64,000 nucleotides of DNA from a virus (taxonomy: Duplodnaviria; Caudoviricetes), in IMG/VR virus record IMGVR_UViG_2933705211_000004, positions 5,884 to 69,883 of that record; one strand, written 5' to 3'. Below are positions 1 through 64,000 of the stretch, one piece after another; within the stretch, counting starts at the first letter, position 1, and each line of letters begins with the position of its first letter. The notes below the pieces were generated by a model. It was not told the origin of the DNA. It worked only from the letters and a program-made list of their open reading frames with translations, and did no database searches. The position numbers and the translations under genes are program-made.

Positions 1-684
1 CTCGGTGTCGGCATCGGTCCACGTCGGCCCGGGGCCGCTGGTGTAGTGCGTGCCGAAGCCGCGCTTGACCAGGGCCTCACCGACCTTGGTGACGTGGGAG
101 CCCGTGGCGCCGTACCCGTACAGCAGACCATTGACGGTGACCTGGTAGCGGGCGACGGTGGTGCCCGAGCCGGTGGAGCCGCCCGGGTCGGGGGCAGGCT
201 TGTAGTCCCCGGCGGGCATGCCGGCCTGCACCCACGCGTAGAGCTTGGTGCCGGGGCAGGCGGTCGCGAAGCCGTCCTTGTGTCCCTTCTTGGCGAGGAT
301 GCGGCCGGTCTTCCTGCACGCCTCCTCGTACAGGGCGCGGCATGCGGCCAGGGCCTTGGCGCTGGGTTCCTGGTCGCCGCCGACGGCGATCTGTACTCCG
401 ATGCCGGTCACGTTGTGGTTCGGGCAGTGCGCGCCTTGCAGCGTCCAGCCGCGGCCTTCGTAGATGTTTCCGGCCTGATCGACGACGAAGTTGTATCCGA
501 CGCCGGCCCAGCCCTGGCCGAGATGCTCGGCCTCGATCGCCCGCATGATGGCGTACCCGGTGTGGGTGATGGGGGTACCGCCGTCGTAGTGGACGAAGAA
601 CTCGGTGCGCTGCGACAGCGAGATGGTGGCGGGAGTGCCGTTCCAGGGCTTCGCGCCCCACGTGGCACGAGAGATGATCTGCAT
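1..684 (-). CDS. N-acetylmuramoyl-L-alanine amidase (Amidase_2) endolysin; 3' end runs off the window
   Basis: Manual translation from ATG at 684: MQIISRATWGA...FVHYDG...GWAGVGYNFVV...YEGRG...GAHC...GHKD...TACPG, typical PGRP/amidase-2 motifs. Absent from the ORF track because it is truncated. Confidence 0.9.
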   Translation of the reverse strand, partial: MQIISRATWGAKPWNGTPATISLSQRTEFFVHYDGGTPITHTGYAIMRAIEAEHLGQGWAGVGYNFVVDQAGNIYEGRGWTLQGAHCPNHNVTGIGVQIAVGGDQEPSAKALAACRALYEEACRKTGRILAKKGHKDGFATACPGTKLYAWVQAGMPAGDYKPAPDPGGSTGSGTTVARYQVTVNGLLYGYGATGSHVTKVGEALVKRGFGTHYTSGPGPTWTDADTE

Positions 685-724
685 GGGTGGTGTGCCCTCC
701 GGTGACTGTGATCAGGGAGGGAGC

Positions 725-754
725 ACTGTGGGGGGCGGGCGGAGTTAGTGTCGC
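725..754 (-). promoter_or_regulatory. late promoter motif (amidase)
   Basis: GCGACAC-N17-CACAGT. Confidence 0.7.
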
Positions 755-772
755 GTGCTGCGTTGGCCAGCC

Positions 773-1414
773 TTAGCCGTCGATGACCTCGGCTTCTACG
801 ACGTTGCCGTCTTCCAGCGCAGGCGGGTCCGGGTATTGCACGGCGAACAGGCTCTGGTTCAGGCGCTCGGCGAGCGCGGTCAGGTCGACGCTTTCCTCTC
901 GGGCCGGTTCGTCGCTCTCCAGGCCGGTGATCTCGATGGCGAGTGCGGCGTCCTTTCCGTAGTGGCTGCGGTGCTGCCGCTCCAGGTACCAGGCGTCCGC
1001 GCGCCAGTCCGGGGCTGTGCGGTCTTCGGTGATCTCCTCGACGATCTGGCCGGTCTCCGGGTCACGGAATTTGCGTGTGGTGATCTTGGTGGTGATCCCG
1101 CCGTCTGCGACGCGGCGGATATTGGCCATCGCGCGGGCGGCGGCCATCGCCCGTGCGGTGCGGACCTTCTCGAACAGCTCGACGTAGACGTCCTCGTCCC
1201 GGTTGGGGGTCTGACTGTCCTCGCGGGCGGTGACTTCGGCGCGGCCCCGGGCCATCCAACGGCGGTAGGTCGCACTGGAGATACCGGCAGCCTCGGCGGC
1301 GAGTTCTACGGCGATGCCCGAGCGTGACGCGGCGAGGATGCGAGCCTCCACCTCTTCGGACAGGAGGGTGGGGCGGCCCGCGTTGGAGCGGCGGGACTTG
1401 CGGCGTAGGGACAT
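773..1414 (-). CDS. HTH protein, putative terminase small subunit
   Basis: GRPT...AAEAAGISSATYRRW HTH and DWRADAWYLER motif resemble phage TerS-like proteins; start ATG 1414. Confidence 0.6.
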   Translation of the reverse strand: MSLRRKSRRSNAGRPTLLSEEVEARILAASRSGIAVELAAEAAGISSATYRRWMARGRAEVTAREDSQTPNRDEDVYVELFEKVRTARAMAAARAMANIRRVADGGITTKITTRKFRDPETGQIVEEITEDRTAPDWRADAWYLERQHRSHYGKDAALAIEITGLESDEPAREESVDLTALAERLNQSLFAVQYPDPPALEDGNVVEAEVIDG

Positions 1415-1425
1415 GGGAGGCGTAC

Positions 1426-2067
1426 TCAGCGGCCGGGCGTGAACGCGTGGCCGCAGGCCGGGCAGGTGGCCAGATGGGCGCGACCCTCGTCGTCCGGGCT
1501 GAGACCGCCACTTTCCATGCCGTCCCCGCCAGCATCCGGCAGGTGCAGCACAGAGGCCTGGTCCTCGTTGATGGCCCCGGGTAGCGTCTCGGGGTCGACC
1601 TGGCGCAGCAGGCGCTCCAACTCCTCGTCGGGGATGGCGAGTGAGTCGAACAGCTCGGCGTCGGCAGTGACGATGTCTTCGAGGTACGCGGCGAGGGGCC
1701 GTGGCTGCCAACCACCGTCAGCCCCGATCTTGTTGAGCTTGATGTTCAGGGCTTTGGCCTCGGCGTCGGAGCGGGAGGCCCACCCGCGCTGGACGGGTAC
1801 GAGCCAACCGCCGTCGTCGTCCAGGAGGAGCCCGGCGGGGAGTCGATCGCCGCGGGCCTGCATCTCGATCAGGGCTTCGCGGCGGCCGTGTCCGCCCAGG
1901 ATGGTCTCGGTGCGCTCATCCGCGATGGGCTGGTCGACGAACCCGTGCGTGCGGATGCTCTCGATGATCCGCTCGACCTCGTGCTTCTTCGGGTTGCCGG
2001 GTGCGGGGGCGAGGTCGGTAAGCGGAACGTACGTGGTGTAGCGGGGGGCGTGCACGGGCGCGGTCAC
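1426..2067 (-). CDS. ParB/Srx N-terminal domain protein with C-terminal CxxC
   Basis: LAPAPGNPKKH...SIRTHGF...ILGGHGRREA ParB-like motif; terminal CPACGH. Confidence 0.8.
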   Translation of the reverse strand: MTAPVHAPRYTTYVPLTDLAPAPGNPKKHEVERIIESIRTHGFVDQPIADERTETILGGHGRREALIEMQARGDRLPAGLLLDDDGGWLVPVQRGWASRSDAEAKALNIKLNKIGADGGWQPRPLAAYLEDIVTADAELFDSLAIPDEELERLLRQVDPETLPGAINEDQASVLHLPDAGGDGMESGGLSPDDEGRAHLATCPACGHAFTPGR

Positions 2068-2111
2068 GGTGATCCTTCCGACAGTTCGGTGTGCCGGCGG
2101 TGGGCGTGGTC

Positions 2112-2186
2112 TGCGAGCCCGCGGACTTCAACCGCGGCGCCCCGCCTCGCAAGCGGGGCATGCCGTCATGGCCGGACCGCGCCCGC
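2112..2186 (-). ncRNA. tRNA-like element (degenerate tRNA-Arg, GCG anticodon) in the leader of the ParB-like gene
   Basis: 75 nt. Acceptor GCGGGCG/GGCTCGC-A (one mismatch), anticodon arm CCCGC-TTGCGAG-GCGGG, T arm CGCGG-TTGAAGT-CCGCG; D arm poor. Confidence 0.4.
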
Positions 2187-2277
2187 CGCCGGACCGGTGC
2201 CGTCCGCGTTCCGGATGGGGCGGCGCCGGAGCCCGCCCCGCCACTGGTGACGTCACCGAGCGGGGAGAGCTGTGCGG

Positions 2278-2307
2278 AAGGTACGAGATAGGGCTGGATT
2301 GTGTCGC
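2278..2307 (-). promoter_or_regulatory. late promoter motif (tRNA-like/ParB/TerS)
   Basis: GCGACAC-N17-TACCTT. Confidence 0.7.
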
Positions 2308-2347
2308 GACGTCGGTCGGCGCTCAGGCGGTTAGAAGCCGAGATGGC

Positions 2348-2674
2348 TCAGGATGGGCTGTGCTCCGCAGAGTCATTTGACGCTGCGGGCGGTGCGGCAA
2401 GCCTGCGGTACCCGATGATCGCGAGCACGAGAATGGACACGCCGGCTACGCCAGCGAGGGCGGTCAGGCATCGAGCCCACCATGGAGCGTCATTGTTCGG
2501 GCCAAGGGCCCAGAGCACGGCCACGGGGCTACAGACGAGCAGCAGCAAGCCCCGGGGATTCCACCACTTCCATTCCCTGGTGCCGTCAAGGTTGATGGGG
2601 AAGATCCAGGGCGCCAAGAACTCTGTCCACACAAGCTGCGACAGCCAGCGGTGGCGCTTTGGCATAACAACCAC
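2348..2674 (-). CDS. small membrane protein
   Basis: Two hydrophobic segments; lower-GC context. Confidence 0.45.
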   Translation of the reverse strand: MVVMPKRHRWLSQLVWTEFLAPWIFPINLDGTREWKWWNPRGLLLLVCSPVAVLWALGPNNDAPWWARCLTALAGVAGVSILVLAIIGYRRLAAPPAASNDSAEHSPS

Positions 2675-3119
2675 GTTTCATTAGGAAGATCGATCAGTAC
2701 AACCGTAACTGAACGCAGCAAATAGACATGTTCTACCCAAGCGCCGCTGCTGAGGGGATGGGCAGGACATGCTCTTGCAAGCCCTCGCGCTGCCTCGGGG
2801 GGACGGCAACTTCCAGTTGGGATGGGAGCATCGACACCGCCGTGGAGCAGGCACTCGCCCACCAATAGACCTGCGCCGAGGATCGGCAGTGTCAATGGGG
2901 ATGGGGCAACCCCCGCTGCCGGGTCTGCGAGGTCGGGACACCCTCAGCACTCGGCAACGTGTGCTGTACTATTTGTTGTGGCTGGGAGAGCAACTCAGCT
3001 ACCTGGGCCTAGGTGTCACAGATTTCGCCGGACGACGTACTTACTGGCGACGCCCTCTGCACCGCGCCCGGGACAGACCCGAAAAGCCCTGGGCCACGCC
3101 TGGGGTGAGAAAGGACACC

Positions 3120-3698
3120 ATGTCGCACGACGATGCCGACCAGACGCCGGAGAGCCCCCTGCCCCTGGGGGACGCCGCACTGCTCTCGGTCTTCGCCACG
3201 CTGTTCAAGAAGCGCGTCGTTCCTGCGATCGACGAGAAGATCGCCGCAGTTAAGAGCCCGCTCCTCACTGCGTACGACGGACCGGCGGGGCAGGGCCGCG
3301 TGGATGCGAAGGTCAACGGCATCACGGTCGCCACCCACACAGTGGCCCTCTCCAAGGACAAGTACATCGTCGGCGACGAGGACGCGTTCAACGCCTTCGC
3401 CGAAGAGCACGACGAGATCGAGGTCATCATCCAGGCCCGGCCTGCCTTCCGGGACGGGATGCTCAAGCGCGCCAGGTACGACAAGGACAGCGGCGTCATC
3501 GTCGACAAGCTCACTGGCGAAGTGATCCCCGGCATCACGCGCATCCCCGGCGGCAAGCCCACCGGCACCGTGACCCTCTCCTGGAAGGACGGCGGAGAGG
3601 AGGCCGTGCTGGACGCGTACCACAAGGGACAGCTCGACGACTTGTTGCGTGGCGTGCCGATGCTCCCCGCCGTGCCCACCCGCGACGGCGAGCAGTAG
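3120..3698 (+). CDS. phage hypothetical protein (weakly Gam/Gp157-like)
   Basis: RBS AAAGGA before ATG 3120; GC3-rich codons; VDKLTGEVIPGI motif. Confidence 0.7.
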   Translation: MSHDDADQTPESPLPLGDAALLSVFATLFKKRVVPAIDEKIAAVKSPLLTAYDGPAGQGRVDAKVNGITVATHTVALSKDKYIVGDEDAFNAFAEEHDEIEVIIQARPAFRDGMLKRARYDKDSGVIVDKLTGEVIPGITRIPGGKPTGTVTLSWKDGGEEAVLDAYHKGQLDDLLRGVPMLPAVPTRDGEQ

Positions 3699-3769
3699 GC
3701 CGCACCGCCGTACAACGGCCCGGCCGCTCACCTGCTTTCAGCGGCCGGGCCCCTGCTCGAAGGATCAAC

Positions 3770-4060
3770 GTGTTGTCCACCCAGACCGACATTGCTCCGG
3801 TGCTTGCCGGAGGTATATCCGACCGCGCGTTCCGCCTGTACTGCTACCTCGTGCTGGAGAGCGACGGCGACTGGGTCACCGTCCAGGACGCGGCCGACGC
3901 CTGCAACCTGACCAACCACCAAGCACGCGAACCGCTGTCCGAACTCCGCGAAGCACGCATGGCCGAGTCGCGGCGCGTGTACGAGATGGGCACCCGCGGC
4001 CGCAAGACGTGGCACACCCACTTCCGGCTTCAGGAGACGGCGTGCGAGGCGGCAGCGTGA
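3770..4060 (+). CDS. small winged-helix DNA-binding protein
   Basis: AFRLYCYL...VQDAADACNLT...LSELRE pattern; GTGA overlap with next gene. Confidence 0.65.
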   Translation: MLSTQTDIAPVLAGGISDRAFRLYCYLVLESDGDWVTVQDAADACNLTNHQAREPLSELREARMAESRRVYEMGTRGRKTWHTHFRLQETACEAAA

Positions 4061-5046
4061 GCAATCGCAGCGCGGTGCGCACCAACCGGCGCACCTACTT
4101 CGTCCAGGTCGAGTCCGGGACCGCCCGAGACAACCGGCTCAGCTACCGTGCCCTCGGCCTGCTGACCTACTGCCTGGACCAGTCCGACAGCTGGAACGTG
4201 CGCTCCGAACAACTCGCCCGCGGTGAAGGCCGCGAAGGGCGCGACGCCGTCCGTAAAGCCCTCCATGAGCTGGCCGCGCACGGCTACTACCGTCTGGAGA
4301 AGCGCCGCTTCCTCGATGGCAAGACAGCCATGGGCGCGGCGATCAGTGAGTATCCCGTCGAGCAGTGGGCCGCCGACTACGTGGCCTTCGGCGGGAAGCT
4401 GGACATCCCCGTCGTGGAGCAGAAAGACGGCTCGTTCCGCGTTCGCTACCCCGATGCCTCCCTTGGCCCGGACGGCTTCACGGCAGGCCAAGAGCAGCCC
4501 ACGCAAGGCGTCGAGCCCGCACAGCCCGCCCCGCAGCCGGATCCGGAACAGCAACCTCGTCCGACCTCTCCGCCTGCCCGCCCGGCTGTGAAGAAGAAGC
4601 CCCCGAACCGCACCGCCCCCGCACCCGATGCCGATGCGAAGCAGGCGAAGGGGGCGAAGGAGAAGACACCCGCCGACGAAGTCGCCACCTGGTACTACGA
4701 GCACGCGACAACACACCTCGGACCGTACGCGGGCAAGCAGAAGTCCGGTTGGTACTTCGGACTGCTCAAGCTGAGCCAGCAGGCGTTGCAAGCCCAATAC
4801 ACCAAGCGTCAGGTCGCCAAGGCCTTCCAGCGCTCCGGTGTGCACTTTCCTTCCGCCCACCAATTCCAGAGGGCGTTGAGCGACGAGTTGAACAACAAGC
4901 CCATGCCCACCCAGTTCGGCGGCCGACCCGCCCCCTACAGCGACGCCGCGACCTGGGGGCCGACTGCCGCCCCGGAAGAGCCCACCACGAGCACCACAGA
5001 CCACCCTGACGATGACGGCGCCATGTTCGGCATCGTCCCCGCCTGA
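4057..5046 (+). CDS. phage replication initiator (HTH N-terminus)
   Basis: ARDNRLSYRALGLLTY...GRDAVRKALHEL...GY replication-protein HTH; directly upstream of a DnaC-like gene. Confidence 0.75.
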   Translation: MSNRSAVRTNRRTYFVQVESGTARDNRLSYRALGLLTYCLDQSDSWNVRSEQLARGEGREGRDAVRKALHELAAHGYYRLEKRRFLDGKTAMGAAISEYPVEQWAADYVAFGGKLDIPVVEQKDGSFRVRYPDASLGPDGFTAGQEQPTQGVEPAQPAPQPDPEQQPRPTSPPARPAVKKKPPNRTAPAPDADAKQAKGAKEKTPADEVATWYYEHATTHLGPYAGKQKSGWYFGLLKLSQQALQAQYTKRQVAKAFQRSGVHFPSAHQFQRALSDELNNKPMPTQFGGRPAPYSDAATWGPTAAPEEPTTSTTDHPDDDGAMFGIVPA

Positions 5047-5064
5047 CGAGGAAGGACCCGGCCA

Positions 5065-5859
5065 ATGAGCACCCTGGCGGCCGAACGCATCGTTCCCGAG
5101 CGCGAGCCGCGGCGCCTGTTCGAGATCACCGACCACCTCGTGGAGGTACTGCGACGCGGCGGCGCCGACCTCTCCCAGCTCGGTGTTCCCGCACCTGCGG
5201 GCGAGGACGACGAGACGTTGTGGGAGGACGTCGCGGTGCCGCAAGCCCGCGCACGCAAGAACATCTGGAGGAACAGCATGCGCGAGGCCGCGCACGACGA
5301 CTACTTGAAGTGGCGGTTCGCCGACCTTGATCCGGCGCAGCATCCCGCTGTGCTGCGCGACTGGCTCCGATCGCTCGTCGAGGCCAAGCGGCACAAGGCG
5401 CGGCCCAGCACCATGCACTTCATCGCACCGGGCAATATCGGCTCGGGCAAGACGACGGCGCTCGCCGCGCTGGGCAACGAGGCGAGTGACCAAGGCCTTG
5501 TCGTGCGGTTCATCAAGCACTCCACGTACCTGACGTGGCGCCGCCCGGACGGCGGTCCGGGCGACATGACGTCGTACATGGTGCGCAAGCGCCACGTCGA
5601 GGCGGATCTGCTGATCCTCGACGAGCTGTGCGGTGAAATGGACGGCGTGGCAACGGAGTTCGCGCGCCGGGAGACGATCGACCTGATCGACTCCCGACTC
5701 TCGGCGGGCAGGCCCACCGCGTTCTCCACGAACCTGCGACGTGACGGAATCGTGGCAGTCCTCGGCGAGCGACTGCTCTCCCGGATCGAGGCCCGTGCGT
5801 ACCTGAAGAAGATCACGGGTCCTGACCGGCGCGCCCCGAAGAAGCCGCTCGACTGGTGA
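5065..5859 (+). CDS. DnaC/IstB-like ATPase (helicase loader)
   Basis: Walker A GNIGSGKT, LLILDEL, STNL, LGERLLSRI, GPDRR. Confidence 0.9.
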   Translation: MSTLAAERIVPEREPRRLFEITDHLVEVLRRGGADLSQLGVPAPAGEDDETLWEDVAVPQARARKNIWRNSMREAAHDDYLKWRFADLDPAQHPAVLRDWLRSLVEAKRHKARPSTMHFIAPGNIGSGKTTALAALGNEASDQGLVVRFIKHSTYLTWRRPDGGPGDMTSYMVRKRHVEADLLILDELCGEMDGVATEFARRETIDLIDSRLSAGRPTAFSTNLRRDGIVAVLGERLLSRIEARAYLKKITGPDRRAPKKPLDW

Positions 5860-6000
5860 AAACTGCTGCCTGCACAGCCGGTTGACGGAGGATGGGTGAG
5901 GCGGACGCAGCGCGTTCGGCGGAGGGTCCTATATCGTTTGGGCGTCCTGGGGGCCGATGAGCATAGGTCCCTGGGAAGACCCGAACGAAAGGGACGTGTC

Positions 6001-6966
6001 TTGTCGAAGTTGCCTACTACCCGTGCCATAACACAGGGCGAGCGCGAGTTGCGGGACTGGCACCGCAACCTTCGCATCGGAGCAGCGGCCGCGGGCTTCG
6101 GCATGATGCTTGCTTCCCTCTACCAACTCCACTGGGCAGGGCGGCTCATTGGGTTCCCCACGTTCGCTGCCGCAGCGATGGCCGGGTCACTGGAACTGCT
6201 CCTGGCCTTCAACGCCGGCGCGGTGACCTCGATCCGGCGGCGCTCCGCCGAGGGCGCTGAGGGCGGCTACTACTGGTCGCTGTGGTTGATCTTCGCGTTT
6301 CTGCTGTGCATCTCGATCGCTGCGAACGTCGGCCACGCGATGGTCGCGTTGTCTGAATGGTTCAGTGCCGACGGTGCGCCGCCGGTGATGGTCGAGAACC
6401 GCGTGTACGTGTACGCGGTCGGCAGTGCCGTCGCCGCGATGGTGCCGCTTGGCGGCAGCTTCGGGCTGCACATCTCCGGGTTCGTCCGCGCTCGTGGCGC
6501 GGGCTCGGACTGGGTTGAGGAGAGCGGGACCGGCGCGTTGCGCGATGCTTCCGCGCCCACTTCCGTGCCGCCCCAGCAGCACGTTCCAGCGCCGCGCCCG
6601 ATGGTGCAGGCCACGACCCCGCTGATCCAGACGACCGTACCCAAGCCGGTCGACCTCACCAAGAAGGTGCTGGACCCGAACGATGCCCAAGGCGACATAG
6701 CGAAGGAGCGGGCGCCGGAGATCAAGCCCGCAAATGTCGTCTCCGAAGAGGAGTTGTACGCGATCTACAAGGCCGCCAGGGACGCTGATGAGCGGCACCG
6801 GTTCATGCCACGAGGTGACCTGAACCCCTCGCAGCTCGGCCGCCGACTGGGACAGAGCCCGCAGAACGGCCGGAAGAACGTCGGACCGCGCTTCGACTCC
6901 CGATACCGGTCGGAGACGCAGGAGGAGCGGCGGCAGGGCGAGCACGGACGAACTCGCGGCCGGTGA
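6001..6966 (+). CDS. membrane protein, DUF2637/Spd-like, with C-terminal HTH
   Basis: Four hydrophobic helices, SIAANVGHA motif, Pro-rich linker, PSQLGRRLGQS; TTG start with AAGGGA RBS. Confidence 0.65.
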   Translation: MSKLPTTRAITQGERELRDWHRNLRIGAAAAGFGMMLASLYQLHWAGRLIGFPTFAAAAMAGSLELLLAFNAGAVTSIRRRSAEGAEGGYYWSLWLIFAFLLCISIAANVGHAMVALSEWFSADGAPPVMVENRVYVYAVGSAVAAMVPLGGSFGLHISGFVRARGAGSDWVEESGTGALRDASAPTSVPPQQHVPAPRPMVQATTPLIQTTVPKPVDLTKKVLDPNDAQGDIAKERAPEIKPANVVSEEELYAIYKAARDADERHRFMPRGDLNPSQLGRRLGQSPQNGRKNVGPRFDSRYRSETQEERRQGEHGRTRGR

Positions 6967-7008
6967 CAAGGCGGCTCAAGCCTCCTGACGTTACGAACCT
7001 GCACGCCA

Positions 7009-7046
7009 CAGCGGCGGGCGCACCCATCCCGGGGCGCCCGCCGCTG
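7009..7046 (+). terminator. 13-bp stem hairpin after the DUF2637-like gene
   Basis: CAGCGGCGGGCGC / GCGCCCGCCGCTG perfect inverted repeat. Confidence 0.6.
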
Positions 7047-7125
7047 GCACGTTCGTGCCCACCATGTCCCTGCCTGCCTTGATACCGGCCGTCGAAATCC
7101 GCATGTCCGTTCCGCTGCCAGCGGA

Positions 7126-7153
7126 TTGATTCACCGCCCGAACACGCTAAAAT
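7126..7153 (+). promoter_or_regulatory. sigma70-like promoter of the AAA ATPase gene
   Basis: TTGATT-N16-TAAAAT. Confidence 0.45.
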
Positions 7154-7247
7154 GGTACAGCGGACGTCAGGGTGAGAAGTTAAGGCCCTGCGCACCGCAC
7201 CATCCGGGAGAGCAACCCGGAGGACCCGAAGCGAAAGGCCCCGTCCC

Positions 7248-8855
7248 GTGGCTGGTATTACTGCGCCGCAGCGCACCCGCAAGAGCCGGAAGCCCACTGG
7301 CCGACCGAACCCGCCGATCGTGCTGATCACCGGTCAGGAGAAGACCGGCAAGAGCTGGGAGGCGGCGCGCGGCTCCGGCTCCGACCTCATCGGCAACACC
7401 TACTGGATCGAGATCGGCGGCACCGAGGGGACGGCGGACTACTACGGCCGCGTCCCCGGCGCCCGATACGAGATCGTCGAACACGACGGCTCCTATCAGG
7501 ACATCCTCGACGCGATCCGCTGGAGCATCCAGCAACCCCGCGTCGACGGGAAGCTCAACATGCTCGTCATCGACTCCGTGACGTCGCTGTGGGACATGCT
7601 CAGCGACGAAATCGCGCTGTTCGCCCGGCGCCGCGCCGTCCGCAAGGCCCAGGAAAACCGCCGCCGCGCGCCCAGTACCGATGACCCCGTCGTTGTCGAT
7701 GCCGACCTGTGGAACCGGGCCAAGGACCGGTGGGGGGAGGTCTTGTGGCTGCTGCGCCGCCACCCCGGCCCCGTTCTGCTCATCGCCCGCCAGGAAGTCG
7801 TCACCGCCTTCGAGAACGACAAGCCGACCCGGAATACCACCCGGAAGGTGAAGGCCGAGAAGAACTTGCCCGCAGCGGTCGACGCCATCGTGGAGCTCCA
7901 CGCGGTCGGCGAGGCCTGGCTCACCGGAGTGCGCACCCTGCACATGTCGATCCAGCCCGGCGAGTCCCAGCGGTTCCCGGACTTCAGCGTGGACACGCTG
8001 CTGCGCCGCCTCGGCATCCAGGACGCTGTCGAGTCCCGGTCCGTATCCGAACTGCGCCCCGACGGCGATTTGCAGGAGCACGGTCAGCAGCCTGAGCCGA
8101 CCACCGTGCGGGCGGACCCGCCCCGGCCGGCTCCGGCCCTGAGCAACGAGCAGGCCGCCCAGCTCATCCGCGACGCCCTCATGCACCCCATCGATCCGGA
8201 GGGCGCGCTGCGCGAGTTGCGGGAGGACTATGGCCGCCGTGTTCTCAAGGCCGTACAGACCAATACCGCGTGGGGTCAGATGAATGCCGACGAGCTGATC
8301 ACCAAGTCACTCGACCACCTCAAGGCCAAGGCGGAGCAGGCCACGGCGGGCGAGCACAGCGATGACTCCAAGGAGCGCCAGGCCCCGCAGGAGCAGACGC
8401 ATGACAGCGCCCCGACGGATACCCAAGCGCCCGAGCCGGACGGGCAGGGGTTCCCGCCGCCGGACCCCGAGGAGCAGCCGCCCGTGGATGAGCACCCCGA
8501 GGACGTCAGCGAAGCCGAGGAGCCCCAGGACCTTCCGCGTCCCCGGCCCGCTCAGATGAACAAGGCGAACAAGGCGATGGCGGTGCTGCTCACCGAAGCC
8601 GAAATCCAGGCCCGCCTCTTGGGGGTGCCCATGGAGGAACACCTCGCGCCCATCGCCAGGCCGGACGACGGGACGCCGCCGCCCATGACGAAGCTGCGGA
8701 CCTACGTGATCGAGCACCGCGACACGGTGATCGCGCTCTTGGAGGAGCAGGGGCAGCGGGACATCGCCAACGCCTACCGTCTGGCGGGCAAGCCGGAGCT
8801 GAAGATCGCCGCGATGTTCTCGACGCTCTACGACGACCTGGTCACGGTCGGGTGA
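7248..8855 (+). CDS. AAA_24/Sak4-like recombination ATPase with long C-terminal extension
   Basis: GQEKTGKS Walker A and LVIDS Walker B. Confidence 0.8.
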   Translation: MAGITAPQRTRKSRKPTGRPNPPIVLITGQEKTGKSWEAARGSGSDLIGNTYWIEIGGTEGTADYYGRVPGARYEIVEHDGSYQDILDAIRWSIQQPRVDGKLNMLVIDSVTSLWDMLSDEIALFARRRAVRKAQENRRRAPSTDDPVVVDADLWNRAKDRWGEVLWLLRRHPGPVLLIARQEVVTAFENDKPTRNTTRKVKAEKNLPAAVDAIVELHAVGEAWLTGVRTLHMSIQPGESQRFPDFSVDTLLRRLGIQDAVESRSVSELRPDGDLQEHGQQPEPTTVRADPPRPAPALSNEQAAQLIRDALMHPIDPEGALRELREDYGRRVLKAVQTNTAWGQMNADELITKSLDHLKAKAEQATAGEHSDDSKERQAPQEQTHDSAPTDTQAPEPDGQGFPPPDPEEQPPVDEHPEDVSEAEEPQDLPRPRPAQMNKANKAMAVLLTEAEIQARLLGVPMEEHLAPIARPDDGTPPPMTKLRTYVIEHRDTVIALLEEQGQRDIANAYRLAGKPELKIAAMFSTLYDDLVTVG

Positions 8856-8878
8856 GGCGACATGACGTGATTGCTCCC

Positions 8879-9011
8879 CGAGCACGCCCCGCGTGCACGG
8901 GGAGCAGTGGATCGACCTGACACCTGACGTCCTTGGAGCCATCCCCACGTGCATGGGGAGCAATGTTTGGCACTCTTCACTACGGGGCCATCCCCGCACA
9001 GCGGGGATCCA
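8879..9011 (-). CRISPR. Cas-less type I-E-like mini-array (3 degenerate repeats; spacers 20 and 27 nt)
   Basis: Repeats at 8984-9011, 8935-8963 (minus strand TTGCTCCCCATGCACGTGGGGATGGCTCC) and 8879-8907 resemble the actinobacterial I-E repeat GTGCTCCCCGCGCACGCGGGGATGGTCCC. Confidence 0.8.
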
Positions 9012-9019
9012 ACAAGCCA

Positions 9020-9048
9020 ATTATGCCTCGTCCGCTTCCCCTTGCCAG
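9020..9048 (-). promoter_or_regulatory. sigma70-like promoter for the mini-array
   Basis: Minus strand CTGGCA-N17-CATAAT; predicted start falls at the first repeat. Confidence 0.55.
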
Positions 9049-9120
9049 GGGTTTCGAGCCAGCCGCTGACGACGTCTGGAACGCGACGCTCCTCGCTAAG
9101 CAAATCCCGCACGCGTAGCC

Positions 9121-9630
9121 GGGCGCGCCCCGCGCCACTTCACGTCATCGCGAAGGCGCGCCTCCAGGGCTACCACCTGGGGGCGCGCCTGACCCCCGAC
9201 CCGGCGCTCCAGCGCAACAGTGGCGCTCCCCGCTCTTGCCACCGAGCGCGCCACCGTGATCATCGGTGAGGAGCGCGCCCTTACACGAGCGCCACCTCTG
9301 GGGCGCGCCCTCCCGGCCGGCGCACCGCACGAAGCGCGCCATCAACATCGCGGCGCGCCCCGTCGAGGGCGCCGTCCTCCTGCCCGTAGGCGCGCCCCTC
9401 CTGGTGGCGCGCCATGGCCTGACCTGCAAGTTTTCCGCGCGCGCCGCTGAGATGGCGCGCCCGGCACCCTGCACTGGCCGCCCCCTCGGCGCGGTCGCGC
9501 CACTCCAGCGGCGGGCGGACCCACACCCGGCGCGCCTCTGGGCTCACGGCGCGCCCAGGACACGAAGAAGGGCGCGCCCGAGCGGGCGCGCCCTGAGGGC
9601 GGTTGCGGCGTCAGTTCGCTGGGCGCGCCC
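9121..9630. repeat. dispersed array of about 20 GGCGCGCC-like palindromes
   Basis: GGCGCGCC or 1-mismatch variants near 9121, 9156, 9181, 9272, 9301, 9352, 9389, 9406, 9454, 9529, 9548, 9570, 9584, 9621 and others. Confidence 0.8.
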
Positions 9631-10444
9631 GCCTGCGAAGTTCGAACCGTCGCTGCCGACGTACCTCCTCGCGCGCCTTCTTCGCGTCGGCGCGCACCGC
9701 GTTGAGCAACTGGGAGAAGTCCTCGGGGTGCTTTTCGGCAAGCAGCCGCATGGCTTGCAGGCGGTGATTCGGGGCAGACGGCATCCGCCCCCACCGTGCC
9801 TCCGAGTAGTTCAGCGTGTATTGCAGGAACCGCAGCTCGGCTTCCAGTCGCGACCGCAGTTGGGCGACACGCGCGTCGTGCGCCTTGCGTGTCTCGCCCG
9901 CCTCGGCGGGCAGGTACCCCTCCGGGGTGCGCATCATCTGCTCGGTCAGTGTCTTCGTGCGCAGCGCAACCTCCGGAGAGCGGAACGCCAGGCCCTGGAC
10001 GTAGTTGTGCCCGGCCCGCGTACTCCCGGCTGCCTCCTGCACGAACGTTGACCATTCACTCGCGAAGTCCTCGTCGGCGAGCTGAGCCAGGTATTCCGCC
10101 TCGTCGTCGGCGAGGTCTTCGATCGTCTCGACGACGGGTTGCCGGGCCGCCTGGAGCTGTGCACGGAAGGCGTTCATGCGGGCCTGGTACTCACGCTTCG
10201 ACTCCGCGTCGCCCCGGGGCAGCACGGTCTTGATCTCGCGTGCGGTGCGGTCGGCGGTGACGAGGGTGCGGGTAGCCAGGTCCGGCGAACGGAACGCGGC
10301 CCCCTGCACGTCCCGCGGGGCCCGGGGGTCGATTCCGCCCAATACGTACGTCGCCCATGCCTCGAAGAACGTCTGGTGCGACATTTCCTTGAGGCGTTTC
10401 ACCTCTGCCGAGACCTGCTCGGCAGGTGGCTGCACGTCGGCCAT
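9611..10444 (-). CDS. hypothetical protein with internal duplication
   Basis: RBS AGGAGG. Two copies: W.T(Y/F)V...VQG.AFRSP...LP....E....(Y/H).AR....R..L. Confidence 0.8.
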   Translation of the reverse strand: MADVQPPAEQVSAEVKRLKEMSHQTFFEAWATYVLGGIDPRAPRDVQGAAFRSPDLATRTLVTADRTAREIKTVLPRGDAESKREYQARMNAFRAQLQAARQPVVETIEDLADDEAEYLAQLADEDFASEWSTFVQEAAGSTRAGHNYVQGLAFRSPEVALRTKTLTEQMMRTPEGYLPAEAGETRKAHDARVAQLRSRLEAELRFLQYTLNYSEARWGRMPSAPNHRLQAMRLLAEKHPEDFSQLLNAVRADAKKAREEVRRQRRFELRRRARPAN

Positions 10445-10766
10445 CCCCGCGGCTCCTCCTGGTCGTAGCGGCTCCGGTACTGGCAAGCCGTTGTGCCGCC
10501 GCGCGTGGCGGCCGTAACGATGGCTGCCTCGCAACCGAACCCACTCCGTGTGCCGGGTCGTCGCAGGAGCAACCGCTCTCCGGCCCTGGGCGCTCTGCAC
10601 GCGCGCAGTGTCTCGGCCCGTTGGTCTGCCAGTCGACCCAGGAGGAAAGGGATACCCAAACTCCCAGAACCGGCAGCGGTCCTCAACGTAGTGAGTTCGG
10701 CGGCGAAGCGGCCACCTAGGTGCGGATGATACCCGCCGGCAGTCGGCGGCCGATCCGCAGCGGACG

Positions 10767-11090
10767 TTATCCAGCCTCTCCCTGGCCCGTCGGGCTGGTC
10801 ACAGACTCAATTGCGGGTGCGATCTTGCTCGGCTTCCACAGGAGGTCGTACGTGGTCTGCGAGGCGGCAAGCACCGCGGCGAGCGTGCCGAGCGTGGGCA
10901 GGCCGTGCTCGAACAGGTCCAGGCCGTCGACGCTGACGACCGTGATCACACCTCCGACAAGCGCCACCAGTGTGGCCACGACCTTCTTCGTGGCGGCCGA
11001 CCATGCCGGACGCTGCACGATCGCGGTGAGCAGGGGGAGGAGGGAGCCGACCGCCGAGCCGGTGGCGATGGATTCAAGGGTGCTGGACAT
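10767..11090 (-). CDS. holin-like membrane protein
   Basis: LLPLLTAIVQRPAWS...YDLLWKP, 3 TM segments, actinophage holin-like; preceded by late promoter motif. Confidence 0.7.
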   Translation of the reverse strand: MSSTLESIATGSAVGSLLPLLTAIVQRPAWSAATKKVVATLVALVGGVITVVSVDGLDLFEHGLPTLGTLAAVLAASQTTYDLLWKPSKIAPAIESVTSPTGQGEAG

Positions 11091-11126
11091 AGGGGTAGCC
11101 CTGTCTGTCGGGAACGAGTCGCCGAG

Positions 11127-11156
11127 ACAGTGACCGGCTGCGGGTGCTTGTGTCGC
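11127..11156 (-). promoter_or_regulatory. late promoter motif (holin)
   Basis: GCGACAC-N17-CACTGT. Confidence 0.7.
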
Positions 11157-11166
11157 GCGCTCGCCA

Positions 11167-11661
11167 CTACGGGGCTGCGATGTCCTCGGCGATCTCGACA
11201 GGCGGCTCGGGTGGGGTACGGCCGAGCTTCCTGATGGCGTCGATCAGGGTGTGGATGTATTCGAGTGCCACGGCCTTCCAACGGCGGTCGCGGCGCTGTT
11301 CCTCCTGGAGGAGGCGGACTTCACGCTGTAGTTCGAGCTGCCCGGCTTCGAGATGGGTGACCCGCTCGACGGTCTGTGCGTGCATCGTGCGCTCCGCGTC
11401 GAGGAGCGTCTGCTGCTGGTCGAGCATGCCGCGCTGCTGGTCGAGGAGACTCGCGAACCCCGAGGTCACCGTCTTCATCGCCTCGACATAGGTCTGCCCT
11501 TCGCTGACCTGCGCCGAGGTCGCGGCCTGTACGGATGCGACGTGTTCGTCAGCATCCCCACGGCGCCGCACCTGGCGGTAGCTGAACCAGGCACCCCCGA
11601 TGACACCGGCCATGCCGGTGAGGGAGGCGATGATCGGCGCCAGGGAGCTGAGCCAGTCCAC
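11167..11661 (-). CDS. membrane-anchored coiled-coil protein (lysis region)
   Basis: GTG with AAGGAG RBS; N-terminal TM, coiled coil, terminal PPEPP. Confidence 0.7.
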   Translation of the reverse strand: MDWLSSLAPIIASLTGMAGVIGGAWFSYRQVRRRGDADEHVASVQAATSAQVSEGQTYVEAMKTVTSGFASLLDQQRGMLDQQQTLLDAERTMHAQTVERVTHLEAGQLELQREVRLLQEEQRRDRRWKAVALEYIHTLIDAIRKLGRTPPEPPVEIAEDIAAP

Positions 11662-11780
11662 GGCGTCTCCTTGAAATGGTGCGTGAGTGGGGCGCGCGGA
11701 AGCCGGAGCCGAGGGGCCCGCGGCTCCCTGCAGTCCGTACCGTGCGGGATCAGGCTGCTTGTGTCGCCTCCTGGAACGAG

Positions 11781-12155
11781 TCAGGGAGTTCGGCCGTTCG
11801 CCGGGGCCGGGCTGACGCCGGCGGTGATGTTCCAAGCGGCACGTACGGCGGTGAGGATCTGCTCGTCGGTAACCGCAGCCTGGGCGGTATCGGGCTGCCC
11901 TTCGGCATAGGCAGCGAGCGCCGCGGCGGAGACGGTGGCGTCGGTGGCAATGACCGCCGCCTGGCCGGGCCCGGTCAGGTCTGCGGGGCTAAGGACGGTA
12001 CGGGCGAAAGCCACACGGAGCGGGTTGCCGTGAGTGTCCGGGCCCTCGGCCATCACCTCCCGGGCGATGCGTGCGAACGCCATCCGCACGCGGGAGCAGA
12101 ACTGGGGGCTGCGCACAAGCAGGTCGTGCTCGGCCAGCAGCGGGGACAAGGACAT
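11781..12155 (-). CDS. phage tail-associated hypothetical protein
   Basis: GAGGAG RBS; VTDEQILTAVRAAWN motif; follows tail fibre gene. Confidence 0.75.
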   Translation of the reverse strand: MSLSPLLAEHDLLVRSPQFCSRVRMAFARIAREVMAEGPDTHGNPLRVAFARTVLSPADLTGPGQAAVIATDATVSAAALAAYAEGQPDTAQAAVTDEQILTAVRAAWNITAGVSPAPANGRTP

Positions 12156-12176
12156 GGTGGTCTCCTCGGGGATGGG

Positions 12177-14633
12177 TTACTTGGTGTAAGTGACGCGGAG
12201 TTGGGGGGCGTTGTCCTGGCCGTAGCCCCGCGCCCGGCCGTAGTACGACAAGGAGGAGTTGTTGGGGTCCAAGGCGATGCCGCGCCAGGAAGTGCTGTCG
12301 AAGATGCTGGTGATATCGACCCACTTCCCGACGTTCTTGCCCCAACCGACCGCCATGGACTGGGAGTCGCACGAGAAGCTGGAGGGCCGGGAGGCGTGGC
12401 CGTGCGCCTTGATGACCGCGGTGCCGCCGTCGTTGTAGTACCAGTGCTCGAAGTAGAGGTACAGCTCGGCCTTCTGGATCTTCGCTCCGGACAGGTCGCT
12501 GGTCAGCGAGCCGGGGAACCCCACGAGTGACGCCTGCGTGCCGTTGGAGGAGCTGTAGTAGCCCTGCAGCATCGCGTTTCCGAAGTAGGAGTTGTAGCCG
12601 CTGCGGTTGGCGTACGAGCCGGACCAGGCCGCCGGATAGGTCCGGGTGTACTGCTGGCGGGGCGGCGTGGTGGTTCCCCCGCCGTTGTTATAGACACCGG
12701 TCTCCGGGATGTGGGGCCCCAGGTCTTCGATGTACATCAGGCCGAGGCCTGTGTCGTGACCGCGCAAGGTGACGGTCTGCCCGCCGGGCCCGTTGACGTT
12801 ACGGAACGTCGACAGGAGTCGGTGCAGGCCTGGGGTCAGGTCATCGCCGCGGAAGATGTGCTCGATGCGCACGCGCATCCAGTCGTCGCTGCGCATCGGC
12901 CACACCCCCCACTGCATCTGGGGTGAGGTGATGCGCGGGGTCGATGCGCCGCCGTCACGAAAGCGGATCTGTAGCTCCCCGCCGGCCACCGAGGGATCGC
13001 AGAAACAGTCAAGGACGATCCGGTAGGTGCGCCCGGGTTCGGAGTTGAAGGCCAATTCGACGTACCCCATCTCGGTGCCCGTCGAGGTGATGACGGATGC
13101 CTGATAGTCCAGCGCCAGCAAGCCGCGGGGCATCCGGTCCAGGAGCCGCTGCAGTGGATCGCCGCCGATAGTGAGGGCTCCGGCGACCGAGAGATCCTGG
13201 AAGCCTGCGCTGCCGCGTTGGTCGATGGTCGCCACGGGGGTGCCGTTGGTAGCGAGGGTCAGGTAGTTGGGCCTGCCGGAAACGAGTGCGACGGCCTCCT
13301 GGCCCTCGCCGTCGAACAACCGCAACCCCTGTGGCGAGAGTTCTGCGTGAGCCCCGGTCTGGCGGCCACCGATGACGGCACGAGCCTCCGCGTTGTCGAA
13401 TCGCACCGTTCCGGCCGTTGACGCGAAGGTCTCCACGGCCACCAAGGCACGGGTGGCTTGCTCCGGGGCCTTGACTTGCCCAGATATGCGCTGCCAAGTG
13501 CCGTCGCGCACCGGGGGCTTCGCCTCGACAACGCCCCACGAGTCCATGGGTTTTCCGGAGCCATCCGCCCACTGGGCGTAGATCTTCACCGCCTCGCCGA
13601 CCCAGTCCGCCGAGCACTGATAGTCCACGCTGAGATACAGGGCCTCGCCCGGCAGGACGGGCGCGCTGGCGAGCTGGAGCCCGCGGGTGGCCGGAGCGGG
13701 TGCGCTGGCCGCGACCTGGAGCGCCTTCGTCGAGTTGTTGCCTCCCGGCACTACCGCCCAAGAGCTACCCGCCCCAGCGACCCGTTGTGCCGTGACCTCG
13801 CCCTCGAACGACGGATCGGGGATGAAGTTGCCGGTGATGCCGAGGGCTAGCTTGTCGGCGGTGATCGCACCCGCCTTCAGGTGGGTGGCTTCGATCTGAC
13901 CGGCCTGGATGTGAGTGGCCTGCACCGACTGCGCGGCCAACTCCCGAGCACGAACCGCCCCCGAATCGATCTTCCCGGCGACCACCGCGTTCGCGGCAAG
14001 CAGGTCGGCGCCGATCGTCTGCGCAATCAGCTTCGAGCCCGGTATCGAGCCGTCCTTGAGCCAGACCGCCAGATCGAGCAGCGCGGACAGGTCAGGGCCA
14101 TCGACCTGCCTAGGTGTTCCTGCGACCGTGGCTGATGGCGGGCCTGGCTGTCCGGCGGTGTTGGCGGCGACCAGGCGGACGTGCACCGCGGCGTACGAGG
14201 CCGTGGCCACGGTGACAGTGCCGCCCCGCCCGCCGGTGATGGTCGCTGCGAGGGTGCCCGTATCCGGGGTGAAATTGGTGGCTGTGCCGAGATGGACCTG
14301 AACGTGGGAGAAGTCGGCCGGCGTGCTGTAGGAGTCGGTGAACGTGCCGTTCCAGCCGACGACGAGCCCGGCCAGGACAGGTTCGACGGTGGGGGTCGTC
14401 GGAGTCGGCGGCGGCGTTGAGTTGTGCGGGACCACGGCGACCGTTCCGTCGGGCTGGATGCCGACTGACCCGCGCAGCGTGCCGTCCTTGGCGTAGATGG
14501 GGAGGGCTCCGCCCTCGATGCTGGTGCGGGAGGCCTGCGTGGTGCGTTCGAGTGCCTGGAGGCGACGGTCGTAGTCGGCCAGCACCGTGGCCATACGTTT
14601 CGCGTCCGACTGGGCATCCAGGAAGTTCGCCAT
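12177..14633 (-). CDS. minor tail / receptor-binding protein
   Basis: FN3-like N-terminus, (A/I)xAxxL repeats, NFIPDPSFE carbohydrate-binding-like domain, terminal PQLRVTY. Confidence 0.8.
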   Translation of the reverse strand: MANFLDAQSDAKRMATVLADYDRRLQALERTTQASRTSIEGGALPIYAKDGTLRGSVGIQPDGTVAVVPHNSTPPPTPTTPTVEPVLAGLVVGWNGTFTDSYSTPADFSHVQVHLGTATNFTPDTGTLAATITGGRGGTVTVATASYAAVHVRLVAANTAGQPGPPSATVAGTPRQVDGPDLSALLDLAVWLKDGSIPGSKLIAQTIGADLLAANAVVAGKIDSGAVRARELAAQSVQATHIQAGQIEATHLKAGAITADKLALGITGNFIPDPSFEGEVTAQRVAGAGSSWAVVPGGNNSTKALQVAASAPAPATRGLQLASAPVLPGEALYLSVDYQCSADWVGEAVKIYAQWADGSGKPMDSWGVVEAKPPVRDGTWQRISGQVKAPEQATRALVAVETFASTAGTVRFDNAEARAVIGGRQTGAHAELSPQGLRLFDGEGQEAVALVSGRPNYLTLATNGTPVATIDQRGSAGFQDLSVAGALTIGGDPLQRLLDRMPRGLLALDYQASVITSTGTEMGYVELAFNSEPGRTYRIVLDCFCDPSVAGGELQIRFRDGGASTPRITSPQMQWGVWPMRSDDWMRVRIEHIFRGDDLTPGLHRLLSTFRNVNGPGGQTVTLRGHDTGLGLMYIEDLGPHIPETGVYNNGGGTTTPPRQQYTRTYPAAWSGSYANRSGYNSYFGNAMLQGYYSSSNGTQASLVGFPGSLTSDLSGAKIQKAELYLYFEHWYYNDGGTAVIKAHGHASRPSSFSCDSQSMAVGWGKNVGKWVDITSIFDSTSWRGIALDPNNSSLSYYGRARGYGQDNAPQLRVTYTK

Positions 14634-14641
14634 GACCGCGG

Positions 14642-14671
14642 ATGCTGCGCTGGCGACACCCCTTGCGTCGC
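14642..14671 (-). promoter_or_regulatory. late promoter motif (tail fibre)
   Basis: GCGACGC-N17-CAGCAT, 8 nt before ATG. Confidence 0.7.
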
Positions 14672-14847
14672 GCGCTGTGAGGGGCGGGGGGACCCGCTAC
14701 TCGGCGGAAGGTAAAGCCCAGGTAAGGTTCAATTCGCGACGACCTGGGTGGATTTCTGATTCCGGGTTGTCCCATGTTCGAGGCAGGCAAGACGCATCAG
14801 GCGACGCGGGCCCGACCAAGCAACGACCACGACCCTGGAGAGTTCCG

Positions 14848-15624
14848 ATGCGCCGTCCCCTCGCGCTGGCCGCCATAGCCGTCGTGCTGTGCGCTGCCTG
14901 CACCCGCGTTAACGACCCGGATGCGCAGGAAGCCGTACAGAAGGCAGTTGACGCCACTCGGCAGACAAGTGCTCACATCAGCACCATGCTCGACCTCGCG
15001 GACGGTCTCGGCAAGAAGGCGCAGATCGCCACGGACGGCAGTTTCGACATGGCTGCCGACAAGGGCCGTATTGATGTCCAGCTCGTCCAGGGCCAGAACC
15101 GCGGCGACCTGATCTTCGCCGACGGCAAGATCTACATGCGCAACGTCGAGCCCGAGGAAGTGGACCACAGCTGGCTGTGGTCCAACCGCGACACCGCACA
15201 GGCCCACTACCTGTTCCGCGCGCCGAACAACGACCCGGAGCACACACTGCTCCAAGTGTCCAAGATGCAGAGCGTGCACTCCAAGGGCAAGGAGACCGTC
15301 AACGGCATCGAGGCCACTCGCTATGCCGGTGACCTCGACTACGACACGATGGTCCTGCGCATGGCCGCGGACACGCGAAAGAAGCTCGACAACGCTGTCA
15401 GCGAGTACCACGGCAGCGGCCGCAAGATGCCCTTCACTGCGGAGGCGTGGATCGACGGCCAGGGGCACTTGGTACAAGCGCGCCTCGCGATGAAGGACGC
15501 GGCGACGACCTACGCCCAGCTGACGATGACTCTCTCCGACCTCGGCAAGCCGGTCGCCGTGACGCCGCCGCCGGCCGACCAGACGAAGGTCGCTGCCGAC
15601 AACCCCAACATCCTGACCGGTTGA
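14848..15624 (+). CDS. LppX/LprAFG-like lipoprotein (moron)
   Basis: Signal peptide with lipobox (VVLCAAC); GKETVNG...TRY, WIDGQG and SDLGKPV.V..PP motifs. Confidence 0.8.
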   Translation: MRRPLALAAIAVVLCAACTRVNDPDAQEAVQKAVDATRQTSAHISTMLDLADGLGKKAQIATDGSFDMAADKGRIDVQLVQGQNRGDLIFADGKIYMRNVEPEEVDHSWLWSNRDTAQAHYLFRAPNNDPEHTLLQVSKMQSVHSKGKETVNGIEATRYAGDLDYDTMVLRMAADTRKKLDNAVSEYHGSGRKMPFTAEAWIDGQGHLVQARLAMKDAATTYAQLTMTLSDLGKPVAVTPPPADQTKVAADNPNILTG

Positions 15625-15651
15625 TCCGCAGGCACCGACGTGTCCGCCACT

Positions 15652-16854
15652 TCAGTAGTGGAAGCTGTCGGAGCGCTTGAGGTTGAGGACGCAGGTGCCG
15701 TCCGCACTGATCTCGTCTCCGACGATGCGGTGCCACACGTCGACGTCCCCCACCCAGGGAACGTGGACCTGGATCCGGATGTCGTCGCCCAACACCCACG
15801 CCCCGAACTGGGCGTTGGGGTGGTCGATGACCTGGATTGCGGGAATCTGGAGCGCCTGAGTGCGCCCGGCGATTTCCTGCTCGCCGCGGATCCGCAATGC
15901 CGAGTCCGACGAGAGGGTCTTGTCGGCGACGGTGGCCACTCGACGCAGTCGGCCGTCGTAGCGGTACACCTGGGCGCGGGCCATCGCGCGCCCCTCGCCC
16001 TTGCCGAGCACCATCACTTCGTTGGCGAACTCATCGCCCAGCCCCTCGGGTTTGGCGATGGCGGAGATGTTCTCGCCGTCAGCGAATCGCAGGTCGTAGC
16101 GTCGGCGGCCGAGGCGGGGGGTGCCCAAGCGTATTCGGTGCTCGATCTGGTTGCCGCCGTACGGGGACCAGTCGTGCGTCTCGACCCAGTCGAACGGGAC
16201 GGTCTTTGCCAGGGAGTCGAGGGCAACGCCGCAGTCGGGGTGGTCCCACCAGGACAGTTGCCACGGGTCGGAGCCGTCTGCGGCCCCCAGGAGTTCGCCG
16301 AGGTTGTGTGTGTCGACGGTGACGCCAACGTCGCCGTAGGGCCGGGACTGGACGTGTGCCCAGATGCGGCGGAACCCTTCGAACGCGTCGATGCGGGGGC
16401 CGGTGTACGGCGGCGGCGGGGGCGGCACCTGCCGTTTCGGTTTTGAACCGTCGATGTAGCCGTCGTGGTTCTTGTCCTTTCCCGCATTCGGATCGGGCGG
16501 GGTGATCAGCTCGCCGGAGATCACGTGGTCCTCGAACGGGATGCCGTGCGCGTAGGTGCTCAGCCCCTCGCACTCCAGGCTCAGCTTGGGCCCGTCGAAC
16601 CCCATCTTCGTGACGATGCCGCCCCACCGCAGATGCCCATCGACCTCCAGGAACAGCTTGGTGCCCCACTCTTGGATGATCGGCTTGCCGTCCGGGCCGA
16701 GCATGCGGGCGTATTCGGGCTCGATGGTGCCGCTCAGTGAACCCGGCCCGGACAGGGTCCGCTTGGGATTGCCACTCGGCGCCAGCGGCACGTCCCAGTC
16801 GATCACGAACGTGTCCAGCGCTCGCGCGGCGATGTAGCGCCAGGCGGCCGTCAC
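15652..16854 (-). CDS. minor tail protein (Tal / Gp37-like hub)
   Basis: WGGIV, FANEVMVLGKGEG, LGDDIRI motifs; GTGA overlap with upstream gene. Confidence 0.75.
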   Translation of the reverse strand: MTAAWRYIAARALDTFVIDWDVPLAPSGNPKRTLSGPGSLSGTIEPEYARMLGPDGKPIIQEWGTKLFLEVDGHLRWGGIVTKMGFDGPKLSLECEGLSTYAHGIPFEDHVISGELITPPDPNAGKDKNHDGYIDGSKPKRQVPPPPPPYTGPRIDAFEGFRRIWAHVQSRPYGDVGVTVDTHNLGELLGAADGSDPWQLSWWDHPDCGVALDSLAKTVPFDWVETHDWSPYGGNQIEHRIRLGTPRLGRRRYDLRFADGENISAIAKPEGLGDEFANEVMVLGKGEGRAMARAQVYRYDGRLRRVATVADKTLSSDSALRIRGEQEIAGRTQALQIPAIQVIDHPNAQFGAWVLGDDIRIQVHVPWVGDVDVWHRIVGDEISADGTCVLNLKRSDSFHY

Positions 16855-17810
16855 CGCGGTGTCACCTCGGGTGCTTGCGACCATTCGACGTCCGCGATTG
16901 CCGTGGTGGCGATATCGGCCTGGAGCCAGCCGCGGTTCCGTTCGTCGAGCTGGATCATGGCTTCCAGCCAGAAGGAGTTGCCGCGGAAGATCCACGGAAC
17001 CTGGATTGTGTCTGCGGAGATCATGTTGATGCGTGCTGTGGATGACTCGAACACCACGGACTGCCCCGACATGGGGCCGATACGGAATCCGCAACTGCCC
17101 CACACCGAGCCGTCGATCACCTGGGCCCCGGCCAAGTTCATGATGACGCGGGCCTTGGTGGCCCACTGAGGGACGGTGACCTGCCAGCGGGCGACGGGCG
17201 GCCACTGTATCCACTCGTTTCGGTTGCCGCCCCAGTTCTGATCACTGGTCGGCGACGCGGTGTAGATGTCCCGCTGCTTGCGGGGCTGGACCAGGGAGCG
17301 GCAGTCCGTGATCACCGCCTGGGTGATCGTGGTGGTGTTCGCCGGTATGTCGATTCTGGCCAGAGTGATCGCCGAATCGCCGGGACGGATCTGCCGCACG
17401 TCGGTGGTCGTGTTCGGGACACCGGAGATCACACGCGTGAAGATGAACGGGCCCGCCTTCGGGTCGGCAGGGAGCGGCCAGGTCTCCCCGTAGGAGTAGG
17501 GGTTTTCGACCCTGGCGACGATCAGATCCGAGCGGGCCGCCTGGCCCGTCGCCGCGATCGGAACCTCGTGTGTGGCAGGCAATCGAGCGGCATAGGCCTG
17601 ATACGAGGCACCCACGGCCCGATTCAAGAGTGCGCACGCCCCCGGGGCGATCTGCACCGCGGCCGCCGGGGCGATCAGGGAACGCACCTGCAAGTCCGCG
17701 GTCCCCACGATTCCTTGAGAGCCGCCGAACGCCGCGTACGACATGAGGCGTGTGACCTCCGAGCTGTGCTCGGCCCCGCCCTCGACGAACCACGGAACGC
17801 TGTCCCACAT
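16851..17810 (-). CDS. minor tail protein
   Basis: ARSDLIVARVENP...ITLARIDIPANT..IT...ITDCR motif of actinophage minor tail proteins. Confidence 0.8.
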   Translation of the reverse strand: MWDSVPWFVEGGAEHSSEVTRLMSYAAFGGSQGIVGTADLQVRSLIAPAAAVQIAPGACALLNRAVGASYQAYAARLPATHEVPIAATGQAARSDLIVARVENPYSYGETWPLPADPKAGPFIFTRVISGVPNTTTDVRQIRPGDSAITLARIDIPANTTTITQAVITDCRSLVQPRKQRDIYTASPTSDQNWGGNRNEWIQWPPVARWQVTVPQWATKARVIMNLAGAQVIDGSVWGSCGFRIGPMSGQSVVFESSTARINMISADTIQVPWIFRGNSFWLEAMIQLDERNRGWLQADIATTAIADVEWSQAPEVTPR

Positions 17811-17902
17811 GTGCTTTCCCTCCTGCTGACGACAGGCGGGCACTGTCCACGGCGAAGGCGGCTTGCGTCGCGGCCTGCCAAGGGCCGTATCGGCGCGCGG
17901 TG

Positions 17903-18877
17903 TCACAGGTACGTGTAGGCGTCTCGCCAGGCGACCGTCATGAACGACGACCCGGTGGCGTCGACGCCGCGAAGGACCAGGTCGTGGCGGCCAAGCGGGA
18001 GCTGCATGTTCTGCATCCGAGGAGTGTCGCGGCTGAGCGCTCCGGCGACTGAGCCGCCATTGTTGAGCAGCACCGTGCGGGCCCACGGCCGCGGGTCGAT
18101 CGTGATCCACTCCCCGTCACGCAGTTTCCTGTCGAGACTGACGCGCCACCCGCGCTGACCGCCATTCCACAACTGCTCGTCGTCACGGAGCACCACTTCG
18201 CACGAAGGCTGGCTGATCGGGCCGTAGATCGTGATGACTGGCCACGCCGGCTTCGTGCCCTCGACCACCGCGGCCACCGACGTCTTCGCCGTGCTCTCAC
18301 CGGTCATCGTCAGCGGCGTCCGCAGCGGCCCCGCCAGCCCCCGGTGCGGCGGCGGGTTCAGGTCGACCCGGACACTCTTCTCGACATCGTCATAGGCCAC
18401 CCCGTCCACACAAGCGAAAGTGGTGACGACCGGCGTGTAGCCCTGGCGGGTGAGCCGCGACCCGGCAGGTGCCCACTTGCGGGGGCGGCCGTAGAAGCGG
18501 CGGCACCGTCCGCCCTGCACCGTGCGGAGCACGGCTGGAACTCCGAAGCGACCCCGTACTGCCTCGGCGTCCCAGACCCGGCCCATATCCGACAGTGCAG
18601 CCAGGTTGTGCCCGTGCCGGCCGGGCTGATCGGAGGCACTGTCGACGCTGTCCACACCGATCTCGAACGTGAGCGTTGCGGCTGCGCGGTAGTCCCTGCC
18701 GAGCCGCACGCCATCGGCCTGCGGCAGCGGCGTGTCGCCGGTGTCCGTATCGCCGTAGGCAATTTCGTAGGGCTCCAGCAGGTAGTACCCGCTCGCCGTC
18801 GTGCCGAAGACGAAGTCCGCCCCCGGGTGGAGCCCACTGGGCCCGTAGACCAGATTCCACTCACCCTCAGACAGCAT
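17903..18877 (-). CDS. distal tail protein (Dit)
   Basis: Directly after tape measure; YGRPRK, WPVITIYGP, terminal WRDAY. Confidence 0.75.
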   Translation of the reverse strand: MLSEGEWNLVYGPSGLHPGADFVFGTTASGYYLLEPYEIAYGDTDTGDTPLPQADGVRLGRDYRAAATLTFEIGVDSVDSASDQPGRHGHNLAALSDMGRVWDAEAVRGRFGVPAVLRTVQGGRCRRFYGRPRKWAPAGSRLTRQGYTPVVTTFACVDGVAYDDVEKSVRVDLNPPPHRGLAGPLRTPLTMTGESTAKTSVAAVVEGTKPAWPVITIYGPISQPSCEVVLRDDEQLWNGGQRGWRVSLDRKLRDGEWITIDPRPWARTVLLNNGGSVAGALSRDTPRMQNMQLPLGRHDLVLRGVDATGSSFMTVAWRDAYTYL

Positions 18878-21800
18878 GTGCGCCTCCTCGGCGGATACGG
18901 CGCAGCTCGAATAGCGCGTCGTTCAGGGCCTCGCCCGGGGAGATGGGAGCGCCGGTCATCGTCAGGTTCAGATCTCCGCCGACCAGGGCGCCGCCGCCCT
19001 GCGAAGCCAGGGGGCGGGAGACGCTGCTGCGGACGCCGCTCTGGCCCAGGGACATCGCGCCGTTGGCGTACTGCCGCAGGGCGCGATCGGGATAGACGAC
19101 CGTCCCGCCGAAGTACCGTGCGACCCACGCGAGGATCTCCTCGGACCGTCTCCTCTTCGAGCTGGCCAGCGGGATATACGCCTCGCCGTCGGTCTCGGGC
19201 TCGGCCCACAGCCGCATCTCGCCCGCCCGGGCAACCTGGGCGATGTGCTGTTCGGCGCCATTCGCGAAGGCCCGAACGCGGCCAGTCATACGGCGGATGC
19301 CTCCGTCGGCAAACTTCACGATCCCGCCGTCCGCGTGCTCGGACACGTACGGGGTGCCCAGCGTCGAGTACCGGATGACGACGTTCACTTCCTTGCCGGT
19401 CAGGCTGTTGATCTTGCTCTGGATGTCCTGGACCTGCTGCAGAGGGGTGCCGGTAGGGGCGGTGATCCGGACGGTCTTGCCGCCGCTGTCGACGTTCTGG
19501 ATCTTGTATCCGAGGTCCTTCAGGGCGTCCTGCGCCGTCGCGGTGGGCGCGGTCACCGCGATTTCCTTGCCCTTCATCGCCGCGACCTGGTTCTGGATGG
19601 AAGACAGATCCCCGACGGCCTGGTTGATGATCGCGGTGACCGTGACGTCCTTCTTGTTCGGGGCGTTCGCAATATCCGCGGCGAGCGCCCCGATGTCAGC
19701 GCGGGCACCCCCAGTCGGCGCGGTGATCGAGACGTTCTTCCCGCCCGGCAGGGCCGTGACGGTGAATCCGAGCGCCTCGATCTGGGCGCGCGCGTCGGCG
19801 GTCGGAGCCGTGACAGTGATGCTCTGTCCTTTGCCGAGGCCTTCGAGCTGGCCCCGCAGACTCAGGAACCCCGCGGTCGCCTCTGGAATGCCCTGAGTCG
19901 TCATGAGCGTGGTGATCGTGGCCGGGATGAACCCCATCTGATCAGCCAACGCCTTGGCCTCGGTGGCGTTCAGCCCCATGCCCTGAGCGAGCGCGATCGC
20001 CTTGGCGCGGGCGTTCTCCATCGCGCCCTGACTCTTCTGCATCGCCTCCGACATCGGCATGAGGCCCTGCTCGGCAGCTTCCTGGGCGCGGGTCGCCACC
20101 CCCAGCATCGAGTTCCGCAGGTCGGTGAGCTGGGAGTTCAGGTTCTGACCGTTGCGGGTGGCGGTATTGACGAAGCCGTCGCTGTCCACGAGGGCCTTGC
20201 CCCAGCCCTGCGCCTTGTCGATGGAGCCGGCCAGGGTGTCGTCGATGGTCAGCATCTGCTGGTTGAGCCGGGCGGTGGCGTCGTGGAACGACTCGGTGTT
20301 GCCGGTCAGCGCGTCCATCGCCCGCTTCAGGGACTCGACGCGCTCGTCTGCGCTCTTGGTCTTGTCGCTGAAGCCCTGGACGGCGGCCTGGAGCCGGTCG
20401 TACGCGCCCGTGCCAGTGGACCCCGACTTGTTGACGGCGTCGGCCAACTCCTTCTGCTTAGCCTGACCTTTCTCCAGCTCGCCGCGCACAGTGGACAAGG
20501 CCTCCTTGGCGCGGATCGCGGCCAGGCCTTCGTCATCCCATACCTGTACTCCGTATGCGGTTTCTTTGGCTGAACGCCTGTGGCTGTCGGCGGTGGCCTG
20601 GAGCTGCTTCTCCAGGTCCTTCAACGTGACGCCCTGCCCGAGGTAGGCATTCGTCAGGGTGCCCAGCGTCACGCCCGCCGTGCGCATCCTGTCGACCAAC
20701 TTGCCCTTGCCGTTGGCGAGTTCCGTCTCCTGAAGGATCTGCGCCGCCTGGGCGCGGACGTTGGCGTCGATCACGCCGCCGGACGCGGACAAGGCCTGGG
20801 AGAGGGAGTTGACCCGCTCCTTGTGTGCCTGCGTGGCGCGGGCGGCGGCTTCTTGGCGGGTGGCCAGGAAGCCAAGAGCGAGCGTGACCCCGGTGATGGC
20901 GATACCGAGGGGGCCGCCAAGCGCGGCGACCATGCCACCCGCCGCATTGGAGACGACCCTGTTCGCTGCGCCGATACCGCGCAGGGTGCCGGTCAGGCGG
21001 CCCCCGTCTGCTGCCGCTCCCCGGTACGCGGCCCCCATGCGCTGCCATGTCGTGATGTGCGGGCCCATCACTCCGGGTCCCAGCTCGCCCCGCATGGTGG
21101 TACCGAGGGAGTTGAAAGACGTTCTCGCCGTGGAGACGGAGGAGACCGCCGATGCGCCGAAGGTGCGCAGCATCCCGGTGACCATGGTGATCACCTTGAG
21201 CGCGAGCATCGTGCCGAGGAGCGTGGACAGAGCGGTGTTGGCGCCCGGCACCACTCTCATGAGCTGGTTGAAGCCGGAGAGCAGGCCATTGAAGACAGTG
21301 AGCAGGAAGCCAAGGCCCGTCCCGGCTCCGGCGAGGTTGGCGAAGGCGGTCGCCAGGTTCGAGACGACGGCGACGACCGCAGGGCCGATCGACTGGCCGA
21401 TGGCGGTGAAGACCGAGCCGAGGGCCGGCATCAGCTGGGTGCGGATCTGCCGGATCAGATCGGTGATCCCACCGTCCTTGGCGGCGCGCCCGAGCCCGCG
21501 TACGAAGTCCCCGACGAGCGCGTTCAGTTCATGGAAGCTGCCGGACGCGTCGCTGAAGAACTGCTTCATCGCGTTCTGGCCAACCTTGCTGTTGGCCCAG
21601 CGATTGAAGCGGGTCATCGTGCCCTCGAACCCGTCGAGGAGCGCGTTGCCGGAGTCCTGGGCTGCGCGGCCGACGCCGCCCAGCCCCTTGACCAGGTCGC
21701 GGGTCGAGCGGCCTAGCTGCTTCGCCTTCGTGCCCGCGTGGTCGAGGAAGCGCGCGAGCGACCCAGTCTCCCGCCCGGCCGCCACGGAGGCCCGCGTCCA

Positions 21801-22916
21801 CTGCGCGAACCGCTCGACTCCCTTGCCGACCCGTTCGGTGAACGGGCCGGAGGCCACCATGAAGTCGAGGGTGGCCCGGCCCAGACTCCCCATTGAGCGG
21901 GTGACACTGCCGAGGACCTTGGAGCTGGTACCGGCAACCGTCTGGAAGTCCCGGCGGAAGGGGCCGGTCTGCATGAACTCGGCGCCCCGCTTGACGAGGT
22001 TGCCCATCTGCCCGGCGGCATCGCCGAGGCTCGACGACAGGAGCGGGAACACCACCTTCGCGGCGGGCTTGACCTCCCCGACCAACTTGGAGAAGAAACG
22101 TTCCTGCACACCCTTGCGAACGCCCCGCCAGGCATCGCCGAGACCGACCACGTCCCGCGCGACCTTGCGGGCCGACGGGGACAACTCGTCGAGAGACTGC
22201 TTGAGCTGCGCCTGCTGGGACTTGGTGAGCTTGCCGCCGGCCGCAAGCGTCTGCTCCGCCTTGGCAGAGTTCTTCACCGCGTCCGTGAAGCCGCGGAACG
22301 CGAGGATCGTGCCGAACGCCGCGGTACCCGTGGCCGCGATCAGGCCGGGTATTGCGCCGAGCACGCCAACCGCTGGGGCCGCCGCGGACACCAGGGCGGT
22401 CAGCCCGGCGCCGTACTGGACGAGGGCGCCGACGGCAGGCTGGAGGACCGAGACGAGGGACCCGATGCCCAGCATGCGGATCACGCCGCGGCCCCGCCGG
22501 GGCATGCGCATCTGCACCGGCACGCTGACCGGGTTGCGGTCGGCTTCGTCCTGGGCCCCTCCGATCAGGCCACGCAGGCGGGACCGCAACCCGCCGCCAC
22601 GGGCATTGTCGCCGTCCGGGCGTACCGGGATCCGGACGTCCGTGCTGGCGAGGCGGCGCGCCATCGCGTCAACCTCGGCGCGGAACCGGTCCTTGCCGTC
22701 GACCTTGACCTTGATCTTGGCACTGACGCCCTTGGACGCCTCCTTGACGGCCGCCTCAAGCTTGTTGCGGAGGTCCTTGGCGGAGACCTTGACCTTGACC
22801 TTGACGGCCAGCCCCGCGGCGGCATCCTCGACCTTGGTGCGGAGCTCGCGCACGAACCCGGCGAGGTCGGCGACGACCGGCACGTCAAGCCGGCCAGCCT
22901 GCAGGCCCTCAGCCAC
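18867..22916 (-). CDS. tape measure protein (1349 aa)
   Basis: Ala/Gly-rich helical repeats; C-terminal ADGG and WAEPETDGEAYIPL; follows the chaperone. Confidence 0.9.
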   Translation of the reverse strand: MAEGLQAGRLDVPVVADLAGFVRELRTKVEDAAAGLAVKVKVKVSAKDLRNKLEAAVKEASKGVSAKIKVKVDGKDRFRAEVDAMARRLASTDVRIPVRPDGDNARGGGLRSRLRGLIGGAQDEADRNPVSVPVQMRMPRRGRGVIRMLGIGSLVSVLQPAVGALVQYGAGLTALVSAAAPAVGVLGAIPGLIAATGTAAFGTILAFRGFTDAVKNSAKAEQTLAAGGKLTKSQQAQLKQSLDELSPSARKVARDVVGLGDAWRGVRKGVQERFFSKLVGEVKPAAKVVFPLLSSSLGDAAGQMGNLVKRGAEFMQTGPFRRDFQTVAGTSSKVLGSVTRSMGSLGRATLDFMVASGPFTERVGKGVERFAQWTRASVAAGRETGSLARFLDHAGTKAKQLGRSTRDLVKGLGGVGRAAQDSGNALLDGFEGTMTRFNRWANSKVGQNAMKQFFSDASGSFHELNALVGDFVRGLGRAAKDGGITDLIRQIRTQLMPALGSVFTAIGQSIGPAVVAVVSNLATAFANLAGAGTGLGFLLTVFNGLLSGFNQLMRVVPGANTALSTLLGTMLALKVITMVTGMLRTFGASAVSSVSTARTSFNSLGTTMRGELGPGVMGPHITTWQRMGAAYRGAAADGGRLTGTLRGIGAANRVVSNAAGGMVAALGGPLGIAITGVTLALGFLATRQEAAARATQAHKERVNSLSQALSASGGVIDANVRAQAAQILQETELANGKGKLVDRMRTAGVTLGTLTNAYLGQGVTLKDLEKQLQATADSHRRSAKETAYGVQVWDDEGLAAIRAKEALSTVRGELEKGQAKQKELADAVNKSGSTGTGAYDRLQAAVQGFSDKTKSADERVESLKRAMDALTGNTESFHDATARLNQQMLTIDDTLAGSIDKAQGWGKALVDSDGFVNTATRNGQNLNSQLTDLRNSMLGVATRAQEAAEQGLMPMSEAMQKSQGAMENARAKAIALAQGMGLNATEAKALADQMGFIPATITTLMTTQGIPEATAGFLSLRGQLEGLGKGQSITVTAPTADARAQIEALGFTVTALPGGKNVSITAPTGGARADIGALAADIANAPNKKDVTVTAIINQAVGDLSSIQNQVAAMKGKEIAVTAPTATAQDALKDLGYKIQNVDSGGKTVRITAPTGTPLQQVQDIQSKINSLTGKEVNVVIRYSTLGTPYVSEHADGGIVKFADGGIRRMTGRVRAFANGAEQHIAQVARAGEMRLWAEPETDGEAYIPLASSKRRRSEEILAWVARYFGGTVVYPDRALRQYANGAMSLGQSGVRSSVSRPLASQGGGALVGGDLNLTMTGAPISPGEALNDALFELRRIRRGGAHAV

Positions 22917-23337
22917 TGCGGACCATTCCTCTCTGCATCGCGGCCGCGAGCATCTGCCGGTGCCCCGTGGATGGTGGGGCGGGCTGCGGCTGCGAGCCGG
23001 GCCGCCGGGGTGCGGCAGTCGCGGCCGAGTTGTACGGGCGAGGGATGGACTTGGGGGCATCACGTCGCCGGTCGGCGGCCAGAATGCTGATCTCCTCGAT
23101 CAGCTGCGCCAGGAGTTCCGTTTGTACGGTCCACCCGTCGACGGGGGCGGACTTGACTCGGGATTCCTCGGGGAGGCCGTCGATCAGGACGATCAGACGC
23201 CTCAGTCCGATGAAGCCGGGCTCTCCTGGCTCGCGCCAGATTCCTCGGGCGTCGAGCCCGTGGTGGAAGCGGCTGAGGTCGGACTCGACGTCTCCCCACT
23301 GTTCGCGGAGGAGCCGCCCAGTCCGAAGAGCTTTCCC
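22909..23337 (-). CDS. tail assembly chaperone -1 frameshift extension (gpGT-like)
   Basis: Slippery GGGAAAG at 23331-23337. The -1 frame reads ...WGDVESDLSRFHH...LIVLIDGLPEES...PRP...SG* and its stop overlaps the tape measure start. Confidence 0.8.
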   Translation of the reverse strand, partial: GKALRTGRLLREQWGDVESDLSRFHHGLDARGIWREPGEPGFIGLRRLIVLIDGLPEESRVKSAPVDGWTVQTELLAQLIEEISILAADRRRDAPKSIPRPYNSAATAAPRRPGSQPQPAPPSTGHRQMLAAAMQRGMVRSG

Positions 23338-23720
23338 AGGTCGACTCCGTAGACCTTGGCCAGGCCGATCGTGAGGCGGACGTAGTCCGGGAAGGAGGGG
23401 GCCAGGTCCGCGAACCGCTGGTACTCCTCGTCGCCGAGGAGGGAGCGGTGGATGTCGTAGATCGCGTCGACGAACTGGCGCGGCAGCTTGGGCCGCTTGA
23501 AGGCGAGTTCGATGACGGTGGCGGCCGTCGGGTTCTCGGTGGCGGCGAAGATGTCGCCGAGCAGGCCGATGAGGTCCAGGTCGTCGGAGAGCAGCGGGTC
23601 CAAGGATGCGGCCGGCAGCTCGGCGGGGAAGAGGAACTGTTCGCCGCGCAGCAGGACGGGAATCCCGTTGGGGTACTGGACTTCGCGGCGCTCGGCATCC
23701 AGGTCGATGACGAAGGACAT
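23202..23720 (-). CDS. tail assembly chaperone (gpG-like)
   Basis: Between major tail and tape measure; contains DLGK slippery site. Confidence 0.8.
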   Translation of the reverse strand: MSFVIDLDAERREVQYPNGIPVLLRGEQFLFPAELPAASLDPLLSDDLDLIGLLGDIFAATENPTAATVIELAFKRPKLPRQFVDAIYDIHRSLLGDEEYQRFADLAPSFPDYVRLTIGLAKVYGVDLGKLFGLGGSSANSGETSSPTSAASTTGSTPEESGASQESPASSD

Positions 23721-23775
23721 GGCAGGCGGACCTCTCGTGTATGCGGGCTGAGTCGCGGGGTGCGGCAGCGCGCGG

Positions 23776-23805
23776 ACACTGGCAGGCGCAGGCGCCTTGT
23801 GTCGC
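23776..23805 (-). promoter_or_regulatory. late promoter motif (chaperone)
   Basis: GCGACAC-N17-CAGTGT. Confidence 0.7.
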
Positions 23806-23823
23806 ACGCTGCCGCGCGAGGGG

Positions 23824-24423
23824 TCAGCCGCCGGCCGGGGGTGCGGGCGGCGCGAACGCGTTGTCGTCGGTGATCACGTACCAGGCGTCGGTGTCGTCAC
23901 CGCCCTGCACCGCGAGCCGCAACGGCAGCACGGCCTCCTTGGTCTTGGCGAGTTCGGTGTTCACGCCTTCCATCTGCATGCAGCGCGGCACCATGTACCG
24001 GTAGTGCTTGCCGCCGTCGACGACCTCAATGCACGCGGCGATCTCGGTGCGGCTACCGATCCTGGGCGGCACGAATTTGAAGTGCTTCTTGGTGTCGGCG
24101 GCGGTGACCGTGGTGATCTCTCCGCCGCCGTACACCGCCTGGAAGTTGGGCCCGGACCACTGCTGAAGATCGACCTCGATCGTCGACGCGTCCTGGGTTT
24201 GGAAGGTGCGGGTCGGGAACGAGGACTGGGCCGAGCGAACCTGCTCGAAGTTCGGCTCGTTGTTGAACTTGAGCGAGTCCTCGGTGGTCAGGCCCACGGA
24301 TCGCCAGCCCGATGGCATGACGACGGTGGCGTCGGCCGGCGCGGTCGTGCCGACGGCGGCCAGCCACACGCGAGTGAGTGACGGAATGACAATTTCGTTG
24401 CTGTTGGCGCTCTCGCCTGCCAT
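23824..24423 (-). CDS. major tail (tube) protein
   Basis: AAVGTTAP...WRSVGLTTEDSL motif; position in module. Confidence 0.85.
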   Translation of the reverse strand: MAGESANSNEIVIPSLTRVWLAAVGTTAPADATVVMPSGWRSVGLTTEDSLKFNNEPNFEQVRSAQSSFPTRTFQTQDASTIEVDLQQWSGPNFQAVYGGGEITTVTAADTKKHFKFVPPRIGSRTEIAACIEVVDGGKHYRYMVPRCMQMEGVNTELAKTKEAVLPLRLAVQGGDDTDAWYVITDDNAFAPPAPPAGG

Positions 24424-24461
24424 GGCGGCTTCTCCCTGGGGTCCAGTGATCGACTAGCTGA

Positions 24462-24491
24462 ACCATGGGGAGAGCACGTCGTTAGCGTCGC
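24462..24491 (-). promoter_or_regulatory. late promoter motif (major tail)
   Basis: GCGACGC-N17-CATGGT. Confidence 0.7.
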
Positions 24492-24495
24492 GTCC

Positions 24496-24924
24496 TCACG
24501 GGTGAAGGGTCACCAGCAGGCCGAGGAGCCAGCGCGGTTGCCCGTCGACGAGCGGTGACCACACGAGCGTTCCGGATGGGCGGATGCCGCTGATGATGGG
24601 CTTCCCGGGAGCCGAGGGCGCCTCGACGATCTCCGTGGCCGCGGCCGCACACACCAGGAGGATGCGCCGCAGCTCGGCTTGGCCCGGCCAGCCGCCAGGA
24701 TCGCCGTACACCTCCAGCGTCACCTCCGGCGTGGTGGCCCACGTGAGGTCACGGAGATCACCGCCGGGGCCGTGGGCGACGCGTAGGTGGGGCCACGGTG
24801 CTTCGGCGATGCCGGAGACCCGGCCGGGCCCGCCGAGGGCGTCGGCGGTCCTCGGATGTGTCCGGAGCCAAGCGAGGACCGCCGAGACCGGATCAGCGTC
24901 GGCGAGTTGATAAGGACCGGTCAT
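24496..24924 (-). CDS. tail terminator-like protein
   Basis: Directly upstream of major tail; PHLRV...PGG...VTLEVYG. Confidence 0.65.
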   Translation of the reverse strand: MTGPYQLADADPVSAVLAWLRTHPRTADALGGPGRVSGIAEAPWPHLRVAHGPGGDLRDLTWATTPEVTLEVYGDPGGWPGQAELRRILLVCAAAATEIVEAPSAPGKPIISGIRPSGTLVWSPLVDGQPRWLLGLLVTLHP

Positions 24925-25148
24925 CAGGAGCGGGCCACATAGCCCTGACGACGCAGTCGCCGCGCATAGTCGCTGGGGACGCGGACCTTCGAACCTGGCA
25001 CAAAGTCGGCGCCCTCGATGCGCAGATGATGCGAGAGGACGATGGACTCCATCGGTTCGAGGATGTTGGCAGAGGGGACGTTCAAGATCTTCTCCTCGGC
25101 CGCTTCCTGGGCATCGGACGTCTTGGCGGTGGTGTTCTTCGTGGTCAT
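24924..25148 (-). CDS. small virion-module protein
   Basis: Leaderless ATG 7 nt from the late promoter -10; PGSKVRV...ARRL...GY motif. Confidence 0.65.
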   Translation of the reverse strand: MTTKNTTAKTSDAQEAAEEKILNVPSANILEPMESIVLSHHLRIEGADFVPGSKVRVPSDYARRLRRQGYVARS

Positions 25149-25444
25149 GGCGCGCACTGTGCGGGCCTGCCCGGCTTATGTCGCGTCGTGCGCGAAGCCT
25201 TGAGCAGTTGACCCTCGCGTTGACCGGAAAGTTTGGCCACCTGGAGCTGCTCGCGCCGAATAGACGGCTAGGGCGCGGCTAGGGCCTGGCCGAGGGGTCT
25301 GGGTAGATCTGTTGCACGGGCCTTGGTTCGCATGTGCGAGGGCATGGCGACTCAGCCATGGGGGCGTGTTCGACGCGGGCTGTACGTCGCGGGGCGTTGA
25401 GTGGATCATGAGGCGTCATGTGCAGTCAGTTAGGGAGGTCAGGT

Positions 25445-26296
25445 ATGGGTTCGGTCGGTAGTCTCGGGGCGCCATCAGACACTTTGGCGAAGATCAGGGA
25501 CACGGGGTACATACAGATCGGGCATCGGGAAGGACTGTTCCCTCTCGGGTACTACGACCAGATGGGCCAGCCGGTCGGCTACGCGATCGACTTGGCGCTA
25601 CGGGTGGTGGAGGCGGCGAAGGCCGAGCTGGGCATCCCTGAGCTGAAGGTCCGCTATGTCCCAGCGACCCCGCAGAATCGAGTACAGCTGGTACAAAAGG
25701 GCATGGTGGACCTTGAGGCGGGATTGACCGCTCACACCATCGAGCGGGCGCAGCACGTTGACTTCTCCACCACGGCCCTGCTCTCTGATGTGCGTCTTCT
25801 GACCCGAGTCGACTCCCCGGTCAGCGACTGGTCAGAACTCAAAGGCACGGCTGTCGTGACCACGGCCGGGACAATGGGCGAGAGTGAAGCCAGGAGCCTG
25901 AACGACAAGCAGGGCCTGGGCATGACGATCATCGCTGCAAAGGACGCCCCTGGTGCGTTCCAGATGCTGGAGGGCGGTCGCGTCGTTGCGTGCATTGGCC
26001 GCGACGCCGTTCTGGCCGGCATGGCCCTCCGCGCCCGGCAGCCCCAGTCCTGGCGCGTCGTCGGCACGCCTCGGGCACGCGGGGCCATGGCCCTGAGCAT
26101 GCGCAAGCGTGACGACCAGTTCGGCATGCTGGTCAACCGCACTATCGCGGACCTCCAGCTCTCCGGCGAGGCCGAGAAGCTCTACAACAAGTGGTTCGCT
26201 TCGCCGTTGCCACCCAAGGGCCGCAGCCTCGACCTGCCCCTCAGTGACGAGATGCGGAAGCTGTACGCCGAACCCAACAGCACTCCACTCACCTGA
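25445..26296 (+). CDS. GltI-like glutamate/aspartate solute-binding protein without signal peptide (moron)
   Basis: TLAKIRDTG..IGHRE, TPQNR, IIAAKD, SGEAEKLYNKWF..PLPPK, LSDEM....EPN follow enterobacterial GltI closely. Confidence 0.85.
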   Translation: MGSVGSLGAPSDTLAKIRDTGYIQIGHREGLFPLGYYDQMGQPVGYAIDLALRVVEAAKAELGIPELKVRYVPATPQNRVQLVQKGMVDLEAGLTAHTIERAQHVDFSTTALLSDVRLLTRVDSPVSDWSELKGTAVVTTAGTMGESEARSLNDKQGLGMTIIAAKDAPGAFQMLEGGRVVACIGRDAVLAGMALRARQPQSWRVVGTPRARGAMALSMRKRDDQFGMLVNRTIADLQLSGEAEKLYNKWFASPLPPKGRSLDLPLSDEMRKLYAEPNSTPLT

Positions 26297-26411
26297 CCCC
26301 GACGTCCAAGCAGTTCCACCGCCTCAAGAACCGTCCGGCGGATATGAAACGATCCGCCGATGGGCCAACCGTTGCGACTCGTCCGGCACAGGCCCTAAGG
26401 CAGGCCCGGGC

Positions 26412-26942
26412 TCATCGGCGGGCGGCGACGATCGCAGTGGCCCTAGCCATGAAGTGGGCGCCGTCCACAGCGAGGTTGCCGGGATAGACGGTGCCGACTT
26501 CGGCTTCGACGACCATCGGCCCGCGGACGGTGACGGTCACGGTGACCTTCTTACCGGCGATGATCGGCTGTCCGGTGGTGATGTTTCGAGCGATGCCCTG
26601 GGGGTCGACCGTCGTCGTGCACCGGCAGTTTTTCAAGTTGGCGACGGCGCGGGATGACTGGTCGCGGGGCTGGAGCATGTACGTGCTCTGGCCCGCACCA
26701 CGGTGCCGGCGGTCCCAGTCCATGGAGTTGACGGTGAACCGCAGGTTGCCCGGCACGATCTGCCCTTGTGCTGCGGCGTGGGTCGGGCGGACCTGCTCGT
26801 CGGCTACGGTGATCCACCGCTTGGTGGGCGGCGCGAGCCGCTTCGCCTCGACTTCCACCTGGTGGGCGATGCGCTGCACGTGCGGCGCGATCATTTGCAG
26901 GAGCAGCGACTCCAGGGCGGGGTTGGGGGTGAACTTCGCCAA
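26412..26942 (-). CDS. HK97 gp10-like neck/tail-completion protein with MuF-like insert
   Basis: EAKRLAP ... EAEVGT ... HFMARA frame enclosing KRWITVADEQVRPTH...NCRC. Confidence 0.6.
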   Translation of the reverse strand: MAKFTPNPALESLLLQMIAPHVQRIAHQVEVEAKRLAPPTKRWITVADEQVRPTHAAAQGQIVPGNLRFTVNSMDWDRRHRGAGQSTYMLQPRDQSSRAVANLKNCRCTTTVDPQGIARNITTGQPIIAGKKVTVTVTVRGPMVVEAEVGTVYPGNLAVDGAHFMARATAIVAARR

Positions 26943-26943
26943 C

Positions 26944-27276
26944 TCAGGGGACTTCCACCGGGTTTCGGGTTGCGGTGACCTGTATGTAGTCGACTGCCGG
27001 GCAGTCGGGCACGCGGTGGATGCGGGCGGTAGTGACGGTCCAAGACGTGCCCGTTTCGTCGCTGACGGTGTCGCCGGGCTTCATCGGCCAGGCGGCCGGG
27101 TCGAGGCGTAGGGACCATGTGCCGTCGGGCTGCTCTTGAGCCGCGCCGGGCCAGGTACCGCGAGGCTCGGGGCGGCGGGTGGGATCCGGTGGGACAGGAA
27201 CGCCGTTGTCGTCCCTGTCCCAAGGGTGTTCGAGGACGCAGAGCGTCAGGCGACGGTTCGGCAGAACGACGGCCAT
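26944..27276 (-). CDS. head-tail stopper-like protein
   Basis: RDDNGVP, PGDTV motifs; neck position. Confidence 0.6.
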   Translation of the reverse strand: MAVVLPNRRLTLCVLEHPWDRDDNGVPVPPDPTRRPEPRGTWPGAAQEQPDGTWSLRLDPAAWPMKPGDTVSDETGTSWTVTTARIHRVPDCPAVDYIQVTATRNPVEVP

Positions 27277-27279
27277 CGT

Positions 27280-28137
27280 TCAGCGCCAGCCTGCTCGGTT
27301 GGACGAGTACGGCCACGGGGCGCGGTGAGGGGCCACAACCCGCTGGAACGTCAGCCGACGCAGCCGCTTGAGGGAGTCGATTGTGGGCAGGGCCCCGGCC
27401 TGGCCGGTCTGTGGGGCCGTCTCGTAGGACACGGACTGGCCTTCGGCGCTCACCGAGGACACTCGTCGGCCTCCACCGTCGTGGTCCGGACGCTGCCGGA
27501 TCGACTCGGCGGCGTGCGCGACGACGTAGCGGACGAGTGGTTCCTCCTGGGCGCCGTTCAGTCCGACGAGGAGGTCCACGTCGTACGTGCCATCGGCGTT
27601 GGCGCGGTAGGTGATGACCTCGGCGAGATCGTCGGGGCCGGCAGGCCAGGCGTCGATCTCGTCGAGTGGCTGCGCCCAGCGCGGGGTGACGGCCCGCAGG
27701 GTGGTCACGCGCGGGATCACGGGGCGGTTGAGGTAGGCGGCGACGTCGGCCTGGGCGTCGCGCAGAGCCTGTTCGTACGCGGCGCGCTGGGCAGAGGTGA
27801 GGGGGAGGGGGACGCCGAGTGCATCGGCAACGGATTCCGGCGACCCGATCAGGCCCTGCCCGAGTGGCAGGTCGAGGCGCACGGAGGTGTCCGTGACCGA
27901 CTGCTCGCCCGCGCTGGGGGTGAAGGTGACCGTGCCCCAGTAGCGCCCCGGCGCGAGTGTGGGAAGGGTGAACCGGTATACGCCGGGGCGGAGCCGGACG
28001 GCGGGGGTGGCCGAGGTGACGACCGTTCCGTTGCGCTCGGGGGTTGCGTACAGGTCGAGTCGTGTCACCTCGCCTCCGGCCAGGGCGGGGTCGTAGTGCG
28101 CCCCGGCCCACGTGGGTTGGTGGTCGTAGACGGACAC
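27280..28137 (-). CDS. head-tail adaptor with N-terminal Ig-like extension
   Basis: AQADVAAYLNRP and VSSVSAEGQSVSY adaptor motifs; GGAGG RBS. Confidence 0.7.
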   Translation of the reverse strand: MSVYDHQPTWAGAHYDPALAGGEVTRLDLYATPERNGTVVTSATPAVRLRPGVYRFTLPTLAPGRYWGTVTFTPSAGEQSVTDTSVRLDLPLGQGLIGSPESVADALGVPLPLTSAQRAAYEQALRDAQADVAAYLNRPVIPRVTTLRAVTPRWAQPLDEIDAWPAGPDDLAEVITYRANADGTYDVDLLVGLNGAQEEPLVRYVVAHAAESIRQRPDHDGGGRRVSSVSAEGQSVSYETAPQTGQAGALPTIDSLKRLRRLTFQRVVAPHRAPWPYSSNRAGWR

Positions 28138-28151
28138 CCGTATGCCTCCTC

Positions 28152-28619
28152 TTACTGGTTGCTGTCGGCAGTGCGTGCGGCCTGGGCGGCGAGCCGTTCC
28201 GTGATGCGGGTGGCGATGTGCTCGGAGACCGAGGCGCCCTTGGGCTGAAGCAGGCGAACGACGGGGGTGCGGTGCGGGCCAAGGAAGGTTCGCTCCACCA
28301 GGCGGACGGTGCACTGGAGGGTGGAACCGTAGGGGGTGAGCGGCACGAATACGGCGTCGAGGTCGGCCGGCGGTTGCCCGGTGGAGTCGTCGAGGATGAC
28401 GTCGGACAAGTGGTCCCCGTCCGGGATGACCTCGGTCGGCGTCACATACAGGCTGGGGGCGGGTGGTTCAGGTGCCTCGTCGACGCGCGGCGGCTCCAGT
28501 GGAGCGGCGTCGGGTGCGGCTGGGGTCTTGTCGGCATCGAGGGCGGGGACGGCCGCCTCTGTCTCGGGGGTGTCCTGAGCCTTGGTGGCTGTGGCCTTAC
28601 GGGTGCGGGTGGCGGCCAT
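28152..28619 (-). CDS. phage hypothetical protein
   Basis: AAGGAG RBS; late promoter upstream. Confidence 0.75.
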   Translation of the reverse strand: MAATRTRKATATKAQDTPETEAAVPALDADKTPAAPDAAPLEPPRVDEAPEPPAPSLYVTPTEVIPDGDHLSDVILDDSTGQPPADLDAVFVPLTPYGSTLQCTVRLVERTFLGPHRTPVVRLLQPKGASVSEHIATRITERLAAQAARTADSNQ

Positions 28620-28762
28620 GTGGTGGCTCCTTGAGCAGTGTGGGTCTGGTCGCGCGCACCCTGTACACGGGGCCGGGTTTGTGTCGTGCGATGCGCTCGG
28701 GTGGTGGGATGGGCGGGCTTGGGGGCGCCGTATTGCAGCTGAGGCGCCCCCGGCGCGGCGTA

Positions 28763-29224
28763 CTAGACGTAGGTGAATCCGTTGGGCTTGGCGACTGAAC
28801 CGCTGTCGTCGACGATGGTCACCGTCACGGGTCCGGCTGTGCCGGACGGGGTCTTCACGGTCAGTTCACCCGCCGACCGGATCTGCAACTCAGTGCCTGC
28901 AGTGCTGCCAAAGGTGATGGCGGAGATGCCGTCGAGGTTGTCGCCCTTGATGGTGATGGTCGTGTCACCGGCCGCAGGGCCATTGGCCGGGCTGATGCTG
29001 GTGACGGTGGCCGGGGCGAAGAGGCGGTCGATGACGGAACGCAGTGCGATGGTCCCGGCCGGGTACAGGAGGAACCGCTTGGATCCCTCTGGCTGTCCGT
29101 CGCCGCGGCCGTACGGCTCGGAGATGTAGATGTCCTGGGTGATGCGTACGGGTGGGTCGTCGAGTGCGGCGGCGGGCACCTCGGCCTTCGTGATGCGCGT
29201 GCCGTCCTGCCAGTAGAGGCCCAT
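28763..29224 (-). CDS. IPT/TIG (Ig-like) domain protein
   Basis: VTSISPANGPAAG.T.ITIKG.NL...FTY; has own RBS and promoter motif. Confidence 0.85.
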   Translation of the reverse strand: MGLYWQDGTRITKAEVPAAALDDPPVRITQDIYISEPYGRGDGQPEGSKRFLLYPAGTIALRSVIDRLFAPATVTSISPANGPAAGDTTITIKGDNLDGISAITFGSTAGTELQIRSAGELTVKTPSGTAGPVTVTIVDDSGSVAKPNGFTYV

Positions 29225-29587
29225 GAGTAGTCCTTCCTCGGGTGCGTTGATCGGGGAAGGGTGGGCGCTGCTGCGGGTTACGGTCGCGTCCTGGGTTTGC
29301 ACGACAGGCCGTCCCGGCGTGCACCGGCAGCCGTTGGCTTCGCTGCGGCGGCGGTGGCGGGCCACTGTGTACGCAGTGATCGCATGGCCGTGCTGGCTGA
29401 GTACGGTGGCGATGGCCGTGGCCGGGACAGTCGGGGTGTCCAGGATGCGGCGGAGCGTCGCCGCGGTCTCCTGATCGGTCTCCGCCAAGAAGGCGCCGAC
29501 ACTGCAGGGCGGACCCTTGCGGGGGGCAGGCGCGTCGGTGAGCGCCTCCAACTTCGCGGTCATCCCAACGAATTGCTTCTCAATCAC
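29225..29587 (-). CDS. small Cys/His protein reading in frame into the IPT gene
   Basis: GTG with GGAGG RBS; PCSV...ARHRRR...CRC; no stop before the IPT start. Confidence 0.6.
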
Positions 29588-29673
29588 CGGCGTTCCTCCA
29601 TGTCTCGACGTGCAGTAGTGGACGAGGGGAGGACAATTCCGTGATTCCGGGAACCTCCTCCCCTCGGGGGAAA

Positions 29674-30975
29674 TCAGCCGGTGGGCTGAGTCCACGACCC
29701 GATAACGAAGGACTCCGGTCGGGGAATCTCCAGGGCAACCCGCTCATCGGCGCGGAACGTGATCAACCCCTTTTCGAAATTGTCCGCATTCTCGCTGGAG
29801 ACGGTTACCGAAACATTCTCTCGGTCGTGAAGCTGGGCACCCAGTCCGAAGGCGCCGACGAGGAAGTCAGTGTCGGCCATCGCCGTGGTTTCGACCACGT
29901 TCAGGCGCCACACCTTCTTCTCTGCTCCAACTGCGATCTGCAGCGCCACGCGGAACGCTCCAGTCTTGTCTTCTTCGACCTCGACGTGCTCCCACATGCT
30001 CGGGCTCAGCACGATTCCGGTCGGCTCGTACTCGGCCAGAAGCGCCTTGGTGATGCTGCGCCTGATCTGCACGCTGTACTGGTCGCTGGGGAGCCCCTTG
30101 TACTGCTGAACTCCCGGAGTATTATAAATTCCGGTCAGAGACTGGCCGTCGCCAACCGAATGCAGAAGGTCCCAGTCTTCCTGATACTTGACGCCCTCAA
30201 CCATGCGGGTGTTGATAAAGGTCTTGAGTCGCGGCTCGTCGCTCAGAATGTTTTTATGTGCGTCCAAAAGGTGCGCAATTTCGCTGACCGGATACATCAC
30301 CGGGACGAGCGAGAGCTTCGAGCGCGGCGCCCGCCCCCACGTATCGGTCTCGGCTCCTGTAGCAGGACTGGTGCCGTCGGCGGCGTAACGTTCCTTCACC
30401 TGCCGGGCGTTATTGGTCCAGCCGGTCTCACGCGCGCCATAGAGCACGGCCTGCTTCGTGGAGGACTTGGGGAACAGGTCCCGGATGTGGAACTTGCGAT
30501 AGGCCCGCTCGGCGATTCCCAGGTTCTGAGCCGAACCGAGAGTCTGGTGCGTCACCGTGCCGGCCGAGAGCGAGAAGATGCTCTTGCCTTCCATCTCGGC
30601 TCGCAGGTAAGGCCGGTCACGGAAGCCTGCCTGGGACGCGTTCTGGAAAGCGTCGGACTCGACGAACAGGTCGCCCAGCGACTTCTCCTCCATGGCGGCC
30701 TGCGGGGAGCGCCCGTAGTGCAGCCCCGCCGTAGGCGGGCTGTCGGGGGCATCGAGGTACTGCTTGATCTCGTGCCAGCCCTCGGCGTCGGCGATGAGCT
30801 GCTTGATTTCCATCGCGTCGGCGGACACCTTCTTGAAGGCGGTGGCCTGTTCGGTGGTGACGACGAAGCCGCCGTTGTCCTCGACCTTGAACGCCTGGCT
30901 GATCCGCTCGGCTTCGGCGGACTTCTCGGCGAGCTGGGTCTTGAGACTCTTGAGGAGGCTCTTGTTCTCAGCCAT
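29674..30975 (-). CDS. major capsid protein, HK97 fold
   Basis: Coiled-coil delta domain, KSLGDLFVES, IRDLFP, NFEKGLITFRADERVAL...PESFV. Confidence 0.95.
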   Translation of the reverse strand: MAENKSLLKSLKTQLAEKSAEAERISQAFKVEDNGGFVVTTEQATAFKKVSADAMEIKQLIADAEGWHEIKQYLDAPDSPPTAGLHYGRSPQAAMEEKSLGDLFVESDAFQNASQAGFRDRPYLRAEMEGKSIFSLSAGTVTHQTLGSAQNLGIAERAYRKFHIRDLFPKSSTKQAVLYGARETGWTNNARQVKERYAADGTSPATGAETDTWGRAPRSKLSLVPVMYPVSEIAHLLDAHKNILSDEPRLKTFINTRMVEGVKYQEDWDLLHSVGDGQSLTGIYNTPGVQQYKGLPSDQYSVQIRRSITKALLAEYEPTGIVLSPSMWEHVEVEEDKTGAFRVALQIAVGAEKKVWRLNVVETTAMADTDFLVGAFGLGAQLHDRENVSVTVSSENADNFEKGLITFRADERVALEIPRPESFVIGSWTQPTG

Positions 30976-31226
30976 TGCGGGGCTGCTCTCCCTGGTGCTG
31001 GGTGCGGTTGACGTGCGTCGCTCGCCCGGCCAGCACCGGGACGACCCGACAACGCGGGTTATTTGAGAGAGCGGGAGTGCCTAATGTCGCGTGCTGCCGT
31101 TCCCCGGGAGGCGGGGAGCGGCAGCACATGGGCTCTGACCTGCTGTTTTGTTGTGTTCTGCGGGCGTGGTCGCCGATTAGGTGGGTGCGGCCGGCGCCAG
31201 GAGTGAGGCTGAGTCGCGGGCGTGAA

Positions 31227-33347
31227 CTACCCCTGGATCGCGGCGAGCTGGGCTTTTACCTCGTCGGCATCCAGACACACCGTGTCCTCACCTCCGCCCT
31301 CGTCCACGTCCTCACCGCCCTCGTCGTCGTCCGGCTCGGGGAGTTCGGGCAACGCGTCATGCGGTTCGTCCCACAGGTCGATGCCGCCGCCCGGGGGCGG
31401 AACCGGGGAGGGCTGCCCGCTCTCGTCCTGGTCGTCGTCGAGCGGCATGTCGAGGCCCTTGGACGCGAGTGCGGAGAGGAGTTCCCCGACGGTGGTCCGT
31501 ACGGGCTCCAACTGTTCGACGTCATCGGCGGCGTGGATGCGGACGGTGGCGTCGGCGAGAGCGCGGAGGGTCGGCTGTACAAGGCGGGTGTCCGTCGCCT
31601 CGTCGGTGGTGGCCTCGCGTGCCGGCCCCTGGTCGGGGATGACGACGGTGGTCAGCGCGACGGGCTGCGGGGTGCCGAGGGAAACTTCGGGCCCGGTCGT
31701 CTCGTACGGGACCGCATAGGTGACTGGCTCGGCACCGTGCTGGTGGACCGAGACGATTGTGCGGTCGGGATAGGTCGCCTCTACGCAGGCCCAGGTGTTG
31801 TCGTCGGCGGCGAGGAGGCGGCGTACGGCCTGCGTGACGCGCTCGCTGATCTGCTCGTAGGAGTCGGGGAGCGGCTGGATCTGCGGCACGGGGGCTCCGG
31901 TCGGGTCGGCGACGATGCGGGCTTTGGCTTCAAGGACGGCGGTGCGGGCACTCTTACTCTCGGCCGCGTGGGTGGCGGGATAGATCCCGAGAGCGTCGCG
32001 GTGCCTCAAGTTGCAGTAGCCCTTGGCGTTGTCGGGACTCATGTGGCGCCCTGCGACCGAGACGCACCGGTCGAAGTCCTCGGGGGTGCCCCAGGCGATA
32101 TGCGTGGCGCCTTCGCCGCGGACGTACCAGTGGCGGAGCTGCTCGGCATCGCCGCGATTCTTGTCGAGGCCGCCTGCGGCCTTGGCTTCCAGAACGGCGG
32201 CTCGGGCCGACTTGGCTTCCGGGCTCGCTCGCATTCCAAGATCATTTTTGTCCCATTGCGTGAGCCTGGTGCTGGGCGCGGCGGGTGGGCCGGTGAGACG
32301 GATAGGGGTGGCGTCTGGGCCGCGTACCACGTGCACCGTGTCGAAGGCGACTGGGGTCGCGGGCACGGGCGGCACGTCGTCGGGCAGGTCGTAGCCGAGG
32401 GTGACGTGCGGGCTGAAGCCGTGGCTGGTGCTCACCGCGCCGGACAGGGGCGAGGTGGCCAGTGACTGTGTGATGCGGTCGCGCAGTTCGTTCAGGCCCG
32501 GTATGTCGACGGGCACGAACACGGGCTCGCCGGCGCCCGAGTCGGGGAAGCGGCCGATGCCGCCGATCGTCCCGGAGAGCGGCTGAGCGTCCTGGAGCAC
32601 GTTGGCGACGATGCTGCTCAGGTCGTCGGGATGGCCAGGGAGTTGGTCTGCGTCGCCGAGGTAGGCGAGGGTGATGTGCAGGTCCCGGGCAGCCGTGCCA
32701 TCAGGGTGGACGATCCGCTGGGCGGCGTCCGGTGGCAGATAGAGGGCGACCATGACGCCTCGGCCCACCTGGACTTCGGCCGACTTGACGTCGAGGTACC
32801 CGCCGGACGCCGTCGTCTTGTGTTCCAGCTCGATGGCGCCGGGGTCGGACTTGACCTCCAGGCTCCGGGTCATTGGGTGGGCGCCGTGCAGCACCGGGGA
32901 GATCTCGTACAGGTCGAGCTTGTGGATCACACGGACGCCGTCGGAGCGCTTCGTCGCCCCGGAGGGCGGGACACGGTAGCCGATGGAGAACTGGGCCTCA
33001 CCGTGCTCGTGCCACTGGCGGACCTGCTCGTACACGTCCCGGCCACGCTGCGTACGCAAGTTGAACTGGATGGTCGCGACGAGCGCTCCGGCGGCGGCGG
33101 GCCAGTTCGGAATCTCGGCGAACCGGGCGTCGCCGGGCTGCCATTCCTCGATGTCCAGGACGACACCGATCGGCTTCTGCCACTCGTGGTGCCAGACCGT
33201 TTTCACGGGCCGGGTCGCCAGAGTATGGGCGAACGCACCGGGGACGATCAGGTCCGCGACCTCATCGACGACGCCAGTGACGGCGAAGATGGCCCGGCAG
33301 ATGCCCTTGCGGGACACCGGGGATCGGGACGTGGGGGCAGTCGGCAC
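31227..33347 (-). CDS. HK97-family prohead protease fused to 2H phosphoesterase and further domains
   Basis: DLIVPGAF, WHH...PIG, FSIGY, LYEISPV protease motifs; HITL and HVTL 2H motifs. Confidence 0.9.
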   Translation of the reverse strand: MPTAPTSRSPVSRKGICRAIFAVTGVVDEVADLIVPGAFAHTLATRPVKTVWHHEWQKPIGVVLDIEEWQPGDARFAEIPNWPAAAGALVATIQFNLRTQRGRDVYEQVRQWHEHGEAQFSIGYRVPPSGATKRSDGVRVIHKLDLYEISPVLHGAHPMTRSLEVKSDPGAIELEHKTTASGGYLDVKSAEVQVGRGVMVALYLPPDAAQRIVHPDGTAARDLHITLAYLGDADQLPGHPDDLSSIVANVLQDAQPLSGTIGGIGRFPDSGAGEPVFVPVDIPGLNELRDRITQSLATSPLSGAVSTSHGFSPHVTLGYDLPDDVPPVPATPVAFDTVHVVRGPDATPIRLTGPPAAPSTRLTQWDKNDLGMRASPEAKSARAAVLEAKAAGGLDKNRGDAEQLRHWYVRGEGATHIAWGTPEDFDRCVSVAGRHMSPDNAKGYCNLRHRDALGIYPATHAAESKSARTAVLEAKARIVADPTGAPVPQIQPLPDSYEQISERVTQAVRRLLAADDNTWACVEATYPDRTIVSVHQHGAEPVTYAVPYETTGPEVSLGTPQPVALTTVVIPDQGPAREATTDEATDTRLVQPTLRALADATVRIHAADDVEQLEPVRTTVGELLSALASKGLDMPLDDDQDESGQPSPVPPPGGGIDLWDEPHDALPELPEPDDDEGGEDVDEGGGEDTVCLDADEVKAQLAAIQG

Positions 33348-33406
33348 GGCGGGGAACCTCCGGCGGATGGACAGTAGGCCGCCGGGACCGTGCCGTGCCC
33401 GCCGGG

Positions 33407-33622
33407 CTACTGTCCTGTGCTCGCCTGCCCCGGCCCGGGAGCCGCCGCCTCGGCCGCGGTGCGGGCCTCCACCCATCCCCTGGTCCAGTAGCGCGCGCCG
33501 AACTGCTGCTCGGGGTCGGGGCTGTATTGGTCGTAGGGGCACGCGTCGGAGGGGTCCCCGGCGGCATGCGCGACCTTGCCCTCGTTGAGGAGCGCCAGAT
33601 AGGTCTGGCGGTTCAGGTCCAC
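33407..33622 (-). CDS. Rmf/CrpP-fold small protein
   Basis: EG..A...G.....CPY...W..GW pattern like ribosome modulation factor; AGGAG RBS. Confidence 0.65.
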   Translation of the reverse strand: MDLNRQTYLALLNEGKVAHAAGDPSDACPYDQYSPDPEQQFGARYWTRGWVEARTAAEAAAPGPGQASTGQ

Positions 33623-33633
33623 CGGTACGGCTC

Positions 33634-34266
33634 CTAACTCTGCCTCTGCTGGGGCGGGAACAACGGGTCCTGCCCGCCACGTTCGGCCGCCTGTTCTCCG
33701 CTGTCGCCCTGGGCGCGGCTGTGGGTGCGGGTCATCTGAGCATCGTCGACGTCGATGGCCCACACGTCCGGGTCGCTGTAGCGCCAGACCTGGCCGGTGG
33801 CATCCCGGACCCACCCGGTCAGTGTGCCGTCCGGCGCCTGATCGAGCCACGCCTCCTCCCCGTCGGCCCCCGTGTAGGCAGCGAACGCGTTTGCCGGGTC
33901 GGTCTCGTCGCCCTCGTCGTACATGTCGCCGGACCACGGGCGGGCATCGTCCTCTTCAGGGGGCGGCGCCTGCCCGCTGTCGTCGGCCGCTGGGTCGCTG
34001 CCGCTCTCTGGAGAGGCTGGCTCGGCATCCTGCGGGGCGCTCGGATCACCGGAGTTGGTCTCGGTGCCGTCGCTGTTGTCCTGAGCAGCGGGGCCCTGCT
34101 CTGCTTCGCCGCCGGTGCCGGGTGCTCCCGGCGGGGCGTCGGCCTCGATGTCCTCTGCCGAGCCCGCGTCCACTGTGTCCTCGGGCTTGGTGTCCTCGTC
34201 TTCATCGTCCACGAACGGCTTGCCGCCCTTGGGGAGTGCCTTGATGGCGAATCCGTATCTGGTCAC
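33634..34266 (-). CDS. acidic hypothetical head-module protein
   Basis: Leaderless GTG 7 nt from promoter -10; Trp-rich C-terminal domain. Confidence 0.75.
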   Translation of the reverse strand: MTRYGFAIKALPKGGKPFVDDEDEDTKPEDTVDAGSAEDIEADAPPGAPGTGGEAEQGPAAQDNSDGTETNSGDPSAPQDAEPASPESGSDPAADDSGQAPPPEEDDARPWSGDMYDEGDETDPANAFAAYTGADGEEAWLDQAPDGTLTGWVRDATGQVWRYSDPDVWAIDVDDAQMTRTHSRAQGDSGEQAAERGGQDPLFPPQQRQS

Positions 34267-34327
34267 GTGCCGCAGGGTGGGGTGGCCGTGGGCTTAATGT
34301 CCTGTGCCAACTGCGGTCACAAGATCA

Positions 34328-34603
34328 TCAATCCAATGGTGCAAGCCGGGCTGGGCCCTCCGTCCTCTCGCCCGACTCGACGACGTTGCTGTAACGACGA
34401 AGGACGGCGAGAACCGACTTCTCGTCATCGCCAATCACGGTGCGCAGGGGGCCTGCCGGCGTCAGCAGGATCGACTCGCCCGCGTGCAGCTCGACGAGGG
34501 CCGCCGCGCGGGCAGAGCCGATGACCGGCCGGTCCGGTTCCCCGGTGACCTGCACCTGGTAGGCGGACCCGTCGTCGAACCGGCCGGTGACGGTGAGCGT
34601 CAT
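34328..34603 (-). CDS. hypothetical protein coupled to the giant gene
   Basis: AAGGAG RBS immediately after the giant ORF stop. Confidence 0.65.
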   Translation of the reverse strand: MTLTVTGRFDDGSAYQVQVTGEPDRPVIGSARAAALVELHAGESILLTPAGPLRTVIGDDEKSVLAVLRRYSNVVESGERTEGPARLAPLD

Positions 34604-34614
34604 CGTCGTCTCCT

Positions 34615-37600
34615 TCATCGCGTGGCGAGCAGGCCGAGGAGGAACGCTCTCAAGTCGTCGTCCTCGTACCAGTCGCCGGTGAACATGGCCTGCAGAGATC
34701 GAGCGAGGCTGTCACCCGTGTCCGTCTGCGTCAGCTGCCGGTGCTGATGCAGGAGGCGCCCCAGGGCACTGTCGTCGAGCGTGCGGGCGCCGGGCCGCCC
34801 GGTGTGCGTACGGGTGAACCAGAACACTCGCTGTGCGGCGTCCAGGTCCGGGAGGTGACCGGCGAGGTGCTGCCCGAGGACGTATCCGGCCGTGCCCAGC
34901 CCCTCGTCATCGAGGTCGGCGATCGTGGCGCGGCGGGCGTCGGGCTCGTAGCGGGCTTCGTCGCCGTCCACGGCGGTGAGCCTGCGCCCGTCAGGCGTGG
35001 CGAGCCAGTCCCGGGGGATGAGGCGCTGCGCACCGGGTACGGCGCGCTCGGCGTCGGGGGTGGTGTCCGGGCTGAACACGATGCCCGCGTTGCCCTGGGG
35101 GCCGAGATCGCGGATGCCGGCCAGGGCCGCTGCGACGGCGTCGGGCACCGCGGCGGCATAGCGGGAGCGCAGCTCCTCCCACTCACGGCGGGCGGCCGAG
35201 GCCTCCATGCGGGCAGCCGCTATCTCCACCTCGACGTCCGGGTCCTGGATGGTGCTCGTCGTGCGCGCGGCCTGGAGGTTGAGCAGACGCCGCTCCGTTG
35301 CGGCCATGTAGTCGTCCGCGTGCTGGAGCGTGCCGTGCGGGTCGTGGCCGAAGTCGTCGCCGAGCGTGTCGGCCAGACGCCGGGTCACCTCCCGGTCGAC
35401 ATCTGCGCCGACCGACCGCAACGCGGCCATGTGCCGCAGCGCGGTGAGGCCAGGCCCGCCGTCGGCGGCGCGGTCAGGTATCCACCGGGTCTCGCTGGAG
35501 CGGCCGGGGAGCCTGCCCGCGGCGAGCTGCGTCCATGTCGTGGGCCTCCACCAGGAGACGCGACGAGACGCCTGCCCGAAACGGCCGCGTTCGGGCAGCA
35601 GGCCCGCCCACTGCGACACCCTCGCGGCCAGCGACTCGCCTTCGACGTCCGGAAGGTCGAGCGCGGCGTTCAGGCGCGCCAGACGGCGGGACTCCGGCCA
35701 GTCGCGGACCCGGCGCACCAAGCGGCGCAAGAACGCCTTCAGGCGGGAGATCCGGTCACGGCTGTTGTGCCACAGCTCGGCGATCTTCCGACCGACCGCC
35801 TTCACCAGCTCGATGAGGCGACGCCCGATGCTCCCCAACAGGGCGATTGCCTGGGCGAGGAAGCCGGGCTGCGGCCCGTTCCCCGGGGCTGTGGCGGCGG
35901 CGCGGCGGACGATGCGCTGAGCGGTGGCCTGGCGGGTGCCGTTGAGCTGCGCCGCCAGGAGCCGGGTCAGCGCGGCGGTGTCGGCCGGGTCCGTCCCGGT
36001 CTCGCCGAGCTGCCGCAGGAGCGAGGTCACCGCGTTGTTGACGTGGGTGGTGGCGTCGTCGGACCCATGGATGTCCGGCGCGCTACGACGACGCGACGAC
36101 GAGGAGGGATCGGCCTGGTCCGGGATGAGCCGCAGCAGGTCTGCCGCGCGCTGGGCCAGGTCCTCGTTGGACTCGCCGGGGAGGGGTTCGAGGTCGTTGA
36201 CGGTGCGCAGTGCGGCTCGGACGGTTCGCTCGTGCGCCTTCTCTCGGGCCCGGCGGAGGGCCTGTTGCACAGAGGCGCGGTCGCGGCCGGTGATGCCCGC
36301 GGCGGTCAGCGCGGCGTTCCCTTCCTGGCGGGCCGCGTTGCGGGCGTCGTGCAGGGCCTCGGGGGTCAGGCGCTGGGCGATCTGGTCGCGCAGCGCATGA
36401 ATCTCGCCGGGCGGTTCGGTCCCGGCCACGGCCTCGTCGATGATGCGCACGGCCACCGTACGGCTGTGATTCGAGACGATCTGGCGCCGCACTGACGCAA
36501 TCGGCGAGTTGGGGTCACGCGGGGCCGGAGCGGGCGCCGAGTCCGGGACGGTGCTGTCGGTGCTGACGGGAGCGGGCTCGGGGAGCTGCCACACGGGCAT
36601 GGCCGCGTGGACGAGGCGACGCTTCCACTGCCGGTTCTCGTCCTCCAGGAGGAGCCTGCGCACCCCGCCGGGGCCCTCCTCCACATCGAGGACTCGGTAG
36701 ACGTGGACCTCGTCGCCACGGCGTTCGTCGGGCATGGCGATGACGTCGCCTTCGCTGATCTGCGCGGCGTTGGAGGGGCGTGGGCGGTCGAGGCCCTCTG
36801 GCGCGGTGCGGCCGGCGGCGAGGTCGAGGTGGTCGGCGGCGCGTAGGGCAGCCCGCCCCTGGGGGGTGGACGGGTCCGCGTTCGCCCGGAGCTGCGCGGC
36901 GAGGGCAGCGGCCTGGTCCGGGGTGACAGGGAGGTCGGCGCCGAGCCGGGCGGCGGCCTGCTGCGCCTCGGGGGTGTCTTCGGGGGTGGTGCCGTTGTCG
37001 GCGATGGCGTCGCGGTCGGCCGGAGTGAGGTCCGGGTCGACCGTGGGGCCGGTGACGGGGTCGAGGGCAGGCAGCGGCTGGTGGACCGTGAGGTCGTCGG
37101 CGGCGCTGGGGGCGTCGTCCGGGCCAAGGTCGGGGGCTTCGCCGTTCGGCCCTTCGGCCTTGTGGACGACGGCCGTTGCGTCCATGTCGATGGTGCCGAG
37201 CTCGCCCGTCGTGGTGTCGGCGTAGTCGAAAGTGATGCGGTCGCTGTCGCGGTTGGTGTCCCGGATCTCCACTGTGGCCGGGGTGCCGTCGAGGTCGAGC
37301 ACGATGATGTCGCCCGTGGTGACCTCGTCGGCGGTCGGCTGGCTGATACCGGTGATGGGCGCGGTCGCGGGGGTGTCGTCGCGGACTTCGCCGACGACGC
37401 GGAGGTCCGCAGCGCTGCGGGTCACGGTCCCGTCAGCGGTGGTCACCGTGATGCGGTCGCCGTCGGTCTCGTCGACTGGGCCAAGGAGTGCACCACGGTC
37501 GTCGGCGACGACGTGGCCGGGCCGGATCCGCTGGCCCGTCGTGGTCCAGCCCTCGGGCCGGGCGCCCGTCGATTCGCTGATGTTCAGGGAGGACGGGGCG

Positions 37601-40600
37601 ACGTTGTTGTCCGTGTCGCCGTCGGCCCACCGTACGGACACGGTGGCGTCGGTGACCCCGGTGACGGTGCCTGCACGGTCGCCGTTCCCGGTCACCGCGG
37701 TGCCGGGGAAGAGACCGCGGCCGCGGGCGTCGGTGGCGATGGTGTCGGGCAGGGCACCGCTGGCCACAGCGCCTTGGGCACCGCTTGCCGGGGCGCCCGG
37801 GGCGGGGGCCTTCGGTGCTTCGGCGCGGGCTGCGCTGGCGTGGAGCGGGGTATAGACGACGCCCCGAGCGCCACTCTGGCCGTCGGGGTTCTCACCGATC
37901 GTCGTACGCCACATGTCCCCGGTGCGGCCCCGGCGGGTCACCGTGACCCGCTGTGGGGAGTCGAGGACGTATCCGGCGCGGGTCACGGCGCGGCCGCGCT
38001 GGTTGGTTCCGTCGATGCGTGCCATGTCGCCGGGCTGGAGCTGGTCGACGCTGGCCCAGTGAGCAGGCTGTCCGCCGATCGGCTCCGGCTCGGCGGCCGG
38101 CCGTTGGCGCCTTAGCGCGTCCTGGTCCGGCGCGGCTTCCCCTGCCGGCCGGACCGTCGTGGCATCCGAAGGAGCCGGTGCCTGCGGGGCGTTGGAGTCG
38201 GGGCGGCCCCCGGAGCGGGCGTTCTGGTCATTGTCCCGGCTGTTGCCGCTGTGCTCGCCGGGACGCGGCTTGCGTCGTACGACGCCCAGCTCCAGGCGCG
38301 CGTCATGCGGGCTGTCGGTCTGCCCGTCCGGACCGGTCCAGGTGATGTCGGCCGGGTAGCGGTAGTAGTCACGTGAGGCGAGCGCCTGCATGCCGGTGGG
38401 GCTCCAGACCCGTGACTGGTCGTCAGTGATGGTGCCCCGTGCGGTGCCGAGCGGGTGCGCGCCGCCGCGCAGGGAGTGGGCGGGGTCGACGGCCAGCGGG
38501 AAGCTGACTTCGTCCCCTGCCTGCAGCTCGGCGGGATTGGCGAGCACGGTGTAGCCGTCGGCCTCCTGCTGCTGGTGCCAGGCGTCTGCCTCCTGCCGCC
38601 ATGTCCGATGCTCGTCGGCGCGGGCCGCGTCGAACCGCCACTGGCCCTCGCGGCTCGGGTTCTGGGCCAGGACGCGGGCCATGGTCTCGGCGAGGCTTTC
38701 GCCGTCCGGGCCGCGGAACGTCCGGGCGCGCTCCATAGCGTCGGGAGCGTCCCACGGGAACGGGTTGCCGTCGGCGTCCCGAACCTCGGCTTCGAGGGTG
38801 TTCGCTGCGTGGAGCGCGTCCTTGAGCGTGCCGAGCCCGTCCCCGTGCGCCTGGAGCAGCGGCAGCAGACCGCCGGGGGTGGCCACGGTGAAGCGGCGGT
38901 TGTTCTCCTCGCCGTGCCGGGCCGAGCGGTTGCCGTGCACCAGGAGCCGACCACCACGCGAGAGCCGGGTGTGCTTGTCGTCGGCGATCTCACGCTGCTC
39001 GGCGGGGCTCGGCGGGCGGGTTCGGCTGCCTTCGTCGAGCGAGGAGGGGTCGAGCTGGCCGTTGCGCAGGTGCTCACGTACGGCGTTGAGGTTGGCGAAC
39101 CGGGGGGTGGCCGGGTCGTACGCGGCAGGGGCAGGGGCAGGGGCAGGGGCAGGGGCAAGCTCCGGCGCAGGTCCAGGGCTAACGCTGTTGCCCGGCTCGG
39201 GATCGGCGACGGTGTCCGGCGCGGGCGCGCCCTCACCCGCGACCATGTCCGAGGCACCCGCGTTCTGCCGCTGTGCCTCCTCATGCCGGTCGCGCTCGAC
39301 ACGCTCATCAGCGCGGCGCTGCTGCTTGAACTGGTTATAGGTGAGGCGCCCCCCGTTGTCGTCGAACCATTCGAGCAACTCCTCGCTGGCGTAGTCGCGC
39401 CACCGGCCGAACCGGGACAGGCTGCCGCCGGAGAACAGGTCACGCTCGCCGACGGGAGGGAGCCGCCTGCTGTTGCGGCTGAAGAAGTAGCCGTTGGTCG
39501 CATCAAGGGCAGCCGCGTACCGGGCCTCGTCGGCCTCCTGGAACTCGCGCTGCAGACGCTCCTCGCGCGACAGCGGTCGCCGGGTGACGTCCGTGTCGCC
39601 GAAGCCGAGAGCGGCATCCATTGCCTCGCCGCGCTGGCGGACTTCCTCGGCGCTGGTCGGAGCCGTGGCCGGGATGGCGTCGCGGACACGCTGATCAGCG
39701 TTGTCCCGGCGGTCCATCTCCGCCATGACCCTCATCTGGTCGCCTTCCGACAGGCCCTGCCCCCACGCTGCGGCAAGGTCGTGGTCGGACATGGCAGTCA
39801 GGTCGTCCGGCAGCGCGGTGAGCTTGGGCGCGGCCTCGGGGGTATCGGTGGATTCGGGGGCGGGTGCAGGGCTTTCGTGGTCTTGCTGGAAGGCGTCGCG
39901 GGCCGCGTGCAGGGCCTGTGGCAGGGGCCGCCCGTTGCGGTCGCGCCATCGGGCGATGGTGTCGGGGCTGAGCGGTTGGTGCCAGTCGAGTGGCTGCCCG
40001 TCGGCGTCAGTGATCTGCTCGAACCGGTCGGCGAGTTCGCGTGCCTCGTCGGCATCGCGGGCCGCGAAGGTGATCTTGCCGAGGCGGCCGCCGTTGCGGG
40101 ACTGCGCGAAGCGCCACTGGTCGGGGGCGTCGGGATCGCTCCAGGTGACCAGCCCGCCGCCGGAGGACAGGGTCACGGTCGGGTTGTCCGCGAGCTGGGC
40201 AAGGAACTCCCGCCGCTCAGCGGTGTTCTCCTCCGTGGTCAGTCCGGCACCACGGCGCCAGACGTCACGCAGCTCCTCGACGGTACGGGGATGCTCAGGC
40301 CGCGCTGCACCATCTGGTGCTCCGCGGTCTGCCGCGTCATCGTTTCCGGTGCGGTTGGACAGGTCCGGCAGATTCGGCAGGCCGCCCGTGGGCAGACCGG
40401 AGCCGCCCAGGCCGCCCGGCCCCGCGCCGTTGCCGCGGCCTCCACGCCGACGGCGACGGCGGCGGTCATTCTCGTCATCCCGGCTGTCGGTGCCGGCGTC
40501 TCCGGGGCGGGGCTCAGCCGGACCCTCGGGGGTGCCCGGGGACTGCGCGCCGTCCGGCCCCGTGCCCGGTGTGCCGTCCGGGCCCGCGCCGTTGGTGTCC

Positions 40601-43600
40601 TGGTCGCGGCGGCGCCGTTCGTCGCGGGGCTGCTCCTCGTCCGGTTCGCTGCGGGCGGGCCGCTCTGACTCCGGGGCGTCTTCGGGGGCAGCTGTCTCGC
40701 CATCCGGAGACGTGGTGCGGTCGCCGTCCTGCCTGCTCGGCTCACCCTCGTCGACGGGCGCGGAAGCGTCCGGCACCGGGGCCGTGGCATCGTCCACCGG
40801 GTCGGTGCGGTCGCGTGCCTGCTCGCCGTCACCAGACTGCTCGTTGTCGACGATCTCCTCGTCCGGATAGCGCAGGCGCAGCTCGGCGTCTCGGTTGTAG
40901 TAGCGCTCCTGGCCATCGTCGGTGACGATGCGGACCCGCCCGCGGCCGGTGAGCCGGGGCGGTTCGGCGATCGTGCGCGTACGGCCGTCCGCGTCGGTGT
41001 ACCGGTCTCCCGCTTCCAGGTCGGCAGGGTTACGCATCTGGACGGGGCGCAGGTCGCTGGTGTCGCGTCCCTCGTGGTCCGCGAACATGTCCGGGGTGCC
41101 GAACACGTCGTCGGGCCGGTCGAGCGGGTTGTCCGGATCGGCAATCTGGGGCGTGGGGGCCTGCGGCTCGTCGACGTCGAAGAGACCACCCTCGGGCGCG
41201 GCAGGCTCCGGCTTGGGCGCAGGCTTCGGGGTACGCCCGGCCCGGCGGTCCTTCTCGGCCTCCAGAACCGTCATGCGGGTGCGGTCGAGGCCGGTCAGCT
41301 CGCCGTCGGCCATCTCTCGTTCGACCAGGGCGACAATCTCGTCGGCGATCTCCTGGTCCGTCATAGCCGACGGCGCGCGGGTGCCTTCGGGGCGTATGGC
41401 ATCGAGCTGTTGGGCGACCTCGTCGCGGTCGAGGGTGACCGTGCCGTCGTCCGCCGCCGTGCTGTCCGTGTCGGGCGAGTTCGGCTCCTGGCTCGGGGTG
41501 CGCCGCTGCTCGGCAGGCGTGTCCTCGCCGTCGTCACCGGGCGGGGTAGAAATGGGCGGCAGATCCTGGCCGCCGTCATTGCCGCCGTCACCCGCCGCTG
41601 TGTTCCGAGCGAACGGCGTCTCATCAGCGGGGGCGTCGTCCGTGCGAAGCCCATCGAGCGTCCGGGAGACCTCACCGGCCGGCAGACGGTCCCGGTCTGC
41701 TTCCGACTGCTCGGGGTGCTCCGGGCGCTCGGGCTCGGGATGCTCGCGGTCGAAGTCCTCAAGCGTGAGCACTGAGTTGTCGACGGCTCCCTGGAGCGGT
41801 ACCCGAGCGGCGCGGCGCTTCTCGACGATCTCCTTGCGCTGCGCCTTGGTCAGCTTCTTGTCGAGGTCGTCCTCATCGATCTCGGGCAGCTTGTCGAGCT
41901 CGGCGACCCTGCCGACCACATCGTCCAGCAGGTTCGCGCGGGCCCGCGCGTGCTCGATCTGCGGGGTGAGGTCAGCTGCGGCCTGCGAGGACTGCAACAG
42001 GGCTATTTGCTCGTCGAGTTCGGGCAGGCGTGCCCGGTCAGCCTGCTGGAGTGCATCGGCCTTCTCCAGGGCGTTGGCCAGGCGGGTGATCAGGCTCGAA
42101 CCGGCGCCCTTCTTCCGCAGGTCGTCCGGGCCTCGCTCGAAGTCGGAGCGCGCGAGGTCAGGGAAGCCGACGTGCGCGACGAGCGCGCCGTCCGGGCGGC
42201 GTTCGGTGCGCACCCCGATGTCGAGGCCGCCGAACTGCCCCAGGATCTTCCACGGGCCGATGCCGTCGCGGTCGTGCTCCAGAAGCTGGGTGGTGACCTG
42301 CCGGTGCAGCGCCGCGGCGGCATCCGAGCGCTCGTTGTACGACAGGCTCCCAAGGCTCATGGCGAAGGTGTCGCGGACGTTGCGGATGCGGGGCAGGGCC
42401 TGGTCGCGGCGTGTGATGCCGTCGTGGGTGTCGGTGAGTTCCTGTTGCAGGTCGGCCAGGGCCTCGGTGCGGCGGACGCGTTCGGCGGCCTCGTTGTGCT
42501 GGTCGATCTCCAGGTCGCGCAGGGTCCGGCGGGCCTTCATGAGCTGGCTCATGTAGGGGTTGCCGCCGATCTCGGCTTCCATCGTCTCGTAGTCGGGGTA
42601 GTCGACGTCGAGTTCGGTGACGGTGTCGCGGGTGTCGCTGTCGGCCATCTCCGGGCGCTGGATGTCGATCAGGCCCTCCGCCTTGGAGGCGACGAATCCG
42701 GCTTTCCAGCCGTCGAGGCTGCCCTTGGTGGCGAAGATGTCGATCTCGACCTCGGGGTTCTGGTTGCCGTACCGCAGGATGCGGCCGTTGCGCTGTTCCA
42801 TCTGCGCGGCGCCCCAGTCGAGATCCACGTGCGTCAGCGACACCATGCGGTTCTGGGCGTTCATGCCGGTGCCGGCGATGCTGCTGGAGCCGATGAGGAC
42901 GGCTATGTCACCGTCGCGGGCACGGCGGAACAACTCGGCCAGTTCCTCGGGCTTGCCCGACTTCTTGTGGTCCTGGACGAAGGCGATCTTCTCGGCGGGA
43001 ATGCCGCCCTGGACCATGAGGTCGCGCAGCTCCGCGTAGGCGTCGAAGCTGCCCCTGTTGTCACCGCCCGGCACACCCTCGTTCAGGAAGATCATCTGGA
43101 GGGCGCCGGTGACGGGATGGTCCTCGTCGCTGCCGTAGTACGTCTTGTAGACGCGGTCCTTGTGGCGGTGGTATCGCTCGACGTGCTTGGCCGCGACCGC
43201 GCCCAGCTTGTTGCCCGCCGAGGCCTTCGGGTCGACGAGCCGGGGGTCCAGGGCGACGGAGGTGCCCTCGTTGGACACCGTGAGCATGTTGTCGTCGACC
43301 AGGTTGCCCTTGCGGTTCCGGATCTGCTGGGGCTCGCCGATGTGAATGGCGCGGCCGCGGCCGACGAGGGTCTTCAGCCGCTTGGCCTGGTCCTTGGTCG
43401 AGTCGACCAGGATCAGGTTGGGGCCGCCGTCCTTGACCCTGGGCCGGGGGATGCCGACGTCGTCGGCCCGCTTGGTATCGGCGACCAGGCCCCACATGGT
43501 CTTCATCGCGCGGCGGTTGTGGAACTCGGCGAACCGCTCCACGACCCGCAGACCGGACCCGTCAGGTGCGTTCTCGATGCGCAGCGTCTTGCGGCCGAAT

Positions 43601-46600
43601 GTCGCCGCCCACAGGTCCGGCGCCCCCGCCTTGTAGGAGTCGAGGACCCACGGCGCTGCCAGGGCGAGCATCGTGTACTGCTCGGTGATCGAGTTGGACA
43701 GCGGCGTACCGGTGGCCAGAGTGACGGTCGCGCGGCCGGCACGGCGACGGTGCAGGTCCGTCAGCTTCTGGTGCAGGTCGATGCCGCGGAGGGTCGCCGG
43801 GTCGCCGCCGCCTTCCTTCGAGCGGAAGCCGACTCTCTTGTACCGGTGAGCCTCGTCGACGACGGCGTAGTCGAACCCGAGGTCGTCCCAGTACGACTGT
43901 CCGGGCGTGCGCATCGGCGCCGCGTTCTTGCTGAGCCGGTTCTGCAGCGTCGCGATGCGCTGCTCGATCTTGGCGACGATGAACGGGTGATTGGGGTTGT
44001 CCGCGTCCTCGTACTGCCGGTCGAGCTGCTCGCGCAGGTCCTCCAGAACGCGGAACTCGTAATCGTCCTGCGCCTCCGGGCTCATCTTGATCGACCCGAA
44101 GGCGGGCTCGGTGAAGATCACCAAGTCCGACTTGTTGGCCCGCAGCCACTCCAGCGTGCTGTCGCGACGCCCGTCGGCGAGGTCCGCCGACGTGATCAAG
44201 TGGATGTCGGCGTTCGGGTACAGGAACCGGGCCTCGTCGTACCACTGCTGCGCGAGGTGATCGGGGACGACGGCGAACGGCTTCTCGATCTGCCCCGACG
44301 CCTTGAGCGCCTGGGTGCCCATGACCAGCGTGGACGTCTTGCCCAGGCCCACCTCGTGGGCGAGGACCACCGACCGCTCGAACTGCATGCGCGCGGCGCC
44401 AGAGAGCTGCCAGGCGTGCGGGGTGCGTTCGGGGGTGATGCCGTCCAGGGACGGGCTCATGCCGTCGTACGAGCGGACGACATGCCCGTTCATGACCTGG
44501 TTGTAGGAGTCGGTCAGCCGCGTGAGGCGTTCGGCATTGGCCGTCGCGTACTTCGCGAACTCCGACCGCATCTGGTCGGCCTTCTGCCGGACCAGGCGGG
44601 ACGTTTCCTCATCGACGTGCTTGCGCTTGTCGTCGTGGTGGATCGTCAGCGAACCGTGGCCGAGGATCGCGCGAGCGATCTCAACGGCCGACTTGCCCCG
44701 GGTGCCCTTGGCCTCGTCGGCCGCGACGCCGTACAGGACGTTGTTGGCCTGCGGGACCTTGCCCGTGTAGAGCATCCAGCCGTAGCGGTCGTCATGAGCG
44801 ACGCGCAGGGTGCGGTCGCCCAGGTACTCGCGCAGGAAGTTTTGGAGCAGCTCGGGCGGCGTCCAGTGCGCGCCCATTTCTGGGGTGAACTCGCCGATGG
44901 TGCGCTCGGTCGGCTGGACCGCTTCGAGCGCGGCAACGTTGACGGCGAACGCCGGGTCCTGCTCGGCGGCGCGGCGCGCGGCGGCGAGCTTGTCGCGGAC
45001 GGGCCCGGACAGATAGGCGCCGGCCAGCTCCAGGCGTCCGGTAGACGGATCGGTGAAGACCTCTGTCCCCAGCGCCCGGACAGCGTCCTGCGGGTCCATG
45101 TCGAGCAGGCGGGAGATCTCGCCGAGGTCGACCTCCCCGGTTGCGGCGACGACCGCGGCCAGAGCCGTCTTCGGGTCTTCGGTCCGGGAGAGTGGCTGGC
45201 GGCGGGCTGCGGCACGTTCGGTGAAGACGCGGGACAGGACTGGCTCGCCCTTGTCCGCGTCCCACCGCTCCAGTGCGAGGACGGAGCCGGCGTCCGGGTC
45301 GGAGCGGAAAGCGCCGTAGGCGGTCGGGGTGCGTTCCTCCGTTCCGTCCGGCCGGGTGCCGGTCTTCATGGAGCGGAACTGGCCCGGCTTGGACAGAGGC
45401 CCGTAGGTGTTGACGTACGCGGTGTGGAGATCGCGGAGTTGGGCGCGCAGCTTCTCGGCGCGCTCGTCCTCGTCGTTCTTGCGGTCCAGCGCGCGCAGCT
45501 CGGCCGCGACGTCACGGAGCTGCATCAGGGAGCGGAGCTGTTCGGTGCGGCCGTCGGAAGGCTCGACCAGTACCGGGTTGCCGCCGTTGACGTGCTGGTA
45601 GAGCTTGCCGTCGTCGCCTTCGTAGAGGCGGCCGGTCCAGTCGGTGGCGTGCTTCTCCCGCGCGGTCTGCAGGAGCACCGGCGCCCGGTTGTCGCCGTCG
45701 GGATGCGGCTCGTAGCCGTTGCCGTCGGCCACCGACTGGGCGGCGATCTCGTGTAGTGCGTCGCGGAGTTGGTCCGCTGCGTTGGCCGGATTGCCCCTGA
45801 CGGTCAGGCGCGGGCCGTACGGGGACGACTCAGTGGTCAGATCCCCGAGGATGTGCTCAGGGTGCTCCGTGAAGTAGGCGTTGACGTGCTCGCGGACGTC
45901 GCCGATCTTCCGCTCGGGGGCGTTGAGCCATTTCGTGTCGCCGGGCTCTTCGCCGTCGGCACGGCGCCGCAGCACCAGCACGTCGGTGACGACGCTGGTG
46001 CCGGCGTCGTTGAAGACCCCGCTCGGCAGGCGCACGGCGCCGATCAGGTCGCCGTACTTTGCGATCTGCTTGCGGGCCTTGTCGCCCTTGGAGTCCAGGG
46101 TGTGCCGGGAGGTGATCAGCAGGGTGATGCCGCCCGGCCGGGTCAGCGCCAGTTCCTTGGTGATGAATCCGTTGTGCAGGGACTCGGCCGGATACCGCTT
46201 GTCGCCGAACGGCACTGAAGCGAAAGGGACGTTGCCGATGCTCGCGTCGAACGTGCCCGGGTGCGCGTCGGTCTCGGCGAAGTTCTCGTTGAGGACGTTG
46301 GCGTCCGGGTAGATCGCGCGGGCGATCCGTGCGCTGGTCGGATCGAGTTCCACGCCGGTCAGGCGGGCGCCGTCGGGGGCGGCGCCGAAGAACGTGCCGC
46401 TACCGGACCCGGCCTCCAGGACGTCACCGTGCTCGAAGCCCAGCTCGCGAAGGCCGTCCCACATCGCTTCGGCGATGGGCTGCGGCGTGTAGTGCATGGA
46501 CAGGGTGCCGCGGGACGCCTGCCGCCACTCCAGCGGTGTGAGCTCGTCGGAGAGCATGGTGCGCAGGTCGCGGTACTCCGCCCAACGGGCATGGTCCTGC

Positions 46601-49600
46601 GTGAACTTGCCGTACCGGGCGCCGCCCTGCTGGTAGCGCGGCTCTTTCTCATTCGGCTCGGCCGCGAACATGATCGGGACCGAGCCCCAGCCCGTCCAGC
46701 GGGCCAGGGTGCGCTTCTCCTGGTCAGTAGCCGGGCGGTTGTCCCGCTCCAGCCGCTTGAGGACCCGGATCGCCTCAACGTTTGCGGAAGCCCGCAGGAT
46801 CGGGCCCTTGGTCGCGGCATCCGCCAGGTCGGGCCTGAAGCGCGCTACATGTCGTACACCGCGTCCTTCATCGCCTGCAGATCCCGCATCTCCGGACTGA
46901 GCGTCTGCGTCTGCTCGGTCTGCGGCTCCGGTTCGGGCAGCAGATCCCGCAGCACCATCGCGGTCGCGTCCGCCCTGATCTGCTTGATCTGGCCCGCCCT
47001 CGACTCGTACTCCGCCGCGGTCGGCACCGTCTGCTCCAGCGCTTCCTCGGCCACCAGGATCGCCGTCTCGATCTCCCTGCCCTTGTTCAGGAAGAACGCC
47101 TCCGGGTCGGTCATCTCCGCCAGCTCCAGCGGCCGGTACTTCGTCCAGTGGTCCCTGGCCACCTGGCTGTAGATGCTCACCATCAGCCCCTTCGTCTGTT
47201 CCGAGAGCCGCACGCAGGGCTGCCTGCTGCGCCTCTATCTCCTGGCGGGAGATGACCTTGCGGTCGTCGTCCCCGCCATCCTTTCGTACTGCCGTGCGCT
47301 GCGCGTCGATCGTGTGCAGCGCAGCGTTGATGGAGGCCAGGCGCGCCTTGGCCCACGACCGGTCCGACGAGTCCAGGTCGCGGTCGCTGGACCGGAGCAT
47401 CATCTCGCGGGACAGATCCTCGGTGACCCGCTGGAACTCGGCGAGCAGCCCCTCGGGTACCTCCAGGTTGGCGCCCTTGCCGATCTTCCCGGTAATAGGG
47501 TTCGTGCCGTCCGACCAGCCGTAAGAGTGGCCCTTGAACAGGTCGTAGAGGGCACGGCGTTCCGGCGTCGCCGAGTTGAAGCTGTCCGCACGGCGCGAGG
47601 ACTTGTACAGCTCGACGAACATCTTCGGCACCCACACCCGGCGCACGGAGCCGTAGTGGCGCACCGACTCCGTTGCGGGATCGGAGTCGTAGCTGTCGAC
47701 GATCGCGGCCAAGGCCTCGGTCATGCTCGGGAAGGCACCCAGGATCCCGCCGAATCTCTGACGCTGCGCGTTCCAACCCGCTTTTTCGCCGCCCCCGTAC
47801 GGAGAGTCGTGGGTGCGGTAGCTGACCTTTCCGTAGTCGTTGCCATCGACCTTGATGGAAGAGCCGTAGCCGCTGCGGAGCGGGTCTTCAGGAGCGTCCG
47901 CCCGGCCGACCTTCTGCTCCCTGCCCTCGGCGCCGCGCCGGTTCTGCTCGTCGAACAAGGCCTTCAGCCGCTCATCCAACGCCTCACGTTCGCGGCCGCG
48001 AGCCTGGTGCTGGTTCTTGAACAGATCGCGGAACTCGTCCGTCAGCGCCTCGTCGCTCAGCCCGTCTGTCTCGGGCCGGTTGCGGTAGACGCTCGCCTTG
48101 CGGTCCTCACGCTCCTCGTAGACCGCACTGCGGCGAGCGGACAGGATCTCGTTCTGTTCCTTACCCAGTTGACGCAGCTTGACGGGCAAACGGAGAAACT
48201 CCGACTCCAGAGCCTCGTCGTCCAGCTCCTGGACCGCCGGCCGCTGCTCGATGTCACGGAGCTGCCGGATCTCCTGCTCGGCCTTCACGTCCTCCAGCCG
48301 CTCGGCCAGCTGGCCGGCCAGAGCCCGCTCAGGGTTGTCGTCCCCGCTCTCCGGCAGATGATTGGCCGACACCTGGTGCCCTTGGCGTCGGTCCTCCAAC
48401 TCCTTTGCCAGCGCAGTGAGTTCGGCGTCGCCCAGATCTGATGGCGTGCGGGATCGGTCGATGCGTTCGTTCGTGCGGCGCCGCCGGTCTTCGTACAGGG
48501 CCTGCTCATCGTCGGTGAGGAGATCACCCTGCCGAGACCCGTAAGTGCCCCGCTCCCGCTGGGACTCAACGATCGCGCCGTGCAACTCAGCGTCACTCAA
48601 CGCGGCGGCACGCTCGGCCGGACTCGACTCGGAGTCCTGCCCCCCGTCCCCGGCATCGTCGCTCCGGCTTGCGATACGGCGCCGGTCGAGTTCAGCCTCG
48701 ACCTTTTGGAGCGAGGCGCGCGCCTTCTGCCTTCGTGCAGGGGTCGTGGCCACCTGAGCATGGATCTTGAGGTTGTCGCGGTGCTCACGCAGGTCCGCGT
48801 CCGACATGGCCCGGAGTGTCTTGGCGTCCTCGTCGAGCTGCTCCCGCCGGGGGGTGCTGGTGCTGGAGTCCTCGTCGGTGAAGCGGACGTTGCGGCCCTG
48901 CCGGACGAATGCGGCGACGATGTCAGCGGCCTTGCGGTCGCGGGTCTCCGGCTTCCACTGGGTGCCGGTGACCCGGGCCTTCAGGATGGGAGACCAGGCC
49001 AGTCTTCCAGCGGCACTCACGGCCCGGTCGTCTCGTGCGTCGTTCTTGATCGTGCCGCGTACCGCGATGATGCGCTTGCCCTTGTGGGTGGTCCAGGCAA
49101 GGTGCACATGGTCGGCCTGTGCCGGGTCGGCAGTGGCCAGGTGATGCCGGGCAATGATCTGGTCGGCGATGTTCAGGTTGTTGCCGATGGTGATGTGGAC
49201 GCCGTCGACCGTGGCGTGCCGGTCGTTGTAGCCGCCGACGACGCTGGCGATGCGGGTGCTGTCCGGGCCGTACACGGTGACGGGCCCGGGATTCCAGGAG
49301 GTCGCCCAGTAGCCGTCTACGCCGTCAACCGGCTCGGCGTCTTCGGGCACGCCTGCCGGCCGCCCGTCAGGAGCGGGCGCGGGTGCCTCGTCCGGCTGGC
49401 CACCATCGTCTTCGGGCGCACCGTCCGGGACTGCACTGTCGCTGGGTGTGCTGCTGTCGGTCGAGGGAGCCGGATGCTCTGCCGTGTCCGTCTGCGGAGA
49501 GGTGGCCTCGTCATCCCCGAAGGGGCGGCGGCGCAGCGTCTCGGCAAGCCGGGCGGTGGCAATGCTGTGCTTCGGCGGGTGCTCCTGGTCCCACAAGGCA

Positions 49601-51009
49601 CGCGCGGCGGTCCACTCCTGGTGGTAGTCGCGCCCCTCCGCGGACCGCCAACTGGCCCGCCCCTCAGCGAACTTGGGGTCGGAGAAGTCGAGGGCGTTGC
49701 CGTCCTTGTCCTTGAGGGTGCCGACAATGTGCTCCGCGAAGGCCTTGGCGTCTGCCTGCCGGTCGAACCACCACGGCATCCGCTGGCCGCTGCCCGTGGC
49801 GTACAAGTACCAGTCGCCCTCGACCTTGCGAGCGACGAACTGGCCCTCGCCGACGAGCTTGAGGCGCGAGTCTTTGACCAGGGAGTCAAGGTCGCGGGCG
49901 GTGCGCCGGTCCGGCTCGTTGGAGGAGCCACGAAGGCCGTCGGCCCGCTGCGTCCAGTTGTCGCGAGCCTGCTGGAGAGTGGTGAACCGGCCGCGCGGCT
50001 GGGGACGCTGGGGCGTGGGAGCCGCCGGAGCGCTCGTGTCAGCATCGGCACGGAAGTCCCGGACGGCCCGCCGGATCGCCTGCTCGGGGCCCTCGCCCTT
50101 GATGGAGCGCCACGTCGGCGCCCACTTCGCCATGTCCGGGTCGGAGAAGTCGAAGGGCTCGTTGAATTCGCCCGGCATGATGTGCCCGTTGCGGACGTTG
50201 TCCTGAACGTACTCGCCCACGGCCGCGGCCTCGGCACGGGTGGCGAAGTCGCCGACGCCGAGATAGCCGCCCGTTCCCGTCGAGGTGAGGTACCAGCGGC
50301 CGTTGGAGTCGTCCCGTGTGGTGACCAGGCCGCCCGTTGGCGTGATCTGCAGATCCTCATCTCCGGCCAGGCGCCGCAGCGCCGGAGCGTTTACGCCGGG
50401 CTGCTGGGCCAGGCTGAGGAAGTGGCGGCGTACCGCTGCGGTGTCCTCGAACCGGGCCCCGCTCTTGGCCTTGTGGTTCGGGAGCGCCCCGGTGGCGACC
50501 TCGTGGTGCCCGTCTTCGGGCTCGTCCTGGTCGTCGCTGTTGTCCGGGCCGTTCCCGTCGTCGGCGCCGATGTCGGTGCCTTCGTCGTCGACGGTGTGCG
50601 GCTTGTCGGGGGTGGCGGGGTCACCGTGGTCGTCGCGGGACAGGCCGAGGCCACGCCGATCGTCCGTGCCACGGCGGGCGTCCTCGGCCTCCACCTTGCT
50701 CTGGTTCTTTGTGGGGGCGCTGCCGTCAGGGCGCGCCACCATGGTGATCCACCGGGCATTGGTGCTGTGGCGGCGTCCCGTGAACGTGCCGTCGGACGCC
50801 TGGTCCTGAACGAGTACGCGGTCTCGCGGGAGCGCGCGCACGACCCGGGCGAGCTTGCCCGACCACAACCTCGCAACTCCACCGGTCTCAATGAACCGGC
50901 CCTTGCTGTCCCTCGGGTGCAGGGCAGGATTCCACGGCTGTCGTACGGACTTGGTCTCAAGCGCGCGACTCAGGCTCAGGCCGACCGGGGAGGCGGTGCG
51001 ATTCAGCAT
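34615..51009 (-). CDS. giant polyvalent protein: N6-adenine methyltransferase + SNF2 helicase (DarB-like), 5464 aa
   Basis: VLEAGSGSG, GNVPF, LAHEVGLGKT, DEAH, ATGTP, QRNGRILR. Start reassigned to ATG 51009 because ATG 51021 lies inside the promoter -10. Confidence 0.9.
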   Translation of the reverse strand: MLNRTASPVGLSLSRALETKSVRQPWNPALHPRDSKGRFIETGGVARLWSGKLARVVRALPRDRVLVQDQASDGTFTGRRHSTNARWITMVARPDGSAPTKNQSKVEAEDARRGTDDRRGLGLSRDDHGDPATPDKPHTVDDEGTDIGADDGNGPDNSDDQDEPEDGHHEVATGALPNHKAKSGARFEDTAAVRRHFLSLAQQPGVNAPALRRLAGDEDLQITPTGGLVTTRDDSNGRWYLTSTGTGGYLGVGDFATRAEAAAVGEYVQDNVRNGHIMPGEFNEPFDFSDPDMAKWAPTWRSIKGEGPEQAIRRAVRDFRADADTSAPAAPTPQRPQPRGRFTTLQQARDNWTQRADGLRGSSNEPDRRTARDLDSLVKDSRLKLVGEGQFVARKVEGDWYLYATGSGQRMPWWFDRQADAKAFAEHIVGTLKDKDGNALDFSDPKFAEGRASWRSAEGRDYHQEWTAARALWDQEHPPKHSIATARLAETLRRRPFGDDEATSPQTDTAEHPAPSTDSSTPSDSAVPDGAPEDDGGQPDEAPAPAPDGRPAGVPEDAEPVDGVDGYWATSWNPGPVTVYGPDSTRIASVVGGYNDRHATVDGVHITIGNNLNIADQIIARHHLATADPAQADHVHLAWTTHKGKRIIAVRGTIKNDARDDRAVSAAGRLAWSPILKARVTGTQWKPETRDRKAADIVAAFVRQGRNVRFTDEDSSTSTPRREQLDEDAKTLRAMSDADLREHRDNLKIHAQVATTPARRQKARASLQKVEAELDRRRIASRSDDAGDGGQDSESSPAERAAALSDAELHGAIVESQRERGTYGSRQGDLLTDDEQALYEDRRRRTNERIDRSRTPSDLGDAELTALAKELEDRRQGHQVSANHLPESGDDNPERALAGQLAERLEDVKAEQEIRQLRDIEQRPAVQELDDEALESEFLRLPVKLRQLGKEQNEILSARRSAVYEEREDRKASVYRNRPETDGLSDEALTDEFRDLFKNQHQARGREREALDERLKALFDEQNRRGAEGREQKVGRADAPEDPLRSGYGSSIKVDGNDYGKVSYRTHDSPYGGGEKAGWNAQRQRFGGILGAFPSMTEALAAIVDSYDSDPATESVRHYGSVRRVWVPKMFVELYKSSRRADSFNSATPERRALYDLFKGHSYGWSDGTNPITGKIGKGANLEVPEGLLAEFQRVTEDLSREMMLRSSDRDLDSSDRSWAKARLASINAALHTIDAQRTAVRKDGGDDDRKVISRQEIEAQQAALRAALGTDEGADGEHLQPGGQGPLDEVPAAGAGGDDRPGGVLPEQGQGDRDGDPGGRGSAGADGADRGGVRVEGGPDQADQGGRDRDGAAGSAARTGAADRADADAQSGDAGSAGDEGRGVRHVARFRPDLADAATKGPILRASANVEAIRVLKRLERDNRPATDQEKRTLARWTGWGSVPIMFAAEPNEKEPRYQQGGARYGKFTQDHARWAEYRDLRTMLSDELTPLEWRQASRGTLSMHYTPQPIAEAMWDGLRELGFEHGDVLEAGSGSGTFFGAAPDGARLTGVELDPTSARIARAIYPDANVLNENFAETDAHPGTFDASIGNVPFASVPFGDKRYPAESLHNGFITKELALTRPGGITLLITSRHTLDSKGDKARKQIAKYGDLIGAVRLPSGVFNDAGTSVVTDVLVLRRRADGEEPGDTKWLNAPERKIGDVREHVNAYFTEHPEHILGDLTTESSPYGPRLTVRGNPANAADQLRDALHEIAAQSVADGNGYEPHPDGDNRAPVLLQTAREKHATDWTGRLYEGDDGKLYQHVNGGNPVLVEPSDGRTEQLRSLMQLRDVAAELRALDRKNDEDERAEKLRAQLRDLHTAYVNTYGPLSKPGQFRSMKTGTRPDGTEERTPTAYGAFRSDPDAGSVLALERWDADKGEPVLSRVFTERAAARRQPLSRTEDPKTALAAVVAATGEVDLGEISRLLDMDPQDAVRALGTEVFTDPSTGRLELAGAYLSGPVRDKLAAARRAAEQDPAFAVNVAALEAVQPTERTIGEFTPEMGAHWTPPELLQNFLREYLGDRTLRVAHDDRYGWMLYTGKVPQANNVLYGVAADEAKGTRGKSAVEIARAILGHGSLTIHHDDKRKHVDEETSRLVRQKADQMRSEFAKYATANAERLTRLTDSYNQVMNGHVVRSYDGMSPSLDGITPERTPHAWQLSGAARMQFERSVVLAHEVGLGKTSTLVMGTQALKASGQIEKPFAVVPDHLAQQWYDEARFLYPNADIHLITSADLADGRRDSTLEWLRANKSDLVIFTEPAFGSIKMSPEAQDDYEFRVLEDLREQLDRQYEDADNPNHPFIVAKIEQRIATLQNRLSKNAAPMRTPGQSYWDDLGFDYAVVDEAHRYKRVGFRSKEGGGDPATLRGIDLHQKLTDLHRRRAGRATVTLATGTPLSNSITEQYTMLALAAPWVLDSYKAGAPDLWAATFGRKTLRIENAPDGSGLRVVERFAEFHNRRAMKTMWGLVADTKRADDVGIPRPRVKDGGPNLILVDSTKDQAKRLKTLVGRGRAIHIGEPQQIRNRKGNLVDDNMLTVSNEGTSVALDPRLVDPKASAGNKLGAVAAKHVERYHRHKDRVYKTYYGSDEDHPVTGALQMIFLNEGVPGGDNRGSFDAYAELRDLMVQGGIPAEKIAFVQDHKKSGKPEELAELFRRARDGDIAVLIGSSSIAGTGMNAQNRMVSLTHVDLDWGAAQMEQRNGRILRYGNQNPEVEIDIFATKGSLDGWKAGFVASKAEGLIDIQRPEMADSDTRDTVTELDVDYPDYETMEAEIGGNPYMSQLMKARRTLRDLEIDQHNEAAERVRRTEALADLQQELTDTHDGITRRDQALPRIRNVRDTFAMSLGSLSYNERSDAAAALHRQVTTQLLEHDRDGIGPWKILGQFGGLDIGVRTERRPDGALVAHVGFPDLARSDFERGPDDLRKKGAGSSLITRLANALEKADALQQADRARLPELDEQIALLQSSQAAADLTPQIEHARARANLLDDVVGRVAELDKLPEIDEDDLDKKLTKAQRKEIVEKRRAARVPLQGAVDNSVLTLEDFDREHPEPERPEHPEQSEADRDRLPAGEVSRTLDGLRTDDAPADETPFARNTAAGDGGNDGGQDLPPISTPPGDDGEDTPAEQRRTPSQEPNSPDTDSTAADDGTVTLDRDEVAQQLDAIRPEGTRAPSAMTDQEIADEIVALVEREMADGELTGLDRTRMTVLEAEKDRRAGRTPKPAPKPEPAAPEGGLFDVDEPQAPTPQIADPDNPLDRPDDVFGTPDMFADHEGRDTSDLRPVQMRNPADLEAGDRYTDADGRTRTIAEPPRLTGRGRVRIVTDDGQERYYNRDAELRLRYPDEEIVDNEQSGDGEQARDRTDPVDDATAPVPDASAPVDEGEPSRQDGDRTTSPDGETAAPEDAPESERPARSEPDEEQPRDERRRRDQDTNGAGPDGTPGTGPDGAQSPGTPEGPAEPRPGDAGTDSRDDENDRRRRRRRGGRGNGAGPGGLGGSGLPTGGLPNLPDLSNRTGNDDAADRGAPDGAARPEHPRTVEELRDVWRRGAGLTTEENTAERREFLAQLADNPTVTLSSGGGLVTWSDPDAPDQWRFAQSRNGGRLGKITFAARDADEARELADRFEQITDADGQPLDWHQPLSPDTIARWRDRNGRPLPQALHAARDAFQQDHESPAPAPESTDTPEAAPKLTALPDDLTAMSDHDLAAAWGQGLSEGDQMRVMAEMDRRDNADQRVRDAIPATAPTSAEEVRQRGEAMDAALGFGDTDVTRRPLSREERLQREFQEADEARYAAALDATNGYFFSRNSRRLPPVGERDLFSGGSLSRFGRWRDYASEELLEWFDDNGGRLTYNQFKQQRRADERVERDRHEEAQRQNAGASDMVAGEGAPAPDTVADPEPGNSVSPGPAPELAPAPAPAPAPAAYDPATPRFANLNAVREHLRNGQLDPSSLDEGSRTRPPSPAEQREIADDKHTRLSRGGRLLVHGNRSARHGEENNRRFTVATPGGLLPLLQAHGDGLGTLKDALHAANTLEAEVRDADGNPFPWDAPDAMERARTFRGPDGESLAETMARVLAQNPSREGQWRFDAARADEHRTWRQEADAWHQQQEADGYTVLANPAELQAGDEVSFPLAVDPAHSLRGGAHPLGTARGTITDDQSRVWSPTGMQALASRDYYRYPADITWTGPDGQTDSPHDARLELGVVRRKPRPGEHSGNSRDNDQNARSGGRPDSNAPQAPAPSDATTVRPAGEAAPDQDALRRQRPAAEPEPIGGQPAHWASVDQLQPGDMARIDGTNQRGRAVTRAGYVLDSPQRVTVTRRGRTGDMWRTTIGENPDGQSGARGVVYTPLHASAARAEAPKAPAPGAPASGAQGAVASGALPDTIATDARGRGLFPGTAVTGNGDRAGTVTGVTDATVSVRWADGDTDNNVAPSSLNISESTGARPEGWTTTGQRIRPGHVVADDRGALLGPVDETDGDRITVTTADGTVTRSAADLRVVGEVRDDTPATAPITGISQPTADEVTTGDIIVLDLDGTPATVEIRDTNRDSDRITFDYADTTTGELGTIDMDATAVVHKAEGPNGEAPDLGPDDAPSAADDLTVHQPLPALDPVTGPTVDPDLTPADRDAIADNGTTPEDTPEAQQAAARLGADLPVTPDQAAALAAQLRANADPSTPQGRAALRAADHLDLAAGRTAPEGLDRPRPSNAAQISEGDVIAMPDERRGDEVHVYRVLDVEEGPGGVRRLLLEDENRQWKRRLVHAAMPVWQLPEPAPVSTDSTVPDSAPAPAPRDPNSPIASVRRQIVSNHSRTVAVRIIDEAVAGTEPPGEIHALRDQIAQRLTPEALHDARNAARQEGNAALTAAGITGRDRASVQQALRRAREKAHERTVRAALRTVNDLEPLPGESNEDLAQRAADLLRLIPDQADPSSSSRRRSAPDIHGSDDATTHVNNAVTSLLRQLGETGTDPADTAALTRLLAAQLNGTRQATAQRIVRRAAATAPGNGPQPGFLAQAIALLGSIGRRLIELVKAVGRKIAELWHNSRDRISRLKAFLRRLVRRVRDWPESRRLARLNAALDLPDVEGESLAARVSQWAGLLPERGRFGQASRRVSWWRPTTWTQLAAGRLPGRSSETRWIPDRAADGGPGLTALRHMAALRSVGADVDREVTRRLADTLGDDFGHDPHGTLQHADDYMAATERRLLNLQAARTTSTIQDPDVEVEIAAARMEASAARREWEELRSRYAAAVPDAVAAALAGIRDLGPQGNAGIVFSPDTTPDAERAVPGAQRLIPRDWLATPDGRRLTAVDGDEARYEPDARRATIADLDDEGLGTAGYVLGQHLAGHLPDLDAAQRVFWFTRTHTGRPGARTLDDSALGRLLHQHRQLTQTDTGDSLARSLQAMFTGDWYEDDDLRAFLLGLLATR
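46845..47183 (-). CDS. TnpV-like protein nested out of frame in the giant ORF
   Basis: GAAGGGG RBS; YSQVARDHWTKYRP...DPEAFF..G...EY..RAG.I..IRA.A...VL.DLLP; GC3-rich in this frame. Confidence 0.75.
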   Translation of the reverse strand: MVSIYSQVARDHWTKYRPLELAEMTDPEAFFLNKGREIETAILVAEEALEQTVPTAAEYESRAGQIKQIRADATAMVLRDLLPEPEPQTEQTQTLSPEMRDLQAMKDAVYDM

Positions 51010-51016
51010 GGCGCGG

Positions 51017-51046
51017 ACCATGCAGGCCGCACGTGGTTAAGGTCGC
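51017..51046 (-). promoter_or_regulatory. late promoter motif (giant gene, leaderless)
   Basis: GCGACCT-N17-CATGGT, 7 nt before ATG 51009. Confidence 0.7.
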
Positions 51047-51116
51047 GCGCTGAAGTCCTGGACCATCCCGGCCGAGATCATTCTTGCTGAACCGTGCAGG
51101 CCGTTCGGTTCGTCAG

Positions 51117-53594
51117 CTACATCGTCTCGGCCGTCTCCTTGGCGACGGGGCCGGTGCGGTAGTGCAGGCGGCAGCGGCAGTTGATGGTGAGAGCGAGGGG
51201 GGCGAACGGGTCGCCGGGGTAACGCAGAGTGGCACCGTCAGCGGTGAAGGGGCTACCGACAGGCAGGGTGGTGCCATTCATGGCGCGGTGGGCGGCCCGT
51301 ACGCGGTCGTCGCCGCGGGTGATCCAGGTGCGCAGCACCCCATGGCCTGAGTGTTCGGCAGCGGCGTCGGTTGCCCCGTTGACGGTGGCCACGGCGCAGG
51401 ACTCGGCGAGGCCTGCCACCAGACCGGGTGTGGTGGCACGGTAGAACTCGGCGACTGCGGTGGCGAGTTCGTCGATGGTGGCTTCCTCGTGCTGGGCGTC
51501 GTCGAGGGCCTGAGCAAGGTCAGTGAGCAGCGCGCTGATCGATTGCCCGGCCATGGCTGCGGCTGCCGCCGCGGCGCCGGCCGCAACTGGGGGGACAGTG
51601 CGCTGTCCAGTCAGCGCCGCACTGGCGGTGGAGGCGGTGGTGGCCGAGGTGTGCTGAAGGATCGGGATCAGAGTGCTGGTGGCTTCCTCGGCCCAACGCG
51701 AGGCCCCAACCACGCGTTGAACGTCAATCAGGGCGTCCCCGCGGCGCAGGTCCTGCTCCCCGTCCGGTTCCCAGTAGCGGGTGTGCTTACGGGTCTTGGG
51801 GGCATGAAGACGGGCGATGACGACTCCTTCCTGCCGGGCCAGGAGCGCGGTGAGCGCGGCAGTGACCGCGACGGTCGCTGTATCAAAGTCGCTGTCGGTG
51901 ACCTCGTAGCCGCCGGAATCCTCGGGGCCGGGAAGAGCCTTGTGTTCAGGGGAGCGCGCCGACTCCACGTCGGCGGCGGCATCACCCGGCCTTGTCTGCG
52001 CCGCCGTGGTGCTCGCGCGGGCGGCGGTCACGTCATCAGCGGCATCGCCGGGCAGGGCCAGCGGAATGCCGTCCCGTGCCTGCGCAACGACAGCGGCGGC
52101 CGAGCCGCCCTCGGTACCCAAGTCGTCTCGGGCTTCGGCGACATCGGCGACCGCACTGCCGGTGGCGGGGCTCTCGTGGGCCGCTGCGACTGTCTCGGCC
52201 GCCGTACCCTCGTTCGTTGTGGTTGCAGCAGCGAGGGCAGCTGGCTGTCCGCCAGGCATTCCGGGCAGCGCGCCCGCAGCCGGGTCCTGGGCAACACCGA
52301 GCGCGGCCGCGTCCTGCTCGTTCGCGGGGACGGGAGCCTTCTGGGGGCTGATCCACAGGGCGCGGGTGTGGGGGACGTTGAAAGGCCGCCGCCCGGCAAT
52401 CTCGCGGTACTCGTCCACGGTGATCAGCCCGGCGTTCCACTCGGCGCGGGCTTCCTCGCGCCGCTGACGGCGCGGATACTCCAGAGCCTCAACGGGGGAG
52501 GTGTTGAAGCGCACCGTCCAGCCGTCGTCCAAGTCCAGGTCGAACCCGGAGGCGATCAACGCCAAGTGCGGCAGTTCGGTGTGCTGCCAGAAATTCCATT
52601 CCTCGCGGTCGGCATTCGCGTACGTCCGCTCGCTGGCGTTCCCGATGATGGATTCCGCAACGCCGAAAGCAGCGAGGATCTCGTCCTTGGCGGTCTTCGA
52701 CGTCGTCTCGTAGGCCATGTCGCGCGGCCGCGTACTGGTGTCGACATAGTTGAGGCCGCCCGGACCGCTGCCGATCACAACGGTTTCACCGGCATGCTGC
52801 GCGCCGGGTGCAAACCGCTGCTGAATACGGTCTATCTCGCGCTGGTCGAGACCGTCGACGTCGATGCCAACGAGGCCGGACGGGCGCGCATCGTTGTCGA
52901 TGAACGAAATGTTGTACAGGCGCGACTTCACATCCAGATCGACGGACAGGCCCGCGGCCTCAAGCGGGGTGACCCCACTGAACGGATCGGTCGGGTGCGG
53001 GTCGCGCAGCCACACGACGCGGCTCGGCTCCAGTTCACGAACCCGGCCGTCGTAGGTGGTGAACTCGAAGTGGCTGAGATAGTCGCCGTGCGGATCAGGA
53101 ACCGGATTGACCCGATTGGGCGGCAGCAGGTCGAGGCGGGTGATCGTGCCCGCGCGGCTGCGAGTGATCTCGACGAACACGCCCTTTTTGGAGAGCAGGA
53201 GTTGAGCACTGAGCCGCTTCTTGAACACCGCCGCGGTCTCCAGCGGGTTCGCCCTCACATTCAGCACCCGCAGTAGCGGATGGTCGGTGAGGGTCTCCGC
53301 GAACTGCCGCTCATCACCGCCCCGTCCGATCTCGACCCGGAGCGCCCCCGGGTGCTTGGAGATCGCCTCCACGCTCTTGAACGTCCAGATGCTGCGCTCG
53401 TAGCCCTCGCTGATGACCCGGTCGAGGTCCCAGTTCTCGGCGCGACCCTCAGTGCCCCATGCCGTGGTGGTCTCCGCGAACGTCATGGAAACGTAGGAGT
53501 TGCCGGGCAGCCCGGCGGATTTGGTCTCGGGGGGAGGCGCGGTCGTCCGGGACTGGAGGAGGGTGCGGAGGCTGGGCAGGAACTGGCGCGGCAT
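51117..53594 (-). CDS. HK97-family portal protein fused to MuF (gpF-like) domain
   Basis: DPFSGVTPL, NDARPSG, ILAAFGV, TYANA, GLITVDEYRE; C-terminal WITRGDDRVRAAH...PGDP...INCRC. Confidence 0.9.
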   Translation of the reverse strand: MPRQFLPSLRTLLQSRTTAPPPETKSAGLPGNSYVSMTFAETTTAWGTEGRAENWDLDRVISEGYERSIWTFKSVEAISKHPGALRVEIGRGGDERQFAETLTDHPLLRVLNVRANPLETAAVFKKRLSAQLLLSKKGVFVEITRSRAGTITRLDLLPPNRVNPVPDPHGDYLSHFEFTTYDGRVRELEPSRVVWLRDPHPTDPFSGVTPLEAAGLSVDLDVKSRLYNISFIDNDARPSGLVGIDVDGLDQREIDRIQQRFAPGAQHAGETVVIGSGPGGLNYVDTSTRPRDMAYETTSKTAKDEILAAFGVAESIIGNASERTYANADREEWNFWQHTELPHLALIASGFDLDLDDGWTVRFNTSPVEALEYPRRQRREEARAEWNAGLITVDEYREIAGRRPFNVPHTRALWISPQKAPVPANEQDAAALGVAQDPAAGALPGMPGGQPAALAAATTTNEGTAAETVAAAHESPATGSAVADVAEARDDLGTEGGSAAAVVAQARDGIPLALPGDAADDVTAARASTTAAQTRPGDAAADVESARSPEHKALPGPEDSGGYEVTDSDFDTATVAVTAALTALLARQEGVVIARLHAPKTRKHTRYWEPDGEQDLRRGDALIDVQRVVGASRWAEEATSTLIPILQHTSATTASTASAALTGQRTVPPVAAGAAAAAAAMAGQSISALLTDLAQALDDAQHEEATIDELATAVAEFYRATTPGLVAGLAESCAVATVNGATDAAAEHSGHGVLRTWITRGDDRVRAAHRAMNGTTLPVGSPFTADGATLRYPGDPFAPLALTINCRCRLHYRTGPVAKETAETM

Positions 53595-53944
53595 CAGGCC
53601 CTGCCCTCACTGGTCAGCCATGCCCCGGCCGCGATCAGCGCGGAGGCGCAGGCGAGGTTCCCCAGCGGGTGCCAGAAGAGGAAGGCGCAGACGGTTAGAG
53701 ATACGTATCCGCCGATAGCGACAGTGGCTCCGACCCTGCGTTGAAGCTGTGTCGTCGAGGTGCCGGCGATGAGCCCTCCGGTGACGGCCACCCCCGCCAC
53801 GGCCGCCATCAGCGCGAGGACGAGGTGGACGACGCTCAGCTCAGCCAGCGTGAACAGCACGGCGAACGCGCCGACGGGGAGGAGCAGCAGGCCGACGAGT
53901 TCACGGGCTATCGCCCACTTGGAGGGCGGAGGCTGAGTAGTCAC
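53594..53944 (-). CDS. 4-TM membrane protein upstream of portal
   Basis: Hydrophobic; near-leaderless GTG after the promoter motif; stop overlaps portal ATG. Confidence 0.7.
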   Translation of the reverse strand: MTTQPPPSKWAIARELVGLLLLPVGAFAVLFTLAELSVVHLVLALMAAVAGVAVTGGLIAGTSTTQLQRRVGATVAIGGYVSLTVCAFLFWHPLGNLACASALIAAGAWLTSEGRA

Positions 53945-53950
53945 CGAAGC

Positions 53951-53980
53951 ACCGTGAACGGCACCTGGGGTTTGTGTCCC
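53951..53980 (-). promoter_or_regulatory. late promoter motif (membrane protein-portal)
   Basis: GGGACAC-N17-CACGGT. Confidence 0.65.
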
Positions 53981-53984
53981 GTCC

Positions 53985-54485
53985 TCAGCGGGGTCGCGAA
54001 ACCCCGGACACGTAAGCCGCGATGCCGCGGCGCTGGATCGTGCCGCCCCGGATGATCTTCGCCCCGGGCCCCGGTGCAGGAACCCGCCGCTTCGCCCTGA
54101 CGGACTGGTCTCCGCCGATGAGATGCCTGTTGTCGACCTTCTCAGCGCAGTCCCGGCCCTTGACCTCGTCATACGGGCGCCGGCAGCCCTTGCAGTACAC
54201 CTCCAGAGCATCAACGCGCTGTCCGGCCGTGGCCTTGAAGCTGCCGCGGAAGTCAGCGATGCCAGCGACCCGTTGCGCTACCTGGATCTCCGCGGCGACG
54301 ACCCAGGTGTGTGAGAGGTCCTTGGGCGGCACGCCGGACTGAGCGGGCGGCAACGGCGGCGCTGTCTTCGTCTCCACCTTCCCCACCGGGGCTTGTGACG
54401 CCGGAGCGGGCGTCGACGGGAACAACGATTCCTGCCAGAAAGCTCGTCCCGCTCCCGGTGAAAGGGGAGCAGTAGCAGTTGTCAC
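53985..54485 (-). CDS. hypothetical Cys/His (zinc-binding) protein
   Basis: GGAGG RBS; HTWV...YCKGCRRPY...C...HLIGG. Confidence 0.7.
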   Translation of the reverse strand: MTTATAPLSPGAGRAFWQESLFPSTPAPASQAPVGKVETKTAPPLPPAQSGVPPKDLSHTWVVAAEIQVAQRVAGIADFRGSFKATAGQRVDALEVYCKGCRRPYDEVKGRDCAEKVDNRHLIGGDQSVRAKRRVPAPGPGAKIIRGGTIQRRGIAAYVSGVSRPR

Positions 54486-54614
54486 CCATGCCTCCGCGCC
54501 ATGTCCCTGGTGGGGTTGACACAAAGGCCAACCCCTTTCACAGAGCATTACGTCGAGCAGCCGGGATCTGTTACACCCAGCCGACGGCCGACGGGGGATT
54601 TCCGGAGGCGAGTT

Positions 54615-54899
54615 CTACAGCGCACCCAGCTCGGTTTGAATCAAGGTGCGTGCCTCGTCTCCGTACACAGCACCACGAGCCAGCAGCTCGAAGGCCCGTT
54701 GGTAGGCGGTGACCTGCTGACGGTCGGTGTGGGTGGGGTTGTCGCCTAAGTTCTCAAGTTCGACTCGTTTGCCGTCGAAGATGCTGAACGAGTTGCCGGG
54801 ATAGATGTCGAGTTGGGTGCGGTCGGGGATCACGCCCATCTTGAGTCCTGGCAAGTCGAACGAGTCGCGCAGCCGCTCCAGTTGGGGCCGGTCACCCAC
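54615..54899 (-). pseudogene. C-terminal fragment of a DUF5753/Scr1-type regulator
   Basis: QLERL...GVIP...FSIFD...YQRAFELL...AVYGDEARTLI; N-terminal HTH missing. Confidence 0.6.
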
Positions 54900-54935
54900 T
54901 GTGAGGGTCGCGGGTTCCGGGAGGGGAACGCCCGC

Positions 54936-55583
54936 CTACTGCTGGGGGCTGCCCGGAGCGATCACTTCAACCTGCCCACCCCGCTCACCGATCCACGCCT
55001 CGAGTTCCGTGCCGGCCAGCTCTCGGGAGGATTCGCCACTGAAGAACGTGATCGGCCCGAAAACGGTGCCTGTCAGGCCACGCACCACCGTAGCGTCGTC
55101 GACTTTGACCCTGAAGCTGTTGTGGAACAAGACCGCGTCGGTCAGGTCCGCTCCCCTCAGATCGACGCGGAAGAGCGAAGCCCCCATGACCCTTGTTCCT
55201 CTGAAGCTCGCTCCCGACGCATCGACGCCGTGCAGCGAGGCCTTGACCATGTCGGCGCCGTCGAGCCGCGCCGAACGGAGCACGGCCTCGTCAAGATTCG
55301 CCCTGACGAGGTCGGCGCCGGTGAGATCCGCACCGGTGAGATCCGCTGACTGAAGGTCGGCGCGGTAGAAACTCGCTCCCGCTAGCCGCACACCCGCCAA
55401 GACCGCCTGGGTGAACCACGAGCTCGTGAAGTCTCCGCCCGACAGGTCCGCACCTCGGAAGTCGTGCTCGATGCCGAAAAGGCTGGAACCCTCCTCGGCC
55501 ATCCATTCCTGCAACTGGCGCGTCGCCTCAGGGTCAGTAGGGAGCGTCTTCGGCTCCCATTTCTTACGGGTACCAGATGACAT
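54936..55583 (-). CDS. pentapeptide-repeat protein, probable immunity protein
   Basis: A(D/N)Lxx repeats; overlaps the toxin 3' end. Confidence 0.85.
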   Translation of the reverse strand: MSSGTRKKWEPKTLPTDPEATRQLQEWMAEEGSSLFGIEHDFRGADLSGGDFTSSWFTQAVLAGVRLAGASFYRADLQSADLTGADLTGADLVRANLDEAVLRSARLDGADMVKASLHGVDASGASFRGTRVMGASLFRVDLRGADLTDAVLFHNSFRVKVDDATVVRGLTGTVFGPITFFSGESSRELAGTELEAWIGERGGQVEVIAPGSPQQ

Positions 55584-57891
55584 GATCTCCCCAACCGTGG
55601 ATTTCAATAATGCCCTTGATGCTGTCGATCGCCGCTTGATCCGCGTTCCGGACGTCAACAATGACTACGCGATGCAAATCGTCAATCTGCTCGGTAAAAG
55701 TTTCCACCCAGGTCTGGGCATGCCTTGCCGGGTTGTACGCGCCCGGGAACGGGCGGGCGAGAAGCGCCGGATTGCGCACATTGTTGAATGGAGGCCAGAA
55801 GGAATGGATACCCTTGATGTCATAGTACTTACCAGTGGTCTCGGAATAGAACTCACCCTTATCGGCTACCTCTGGGCGGCGGATGTCCGCCGGGAGGCGC
55901 CCCTGCTCCCGCAGGTCGAGGCCGACCCGGGCCTCGTCCATCGAATCCTCAGTGATCTTGCTTCTGTGATCCGGGTCGTGCTTGAGGTGGTCGAATAGTT
56001 CTGGAGCCCGCTTCTCTACCTCTTCCAGGTGACCCCAGTGCCCGGCCCGCTCCTCAACCGTCAACTCCGGAATCGGCTCGTTCGCACGCTCGCCGGACGT
56101 GTGCTTCTCCGCCTGGCCGTGGCCACCGTTACCGGATCCGTGATCGGCGGAATCGGAGGCATGATGGTCGCCGCCCGCGTTACTGCCGTGGGCCCCGTCG
56201 CCGCCATGGGCGCTCTCCGAGTGGCTACCGGCACCCGTACCCGGGGTGTCGCCATGACCACCGCCACCGGAAGGCGTGTGTGAACCGCCTCCACCAGACG
56301 GCGTGTGCGAACCCGCACCGCTGCCCAAGCCGCCACCGGTCGGGTGGCCCGCGTCGGTGCCGTGGCCGATCGCGCTAGTGCCGGAGTTATGGCCACTGGG
56401 CGGCTCATGACCAGCAGACGGCCCATGTCCCAGGTCATGGGCCGTCCCCCCAATTGCACGCGAACTCCCGTGTCCGAGGCCGTCGGCTATGTGCCCCGCC
56501 CCTGCCAGGGCAGGATTCTTGGGCTCGGTGAGGACCGGGTCCGAAGTGGTGGAGTGGCGCAGTCGTGCCAGGTCGTCTGCGGACATTTCCGCGTGGGCCG
56601 TGACCTTGGTGCCGTTGGGGCGTGTGACGGTGTACTCGCCGTCCTTGAAGGAGAGCTTGGTGCCGTCGGACCATTCGGCGTAGGTGTCGGTGACGTGGGG
56701 GACGTTGGGGTCGTGGGTGAGGTGGGCGGCGTCCGCGAGCGGGCCGATGGACAGGCCCTTGAGGCCCTTGAACACATCGGCGACCTTGACGACGCCGAAC
56801 TTGCCTGCCGTGAAGACGTACGTCATGGGGTCGACGACGCGTCCTACCTTGCCCAGGACGGAGACGGTCTTGGCGACCGCGCCGCCCTTGGCCGCCGCGC
56901 CGGCACCGTCGGTGAAGACAGTTGTCAGCACGTTGAAGGCGACCCCGCCCGCCGCGCGGGCCGGGTTCTTGCCCCACTCGTCGTAGGCGATCAGGGCCTT
57001 GCCGGTCTCCTTGAGCGCGGTGCGGGAATCGCGGAACCACTTGGGCATCATGCTGTCAGGGGTGCTCAAGAAGAGTTCGCGGGCGCCTGGAGTCATGACG
57101 ATGGCCAGGCCCGTGGCGACCTTGGCCAGGCCCTTCCAGGCCTCGCCGGCCGCGTCCCACCCATCGCAGCCGAGCAGGATGTCGATGCCCTTGACGGTGC
57201 CCCAGACCCCGTCGACGATGAAGCCGTCCCATACGAAGCTCTTGCCCTGGTGCCAAAGCCAGCTGAGGCCGGTGTATTCGGGCTCCGCGTAGTTGCCCCA
57301 GGGGGCGTTGTCCAGGTGGTTGAGGTCGTCGGCACTGGCCCCGTACGCGCTGGTGCCCTTGGGCAACATCTGCCCGCCGCTGAGTTTGCCCAGGACCAGG
57401 GTGCTGCCGCCCACCAAAGCGGTGATCTTGTTGTGGCAGGCGATCTCGGCTTCGTAGAACGCCTGCAAGGTGGCCTGGACCTCGTCTTTGAGGCCGTCGT
57501 TGCGGTCCCGCTTCGTCTCGTTGCGCCGCCAGTGGTCGTCGCCCTCGATGCTCGCGGTGAACGCGAACGCCTGTCGTTGCAGGTCTTCGAGCTTCTTCGC
57601 CAGCGGCCGTACTTCCTGGCTGTAGGCGCTCAGCGCACCGGACACCTTCTCCAAGTTGTCCGCGAAGGCGGCGGTCTTCGCGGCCACCGGCGCGGTCGTG
57701 GCGAACAACTGGTCCGCCTCCGGCGCCTTGTAGAACGCCGCCACACCCTGGAAGTTGGAGTGGATGCCCGCTCCGGCATCGCGAAATGCCCCGGCCTCCG
57801 TACTCAGGAGCAGCGTGTCGATGTCCAGGCTGTCCAGGTCGCCGGTGAACTGGGGGATACCCGAGGGCACGATCGCTTCGGGGTCACTCAC
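55564..57891 (-). CDS. WXG100/T7SS polymorphic toxin with putative nuclease C-terminus
   Basis: IPQFTGDL, YKAPEA N-terminus, VWDGFIVDGVWG, Gly/His linker, C-terminal E...GEF....YDIK. Confidence 0.75.
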   Translation of the reverse strand: MSDPEAIVPSGIPQFTGDLDSLDIDTLLLSTEAGAFRDAGAGIHSNFQGVAAFYKAPEADQLFATTAPVAAKTAAFADNLEKVSGALSAYSQEVRPLAKKLEDLQRQAFAFTASIEGDDHWRRNETKRDRNDGLKDEVQATLQAFYEAEIACHNKITALVGGSTLVLGKLSGGQMLPKGTSAYGASADDLNHLDNAPWGNYAEPEYTGLSWLWHQGKSFVWDGFIVDGVWGTVKGIDILLGCDGWDAAGEAWKGLAKVATGLAIVMTPGARELFLSTPDSMMPKWFRDSRTALKETGKALIAYDEWGKNPARAAGGVAFNVLTTVFTDGAGAAAKGGAVAKTVSVLGKVGRVVDPMTYVFTAGKFGVVKVADVFKGLKGLSIGPLADAAHLTHDPNVPHVTDTYAEWSDGTKLSFKDGEYTVTRPNGTKVTAHAEMSADDLARLRHSTTSDPVLTEPKNPALAGAGHIADGLGHGSSRAIGGTAHDLGHGPSAGHEPPSGHNSGTSAIGHGTDAGHPTGGGLGSGAGSHTPSGGGGSHTPSGGGGHGDTPGTGAGSHSESAHGGDGAHGSNAGGDHHASDSADHGSGNGGHGQAEKHTSGERANEPIPELTVEERAGHWGHLEEVEKRAPELFDHLKHDPDHRSKITEDSMDEARVGLDLREQGRLPADIRRPEVADKGEFYSETTGKYYDIKGIHSFWPPFNNVRNPALLARPFPGAYNPARHAQTWVETFTEQIDDLHRVVIVDVRNADQAAIDSIKGIIEIHGWGDHVIWYP

Positions 57892-58276
57892 TGCCGGCCC
57901 GCTTCCCCGAGAACCCCGGCGGAGCAGGTGTCGGCTCCTCCGCAGCAGTGTGCTGTGCCTGCGCAGCCATCTCCAGATCGCCCTTGACGTACTCGTTGGT
58001 CGCCTCGGCCGCCCCGGTCAAGGACTTGCCCGTGCGCTCCACGACGTACCGAAGGTCCTTCTGCCAGTGCTGCATGAACTCACCCAGTGCCGCCGCGACC
58101 GGACCGGTCGCCAGCGCCGGACCGGTATACCCGGCCGCAACCGTGCCCGCAGCGGTCGCCGTACGCGGCAACGTGTCACTCAGATTCGTCCCCGCCGTCG
58201 ACAAACCCTCCGCCGACACCGCCGTCTTCTTCAGCGCACCCTGAACACCAGACGGACTCACATCCCACCCCGTCAC
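57884..58276 (-). CDS. WXG100-like partner (DUF6507-like)
   Basis: WDVSPSGV...GPVAAAL..F...GA..AT..Y..GDLEMAA.AQ. Confidence 0.75.
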   Translation of the reverse strand: MTGWDVSPSGVQGALKKTAVSAEGLSTAGTNLSDTLPRTATAAGTVAAGYTGPALATGPVAAALGEFMQHWQKDLRYVVERTGKSLTGAAEATNEYVKGDLEMAAQAQHTAAEEPTPAPPGFSGKRAGSE

Positions 58277-58357
58277 CGCAAACTCCCCGCTCCCCCATCC
58301 CCGCCCACCGGGCGTCAGCCGGTGGGGTCCCGCAGCCCAAGTCTCCGTGGGCAAGAT

Positions 58358-58854
58358 TCAAGTTCTACCCAATGGGAGTTGCACACGCAACGCGGTTCCG
58401 GGCTGATGAGGCACAGATTCGGCCACCCCGGCGGCCATACAAGCTTGTTCACCGTTTAGCTGCAGCGTTCTGCTCTCCAGCGCCGCGCGCAGGACTCGAC
58501 GGGTGTAGTCCTCCGGCGCGACGTTGGAGGCAGCCGCACCACGGAGGAGAGCTGCGTGGTCATCCTTATCCAGCGTGATGCGCATGGGGTGCCCGCGTAC
58601 GAGGCCAAGGCTGGTCGGCGTAAACACGGTGTGTAAGTGCTCGTTGAGGAGGTTCGCCAGGACCCGCGGAACAGGGTGACGCGGACACTCTCCGCGGCGA
58701 ATCCAACGCCCGACACGGGTGCGGTCGACGGCGACGCCATGGTGTCCGTGATCCCGGCGTCGGGCACGGCGACCACGTCGGTGAGCAGCCGCCTGTTGAT
58801 TTCGAACGGTATGCGGGCGGGCTCGCTGTGACCGAGGCCGTCCGCGATTTTCAA
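58358..58854 (-). pseudogene. probable frameshifted HTH regulator
   Basis: GVAVDRTRVGRWIRRGECP in one frame; likely N-terminal EINRR in another; no clean start. Confidence 0.45.
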
Positions 58855-58887
58855 AGGAGTGGTGAGGGTGATGATCCGCGGCGGGTG

Positions 58888-59190
58888 TCATCGGCACCAG
58901 CGGGTTCTACCCCGATGACCCGAAGGCGCGGGTTGTGGGCGGTGGCGGCAAGCGCCGACCCGGCTGCGAGTCCTCCGCCGCCCACCGGAACGATGATCGC
59001 GGCGAGGCGGGGGGCTTCCTGGAGCATCTCCCGGGCTGCGGTGCCGGCCCGGCAGTGGGTGTCCAGGGCGTCGATGCGCTGCTCGGAAGGAGCCGCGGAA
59101 GTCGGCGATTCGGGCCACGGAGTCGTTGACGACGATCTCGGTAGCGACCACCCAGGTGTGGGGGTGCTGGACGCGGTTGAGGGAACGGAC
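58888..59190 (-). pseudogene. decayed paralogue of the 53985-54485 gene
   Basis: HTWVVATEI...ADFRGSF, then frameshift to QRIDALD, versus HTWVVAAEI...ADFRGSF...QRVDALE. Confidence 0.7.
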
Positions 59191-59366
59191 GGTGGGCTCT
59201 ACGGTCACGTGCTGACCTCTCCCATGAAGAACCGAAGCCCGCTCCAAGGGCCTGTTTACTGTGGGAGACGCGCCAGCCCTCGTCTTCGTTACGTCAAACG
59301 GGGCGGGTGAGGCGGGTGCCTTGCTCACCCGTTGATCAACTACACGAGGGGCTGCGCTGGCCTTGC

Positions 59367-59420
59367 TCCTATCCTGGCCTCTGCGACAGCACCAGCGCTG
59401 TCGTAGAGGCCAGGATAGGA
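59367..59420 (+). promoter_or_regulatory. long hairpin covering the RBS of the HTH gene
   Basis: TCCTATCCTGGCCTCTGCGACAGC / GCTGTCGTAGAGGCCAGGATAGGA: 24 bp with one G-U pair. Confidence 0.65.
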
Positions 59421-59423
59421 ACG

Positions 59424-59867
59424 ATGACAGCGGGCGATGCCCAGCGCAGGAGCGATGCCCTGGCACAGGACATCATCGACCGCTACCTCGAAGGTGAGAC
59501 CGCCTCGAAGATCGGTCTGGAGCTGGGCGTCGGTGAACGGGCAGTCTTCCGGGTGCTGAAGCGCCACGAGGTGCCCGTACGCGGGCCGCGCAAGAAGCTG
59601 CCTCTGAGCAATGCAGAGATCTGCCAGCTCTATCTGGACGAGCGGCAGGAGATCCAGATGATCGCCAAGAGTCTGGGGGTCAGCCGCCACACGATCGCCC
59701 TGCGGCTCACGGAGTCGGGAGTGCGGCGGCCGGTGGGGCATCGTCGGATGGACTTGCCTGACGCGGAAATCGTGGCTCGGTACGACGCCGGCGAGTCGAT
59801 CCAGTCGCTGGCGAACGCGTTCGGGGTGTCCCGCGCCACGGTCAAGAAGAGGATCAAGGAGCGCTGA
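59424..59867 (+). CDS. triple-HTH DNA-binding protein
   Basis: Three repeats of I...Y..G.....I...(L/F)GVS...(V/I)...L. Confidence 0.8.
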   Translation: MTAGDAQRRSDALAQDIIDRYLEGETASKIGLELGVGERAVFRVLKRHEVPVRGPRKKLPLSNAEICQLYLDERQEIQMIAKSLGVSRHTIALRLTESGVRRPVGHRRMDLPDAEIVARYDAGESIQSLANAFGVSRATVKKRIKER

Positions 59868-60086
59868 TCAGCGGTGTGAGGCCTGGCAGCGCCAGGCTTG
59901 GGGCGGCGTGAATCATGCCCCCGGTGGCTACCTAGGGAGTGCCACTGACAACTTTGGGTGATAGTGCGAGGCCATCGGGAAGCCGGGCCGATGATCATGT
60001 TCCGGGGGTCGGAACGAGGCCCGTCACGGGTGGGGCGGGAGATAGGGTGGAGGCTTCCCACGACCCGCCTCGGAGGTGCCTGCCCG

Positions 60087-63000
60087 GTGTCCGACAGCTT
60101 TGTTCACCTGCACAATCACACCGAATATTCGATGCTTGACGGCGCCCAGCGGCTCAAGCCGATGTTCACCGAAGTCGCGCGTCAGGGCATGCCCGCCATC
60201 GCCATGAGTGATCACGGCAACATGTTCGGTGCCTATGAGTTCCAGCAGGTGGCCAAGGGATTCGACGGCGTCAAGCCGATCATCGGGATTGAGGCGTACG
60301 TCGCACCGTCCGGGCGACGCAACCGCAAGCAGGAGTTCTGGGGCCCCGGCGGTCAGCGGGCCATGTCCGACGACGGCGAAGGCTCCAAAGACGTGTCCGG
60401 CGGCGGCCGCTTCACCCACATGACGATGTGGGCCCGCAACGTCGAGGGCCTGCGGAACCTGATGCTGCTCTCCACCGAGGCGTCGTACACGGGCCAGTTC
60501 CCAGCAGGCAAGCCGCGCATGGACATGGAGCTGATCTCCGAGCACGCCGGAGGGATCATCGGGACGACCGGCTGCCCCTCAGGTGCGATCCAGACCCGGC
60601 TGCGGCTGAACCAGTACGACGAGGCGCGCGAGGTCGCGGCCGCCTACCAGGACATTCTCGGCAAGGAGAACTACTTCCTGGAGCTGATGGACCACGGCCT
60701 GGACCTGGAACGCAATGTCCGCGGCGACCTGCTGCGCTTGGCCAAAGACTTGAATATCCCGCTGCTGGCCACGAACGACGCGCACTACGTCCTCGAAGAG
60801 CACGCGGACGCGCACGACAACCTGCTGTGCATCGGCGTGGGCAAGAACAAGGCCGACCCGAACCGGTTCCGGTTCAGCGGCACCGGCTACTACCTGAAGA
60901 CCGCAGCGCAGATGCGGGAGCTGTTCTCCGAGATTCCCGAGGCCTGCGACAACACCCTGCTGATCGCCGAGCGCATCGAGTCCTACGACGAGGTCTTCGA
61001 CCACAAGGACGAGATGCCGGACTTCCCGGATGTCCCCGAGGGCGAGACCCAGGAGTCGTGGCTGCGCAAGGAGACCCTCAAGGGCCTGGAGATGCGCTAC
61101 GGCTCGCCCATCCCGGACCAGGTCCTGGAGCGGTTCGAGACGGAGATGACCGTCATCGGCCCCATGGGCTTCTCCTCGTACTTCCTCGTCGTCGCGGACA
61201 TCTGCAAGTACGCCCGTGACAACAAGGTGCCGGTCGGACCGGGCCGTGGCTCGGCGACCGGATCCATCGTCGCCTACGCGACCCGCATCACCGAGCTGTG
61301 CCCTCTGGAACACGGGCTGCTGTTCGAGCGGTTCCTGAACCCCGAGCGCATCAACCCCCCGGATGTCGACCTCGACTTCGACGACCGCCAGCGCGACCGC
61401 ATGGTGCGCTACGTCGTGGAGAAGTACGGCGACGAGTACACCGCCATGGTGAACACCTTCGGCAAGCTCAAGGCCAAGAACGCGATCAAGGACACGAGCC
61501 GTATCCTCGCCTACCCCTTCGCCCACGGCGAGCGGATCACCAAGGCGCTGCCGCCGGACGTGATGGGCAAGTCGATCTCGATCGACGGGATCTTCGACCC
61601 GAGCGACAAGCGGTACGGGGAGGCCGGCGAGATCCGCGCCCTGTACGAGAATGAGCCGGACGTCAAGAAGGTCGTGGATGGAGCCAAGGGCGTCGAGGGC
61701 CTGATCCGCGGCACCGGCGTCCACGCGGCCGCAGTCATTCTGTCCAAGACCAAGCTCACCGACCGTATCCCGCTCCACATGCGGGCCAAGGACGGCGTCA
61801 AGATCACCGGCTTCGACTACCCCAGTTGCGAGAACATGGGGCTGGTCAAGATGGACTTCCTCGGGCTGCGGAACCTGGGCGTGATCGACCAGGCCATCGA
61901 GAACGTGCGAGAGAACCGCGGGATCAACCTGTCCACCGAGACGATCCCGCTGGACGACAAGAGAACGTACGAGCTGCTGGCCAGCGGCGAGACGTACGGC
62001 ATCTTCCAGCTCGACGGCGCGGGAATGCGCACACTGCTCAAGCTGATGGAGCCCACCCGCTTCGAAGACATCGCCGCAGCCCTCGCGCTCTACCGGCCGG
62101 GCCCGATGGCGGCGAACGCGCACACCAACTACGCGCACCGCAAGAACGGCCGCCAGGAGATCGCACCGATCCACCCCGAGCTCCGCGACCCGCTGGAGCC
62201 CATCCTCGGTACCACCTTCCACCTGCTCGTTTACCAAGAGCAGATCATGGCCGTGGCCCGGCAGCTCGCCGGTTACACGCTCGGTGGCGCCGACCTGCTG
62301 CGCCGCGCCATGGGTAAGAAGAAGCCCGAGGTGCTGGCTGCTGAGTGGGACAAGTTCTCGTCCGGCATGATCGGCAAGAACGGCTACTCGGAGGAAGCCA
62401 CCAAGGCGCTCTGGGACGTCATGCTGCCGTTCTCCGGCTACGCGTTCAACAAGTCACACACCGCCGGATACGGCCTGGTGTCGTTCTGGACGGCCTACCT
62501 CAAGGCGAACTTCCCCGCCGAGTACATGGCCGCGCTGCTCACGTCGGTGGGCGACGACAAGGACAAGGCCGGGCTGTATCTCGCCGATGCCCGCAAGGCC
62601 GGCGTGAACGTGCTCCAGCCCGACGTGAACGAGTCCGTGGCCGAGTTCACCGCCGTCGGCGACGACGTCCGGTTCGGCCTGAAATCGGTCCGCAACGTCG
62701 GCGAGGGCGTCATCGAGTCCCTGGTCACCACACGCAAGTCGAAGGGGAAATACACCTCCTTCCCCGACTTCCTCGACAAGGCCGAAATCGCCGCCCTGAA
62801 CAAACGAGCCGTCGAATCTTTGATCAAGGCCGGCGCGTTCGACTCCCTCGGGCACACCCGCAAGGGCCTGTCTGCCGCCCACGAGCCCGCGATCGACGCG
62901 GTCATCCCGGTGAAGAAGGCCGAGGCCTACGGGCAGGATGACCTCTTCGCCGGACTCGGCGGCAGCGACAGCGACACCCCCGCGTTCGGGCTGGACTTCC

Positions 63001-63653
63001 CGATCGACGAGACCGAGTGGCCCCGCAAAATCCTGCTCGCCACCGAGCGGGAGATGCTCGGCCTGTACGTCTCCGCCCACCCGCTGGACGGCACCGAACA
63101 CGTTCTGTCCCGCAACCGAGACACCACCATCAACGACATCATCGAGTCCGGCCAGGAACGCCAGGTCAAACTCGCCGGCCTGATCACCAACGTCGAGCGG
63201 AAAGTGACCAAGCAGGGCAATAACTGGGCCCTGATCCAGCTCGCCGACCGTGACGGACAGATCGAGGTCTGCTTCTTCCCGGCCACCTACCAGCTCGTGG
63301 GACACGCCCTGATCGCGGACACCGTGGTGTCCGTCACCGGCCGCTCCCAGGACCGGGACGGCACGATGAACATCATCGGCCAGGAACTCCAGGAACTCGA
63401 CGTGTCCTCCGCCGAGAACGGCGGCCGCCCCCCGGTCCAGTTGTTCTTGCGCGCCCACCAGGTCAACCCGCCCACCGTCCAAAAGCTCAAGGGAATCCTC
63501 TCCGCGCACCGGGGAGAGAGCCCCGTCCGTCTCCAGGTCCGCACCCCCGACAAGACCGTCGTCTACGAACTCGGCTACCTGGTCGACCCGACGTCGGTGG
63601 CCTCCGACGTGAAGGGCACGTTCGGGCCCGACGCCTGGATCGGCGTGGCGTGA
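60087..63653 (+). CDS. dnaE: DNA polymerase III alpha subunit
   Basis: FVHLHNHTEYSMLDG PHP domain, GPGRGSA, PPDVDLDF, KMDFLGL, YAFNKSH, OB fold. Confidence 0.97.
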   Translation: MSDSFVHLHNHTEYSMLDGAQRLKPMFTEVARQGMPAIAMSDHGNMFGAYEFQQVAKGFDGVKPIIGIEAYVAPSGRRNRKQEFWGPGGQRAMSDDGEGSKDVSGGGRFTHMTMWARNVEGLRNLMLLSTEASYTGQFPAGKPRMDMELISEHAGGIIGTTGCPSGAIQTRLRLNQYDEAREVAAAYQDILGKENYFLELMDHGLDLERNVRGDLLRLAKDLNIPLLATNDAHYVLEEHADAHDNLLCIGVGKNKADPNRFRFSGTGYYLKTAAQMRELFSEIPEACDNTLLIAERIESYDEVFDHKDEMPDFPDVPEGETQESWLRKETLKGLEMRYGSPIPDQVLERFETEMTVIGPMGFSSYFLVVADICKYARDNKVPVGPGRGSATGSIVAYATRITELCPLEHGLLFERFLNPERINPPDVDLDFDDRQRDRMVRYVVEKYGDEYTAMVNTFGKLKAKNAIKDTSRILAYPFAHGERITKALPPDVMGKSISIDGIFDPSDKRYGEAGEIRALYENEPDVKKVVDGAKGVEGLIRGTGVHAAAVILSKTKLTDRIPLHMRAKDGVKITGFDYPSCENMGLVKMDFLGLRNLGVIDQAIENVRENRGINLSTETIPLDDKRTYELLASGETYGIFQLDGAGMRTLLKLMEPTRFEDIAAALALYRPGPMAANAHTNYAHRKNGRQEIAPIHPELRDPLEPILGTTFHLLVYQEQIMAVARQLAGYTLGGADLLRRAMGKKKPEVLAAEWDKFSSGMIGKNGYSEEATKALWDVMLPFSGYAFNKSHTAGYGLVSFWTAYLKANFPAEYMAALLTSVGDDKDKAGLYLADARKAGVNVLQPDVNESVAEFTAVGDDVRFGLKSVRNVGEGVIESLVTTRKSKGKYTSFPDFLDKAEIAALNKRAVESLIKAGAFDSLGHTRKGLSAAHEPAIDAVIPVKKAEAYGQDDLFAGLGGSDSDTPAFGLDFPIDETEWPRKILLATEREMLGLYVSAHPLDGTEHVLSRNRDTTINDIIESGQERQVKLAGLITNVERKVTKQGNNWALIQLADRDGQIEVCFFPATYQLVGHALIADTVVSVTGRSQDRDGTMNIIGQELQELDVSSAENGGRPPVQLFLRAHQVNPPTVQKLKGILSAHRGESPVRLQVRTPDKTVVYELGYLVDPTSVASDVKGTFGPDAWIGVA

Positions 63654-64000
63654 CCGAGCCAGACGAGGAGACAGAGCTCCGTCTGGCCGACCTACCGCCG
63701 TGCCCGCGCTGCGGCGGTACCACGCTGCTCGCCGTCCGCTACCCGCACAGCTGGCGCAACGCCCGGGGAAAGGATGTGACCGGCTTGCGGGAAGCGGTGC
63801 TCTGTCCGGACTGCGACCACGGGCAGGAGACGGCCGATGCGCTGCTCGCCCTGTTCACGGTGGACGGGCAGCTGGACTTCGCCAACATGGAGGTGTTCGG
63901 CGAACTCGCTGGGGCCTGGGTGAAGTCGGTGCGGGCCCGGACGGTTGATCCGGCGATGCTTGATGATGAGTACGAACGGTGGCAGCGCGGCGAGCTGTGA
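63650..64000 (+). CDS. zinc-finger hypothetical protein (DUF6300-like)
   Basis: CPRCG...LCPDCD; GTGA overlap with dnaE. Confidence 0.7.
   Translation: MTEPDEETELRLADLPPCPRCGGTTLLAVRYPHSWRNARGKDVTGLREAVLCPDCDHGQETADALLALFTVDGQLDFANMEVFGELAGAWVKSVRARTVDPAMLDDEYERWQRGEL

What the first reader, a model, noticed from the sequence alone, without database searches (positions are those of the whole stretch)
8871..9048. Phage-borne Cas-less type I-E mini-array with shortened spacers and its own promoter
Seen: CTGGCA-N17-CATAAT starts transcription at repeat 1. Then spacer GTAGTGAAGAGTGCCAAACA (20 nt), repeat 2, spacer AAGGACGTCAGGTGTCAGGTCGATCCA (27 nt), a degenerate repeat 3, and an inverted copy of the repeat 5' end (8872-8880). 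Repeat stems stay paired despite substitutions, and handles ATGGCCCC and ATGGCTCC are retained. Known: I-E spacers are about 32 nt, Cas7 covers 6 nt, and short guides can bind without efficient Cas3 cleavage; 20 nt equals two Cas7 fewer. Inference: these RNAs hijack host Cascade, either as RNA anti-CRISPRs (Racr-like) or as guides that repress host cas or competitor promoters.
Basis: partly seen in the sequence, partly recalled or inferred. Interest (0 to 1): 0.85.

Follow-up and report, generated by a model that had tools for sequence, protein, structure and literature searches.

The report
Prophage imitation of CRISPR guide array
A prophage in this actinomycete carries a small, self-contained imitation of a type I-E CRISPR array with no cas genes; it is most likely an RNA that decoys or reprograms bacterial CRISPR proteins, a phage trick already described, so it is a new example and not a new principle.

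Summary
On the minus strand of window 8872-9048 lie a sigma-70-like promoter, three type I-E repeat-like hairpins, two short spacers (20 and 27 nt) and a strong terminal hairpin. The element sits in a prophage and is absent from the same intergenic gap of six related prophages.

The repeats copy the I-E repeat that is common in this genus. They do not copy the resident host's own, very divergent I-E repeat.

I found no target for either spacer: not in the host genome, not in 60 cas3/cse1-upstream regions or 20 cse1-downstream cas regions of the genus, not in phage, viral, genome or metagenome collections. Two partial matches (cas3 HD region; one 12-nt seed with an AAG flank) fell to chance under natural-sequence controls.

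The architecture matches viral crRNA-like anti-CRISPR RNAs (Racr; Cracr arrays, including a Salmonella prophage I-E array with three repeats and 24/21-nt spacers). Similar Cas-less arrays occur elsewhere in this genome (contig C22), in other genus genomes and in Streptomyces phages. This scan has reported such arrays before on other DNA.

Verdict: new member of a known kind. Function as decoy or regulator is inferred. Expression is untested, because no RNA run is listed.

The parts
9020..9048 (-). sigma-70-like promoter (CTGGCA, 17-nt spacer, CATAAT); predicted start about 9013, one base before psiR1
   Evidence: 9 of 12 matches, 2 sites found in 8600-9700 against 0.0 in 50 shuffles. Sequence. 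The start site is inferred.
8984..9012 (-). psiR1: I-E repeat-like hairpin, loop one base shorter than the genus repeat, changed 5' flank, intact 8-nt handle
   Evidence: -14.6 kcal/mol hairpin; 19.9 bits, E 0.033
8964..8983 (-). psiS1, 20-nt spacer-like segment, no match found
8935..8963 (-). psiR2: I-E repeat-like hairpin, 24 of 29 to the genus consensus; its three stem changes keep pairing
   Evidence: -11.8 kcal/mol; 21.6 bits, E 0.013
8908..8934 (-). psiS2, 27-nt spacer-like segment holding a 7-nt tandem duplication; no target above chance
8879..8907 (-). psiR3: hairpin part 20 of 21 to the genus consensus, last 8 nt unlike a handle because they form the far arm of the terminal hairpin
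   Evidence: 16.6 bits, E 0.2; the same 21-nt hairpin variant occurs in a genuine array
8872..8906 (.). terminal 15-bp hairpin that swallows psiR3; terminator-like on both strands, no T tract
   Evidence: I3; -31 kcal/mol, z -5.46, 0 of 200 shuffles as stable; no T-tract terminator found
8872..9118 (-). the whole cassette as an insertion relative to six related prophages; the right edge is judged by eye, and blastn homology resumes only between 9268 and 9569

Best explanation
The locus is a self-contained small-RNA gene of a prophage: promoter, three imitation type I-E CRISPR repeats, two short guide-like segments and a terminal hairpin, with no cas genes. It belongs functionally with the viral crRNA-like anti-CRISPR RNAs (Racr and Cracr arrays).

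Inferred mechanism:
1. Transcription starts at the first repeat.
2. In a cell that has the genus-typical I-E system, Cas6e binds and cuts the psiR1 and psiR2 hairpins.
3. The products, an 8-nt handle plus a 20- or 27-nt guide plus a hairpin, load into shortened Cascade complexes.
4. This takes Cas proteins away from immune crRNAs (decoy or competitor).
5. If a partly matching site exists that I did not find, the RNAs also park Cascade on it (regulator).

The resident host's own I-E system is a distant variant. Here the cassette is probably cargo aimed at other hosts of this phage lineage.

Shown: the anatomy, the repeat family, the phage context, the insertion status, and recurrence of the design in other elements. 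Inferred: expression, processing and any effect on immunity.
For: Anatomy and significance.

The repeat type is a real I-E repeat of the genus:
- Window 8887-8962 hits 61-nt-period arrays in many of 400 sampled genus genomes.
- I collected 1,270 array repeat copies from the loci I hold, and 1,183 of them share the same 6-bp stem.

Hairpin kept by compensation:
- None of the 1,270 genuine copies carries psiR2's double change.
- Across 22 psiR units of 7 Cas-less arrays plus the consensus, 97.1% of 138 cells pair, with 2 double-sided changes. Only 3 of 500 shuffles reach this.

Moron-like insertion: six related prophages share both flanking genes but have no such unit.

Same design elsewhere:
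- own contig C22;
- G325, G115 and G234;
- Streptomyces phages ZL12 and Piccadilly.
- Several of these have a roughly 20-nt last spacer and a terminal hairpin.

Published parallels:
- The Salmonella prophage CracrIE array has three psiR, 24- and 21-nt psiS and a one-base deletion in a psiR. [quoted passage not shown]
- RacrIE1 and RacrIE2 inhibit an I-E system (PMC10651486, passages).
- 835 two-repeat and 297 larger viral mini-arrays have been listed (10.1101/2023.03.03.530964, passages).
Against: - No expression data exist.
- The cassette is unique. Neither spacer was found in one genome each of 185,579 species, in metagenome contigs or in IMG/VR, so nothing shows conservation of this locus.
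- No target or host regulatory guide matches either spacer. The defining feature of Cracr is therefore not met in my sample.
- The element is not a solitary repeat, so it is not a textbook Racr.
- The resident Cas6e and Cascade are far from the cognate type, and the host repeat differs.
- psiR1 has a shortened loop.
- psiR3 is predicted to be locked in the long hairpin, which could mean poor processing.
- The covariance-model scores are modest (16.6-21.6 bits, against up to 51 for units in other elements).
Confidence: 0.5

Rival explanations
1. It is a decaying, functionless scrap of a CRISPR array that this phage lineage once picked up by recombination in a host with the genus-typical I-E system. 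The short spacers and odd repeats are deletions and drift.
For: - It is unique to this prophage among those sampled.
- Neither spacer has a target.
- psiR1 lacks one loop base, and psiR3 lacks a handle.
- psiS2 carries a 7-nt tandem duplication (sequence).
- The resident host cannot obviously use it.
- Decayed array ends with single-sided stem changes are common in genuine arrays: 87 of 1,270 copies.
Against: - A promoter-like site is placed exactly at the first repeat and a very stable hairpin exactly at the end.
- All three stems are intact, one through a double compensatory change not seen in 1,270 genuine copies.
- All length loss lies in the spacers.
- The same three-unit, roughly 20-nt-spacer, hairpin-ended layout recurs in unrelated elements.
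Confidence: 0.28
2. It is a working guide array that borrows a host Cascade against a competitor phage or plasmid, or to regulate the prophage itself. Its targets are simply not in the collections.
For: [quoted passage not shown]
- Handles and hairpins are intact.
- Actinophage PIS 136 carries a canonical four-repeat I-E mini-array with a leader.
Against: - blastn at E up to 10 against 50,697 phage records hit only the repeats.
- psiS2 with N at every sixth base gave 0 hits in viral, genome and metagenome collections.
- psiS1 with N gave 5 viral hits, all in low-GC contigs and all mismatched at the free positions. The exact psiS1 gave 0 hits.
- Nothing in the host genome reaches 16 of 20 or more than 20 of 27; a single other site matches psiS2 at 20 of 27, a count that shuffled spacers also reach.
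- Within the prophage the best hit is a 10-nt seed, and that word occurs more than 50 times in the genome.
- Spacers of 20 and 27 nt are shorter than the 32 nt of genus arrays.
Confidence: 0.12
3. The hairpins serve the phage directly, as a bidirectional terminator and RNA-stability or origin-associated structures beside the GGCGCGCC motif cluster. The likeness to CRISPR repeats is incidental.
For: - The element lies between convergent genes, 16 nt after the stop of the ATPase gene.
- The terminal hairpin is very stable.
- The neighbouring motif cluster is conserved in six relatives.
Against: - The relatives manage without these hairpins.
- Three same-strand units match a CRISPR repeat model, handles included.
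- Only 6 sites of this quality exist in 9.17 Mb.
Confidence: 0.05

Closest known systems
[quoted passage not shown]
   Same: Both are prophage-borne, Cas-less and of type I-E. Both have three imitation repeats and two short guide-like segments (24 and 21 nt there, 20 and 27 nt here). In both, one repeat has a one-base loop deletion and the last unit is poorly processable.
   Different: There the guides copy host CreR guides and match the casA promoter. Here no host guide or promoter match was found. Here the repeats do not fit the resident host's system.
Racr, RNA anti-CRISPRs from solitary repeat units, including RacrIE1 and RacrIE2 (Camara-Wilpert et al., Nature 2023, PMC10651486; passages read)
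   Same: Both are repeat mimics on a mobile element. Both have a promoter directly upstream and no cas genes. The expected action is sequestration of Cas6 and Cas7.
   Different: Racrs are single repeats followed by unrelated sequence. This element is a three-repeat array with handle-flanked short spacers.
Viral mini-arrays catalogued by Shmakov et al. 2023 (10.1101/2023.03.03.530964; passages read) and virus mini-CRISPR arrays in interviral conflict (PMC6858448, search listing only)
   Same: Both are two- or three-repeat arrays in viral genomes without cas genes. PIS 136, which I also met, is named in the Shmakov paper.
   Different: The conflict arrays have host-identical repeats and full-length spacers that hit related viruses. 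Neither holds here.
Unannotated Cas-less I-E-like arrays in Streptomyces phage ZL12 (GQ919031.1) and the Piccadilly group (OL455886.1 and relatives), and in genus genomes G325, G115, G234 and own contig C22
   Same: They share the repeat family, diverged loops and flanks with kept stems, a mix of roughly 20-nt and roughly 32-nt spacers, and a hairpin after the last unit.
   Different: The spacers are unrelated. The longest shared 5' prefix is 6 nt, which 229 of 2,000 shuffles reach. The genomic contexts differ.

Membership tests
Canonical type I-E CRISPR array | 29-nt repeats with the I-E hairpin and 8-nt handle | tested here: met
   The match is to the genus-typical repeat, at modest scores (16.6-21.6 bits). 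psiR3 lacks the handle.
Canonical type I-E CRISPR array | 32-33-nt spacers, 61-nt period | tested here: not met
   The periods are 49 and 56 nt, against 61 nt in genus arrays.
Canonical type I-E CRISPR array | adjacent cas genes and a conserved leader | tested here: not met
   Pfam Cse1, Cas7e, Cas6e and Cas3 HD match only contig C19. The 100 nt upstream do not resemble the genus leader ends, by eye.
Racr (RNA anti-CRISPR, solitary repeat unit) | encoded on a virus or plasmid, no cas genes | tested here: met
Racr (RNA anti-CRISPR, solitary repeat unit) | sequence and fold like the repeat of a cognate CRISPR system | tested here: met
   Met for the genus-typical I-E repeat. Not met for the resident host's repeat.
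Racr (RNA anti-CRISPR, solitary repeat unit) | promoter within 250 bp upstream | tested here: met
   (prediction only)
Racr (RNA anti-CRISPR, solitary repeat unit) | a single repeat unit | tested here: not met
   There are three units with two spacers.
Racr (RNA anti-CRISPR, solitary repeat unit) | expressed small RNA that binds Cas6 and Cas7 and lowers interference | not testable with these tools
   No RNA run is listed.
Cracr array (viral crRNA-like regulatory RNA) | two or more imitation repeats around short guide-like segments on a mobile element | tested here: met
   Segments of 20 and 27 nt. The published ranges are 17-21 nt for the viral I-F elements (cracrIF) and 23-27 nt for the host ones (passages).
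Cracr array (viral crRNA-like regulatory RNA) | guide copies a host CreR or CreA guide, or matches a cas or creT promoter with at least 9 PAM-proximal pairs | tested here: not met
   - Host genome: nothing reaches 16 of 20 or more than 20 of 27; one other site matches psiS2 at 20 of 27, within the range of shuffled spacers.
- I searched 60 of the 67 best Cse1 loci, 5.3 kb upstream each, and 20 regions of 9.1 kb downstream of cse1. Best scores equal those of shuffled spacers.
- CreR-like units do exist in the genus, but none of the 38 census units shares the first 6 nt with either spacer (read by eye).
- One 12-nt seed with an AAG flank occurs in 1 of 60 loci, at chance level.
- This is a sample only. 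The papers' tables of host guides are supplements that I could not see.
Cracr array (viral crRNA-like regulatory RNA) | lowers cas or toxin transcription through Cascade | not testable with these tools
   Needs an experiment.
Virus mini-CRISPR array for interviral conflict | repeats identical to the host's arrays | tested here: not met
   About 17 of 29 positions agree with the host C19 repeats, by my count.
Virus mini-CRISPR array for interviral conflict | spacers match related viruses | tested here: not met

The most novel reading that the evidence does not exclude
The three deliberately different hairpins (three loop and stem variants in one transcript) form a multivalent, target-less sponge, each unit tuned to the Cas6e of a different I-E variant that the phage lineage meets. 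Such heterogeneous, roughly 20-nt-spacer arrays would then be a Streptomyces-wide class of pre-emptive RNA anti-CRISPRs that work without any guide target and are carried even into hosts whose own system they do not fit. The perfect self-targeting spacer tolerated by this host, together with two such arrays in one genome, would fit active RNA inhibition.
Probability: 0.15. Interest if true: 0.6.

Novelty: new member of a known kind. Interest (0 to 1): 0.35.

Why it matters
If it is active, the cassette adds an actinomycete prophage example to the RNA anti-CRISPRs described in 2023-2026. It also has two useful twists:
- The mimic fits the I-E variant of sister species and not that of its present host.
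- It is a clean 245-nt insertion whose presence or absence among related prophages makes a natural experiment.

For people who engineer Streptomyces with endogenous I-E systems, or who use phages in that genus, such cassettes could explain silent or leaky CRISPR immunity. It does not open a new principle. This scan has already reported several Cas-less I-E imitation arrays in Streptomyces-type phages.

Tried and rejected
1. Rfam scan of 8000-10000 at E up to 10: no CRISPR-repeat family matched.

2. Spacer targets in the host genome.
- Nothing for psiS1 at 3 mismatches or fewer, or for psiS2 at 5 or fewer.
- No other site reaches 16 of 20; one other site matches psiS2 at exactly 20 of 27, and shuffled spacers give the same counts.

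3. Collection scans.
- psiS2 with free sixth positions: 0 in viral, genome and metagenome contigs.
- psiS1 with free sixth positions: 5 viral hits, judged chance.
- psiS1 exact: 0.
- Phage records by blastn: hits only in the repeats.

4. cas-locus targets: ungapped matches equal those of shuffled spacers.

5. A 15-nt exact run of psiS2 (positions 12-26) in the conserved HD-motif region of genus cas3 looked promising.
- Only 1 of 300 shuffles reached it, and 2 of 100 by local alignment; location.
- But 929 of 19,940 natural 27-nt windows of this prophage reach the same run length against the same 312 kb.
- The PAM-proximal 11 nt do not match, and the host's own cas3 has no likeness there.
- Rejected as chance or, at most, a relic.

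6. A 12-nt PAM-proximal match with an AAG flank lies 1.56 kb upstream of cas3-cse1 in one genome.
- Its first 10 nt are a common coding word, with more than 50 copies in the host genome.
- The neighbouring ORFs have no Pfam family.
- Rejected.

7. The best psiS1 hit in the host cas region falls on a leader-repeat junction (14 of 20). This is within the shuffle range. A similar hit in another genome lies in an ordinary gene. Rejected.

8. A shared seed among spacers of seven Cas-less arrays: not significant.

9. Exact matches of 13 nt or more between the mini-arrays and cas loci: uninformative, because every one of 420 control windows has them.

10. Host CRISPR spacers against this prophage: none of 48.

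11. Expression: no RNA holder is listed.

12. PHROG and Pfam names for the self-target region and for the G214 neighbours: none.

13. Supplementary tables of the Cracr and mini-array papers (host guide lists, viral array lists) were closed. They may already list ZL12, the Piccadilly group or this prophage type.

Full report
**What is there.** The window is G000:C12:6052-70051 of a 9.17-Mb, 84-contig, roughly 68-70% G+C genome. It holds a prophage. Tape measure, portal, prohead protease, tail protein, a DnaE-like polymerase and a Sak4-like ATPase are recognised by PHROGs and Pfam. The ATPase gene is 75% identical in DNA to gene 77 of Streptomyces phage Gilgamesh.

The finding lies in a 755-nt gap between two convergent genes, 7248-8855 (+) and 9611-10600 (-). 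Read on the minus strand it has these parts:
- a promoter-like pair, CTGGCA, 17 nt, CATAAT, at 9048-9020;
- psiR1 at 9012-8984;
- a 20-nt segment at 8983-8964;
- psiR2 at 8963-8935;
- a 27-nt segment at 8934-8908;
- psiR3 at 8907-8879;
- an inverted copy of the first 16 nt of psiR3 at 8887-8872 (pair I3).

**Is it more than chance?** Yes.
- The promoter-like site is one of only two in 8600-9700, where 50 shuffles give 0.0.
- Each unit folds alone into a 6- to 8-bp G+C stem with a 3- or 4-nt loop, followed by an 8-nt tail. That is the shape of a type I-E repeat.
- A covariance model built from 26 distinct genuine repeats of the genus finds only these three units below E = 1 in the 64-kb window: 21.6, 19.9 and 16.6 bits, all on one strand within 130 nt.
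- In the whole genome only six sites match the genus consensus repeat at 23 of 29 or better, and psiR2 and psiR3 are two of them.
- Rfam itself returned nothing relevant.

**Which CRISPR system do the repeats imitate?** They do not imitate the resident one. The host has Cascade genes on contig C19 (cse1, cse2, cas7, cas5, cas6e), a cas3 about 11 kb further on and three arrays there. Those repeats have a different, 5-bp stem and a different handle. They agree with the mini-array's type at about 17 of 29 positions (my count).

A DNA search of 400 other genomes of the genus showed that window 8887-8962 (psiR3, spacer, psiR2) aligns to genuine 61-nt-period arrays in many of them. Reading those arrays gave one dominant 29-nt repeat family (example copy L018:2592-2620, minus strand).
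- psiR2 differs from that consensus at 5 of 29 positions.
- psiR3 matches 20 of the 21 hairpin positions.
- psiR1 has the exact handle, a loop one base shorter and a changed 5' flank.

Of 401 genus genomes, 166 have a Cse1 match. The resident host's Cas proteins are far from those of 20 genus-typical loci: Cas6e 23-52%, Cas7 29-39% and Cas5 39-48% identical, and Cse1 and Cse2 not detected by tblastn. So "hijacks host Cascade" is plausible for sister species and doubtful for the present host.

**Signs of selection on the hairpins.** In 1,270 repeat copies from genuine arrays that I hold, 1,183 carry the consensus stem. The other 87 mostly show one-sided changes. psiR2 has three stem changes, and all three preserve pairing: a G-C to A-U double change and a G-U wobble. 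No genuine copy has that combination.

I aligned 22 imitation repeats from seven Cas-less arrays with the consensus. In that alignment 97.1% of 138 cells pair, and two pairs show double-sided changes (psiR2 here, and the first unit of ZL12). Only 3 of 500 shuffles reach these values, and slid controls pair at 43-67%. These sequences are related and few, so this is support and not proof.

**The end of the unit.** psiR3 together with its inverted copy forms a 15-bp hairpin of -31 kcal/mol (z -5.46; 0 of 200 shuffles as stable). The local psiR3 hairpin alone is only -12.3 kcal/mol. The "degenerate" last 8 nt of psiR3 are therefore the far arm of this hairpin and not drift. There is no T tract. 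The hairpin sits 16 nt after the stop of the convergent ATPase gene, so it may terminate both strands. The published Salmonella array likewise has a poorly processed third unit.

**Insertion status.** Six other genomes of the 400 hold related prophages that share both flanking genes at 69-83% DNA identity. Their gaps contain the same cluster of GGCGCGCC motifs as window 9120-9560, but no I-E-like unit. This holds by eye and by Hamming scan and by the covariance model, which finds nothing below E = 5 there. Homology to the relatives stops at 8867-8889 and resumes between 9268 and 9569 by blastn. By eye the shared motif context resumes near 9119-9135. The cassette is thus a roughly 245-nt insertion with its own promoter and end, the layout of a phage moron.

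It is also private. Neither spacer occurs in one genome each of 185,579 species, in the metagenome contigs or in IMG/VR, apart from chance hits. No conservation evidence exists for this particular locus.

**Targets.**
- Host genome: no other copy or near copy.
- Phage records: only the repeats hit.
- For cas promoters I took 5.3 kb upstream of cse1 in 60 of the 67 best-scoring Cse1 loci, 9.1 kb downstream in 20 of them, and the host's own C19 region. In most loci cas3 abuts cse1. The best ungapped matches of both spacers equal those of shuffled spacers.

Two leads needed care.
- The last 15 nt of the 27-nt segment are identical to a conserved piece of genus cas3 just after the HD motif. Shuffles made this look rare (1 of 300), but 4.7% of 19,940 natural 27-nt windows of this same prophage do as well. 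The PAM-proximal 11 nt do not match, and the host's own cas3 is unlike there.
- The first 12 nt of the same segment, with an AAG flank, occur once, 1.56 kb upstream of a cas3-cse1 fusion gene in one genome. Its first 10 nt are a common coding word found more than 50 times in the host genome.

I treat both as chance.

**Host regulatory guides.** Host-encoded regulatory mini-arrays do exist in the genus. A pattern census found 38 short-spaced repeat pairs in 33 of 401 genomes, against 2 in the reversed-pattern control. Several sit a few hundred nt upstream of cse1, with a 20-21-nt guide that partly matches a site about 280 nt upstream of cse1 in the same locus. None of them resembles either spacer here (by eye).

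**The same design elsewhere.** The census and the phage search turned up further Cas-less imitation arrays:
- three units on the host's own contig C22, just upstream of a helix-turn-helix gene;
- three units in G325, downstream of a UvrD-like helicase gene;
- two-unit genes with promoter-like and terminator-like flanks in G115 and G234;
- three units followed by a terminator hairpin in phage-plasmid ZL12;
- six units in an unannotated gap of phage Piccadilly, with matching hits in seven related phages of the same host.

Their spacer-like segments measure 20 and 27; 21 and 32; 38 and 19; 32 and 20; 32, 31, 29, 20 and 22; 21; and 23 nt. They share no significant 5' prefix (6 nt at best, reached by 229 of 2,000 shuffles). 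Phage PIS 136 of Saccharomonospora has, by contrast, a canonical four-repeat array with a leader and 32-33-nt spacers.

**Comparison with what is known.**
- Camara-Wilpert et al. (PMC10651486; passages) showed that solitary viral repeat units with an upstream promoter are RNA anti-CRISPRs that trap Cas6 and Cas7. Two I-E examples were active.
- Liu et al. (bioRxiv 10.1101/2024.10.29.618823; outline, sections 7 and 8, passages) describe viral crRNA-like regulators (Cracr), often in arrays. [quoted passage not shown] The short guides copy host CreR or CreA guides. Their Salmonella prophage example has three imitation repeats, 24- and 21-nt guides and a one-base deletion in one repeat.
- Shmakov et al. 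(10.1101/2023.03.03.530964; passages) list 835 two-repeat and 297 larger viral mini-arrays.

The present locus has the anatomy of a Cracr array but fails, in my sample, the feature that defines one: a guide that copies a host regulator or hits a cas promoter. It has the context of a Racr but is not solitary. I therefore say that it works like these RNAs and do not file it as a proven member of either.

I found no paper naming such arrays in Streptomyces phages. One search looked for Streptomyces, phage, mini-array, CRISPR repeat and anti-CRISPR, and for Racr terms. The supplementary lists were closed, so this is not a claim of absence from print. Earlier reports of this scan describe several Cas-less I-E imitation arrays in Streptomyces-type phages and prophages on other DNA, some with guides that copy host regulators and one aimed at cas3. 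Those were leads that I tested here, with negative results for this locus.

**Verdict.**
- The most likely reading (about 0.5) is a prophage small-RNA gene that decoys, and perhaps reprograms, the genus-typical I-E Cascade. It is carried here in a host whose own system it does not fit.
- A functionless relic is the main rival (about 0.28).
- Novelty: new member of a known kind.
- Interest: modest.

Noticed in passing
G000:C22 about 23,438-23,640, minus strand (locus L002 about 1497-1640): A second Cas-less I-E-like mini-array lies in the same genome. It has three diverged repeat units (one matches the genus consensus at 26 of 29) and spacer-like segments of about 38 and 19 nt. It sits directly upstream of a helix-turn-helix gene.
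   Followed up: partly
G000:C19:102273 (array spacer) and G000:C29:74113-74144 (locus L139 6113-6144): One of the host's 48 CRISPR spacers has a perfect 32 of 32 match elsewhere in the host genome, with GAG on the PAM side. This suggests that the resident I-E system is inactive or inhibited. The ORFs around the target have no PHROG family.
   Followed up: partly
window 9120-9560, and the same gap in loci L012-L017: A dense cluster of GGCGCGCC motifs is conserved in the homologous intergenic region of six related prophages. It is probably an origin or a protein-binding array.
   Followed up: partly
G000:C31:27,688-28,140 (locus L050 about 9688-10140): An orphan array of at least 7 repeats with 32-nt spacers and a third repeat type. 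It lies next to a TnpB/Cas12f-like gene and about 4 kb from a DnaE-like gene. No cas genes are near it.
   Followed up: partly
loci L061 (G222), L067 (G125), L098 (G029), L063 (G152), and census rows: Host-encoded two-repeat units with 20-21-nt guides lie upstream of cse1 in genus-typical I-E loci. In L061 and L067 the guide partly matches a site about 280 nt upstream of cse1. These are candidate CreR-like autoregulators in this genus.
   Followed up: partly
OL455886.1 about 34,550-34,920 (L041 1222-1529), GQ919031.1 about 83,930-84,070 (L042 1493-1631), JX006077.1 about 15,680-15,890 (L071 836-1046): Three unannotated arrays in phage records. Piccadilly has six diverged I-E-like hairpins, with hits in seven related phages. 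Phage-plasmid ZL12 has three units plus a terminator. PIS 136 has a canonical four-repeat array with a leader.
   Followed up: partly
rows with open frames of about 1,450-1,800 aa: Many genus genomes appear to carry cas3 fused to cse1 in one open frame. In others cas3 ends where cse1 starts, which leaves no intergenic promoter region.
   Followed up: no
window 34615-51021, minus strand: A single 5,468-aa open reading frame lies between the portal and protease genes.
   Followed up: no
window 8908-8934, minus strand: The 27-nt spacer-like segment contains a 7-nt unit twice in tandem. Without one copy it would be 20 nt, the same length as the first segment (sequence).
   Followed up: partly

Follow-up and report, generated by a model that had tools for sequence, protein, structure and literature searches.

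A short peptide common to the prohead protease and a giant DarB-like protein of Gilgamesh-like Streptomyces phages, and its possible role in capsid loading

The prohead protease and a giant methyltransferase-helicase protein of a Gilgamesh-like Streptomyces (pro)phage have a 19-residue motif in common, which forms the C-terminus of the protease and lies inside the giant protein. This common peptide suggests a capsid-loading tag for both proteins. The reading favoured here, with modest confidence, is that the motif is probably a shared procapsid-docking peptide by which the protease and the giant would both be loaded.

The window (the whole stretch of DNA analysed, 64,000 nucleotides) holds the head module of this (pro)phage; Gilgamesh is the group's only isolated phage. 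Directly upstream of the giant gene is the portal-MuF gene, and on its other side are the protease and capsid genes. The synteny is the same in Gilgamesh, where gp46 is annotated as "portal and MuF-like fusion protein". Two small conserved genes without an assigned function occupy the interval between the giant and protease genes. The main genes are:

29674..30975, minus strand: major capsid protein, HK97 fold, with an N-terminal delta-like domain of ~97 aa (Pfam Phage_capsid, E 4e-28)
31227..33347, minus strand: prohead protease polyprotein, 706 aa (Pfam Peptidase_S78 and 2_5_RNA_ligase2; PHROGs 80, 14859 and 6439; AlphaFold2 layout)
33634-34266: acidic 210-aa protein, candidate alternative partner
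34615..51021, minus strand: giant protein, 5468 aa (phrog_10089; Pfam SNF2-rel_dom, ResIII and Helicase_C; 59 homologues)
51117..53594, minus strand: portal-MuF fusion protein (Pfam Phage_portal, E 3e-45, and Phage_Mu_F; phrog_2662)

The protease polyprotein starts at GTG 33347, with GGAGG upstream and in agreement with the database protein P0006; an 817-aa ORF from 33680 was rejected, as it over-extends the gene. In the AlphaFold2 layout, an S78 protease is followed by a 2H phosphoesterase, a phrog_6439 helical domain, an alpha/beta domain with long helices, a linker and the motif. The enzyme domain is swappable, being either 2H or NUDIX. The terminal 19 residues, DTVCLDADEVKAQLAAIQG, are followed immediately by the stop codon (31227-31229) and preceded by an acidic linker, which varies in length from 25 to 41 residues among 55 protease homologues and consists of 49% D/E. 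Mean column identity among the protease homologues is 0.81 in the motif vs 0.42 in the linker. Residues 632-692 have pLDDT < 50, and a terminal helix (residues 694-705, pLDDT 52-59) is docked onto no protease domain in the AlphaFold2 model. Thus, the protease motif is a conserved island behind a variable acidic linker, with the character of a short linear motif. Its 19-residue consensus is (D)TV(R/T)LDx(D)EVxx(Q)Lx(A)(I/L)(Q/R), and in shape it is a short extended stretch that leads into an amphipathic helix, on which V10, L14 and I/L17 share one face.

The giant protein, with a mass of about 600 kDa, comprises a conserved N-terminal region of ~100 aa, a methyltransferase, an SNF2 helicase, the motif linker and a C-terminal part of ~2250 aa. 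Residues 1280-2782 match phrog_10089 ("DarB-like antirestriction") with E 2e-252, and there is a further match to phrog_11801 ("DNA methyltransferase"); the Pfam SNF2-rel_dom, ResIII and Helicase_C matches are weak, at or near the cut-offs. It combines methyltransferase and SF2 helicase modules in a single phage protein of very large size, as is characteristic of DarB-like and polyvalent proteins. The motif and linker features are:

31230..31286, minus strand: C-terminal 19-residue motif of the protease (HMM 39.6 bits; homologue conservation)
31287..31370, minus strand: acidic tethering linker, protease aa 660-687 (column identity, D/E content, pLDDT)
41389..41445, minus strand: strong internal motif copy of the giant, GTVTLDRDEVAQQLDAIRP, aa 3193-3211 (HMM 32.0 bits; copy in 59/59 homologues)
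41641..41697, minus strand: putative decayed upstream copy of the giant, DRDRLPAGEVSRTLDGLRT, aa 3109-3127 (positional match to relatives' copies; score 15 in register)

The first-pass annotation had found these sites, but its positions were off by 1-6 bases and belong on the minus strand, where the ORF translation of the window places both genes; the plus-strand translation at its coordinates is nonsense. It had described the copies as lying in acidic linkers, which holds on the N-terminal side of the motifs, and as following directly on the helicase of the giant, which is true in a loose sense: Helicase_C stops at aa 2752 and the DarB-like PHROG match at about aa 3034, and the motif begins at aa 3193.

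In the AlphaFold2 model, the strong copy of the giant contains a helix at aa 3199-3209 (pLDDT 64-80), and the helical hairpin that comes after it is modelled confidently. The last giant copy is followed by xG x[KR] APS[AS]M and this hairpin, at a fixed spacing, in 58/59 homologues, so that the last copy may be part of a fold. In two relatives with three strong copies (L002 and L003), copies 1 and 2 are flanked on both sides by disordered sequence.

Eleven of the 19 residues are identical between the protease copy and the strong giant copy. The ungapped BLOSUM62 score of this pair is 43, whereas shuffled sequences have a mean of 22.3 (sd 3.6); a score of 43 was reached by 1/2000, 0/2000 and 0/2000 shuffles in three shuffle schemes and by 1/3000 in a separate run. 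Outside the motif, BLASTP found no further significant similarity between the two proteins. That two acidic linkers of low complexity match by chance or composition could be argued from the absence of the protease-giant pair from the BLASTP output with composition adjustment, and from the second, weaker copy of the window. That copy (LPAGEVSRTLDGLR, aa 3113-3126 of the same 5468-aa ORF, 41644-41685) had been put forward as a further match at ~41640-41688; scored in register it reaches 15, which on its own is within chance in the shuffle test, and it falls below 8 bits with the motif HMM (row P0065). It is probably a decayed copy, and is counted as such because many relatives have copies of 8-21 bits (xDRVRLSAEEVSQTLxxIRP) at the same place. 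The position is also that of the first of the three strong copies in L002 and L003. The shuffle tests, the genome-wide exclusivity of the motif and its conservation in 59/59 proteases and 59/59 giants, despite variable flanking linkers, refute the chance explanation. The similarity is real, as the first-pass annotation had claimed, and its call for conservation in homologues is answered by the same counts.

A search with the motif HMM in all six frames of the 9.17-Mb host genome gave two matches, the protease copy (39.6 bits) and the strong giant copy (32.0 bits), the next best reaching 10.9 bits. Six-frame translations of the window and of four related loci contained 13 matches of 30-40 bits, five in proteases and eight in giants; the best other match was below 6 bits, apart from a half copy in the Gilgamesh giant, gp48, of 10.6 bits. 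In these six-frame searches of the window, the related loci and the host genome, neither the capsid protein nor the portal had a copy.

The motif can be recognised by eye in 59/59 protease homologues, the window's own included. The score is at least 8 bits in 57/59, and in 54 of these 57 the motif is the exact C-terminus. Among 13 additional IMG/VR relatives, with capsid proteins 67-89% identical, 12 score at least 8 bits for the protease motif; the thirteenth (L023) has a diverged protease tail. The 59 giant homologues, of 3209-6321 aa, all carry the motif, with 102 copies in total (one copy in 24, two in 27 and three in 8), and all have a copy at the position of the window's strong copy. A more distant clade retains the protease tail, but its giant copies have diverged: those of G402, G403 and G405 have lost the DE before V10, a regex search found no copy in the G401 giant, and no protease tail is significantly similar to its own giant (best, 66/1000 shuffles). 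Thus, loading of the giant cannot depend on the motif everywhere. In Brevibacterium phage Cantare, no such peptide common to both proteins was seen.

Giants without the methylase-helicase module keep the motif (G013; P0115, P0120 and P0123 with a UvrD-type helicase; and Gilgamesh gp48 with its half copy). The motif follows the conserved backbone of the giant and not the methylase-helicase. Of the original proposal of a targeting peptide that loads the methylase-helicase, what survives is a conserved, linker-tethered motif in two proteins only, in the place of an HK97-type tail; the tie to the methylase-helicase does not.

Under the procapsid-docking reading, the peptide would be a tethered docking element that holds its carrier inside the assembling procapsid. 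In the protease it would hang from the long acidic linker at the C-terminus, in the place of the HK97-type capsid-targeting tail. In the giant, one to three internal copies would be displayed in the disordered stretch between the variable enzyme modules and the conserved C-terminal part; by taking the same docking site, the giant would be enclosed as the shell closes, with the number of copies setting the avidity, and once assembly is complete the protease would release the cargo by cleavage. We infer the binding, a receptor on the capsid protein (in its delta domain or on its inner surface), the presence of the giant in the virion and the subsequent cleavage.

Perhaps the peptide docks instead on another internal component of the head, or its copies associate with one another and the protease brings the giant along; the peptide would remain a tag for encapsidation, with another receptor and stoichiometry. 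A short amphipathic helix is able to self-associate. The candidates for such a dock are the acidic 210-aa protein, domains of the protease itself and the portal-MuF fusion, whose gene comes immediately before that of the giant. The two small conserved genes between giant and protease could also supply a receptor; MuF domains have been proposed as carriers of packaged effectors (PMC5512222). We regard this possibility as doubtful, given that the terminal helix of the AlphaFold2 model is docked on none of the protease's domains. In HK97, moreover, the protease lies under the shell and not at the portal.

The motif could also be a recognition or cleavage signal of the prohead protease, used for self-trimming and for cutting the giant and not for loading. 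The copies lie in inter-domain linkers, and a conserved [KR]-A-P-S occurs 3-4 residues after the last copy in 58/59 giants. The polyprotein contains repeated EAK-SAR.AVLEAK sites, and the capsid protein has EEK-SLGDLF where HK97 gp5 has NK-SLGSD, which we take to be the mature HK97 N-terminus; together, these make cutting at K|S/A plausible. T4 and SPN3US provide known cases in which prohead proteases process themselves and targeting propeptides are removed (PMC7411985). Such a role is nevertheless distinctly unlikely. The lack of a copy in the capsid protein, the obligatory substrate, and in the portal counts against it; the motif forms the last 19 residues of the protease, with nothing downstream to release; its invariant positions describe a helical hydrophobic pattern, not a P1/P1' pair; and the giants' copies lack its sole K (position 11).

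The most conserved part of the giant is its N-terminal ~100 aa, which includes NPALHPRDSKGRFIETGG. By analogy with P1 DarB, which loads via its N-terminus (PMC9024508, in the available text), this region could be the real loading signal. The motif would then work after injection, both proteins binding the same host factor or phage DNA end, and the swappable 2H or NUDIX domain of the protease does resemble an injected effector. We regard such a post-injection role as highly improbable, as the position of the tail matches that of the assembly tail of HK97-type proteases. To our knowledge, a prohead protease has no need of a host partner. A reading of the motif as a clamp-binding-type QLxLF was rejected: Q13 is not conserved in the giants (Q in 57, T in 33 and A in 11 of 102), and position 16 has A in place of L.

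It is also conceivable, and is put forward here tentatively, that the 19-residue tag was derived from the docking tail of the protease and became a general loading address for interchangeable anti-defence payloads, with copy number (1-3) tuning the load and the giant competing with, or mimicking, the protease at the capsid site. The payloads would be 2H or NUDIX on the protease and methylase-helicase, UvrD-type or other modules in the giant, the giants being 3,200-7,000 residues in size. Loading of giant proteins into heads is understood in few cases (T4 internal proteins, P1 DarB and N4 vRNAP). If true, an address that the giant has in common with the maturation protease would be a simple, testable rule applying throughout a group of Streptomyces phages and prophages, would account for the swapping of unrelated enzyme modules in the same carrier, and would offer a small tag with which foreign proteins could be loaded into actinophage capsids. 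A literature search found no virion proteome for this phage group, and no published description of a protease tail reused as a shared signal was found in a search that covered few subscription journals.

Several known systems resemble this one in part. In T4, one short peptide is found on several unrelated packaged proteins (IPI-III and Alt), binds inside the prohead and is later removed by the prohead protease (PMC7411985, in the available text). The likeness lies in one short peptide common to unrelated proteins. However, the T4 signal is an N-terminal propeptide of ~10-20 residues whose target is the scaffolding core of the T4-type head. The present motif ends the protease and occupies aa 3193-3211 of the 5468-aa giant; the head concerned is of the HK97 type and has no scaffold gene of its own, and one of the motif's carriers is the protease itself.

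P1 DarB, which the first-pass annotation had cited as precedent, is likewise a very large methyltransferase-helicase antirestriction-type protein encoded beside portal and protease genes, and it is indeed carried in the head. According to the available text of PMC9024508, its N-terminal 30 residues suffice for loading, have no consensus among the Dar proteins, and need Hdf, DarA and others. Here, the peptide is internal, lies outside the first 30 residues of the giant, is repeated and also occurs on the protease.

Polyvalent proteins, for which packaging and injection have been proposed (Iyer et al. 2017, PMC5512222), include multi-domain giants with a DNA methylase and an SNF2 helicase encoded with a portal-MuF gene, and 2H domains fused to head proteins. 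Their delivery is attributed to MuF/portal fusion and metallopeptidase processing, and the available text of that paper describes no peptide that the prohead protease also carries.

Encapsulin cargo loading is similar in architecture: in the phage, too, a short conserved peptide stands behind a disordered linker on non-homologous proteins encoded beside the gene for the shell. Encapsulin cargo-loading peptides are short and conserved, follow a flexible linker and are common to different cargos beside an HK97-fold shell gene; encapsulins, however, are cellular compartments without portal, protease or DNA.

The nearest counterpart of the protease motif is the C-terminal tail of HK97 gp4 (...RSESEGDGNEAQINALLQSIKSFPSNLGK), which, as Duda, Oh and Hendrix are said to have found in 2013, targets the protease to proheads. 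In both cases, the gene of an S78 protease lies shortly before that of an HK97-fold capsid protein bearing an N-terminal delta-like domain, and the extreme C-terminus of the protease consists of an acidic segment and then a short amphipathic helix. Small proteases next to relatives of the major capsid protein end in RSES-G-acidic and an A/L-rich helix in 43/63 cases. The likeness between 16 Streptomyces-type and 26 HK97-type tails is weak in hhalign (9 columns aligned, P = 0.016, probability 2.8%). In contrast to gp4, the motif stands here at the end of a 706-aa polyprotein, preceded by additional enzyme domains and a linker of 25-41 aa, has an added TVxLD element and, as the main difference, recurs one to three times within an unrelated second protein. 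If the docking reading is true, the protease tail, until now a feature of a single protein in HK97, would here have been reused as a general signal.

The prohead protease polyprotein and the giant DarB-like protein encoded in the window share a 19-residue peptide, which ends the protease (31230-31286, minus strand) and recurs inside the giant as a strong copy (41389-41445, minus strand) and a decayed copy (41641-41697, minus strand). Translation of the minus strand gives precisely the peptides listed in the first-pass annotation, the positions of which were off by 1-6 bases and give nonsense when read on the plus strand. The strong pair is identical at 11 of 19 residues, with an ungapped BLOSUM62 score of 43, whereas shuffled giants or queries gave a mean of 22.3 (sd 3.6) and reached 43 in 1/2000, 0/2000 and 0/2000 shuffles, and in 1/3000 in a separate run. 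Composition-adjusted BLASTP of the protease against the giant did not list the motif pair and found no other real similarity, so the signal is that of a short motif, not of domain homology. The second, weaker copy proposed in the annotation scores 15 in register, which on its own is chance level; it occupies the position of the first copy in the related loci L002 and L003, where three strong copies lie in acidic, disordered sequence.

The second-best match to the protease tail in the giant is DRKVISRQEIEAQQAALRA (aa 1253-1271; 47209-47265, minus strand), with a score of 30; a shuffled giant would contain a match this good with a probability of 0.038. It directly precedes the Gly/Asp/Arg-rich linker ahead of the giant's methyltransferase, is kept in the consensus of the giants, and may be a very diverged extra copy of the motif or a chance match.

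The window (68% G+C) belongs to a contig of 275.8 kb in a genome of 9.17 Mb, and its phage head-and-tail module, on the minus strand, starts near 57.9 kb and ends near 9.6 kb.

Head genes of the window (identities from Pfam and PHROGs)
51117-53594, minus: portal-MuF fusion
34615-51021, minus: the giant, 5468-aa ORF
34328-34618, minus: 96-aa ORF
33634-34266, minus: acidic 210-aa ORF
33410-33622, minus: 71-aa RMF-like ORF, flanked by the 210-aa and protease genes
31227-33347, minus: protease polyprotein
29674-30975, minus: HK97-fold major capsid protein
further down from the capsid gene, minus: adaptor, tail tube and tape-measure genes

Streptomyces phage Gilgamesh (129 kb) has these genes in the same order, as gp46-gp53. 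Two IMG/VR relatives of 131.8 and 134.0 kb, both among the records G401-G405, have direct terminal repeats and are thus complete phage genomes. The match of the 71-aa ORF to Pfam RMF (ribosome modulation factor) is weak (E 1.5e-4, under the curated cut-off), and the syntenic Gilgamesh gp51 is likewise annotated RMF. Inside the minus-strand structural module there are two plus-strand genes that look like morons, one for a family-3 solute-binding protein (SBP_bac_3, E 4e-24; 25418-26296) and one for an LppX_LprAFG-type lipoprotein (E 1e-9; 14587-15624). Directly upstream of the portal gene lie a pentapeptide-repeat protein gene (E 1e-26; 54936-55661, minus strand) and a DUF5753 fragment (54615-54899, minus strand). 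The element also encodes a full-length DnaE-type DNA polymerase III alpha subunit (59958-63653, plus strand) with PHP, NTPase, finger, HHH and OB domains, adjoined by a gene for a multi-HTH protein (59307-59867).

An HMM of the motif, built from 12 instances, was run against six-frame translations of the window and of four related loci; its 13 matches of 30-40 bits were confined to proteases (5) and giants (8). The Gilgamesh giant has a half-copy (10.6 bits), and outside proteases and giants nothing else in these loci reaches 6 bits. In a six-frame scan of the 9.17 Mb genome, the two sites in the window (39.6 and 32.0 bits) are the only ones to score; the match ranked after them has 10.9 bits.

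With the protease's C-terminal third as query, a search gave 59 proteins including the window's own, from Streptomyces wherever a source is named. The motif is visible by eye in all 59 and scores at least 8 bits in 57, at the very C-terminus in 54 of these; in three homologues it is followed by 45, 7 and 1 residues, respectively. In a 55-sequence alignment, mean column identity is 0.81 in the motif versus 0.42 in the preceding linker, which has 25-41 residues and is 49% Asp/Glu. AlphaFold2 modelled the 706-aa protease of the window with a mean pLDDT of 66.

Regions of the protease in the AlphaFold2 model (protease residues)
14-167: S78 protease domain
197-350: 2H phosphoesterase domain
381-479: helical domain (phrog_6439)
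497-557: alpha/beta domain
581-629: pair of long helices
632-692: low-confidence stretch, pLDDT under 50
694-705: terminal helix, pLDDT 52-59

The profile of the protease family matches only 2H phosphoesterases among PDB sequences. The middle domain is 2H in most members and NUDIX in Gilgamesh gp52, P0052 and P0053, and resembles an interchangeable enzyme cargo carried by the protease. A polyprotein protease is also present in the related locus L001 (20067-21992). Readings of the tail as a clamp-binding motif, an ssrA-like tag or a secretion signal were dropped, as its conserved positions do not fit them.

For the giant, a search with aa 3060-3330 likewise gave 59 proteins, of 3209-6321 residues, all with the motif at 8 bits or more. 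Conservation in homologues, raised as a check by the first-pass annotation, holds for 59/59 proteases and 59/59 giants. There are 102 copies in all (one in 24 giants, two in 27, three in 8), at about aa 2950-3530 in full-length giants. Both families have in common V3, L5, D/S6, D/E8, E9, V10, L14 and I/L/V17, which describe an extended stretch leading into a helix with a single hydrophobic face; the motif ends in R-P in giants, and proteases stop one residue past Q/R. Behind the last copy, at a spacing that does not vary, 58/59 giants have x-G-x-[KR]-A-P-S-[AS]-M and then a conserved segment. The alignment of this giant fragment is meaningful only from the motif onward, the first 85 or so residues having been scattered by the aligner. 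AlphaFold2 of giant aa 3090-3330 predicts a helix for the second half of the motif (pLDDT 64-80) and a helical hairpin for the segment after it (pLDDT about 90); a Foldseek search of the PDB with this model listed generic helical hairpins and nothing at E <= 0.001.

A peptide that is short, tethered, helix-forming and exclusive to two otherwise unrelated head-module proteins is most simply explained as a putative docking peptide that both would use to attach inside the procapsid, and the balance tips slightly towards this reading. It is favoured by one of the carriers being the prohead protease, with the motif at its tail position. By analogy with HK97, the receptor would most likely be the capsid protein, through its delta domain or its inner surface; less probably, it would be the portal-MuF protein or a small protein encoded nearby.

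A role as a cleavage signal is a poorer fit: the motif is absent from the capsid protein, nothing lies downstream of it in the protease, and its conserved positions form a helical hydrophobic face. Candidate cut sites of a different type, K|S/A, are present close by. Two near-identical segments flank the phrog_6439 domain of the protease.

Repeated segments of the protease
about 31950-32200, minus (protease ORF aa ~495-590, ORF numbering): EAKSARAAVLEAKA and ESKSARTAVLEAKA (EAK-SARAAVLEAK and ESK-SARTAVLEAK)

About 97 residues into the window's capsid protein, EEK-SLGDLF takes the place of NK-SLGSD, the K-S maturation site at which HK97 gp5 is cut; together with EAK-SAR, ESK-SAR and the [KR]-APS after the last giant copy, EEK-SLGDLF is a candidate site for the protease. 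Speculatively, cutting at the EAK-SAR/ESK-SAR and [KR]-APS sites could free the cargo after assembly.

Proteases of HK97 type carry a tail in the same place and of the same build as the Streptomyces one. HK97 gp4 ends RSESEGDGNEAQINALLQSIKSFPSNLGK, and its C-terminal part is reportedly the capsid-targeting determinant. Related loci were collected with a 12-sequence capsid alignment, and 63 of them from IMG/VR (L028-L091) had a 30-45% identical capsid relative and an upstream ORF. In 43/63, the protease, small and HK97-like, ends with [RKD][SCA][ED]S, then acidic residues and an A/L-rich helix. Profile-profile comparison matched VKAxLAaL to the helix of the HK97-type tails across no more than 9 columns (P 0.016, probability 2.8%), which suggests likeness in kind rather than demonstrated homology. 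The HK97-like tail (RSES-G, acidic residues, A/L-rich helix, often a terminal L-P-x-F) is a family-wide feature and a candidate targeting signal in its own right.

In more distant relatives, the record G244 has a protease ending NRAVLDVDEVKAQLAALRT and a giant with DDAVTLNANDVEEELASLRPEG and GGTVTLERDRVEEDLRSIRPAG ahead of the same downstream segment as in other giants. T2 is changed to A and I17 to L in protease and giant alike, which only hints at covariation of a protease tail with its own giant. An IMG/VR clade with 67-69% identical capsid proteins keeps the protease tails (e.g. DKVRLDADEVKAMLAALTL), and its giants (5551-7058 aa) have only diverged copies (e.g. GETVLDPKQVSSDLAALRE): a loose motif regex gave 6 matches forward and 0 on reversed sequences, with none in the G401 giant. 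For G401-G405, protease tail against own giant was within chance (66/1000 shuffles at best). Thus, the clade of the window itself shows a strong protease-giant link, which weakens in more remote relatives. The giants in the portal-MuF/protease slot of these five records (loci L016-L023 with L093-L097) have 3293, 5551, 5693, 6713 and 7058 aa and all end ...DDDLRAF(L/V)LGLLATR. In Brevibacterium phage Cantare, comparison of gp8-gp13 C-termini by eye revealed no shared peptide.

Contrary to the proposal that the peptide loads the methylase-helicase as such, the motif is not tied to that module, and giants lacking it keep the motif. PHROGs gave no match for Gilgamesh gp48 (4624 aa; half-copy) or for the G013 giant (4253 aa; full copy, 16.2 bits). 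The motif is also kept in P0123, which has UvrD-type helicase domains, and in P0115 and P0120, for which no Pfam domain is recorded. The N-terminal 100 or so residues and the C-terminal part are common to all giants, so the enzymes resemble interchangeable modules set into a conserved carrier. Among isolated phages, the C-terminal part of this carrier occurs only in Gilgamesh (2 records). The most conserved part across 36 aligned giants is aa 1-100 (50722-51021, minus strand), which includes NPALHPRDSKGRFIETGG and has no Pfam or PHROG match; nowhere else in the 9.17 Mb genome is there a real instance of its HPR..G[RK]F pattern. This N-terminus is a serious alternative to the docking peptide as loading signal, because P1 DarB, according to PMC9024508, is loaded via its N-terminal first 30 residues, a signal that is not shared. 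Perhaps, it is a second determinant, of loading or of ejection.

Shared targeting peptides are established for the cargo of encapsulins. In the literature searched, there was no peptide common to a prohead protease tail and the internal repeats of a giant protein of the packaged type. Iyer et al. (PMC5512222) describe polyvalent proteins that are packaged and contain methylase-helicase modules, as well as head proteins with a fused 2H domain. A shared targeting peptide is established for the T4 internal proteins too, where, according to PMC7411985, it is N-terminal, binds the core and is cleaved.

Follow-up and report, generated by a model that had tools for sequence, protein, structure and literature searches.

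A giant frame in a phage head module and the gene within it

The window analysed here, a 64,000-nucleotide stretch of IMG/VR record IMGVR_UViG_2933705211_000004, carries on its minus strand a giant ORF (34615..51021) that, from the ORF list and its translation, encodes a DarB-like polyvalent protein of 5468 aa. The predicted protein is laid out as an N-terminal module, a linker, a methylase, an SNF2 helicase and a long C-terminal part. The N-terminal module (aa 1–1279; 47185..51021, minus strand) matches no family in Pfam or in PHROG, and its GC3 follows the giant frame. The methylase–SNF2 helicase dyad (43153..46794, minus strand) is recognised by PHROG, Pfam and tblastn. In the segment beginning at 46845, PHROG 10089 ('DarB-like antirestriction') matches 1214 residues (18–1231; E 1.4e-214), Pfam identifies SNF2-rel_dom (SNF2, 822–1003), ResIII and Helicase_C together with a weak Methyltransf_25/Eco57I match (132–262), and phage proteins annotated as DarB-like show 33–34% identity to the methylase–helicase segment by tblastn.

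Directly upstream is a gene for a phage portal protein (51117..53594, minus strand; Phage_portal, E 2.6e-45) with a MuF-like C-terminus, for which the Phage_Mu_F match (E 1.2e-4) falls under the family cut-off. Downstream, Pfam identifies a prohead protease (Peptidase_S78) fused to a LigT/2'-5' RNA ligase-like domain (2_5_RNA_ligase2; 31227–33680, minus strand) and a major capsid protein (Phage_capsid; 29674–30975, minus strand), and the neighbourhood also includes a tail tube gene and a 1398-aa ORF of tape-measure size. One polypeptide thus carries a methylase domain and, after it, an SNF2-type helicase, and is encoded beside phage morphogenesis genes; by these matches the giant ORF is a DarB-like methylase–SNF2 helicase polyvalent protein of a prophage head module. 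The best explanation of the host element is a Streptomyces prophage or phage-plasmid.

The same methylase plus SNF2 dyad within a giant multidomain polypeptide is described for phage P1 DarB and the polyvalent methylase–helicases in Iyer et al. 2017 (PMC5512222), and our giant gene resembles these in sitting in the head module between portal and protease and in having relatives on actinomycete plasmids. It differs in that the linker preceding the methylase contains, in another frame, a whole second gene; the words 'TnpV', 'overlapping' and 'frameshift' do not occur in the main text of that paper. Proteins of this class are packaged in the capsid, delivered with the DNA and protect it from restriction, and the giant protein may share these properties.

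The sequence-only reading had described a complete 112-aa ORF on the same strand, with a ribosome binding site and GC-rich third positions, and this description holds. The nested gene (46845..47183, minus strand) has 112 codons and a TAG and lies at +1 relative to the giant frame, with GC1/2/3 of 0.64/0.39/0.96 in its own frame, and the frame of the GC-by-codon-position signal switches between about 47240 and 46850. Its start adjoins the last conserved residues of the N-terminal module. A Shine-Dalgarno-like GAAGGGG (47187..47193, minus strand) lies ahead of the ATG at 47183, at a spacing in the window of only ~3 nt; this distance is short, and the true start may be the alternative GTG at 47180. 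The longest form of the ORF begins at an upstream GTG (46845..47213, minus strand; 122 aa). The nested ORF ends at the methylase region, as had also been proposed, with its TAG (46847–46845) immediately preceding the conserved methylase N-terminus, whose first base (46845) comes directly after the TA of that stop; tblastn alignments to DarB-like phage proteins begin at residue 3 of the segment starting at 46845. It is therefore a complete same-strand ORF in another frame with start signals of its own. Scans of 46500–47700 for sigma-70 promoters and terminators returned no sites, and a search of 46300–47700 against Rfam returned nothing at E≤1.

The giant frame crosses the nested gene as codons 1280–1392 (46846..47184, minus strand), and these 113 codons encode a linker rich in Gly (27%), Asp (16%), Ala (16%) and Arg (10%), with a pI of 4.26 and predicted disorder. 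We confirm the earlier observation that the giant frame reads here as low-complexity text of these four residues and yet has no stop over the nested gene. In an AF2 model of giant aa 1200–1560, residues 1276–1403 have pLDDT values of 29–35 and no secondary structure, and their helical flanks have values of 70–93; the model shows the overlap confined to the predicted disordered part of the giant protein.

The small-protein family and its remote likeness to TnpV

The nested gene encodes a small acidic protein (pI 4.46) for which AF2 predicts five helices with a pLDDT of 87. A Foldseek search against the PDB gave no match at E≤0.001 (top E 2.9), no family was found in Pfam, NCBIfam or PHROG, and tblastn searches of 50,697 phage records with this protein and with a distant relative gave no match. 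Homologues, a check proposed with the sequence-only reading, are nonetheless present: there are 10 of 105–112 aa, and at E≤1e-3 a wider family comprises 978 representative clusters, of which the 150 best-scoring are 88–268 aa long, with small stand-alone members included.

The label 'TnpV-like' given to the protein stands in part. The window's own protein has no Pfam match at E≤0.01, nor at E≤10, and two of 11 close homologues match TnpV with a best E of 0.19. The likeness appears among the relatives, with 15 of 50 sampled distant ones matching PF14198 colinearly (profile ~24–111) at 16.8–25.7 bits and E values of 1e-5 to 7e-3, all below the gathering score of 27 bits (best tested family member, 25.7); the atlas clusters nearest the nested protein carry the automatic name TnpV family. 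We conclude from these profile matches that the TnpV similarity is real yet remote, lying under the Pfam threshold. TnpV, for which no function is known, is encoded as a small protein on transposons of clostridia and other Bacillota. The nested protein is likewise small (112 aa), helical by prediction and on a mobile element, being in a prophage head module with relatives on 21 actinomycete plasmid records, whereas its fixed place ahead of a methylase–helicase is a feature of the nested family and no described property of TnpV. Because it is invariably adjacent to the methylase–helicase, the small protein could work with it, for example as a partner for folding, for packaging or for restraint of activity; the sequence-only reading had suggested a regulator or chaperone. 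Across Actinomycetes it is thus flagged as a conserved, hitherto unstudied candidate partner for antirestriction proteins of the DarB type.

Openness, codon choice and substitution in the two frames

The start, Shine-Dalgarno-like site and stop position of the nested gene are conserved in all 21 close sequences and down to 26% identity; in a more distant group GGGAGG lies 5 nt upstream of the ATG, and distant loci have GGAG-type sites ahead of it. A family search yielded 26 loci, 17 of them nested, with G/(G+C) at four-fold sites of 0.74–0.94 and a stop-free giant frame. The other nine are not nested and have G/(G+C) of 0.25–0.53, and eight of these nine have 1–8 stops in that frame. The un-nested form is seen at locus L055, where the methylase begins at an ATG of its own that overlaps the stop of the small gene as TGATG. 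The family thus supplies internal controls for this locus, in free-standing paralogues and in an un-nested form without the codon skew or the open frame.

Nested genes that are long, conserved and on the same strand are rare in bacteria and their phages, and reports of them often meet with dispute; in high-GC genomes above all, an open alternative frame is generally put down to chance. When the synonymous codons of the nested gene were resampled with the codon usage of the giant ORF (20,000 trials), the giant frame was stop-free by chance in 13.4% of resamplings in the window (13–21% across estimates), and the chance expectation across 13 lineages ranged from 0.10 to 0.66. It is stop-free inside the nested gene in 35/36 loci, the exception being L027, where the methylase is frameshifted. 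The sequence-only reading would have been refuted by a giant ORF that is split in relatives; in the window and 18 of 20 related loci the frame runs unbroken from the N-terminal module to the methylase. Of the other two, L009 has lost 1 nt immediately past the nested stop and L021 is a decayed remnant. The N-terminal module has no stop of its own in 19/21 sequences and its C-terminal end is conserved in the giant frame in 20/21 (L021 is degraded upstream), and in loci that do not have this module the giant frame instead encodes a short, conserved leader peptide ahead of the nested gene.

These data bear on an account by three ordinary genes, in which the continuous giant frame would be a functionless run-on and a by-product of the high GC3 of the small gene. 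GC at the giant-frame first position over the nested gene is 0.90–1.00, which makes stops rare; in some lineages as many as 66% of resamplings would leave the frame open; and PGAP annotates the small gene and a later-starting SNF2 protein separately on plasmid pNOCA01. Against this account, an openness expected at 13–21% in the window is seen in nearly all loci, the un-nested members mostly carry stops in that frame and none of the nine shows the G skew, the upstream module usually does not have a stop of its own, and the excess of G-first codons described below (78 against a resampled maximum of 65) goes beyond the need to avoid stops. We consider the three-gene account distinctly unlikely. 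The narrower idea that openness merely results from a GC3 near 1 was rejected on the resampling frequency and the stops in the un-nested controls.

Codon choice within the nested gene is strongly skewed. Its four-fold sites are 68–85% G, versus 25–40% in the flanks, in 21/21 sequences (Fisher p = 2.7e-10 in the window), and reach 68–94% G across all nested loci. In the giant frame, 78 codons begin with G versus 51.1 ± 3.9 expected, with a maximum of 65 in 20,000 trials. This excess has z = 3.5–7.1 in 12 of 13 lineages. Because related genomes are not independent, multiplied probabilities and the rank test exaggerate the support. In one nested lineage, L037, the G excess is weak (z = 1.6) and the giant frame has no canonical start upstream. 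AGG, a rare Arg codon, accounts for 4/7 Arg codons in the nested gene versus 17/555 elsewhere in the giant ORF. On account of the G skew and of the AGG and G-first excesses, the codon choice of the nested gene appears adapted to the giant frame. As a compositional signal, the G skew might in principle have a role at the level of RNA or DNA.

Substitutions give a reciprocal picture, in line with the frame-specific check proposed earlier: change is reduced in each frame at sites silent in the other. Within the window group, sites silent in the giant frame and non-silent in the nested frame have 0.069 differences per site and sites silent in the nested frame have 0.167, with a pS of 0.30–0.35 in the flanks. 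The giant frame's third positions differ least in the overlap (0.133 at four-fold sites), and omega is about 0.2 for the nested frame and about 0.5 for the giant-frame linker. The nested frame appears from its GC3 and these omega values to be the more constrained of the two. Site classes, reciprocal loss of silent change and the G-first skew together show that both frames bear marks of selection at the level of sequence comparison.

Such marks also bear on the suggestion that the giant frame alone is translated and that the small ORF is a relic with a lingering frame signal, or is conserved for the nucleic acid. The giant CDS alone is called by most annotation pipelines, as this suggestion would have it. 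The giant frame's third positions over the nested gene, on the other hand, have 0.33–0.50 GC versus about 0.9 elsewhere and are the least variable; the start, Shine-Dalgarno-like site and stop of the small gene are kept at low identity; and the small proteins form a large family with free-standing members and a confident fold prediction. Translation of the giant frame alone is, in our estimation, highly improbable. Annotation at such loci appears to err in two ways, with either the small gene missed or the start of the methylase–helicase called too late.

Expression of the two frames and the origin of the nesting

The methylase frame is always −1 relative to the small gene and begins 0–20 codons after its stop. 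This is the phase used by −1 frameshift systems, and at locus L025 a GTG overlaps the TAG of the small gene (TAGTG), as the TGATG does at L055. Ribosomes translating the small gene could accordingly gain access to the methylase–helicase by frameshifting or by re-initiation at the stop, giving a fusion of the small protein to the methylase or a coupled product, with the giant-frame codons little read. No X_XXY_YYZ slippery heptamer is present in the small gene's frame in the window, in any of 20 close relatives or in 30/36 loci overall; the heptamers in the other 6/36 are GC-only and at varying places. In the window and five further nested loci the giant frame contains no ATG, GTG or TTG between the start of the nested gene and a point 40 codons beyond its stop, which removes a canonical methylase start near the stop, although the methylase may use a non-canonical one; there is no Rfam element in the region searched. 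Moreover, the two halves of the nested gene show the same G-first skew, the upstream module and leader are conserved in the giant frame, and nothing would halt ribosomes arriving from upstream. We think such a route unlikely.

Known programmed −1 frameshift pairs include IS3 orfAB, dnaX and the phage tail chaperones G/GT. Our pair resembles these in having overlapping frames with the downstream one at −1 relative to a small upstream gene. It differs in having no slippery heptamer in the overlap, and in that the −1 frame stays open and conserved well ahead of the small gene, with its own start or the 1279-aa module.

We consider it likely that this is true dual coding, with both frames kept for translation; the nested arrangement itself is conserved across Actinomycetes. 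The sequence-only reading had proposed dual coding, and the support it gains is comparative, coming from constraint at silent sites, from an openness and G skew particular to nested loci, and from the lack of a canonical methylase start in the window. Both products would then be made. Ribosomes from the giant start at 51021 would read on through 47184–46846 in the giant frame, yielding a 113-residue disordered Gly/Asp/Ala-rich linker that joins the 1279-aa N-terminal module to the methylase–SNF2 helicase. Other ribosomes would initiate at the internal Shine-Dalgarno site and the ATG at 47183, one base further on, to make the 112-aa acidic helical protein, terminating at the TAG exactly where the folded methylase domain begins.

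That reading had also supposed that read-through of a retained partner gene gave rise to the giant gene. This fits the TGATG and TAGTG junctions and the constant −1 phase, the putative direction of change being from the separate to the nested form. We infer that two translationally coupled genes, with a stop and start overlapping by one base, preceded the nested form, an overlap that would fix the −1 phase, and this suggests that giant polyvalent genes can grow by reading through a neighbour. A more specific form of this proposal, which we hold tentatively, is that a disordered linker has overprinted an older, independently folding TnpV-like partner gene, and that the nesting is a working device and not a tolerated accident, the linker fusing upstream delivery or packaging modules to the methylase–helicase. 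If so, the usual direction of overprinting would be reversed, each giant antirestriction mRNA would also supply an obligate small partner in a set ratio, and long disordered linkers in the giant genes of high-GC phages and plasmids would commonly conceal nested genes that annotation has missed.

Embedded same-strand gene pairs are familiar from phages, phiX174 among them. Lambda Rz/Rz1 is a further such pair (PMC5295617). Like Rz/Rz1, the nested pair has a whole gene embedded in another frame of a larger phage gene on the same strand, and joint action of the products is to be expected. It differs in that the host gene is a polyvalent gene of 5,468 codons whose host frame is here a predicted disordered linker, with the embedded gene apparently the more constrained, and in that an un-nested version of the pair exists (L055). 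A full-text literature search on polyvalent proteins, TnpV, DarB, nested or overlapping genes of actinobacteria and overprinting did not return the nested pair among the matches listed.

A phage portal gene is again found upstream in plasmid CP108533. Two other plasmid matches were uninformative: in one (H2) an IS5 insertion lies after the small gene, and in another (H12) the downstream gene is in annotated fragments.

Layout and phage context of the nested gene

The giant ORF occupies 34615–51021 on the minus strand (5,468 aa), and the nested ORF, also on the minus strand, lies at 46845–47213 in the +1 frame relative to it. Its product from the ATG at 47183 has 112 residues; a Shine-Dalgarno-like GAAGGGG (47193–47187, minus strand) is positioned 5′ of this ATG, and an alternative GTG follows at 47180. 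GC content by codon position shows a frame switch exactly over the nested ORF (~47240 to 46850), where the giant frame has 0.90–1.00 GC at position 1 and just 0.33–0.50 at position 3; its third-position GC is 0.8–0.97 on both flanks. In its own frame the nested ORF has GC1/2/3 of 0.64/0.39/0.96. The sequence-only reading, which described a 112-aa same-strand ORF with a ribosome binding site and GC-rich third positions, stopping where the methylase region starts, is correct in every particular. It had also described the overlying giant frame as stop-free and rich in G, D, A and R, and this is confirmed: the 113 codons contain no stops and encode a product of pI 4.26 with 27% G, 16% D, 16% A and 10% R.

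The surrounding genes form the head module of a prophage or phage-plasmid, in which the giant ORF is adjoined by a portal gene with a sub-threshold MuF-like C-terminus (51117–53594, minus strand) and flanked by a single 817-aa ORF combining a prohead protease (Peptidase_S78) with a 2′-5′ RNA ligase/LigT-like phosphoesterase domain (31227–33680, minus strand); next come the major capsid (29674–30975) and tail tube (23824–24423) genes and a 1398-aa tape-measure-sized ORF. A second, sub-threshold MuF-like ORF of 176 aa is located further down the module (26412–26942, minus strand). Just outside are genes for a pentapeptide-repeat protein (54936–55661, minus strand) and a full DnaE-type DNA polymerase III alpha subunit (59958–63653, plus strand), the latter suggesting a phage-plasmid or else a large temperate phage encoding its own replicase.

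The part of the giant ORF 3′ of the small ORF matches PHROG 10089 'DarB-like antirestriction' (E = 1.4e-214), has a weak methyltransferase match and clear SNF2/Helicase_C matches in Pfam, and aligns from residue 3 with Erwinia and Ralstonia phage proteins annotated as DarB-like (33–34% identity). Iyer et al. 2017 (PMC5512222) described a methylase-helicase class among polyvalent proteins, and this part falls within it. The N-terminal module (giant aa 1–1279) has no matches in Pfam or PHROG. Judging from family assignment and gene position, the giant product is most likely a DarB-type antirestriction protein that would be injected or packaged.

The small protein does have homologues. A word-indexed search gave 10 (105–112 aa, 56–85% identity), several of them annotated as stand-alone Streptomyces hypothetical proteins, and a profile search of 1.84 billion representatives gave 978 clusters at E ≤ 1e-3, of which 468 reach E ≤ 1e-10. 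Lengths in the top 150 of the 978 are all 88–268 aa, and therefore none of these is an in-frame domain of a giant protein. The protein is acidic (pI 4.46) and helical with no solved fold; AlphaFold2 with a 24-sequence alignment predicts five helices (mean pLDDT 87), and this model has no match in the PDB at E ≤ 0.001. The designation 'TnpV-like' holds as a remote similarity among relatives, with colinear matches to PF14198 (TnpV) in 15 of 50 sampled family members that are below threshold (16.8–25.7 bits; cut-off 27), but the window's own protein matches nothing in Pfam even at E ≤ 10. The nearest ESM Atlas clusters are automatically named TnpV family (score 0.91), which we regard as a lead only. 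The small protein is invariably tied to the methylase-helicase, and we infer that it is a candidate partner of it.

Conservation of the nesting

The start codon, Shine-Dalgarno-like site and stop position of the small gene are all kept in the window and 20 related Streptomyces loci (the close loci), the more distant group of which has GGGAGG 5 nt ahead of the ATG; the small ORF is a real gene. The giant frame is unbroken in the window and 18 of the 20 close loci, extending from thousands of bases upstream as far as the retrieved sequence reaches. One exception (L021) is a decayed remnant. In the other (L009), nested stop and methylase start are separated by 1 nt less, the intervening run forming a C5 homopolymer (~10340–10352), and the methylase is thereby out of frame; the cause is a recent frameshift or else a homopolymer miscall in long reads.

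Nesting extends to more distant loci with 35% (L024) and 26% identity (L025, from another family of the order). A class-level sample gave matches in 13 of 401 genomes (8 of 174 genera), and at these loci the small gene is always directly 5′ of the methylase N-terminus, with the methylase in the −1 frame. There are no giant-frame stops inside the small gene in 35 of 36 loci, the exception (L027) having its own methylase frameshifted. In forms lacking the long N-terminal module, the giant frame opens with a short leader peptide 5′ of the small-gene start, conserved across six loci; L025 also has a plausible Shine-Dalgarno sequence and ATG 58 nt upstream. The leader is located ~80 nt upstream of position 1501 in L028, L029, L031, L033, L034 and L035, and is also present in L027, L025 and L037. 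It contains a Q-L-S-L-x-x-L-W-like motif, which we take to resemble the beta-clamp-binding pentapeptide QL[SD]LF.

At a plasmid locus (L040; NZ_CP109265.1, 8977–10458) an IS5 transposase occupies the methylase's place, and the small gene beside it is intact, its product being annotated as hypothetical. Disruption of the giant gene thus need not remove the small one, which has also survived in L021. One contig of genome G254 carries two family members in tandem: the upstream paralogue (L039) occupies the giant frame and has a TAG stop, directly after which the giant frame opens and crosses the nested second copy (L036) into the methylase.

Composition and constraint in the two frames

Our initial expectation, that the open giant frame is a mere by-product of high GC3, was rejected by resampling, codon skew and un-nested controls. 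With the small-protein sequence fixed and codons redrawn from giant ORF usage (20,000 trials), the giant frame was stop-free in 13.4% of trials, with a mean of 1.9 stops. Using local flank usage in 13 lineages, expected openness is 0.10–0.66 and all 13 are open; the product of these probabilities is ~1e-7, an overstatement given that the relatives are not independent.

Codon usage in the small gene is skewed in favour of the giant frame. Four-fold sites in the small gene are 68–85% G and 9–22% C in all 21 close sequences, as against 25–40% G and 32–61% C in the flanks; in the window, G and C counts are 42 and 10, versus 1041 and 1752 in the remainder of the giant ORF (Fisher p = 2.7e-10). Of 7 Arg codons in the small gene, 4 are the rare AGG, versus 17 of 555 elsewhere in the giant ORF, and the first and second halves of the gene are equally skewed. 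Position 3 of the small gene coincides with giant-frame position 1, where a G specifies Gly, Asp, Ala, Glu or Val and not Arg, Pro, His, Gln or Leu. There are 78 G-first giant-frame codons over the nested gene, compared to 51.1 ± 3.9 (maximum 65) in resampling, and this excess has z ≥ 3.5 in 12 of 13 lineages (only 1.6 in L037).

The nested stop is TAG in 20 and TAA in one of the 21 close sequences, and among 36 loci is TAG in 31 (including the window, 46845–46847), TAA in four and TGA in one. The usual stop in high-GC actinomycetes is TGA. The preference for TAG may be part of the G-first rule, because its G is base 1 of the next giant-frame codon.

Natural controls came from 401 genomes of the family, 25 of which had matches, giving 26 loci. 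Seventeen are nested or nested-type (i.e. with a methylase motif downstream in the −1 frame), although L048 ends at a contig edge and in L061 only 105 codons of the methylase frame are open; all have zero giant-frame stops inside the small gene and G/(G+C) of 0.74–0.94. The nine un-nested loci (seven free-standing ~171-codon paralogues, the tandem paralogue L039, and L055) have G/(G+C) of 0.25–0.53, and eight have 1–8 stops in that frame (rank test p = 4e-5, which kinship overstates). The most telling control is L055, where the TGA stop of the small gene overlaps a separate methylase ATG (TGATG), with the conserved N-terminus usual for the methylase coming next. G skew and open frame therefore track nesting and not the protein family. 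The free-standing paralogues (L050–L054, L056 and L058) are in several Streptomycetaceae genomes, have normal C-preferring usage, and are not followed by a methylase.

Differences per site among ten sequences of the window's group are 0.167 at sites silent in the small gene but not the giant frame, 0.069 at sites silent in the giant frame but not the small gene, 0.074 at sites silent in neither, and 0.30–0.35 at flank silent sites. The order is identical in a second group and between groups. With a rough omega of 0.2 in the small protein and 0.5 in the linker, these comparisons indicate that both frames are constrained. Small-gene four-fold variability (0.224 versus 0.36–0.41 in flanks) is about that expected from G-skewed composition alone, and thus the giant-frame constraint is on composition rather than particular residues. 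AlphaFold2 modelling of giant aa 1200–1560 predicts no structure at 1276–1403 (pLDDT 29–35) between helical flanks (70–93), so the overlap (aa 1280–1392) coincides with a predicted disordered linker.

Translation, origin and annotation

The conserved methylase N-terminus begins at the codon right after the small gene's stop. In six nested loci, the window's among them, the giant frame lacks ATG, GTG and TTG throughout the small gene and the 40 codons that follow its stop; any such codons at other loci are not conserved. There is no slippery heptamer in the small gene's frame in the window, its 20 close relatives, or 30 of 36 loci overall, and we found no Rfam element or promoter-like or terminator-like site around the nested gene. 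Ribosomes arriving from the N-terminal module have no stop ahead of them. The simplest reading is that the giant polypeptide would be made by plain read-through across the small gene, and the small protein from its own internal start. The proposal of true dual coding is well supported by the ties of G skew and open frame to nesting and by constraint on both frames, a case built on sequence comparison for both predicted products.

The constant −1 phase, together with the TGATG junction of L055 and a TAGTG junction at L025, suggests that the nested form descended from a translationally coupled pair with stop and start overlapping by one base; nesting would arise when translation from a start or module further upstream was extended across the small gene. 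Free-standing paralogues and remote relatives in Bacillota make it unlikely that the small gene is the newcomer of the pair. The inferred direction of change agrees with the proposition that the giant gene arose by reading through a retained partner gene, which is plausible.

Lambda Rz/Rz1 is one of the known cases of an embedded gene pair in phages (PMC5295617). Among the literature matches listed, from main texts on polyvalent proteins, TnpV, actinobacterial nested or overlapping genes, DarB, and overprinting or embedded genes, none describes the present pair. Annotations of two Streptomyces plasmids give the giant gene as one CDS (5846 and 4839 aa) and omit the small gene; that of pNOCA01 includes the small gene (84 aa) and places the start of the SNF2 protein downstream of it.
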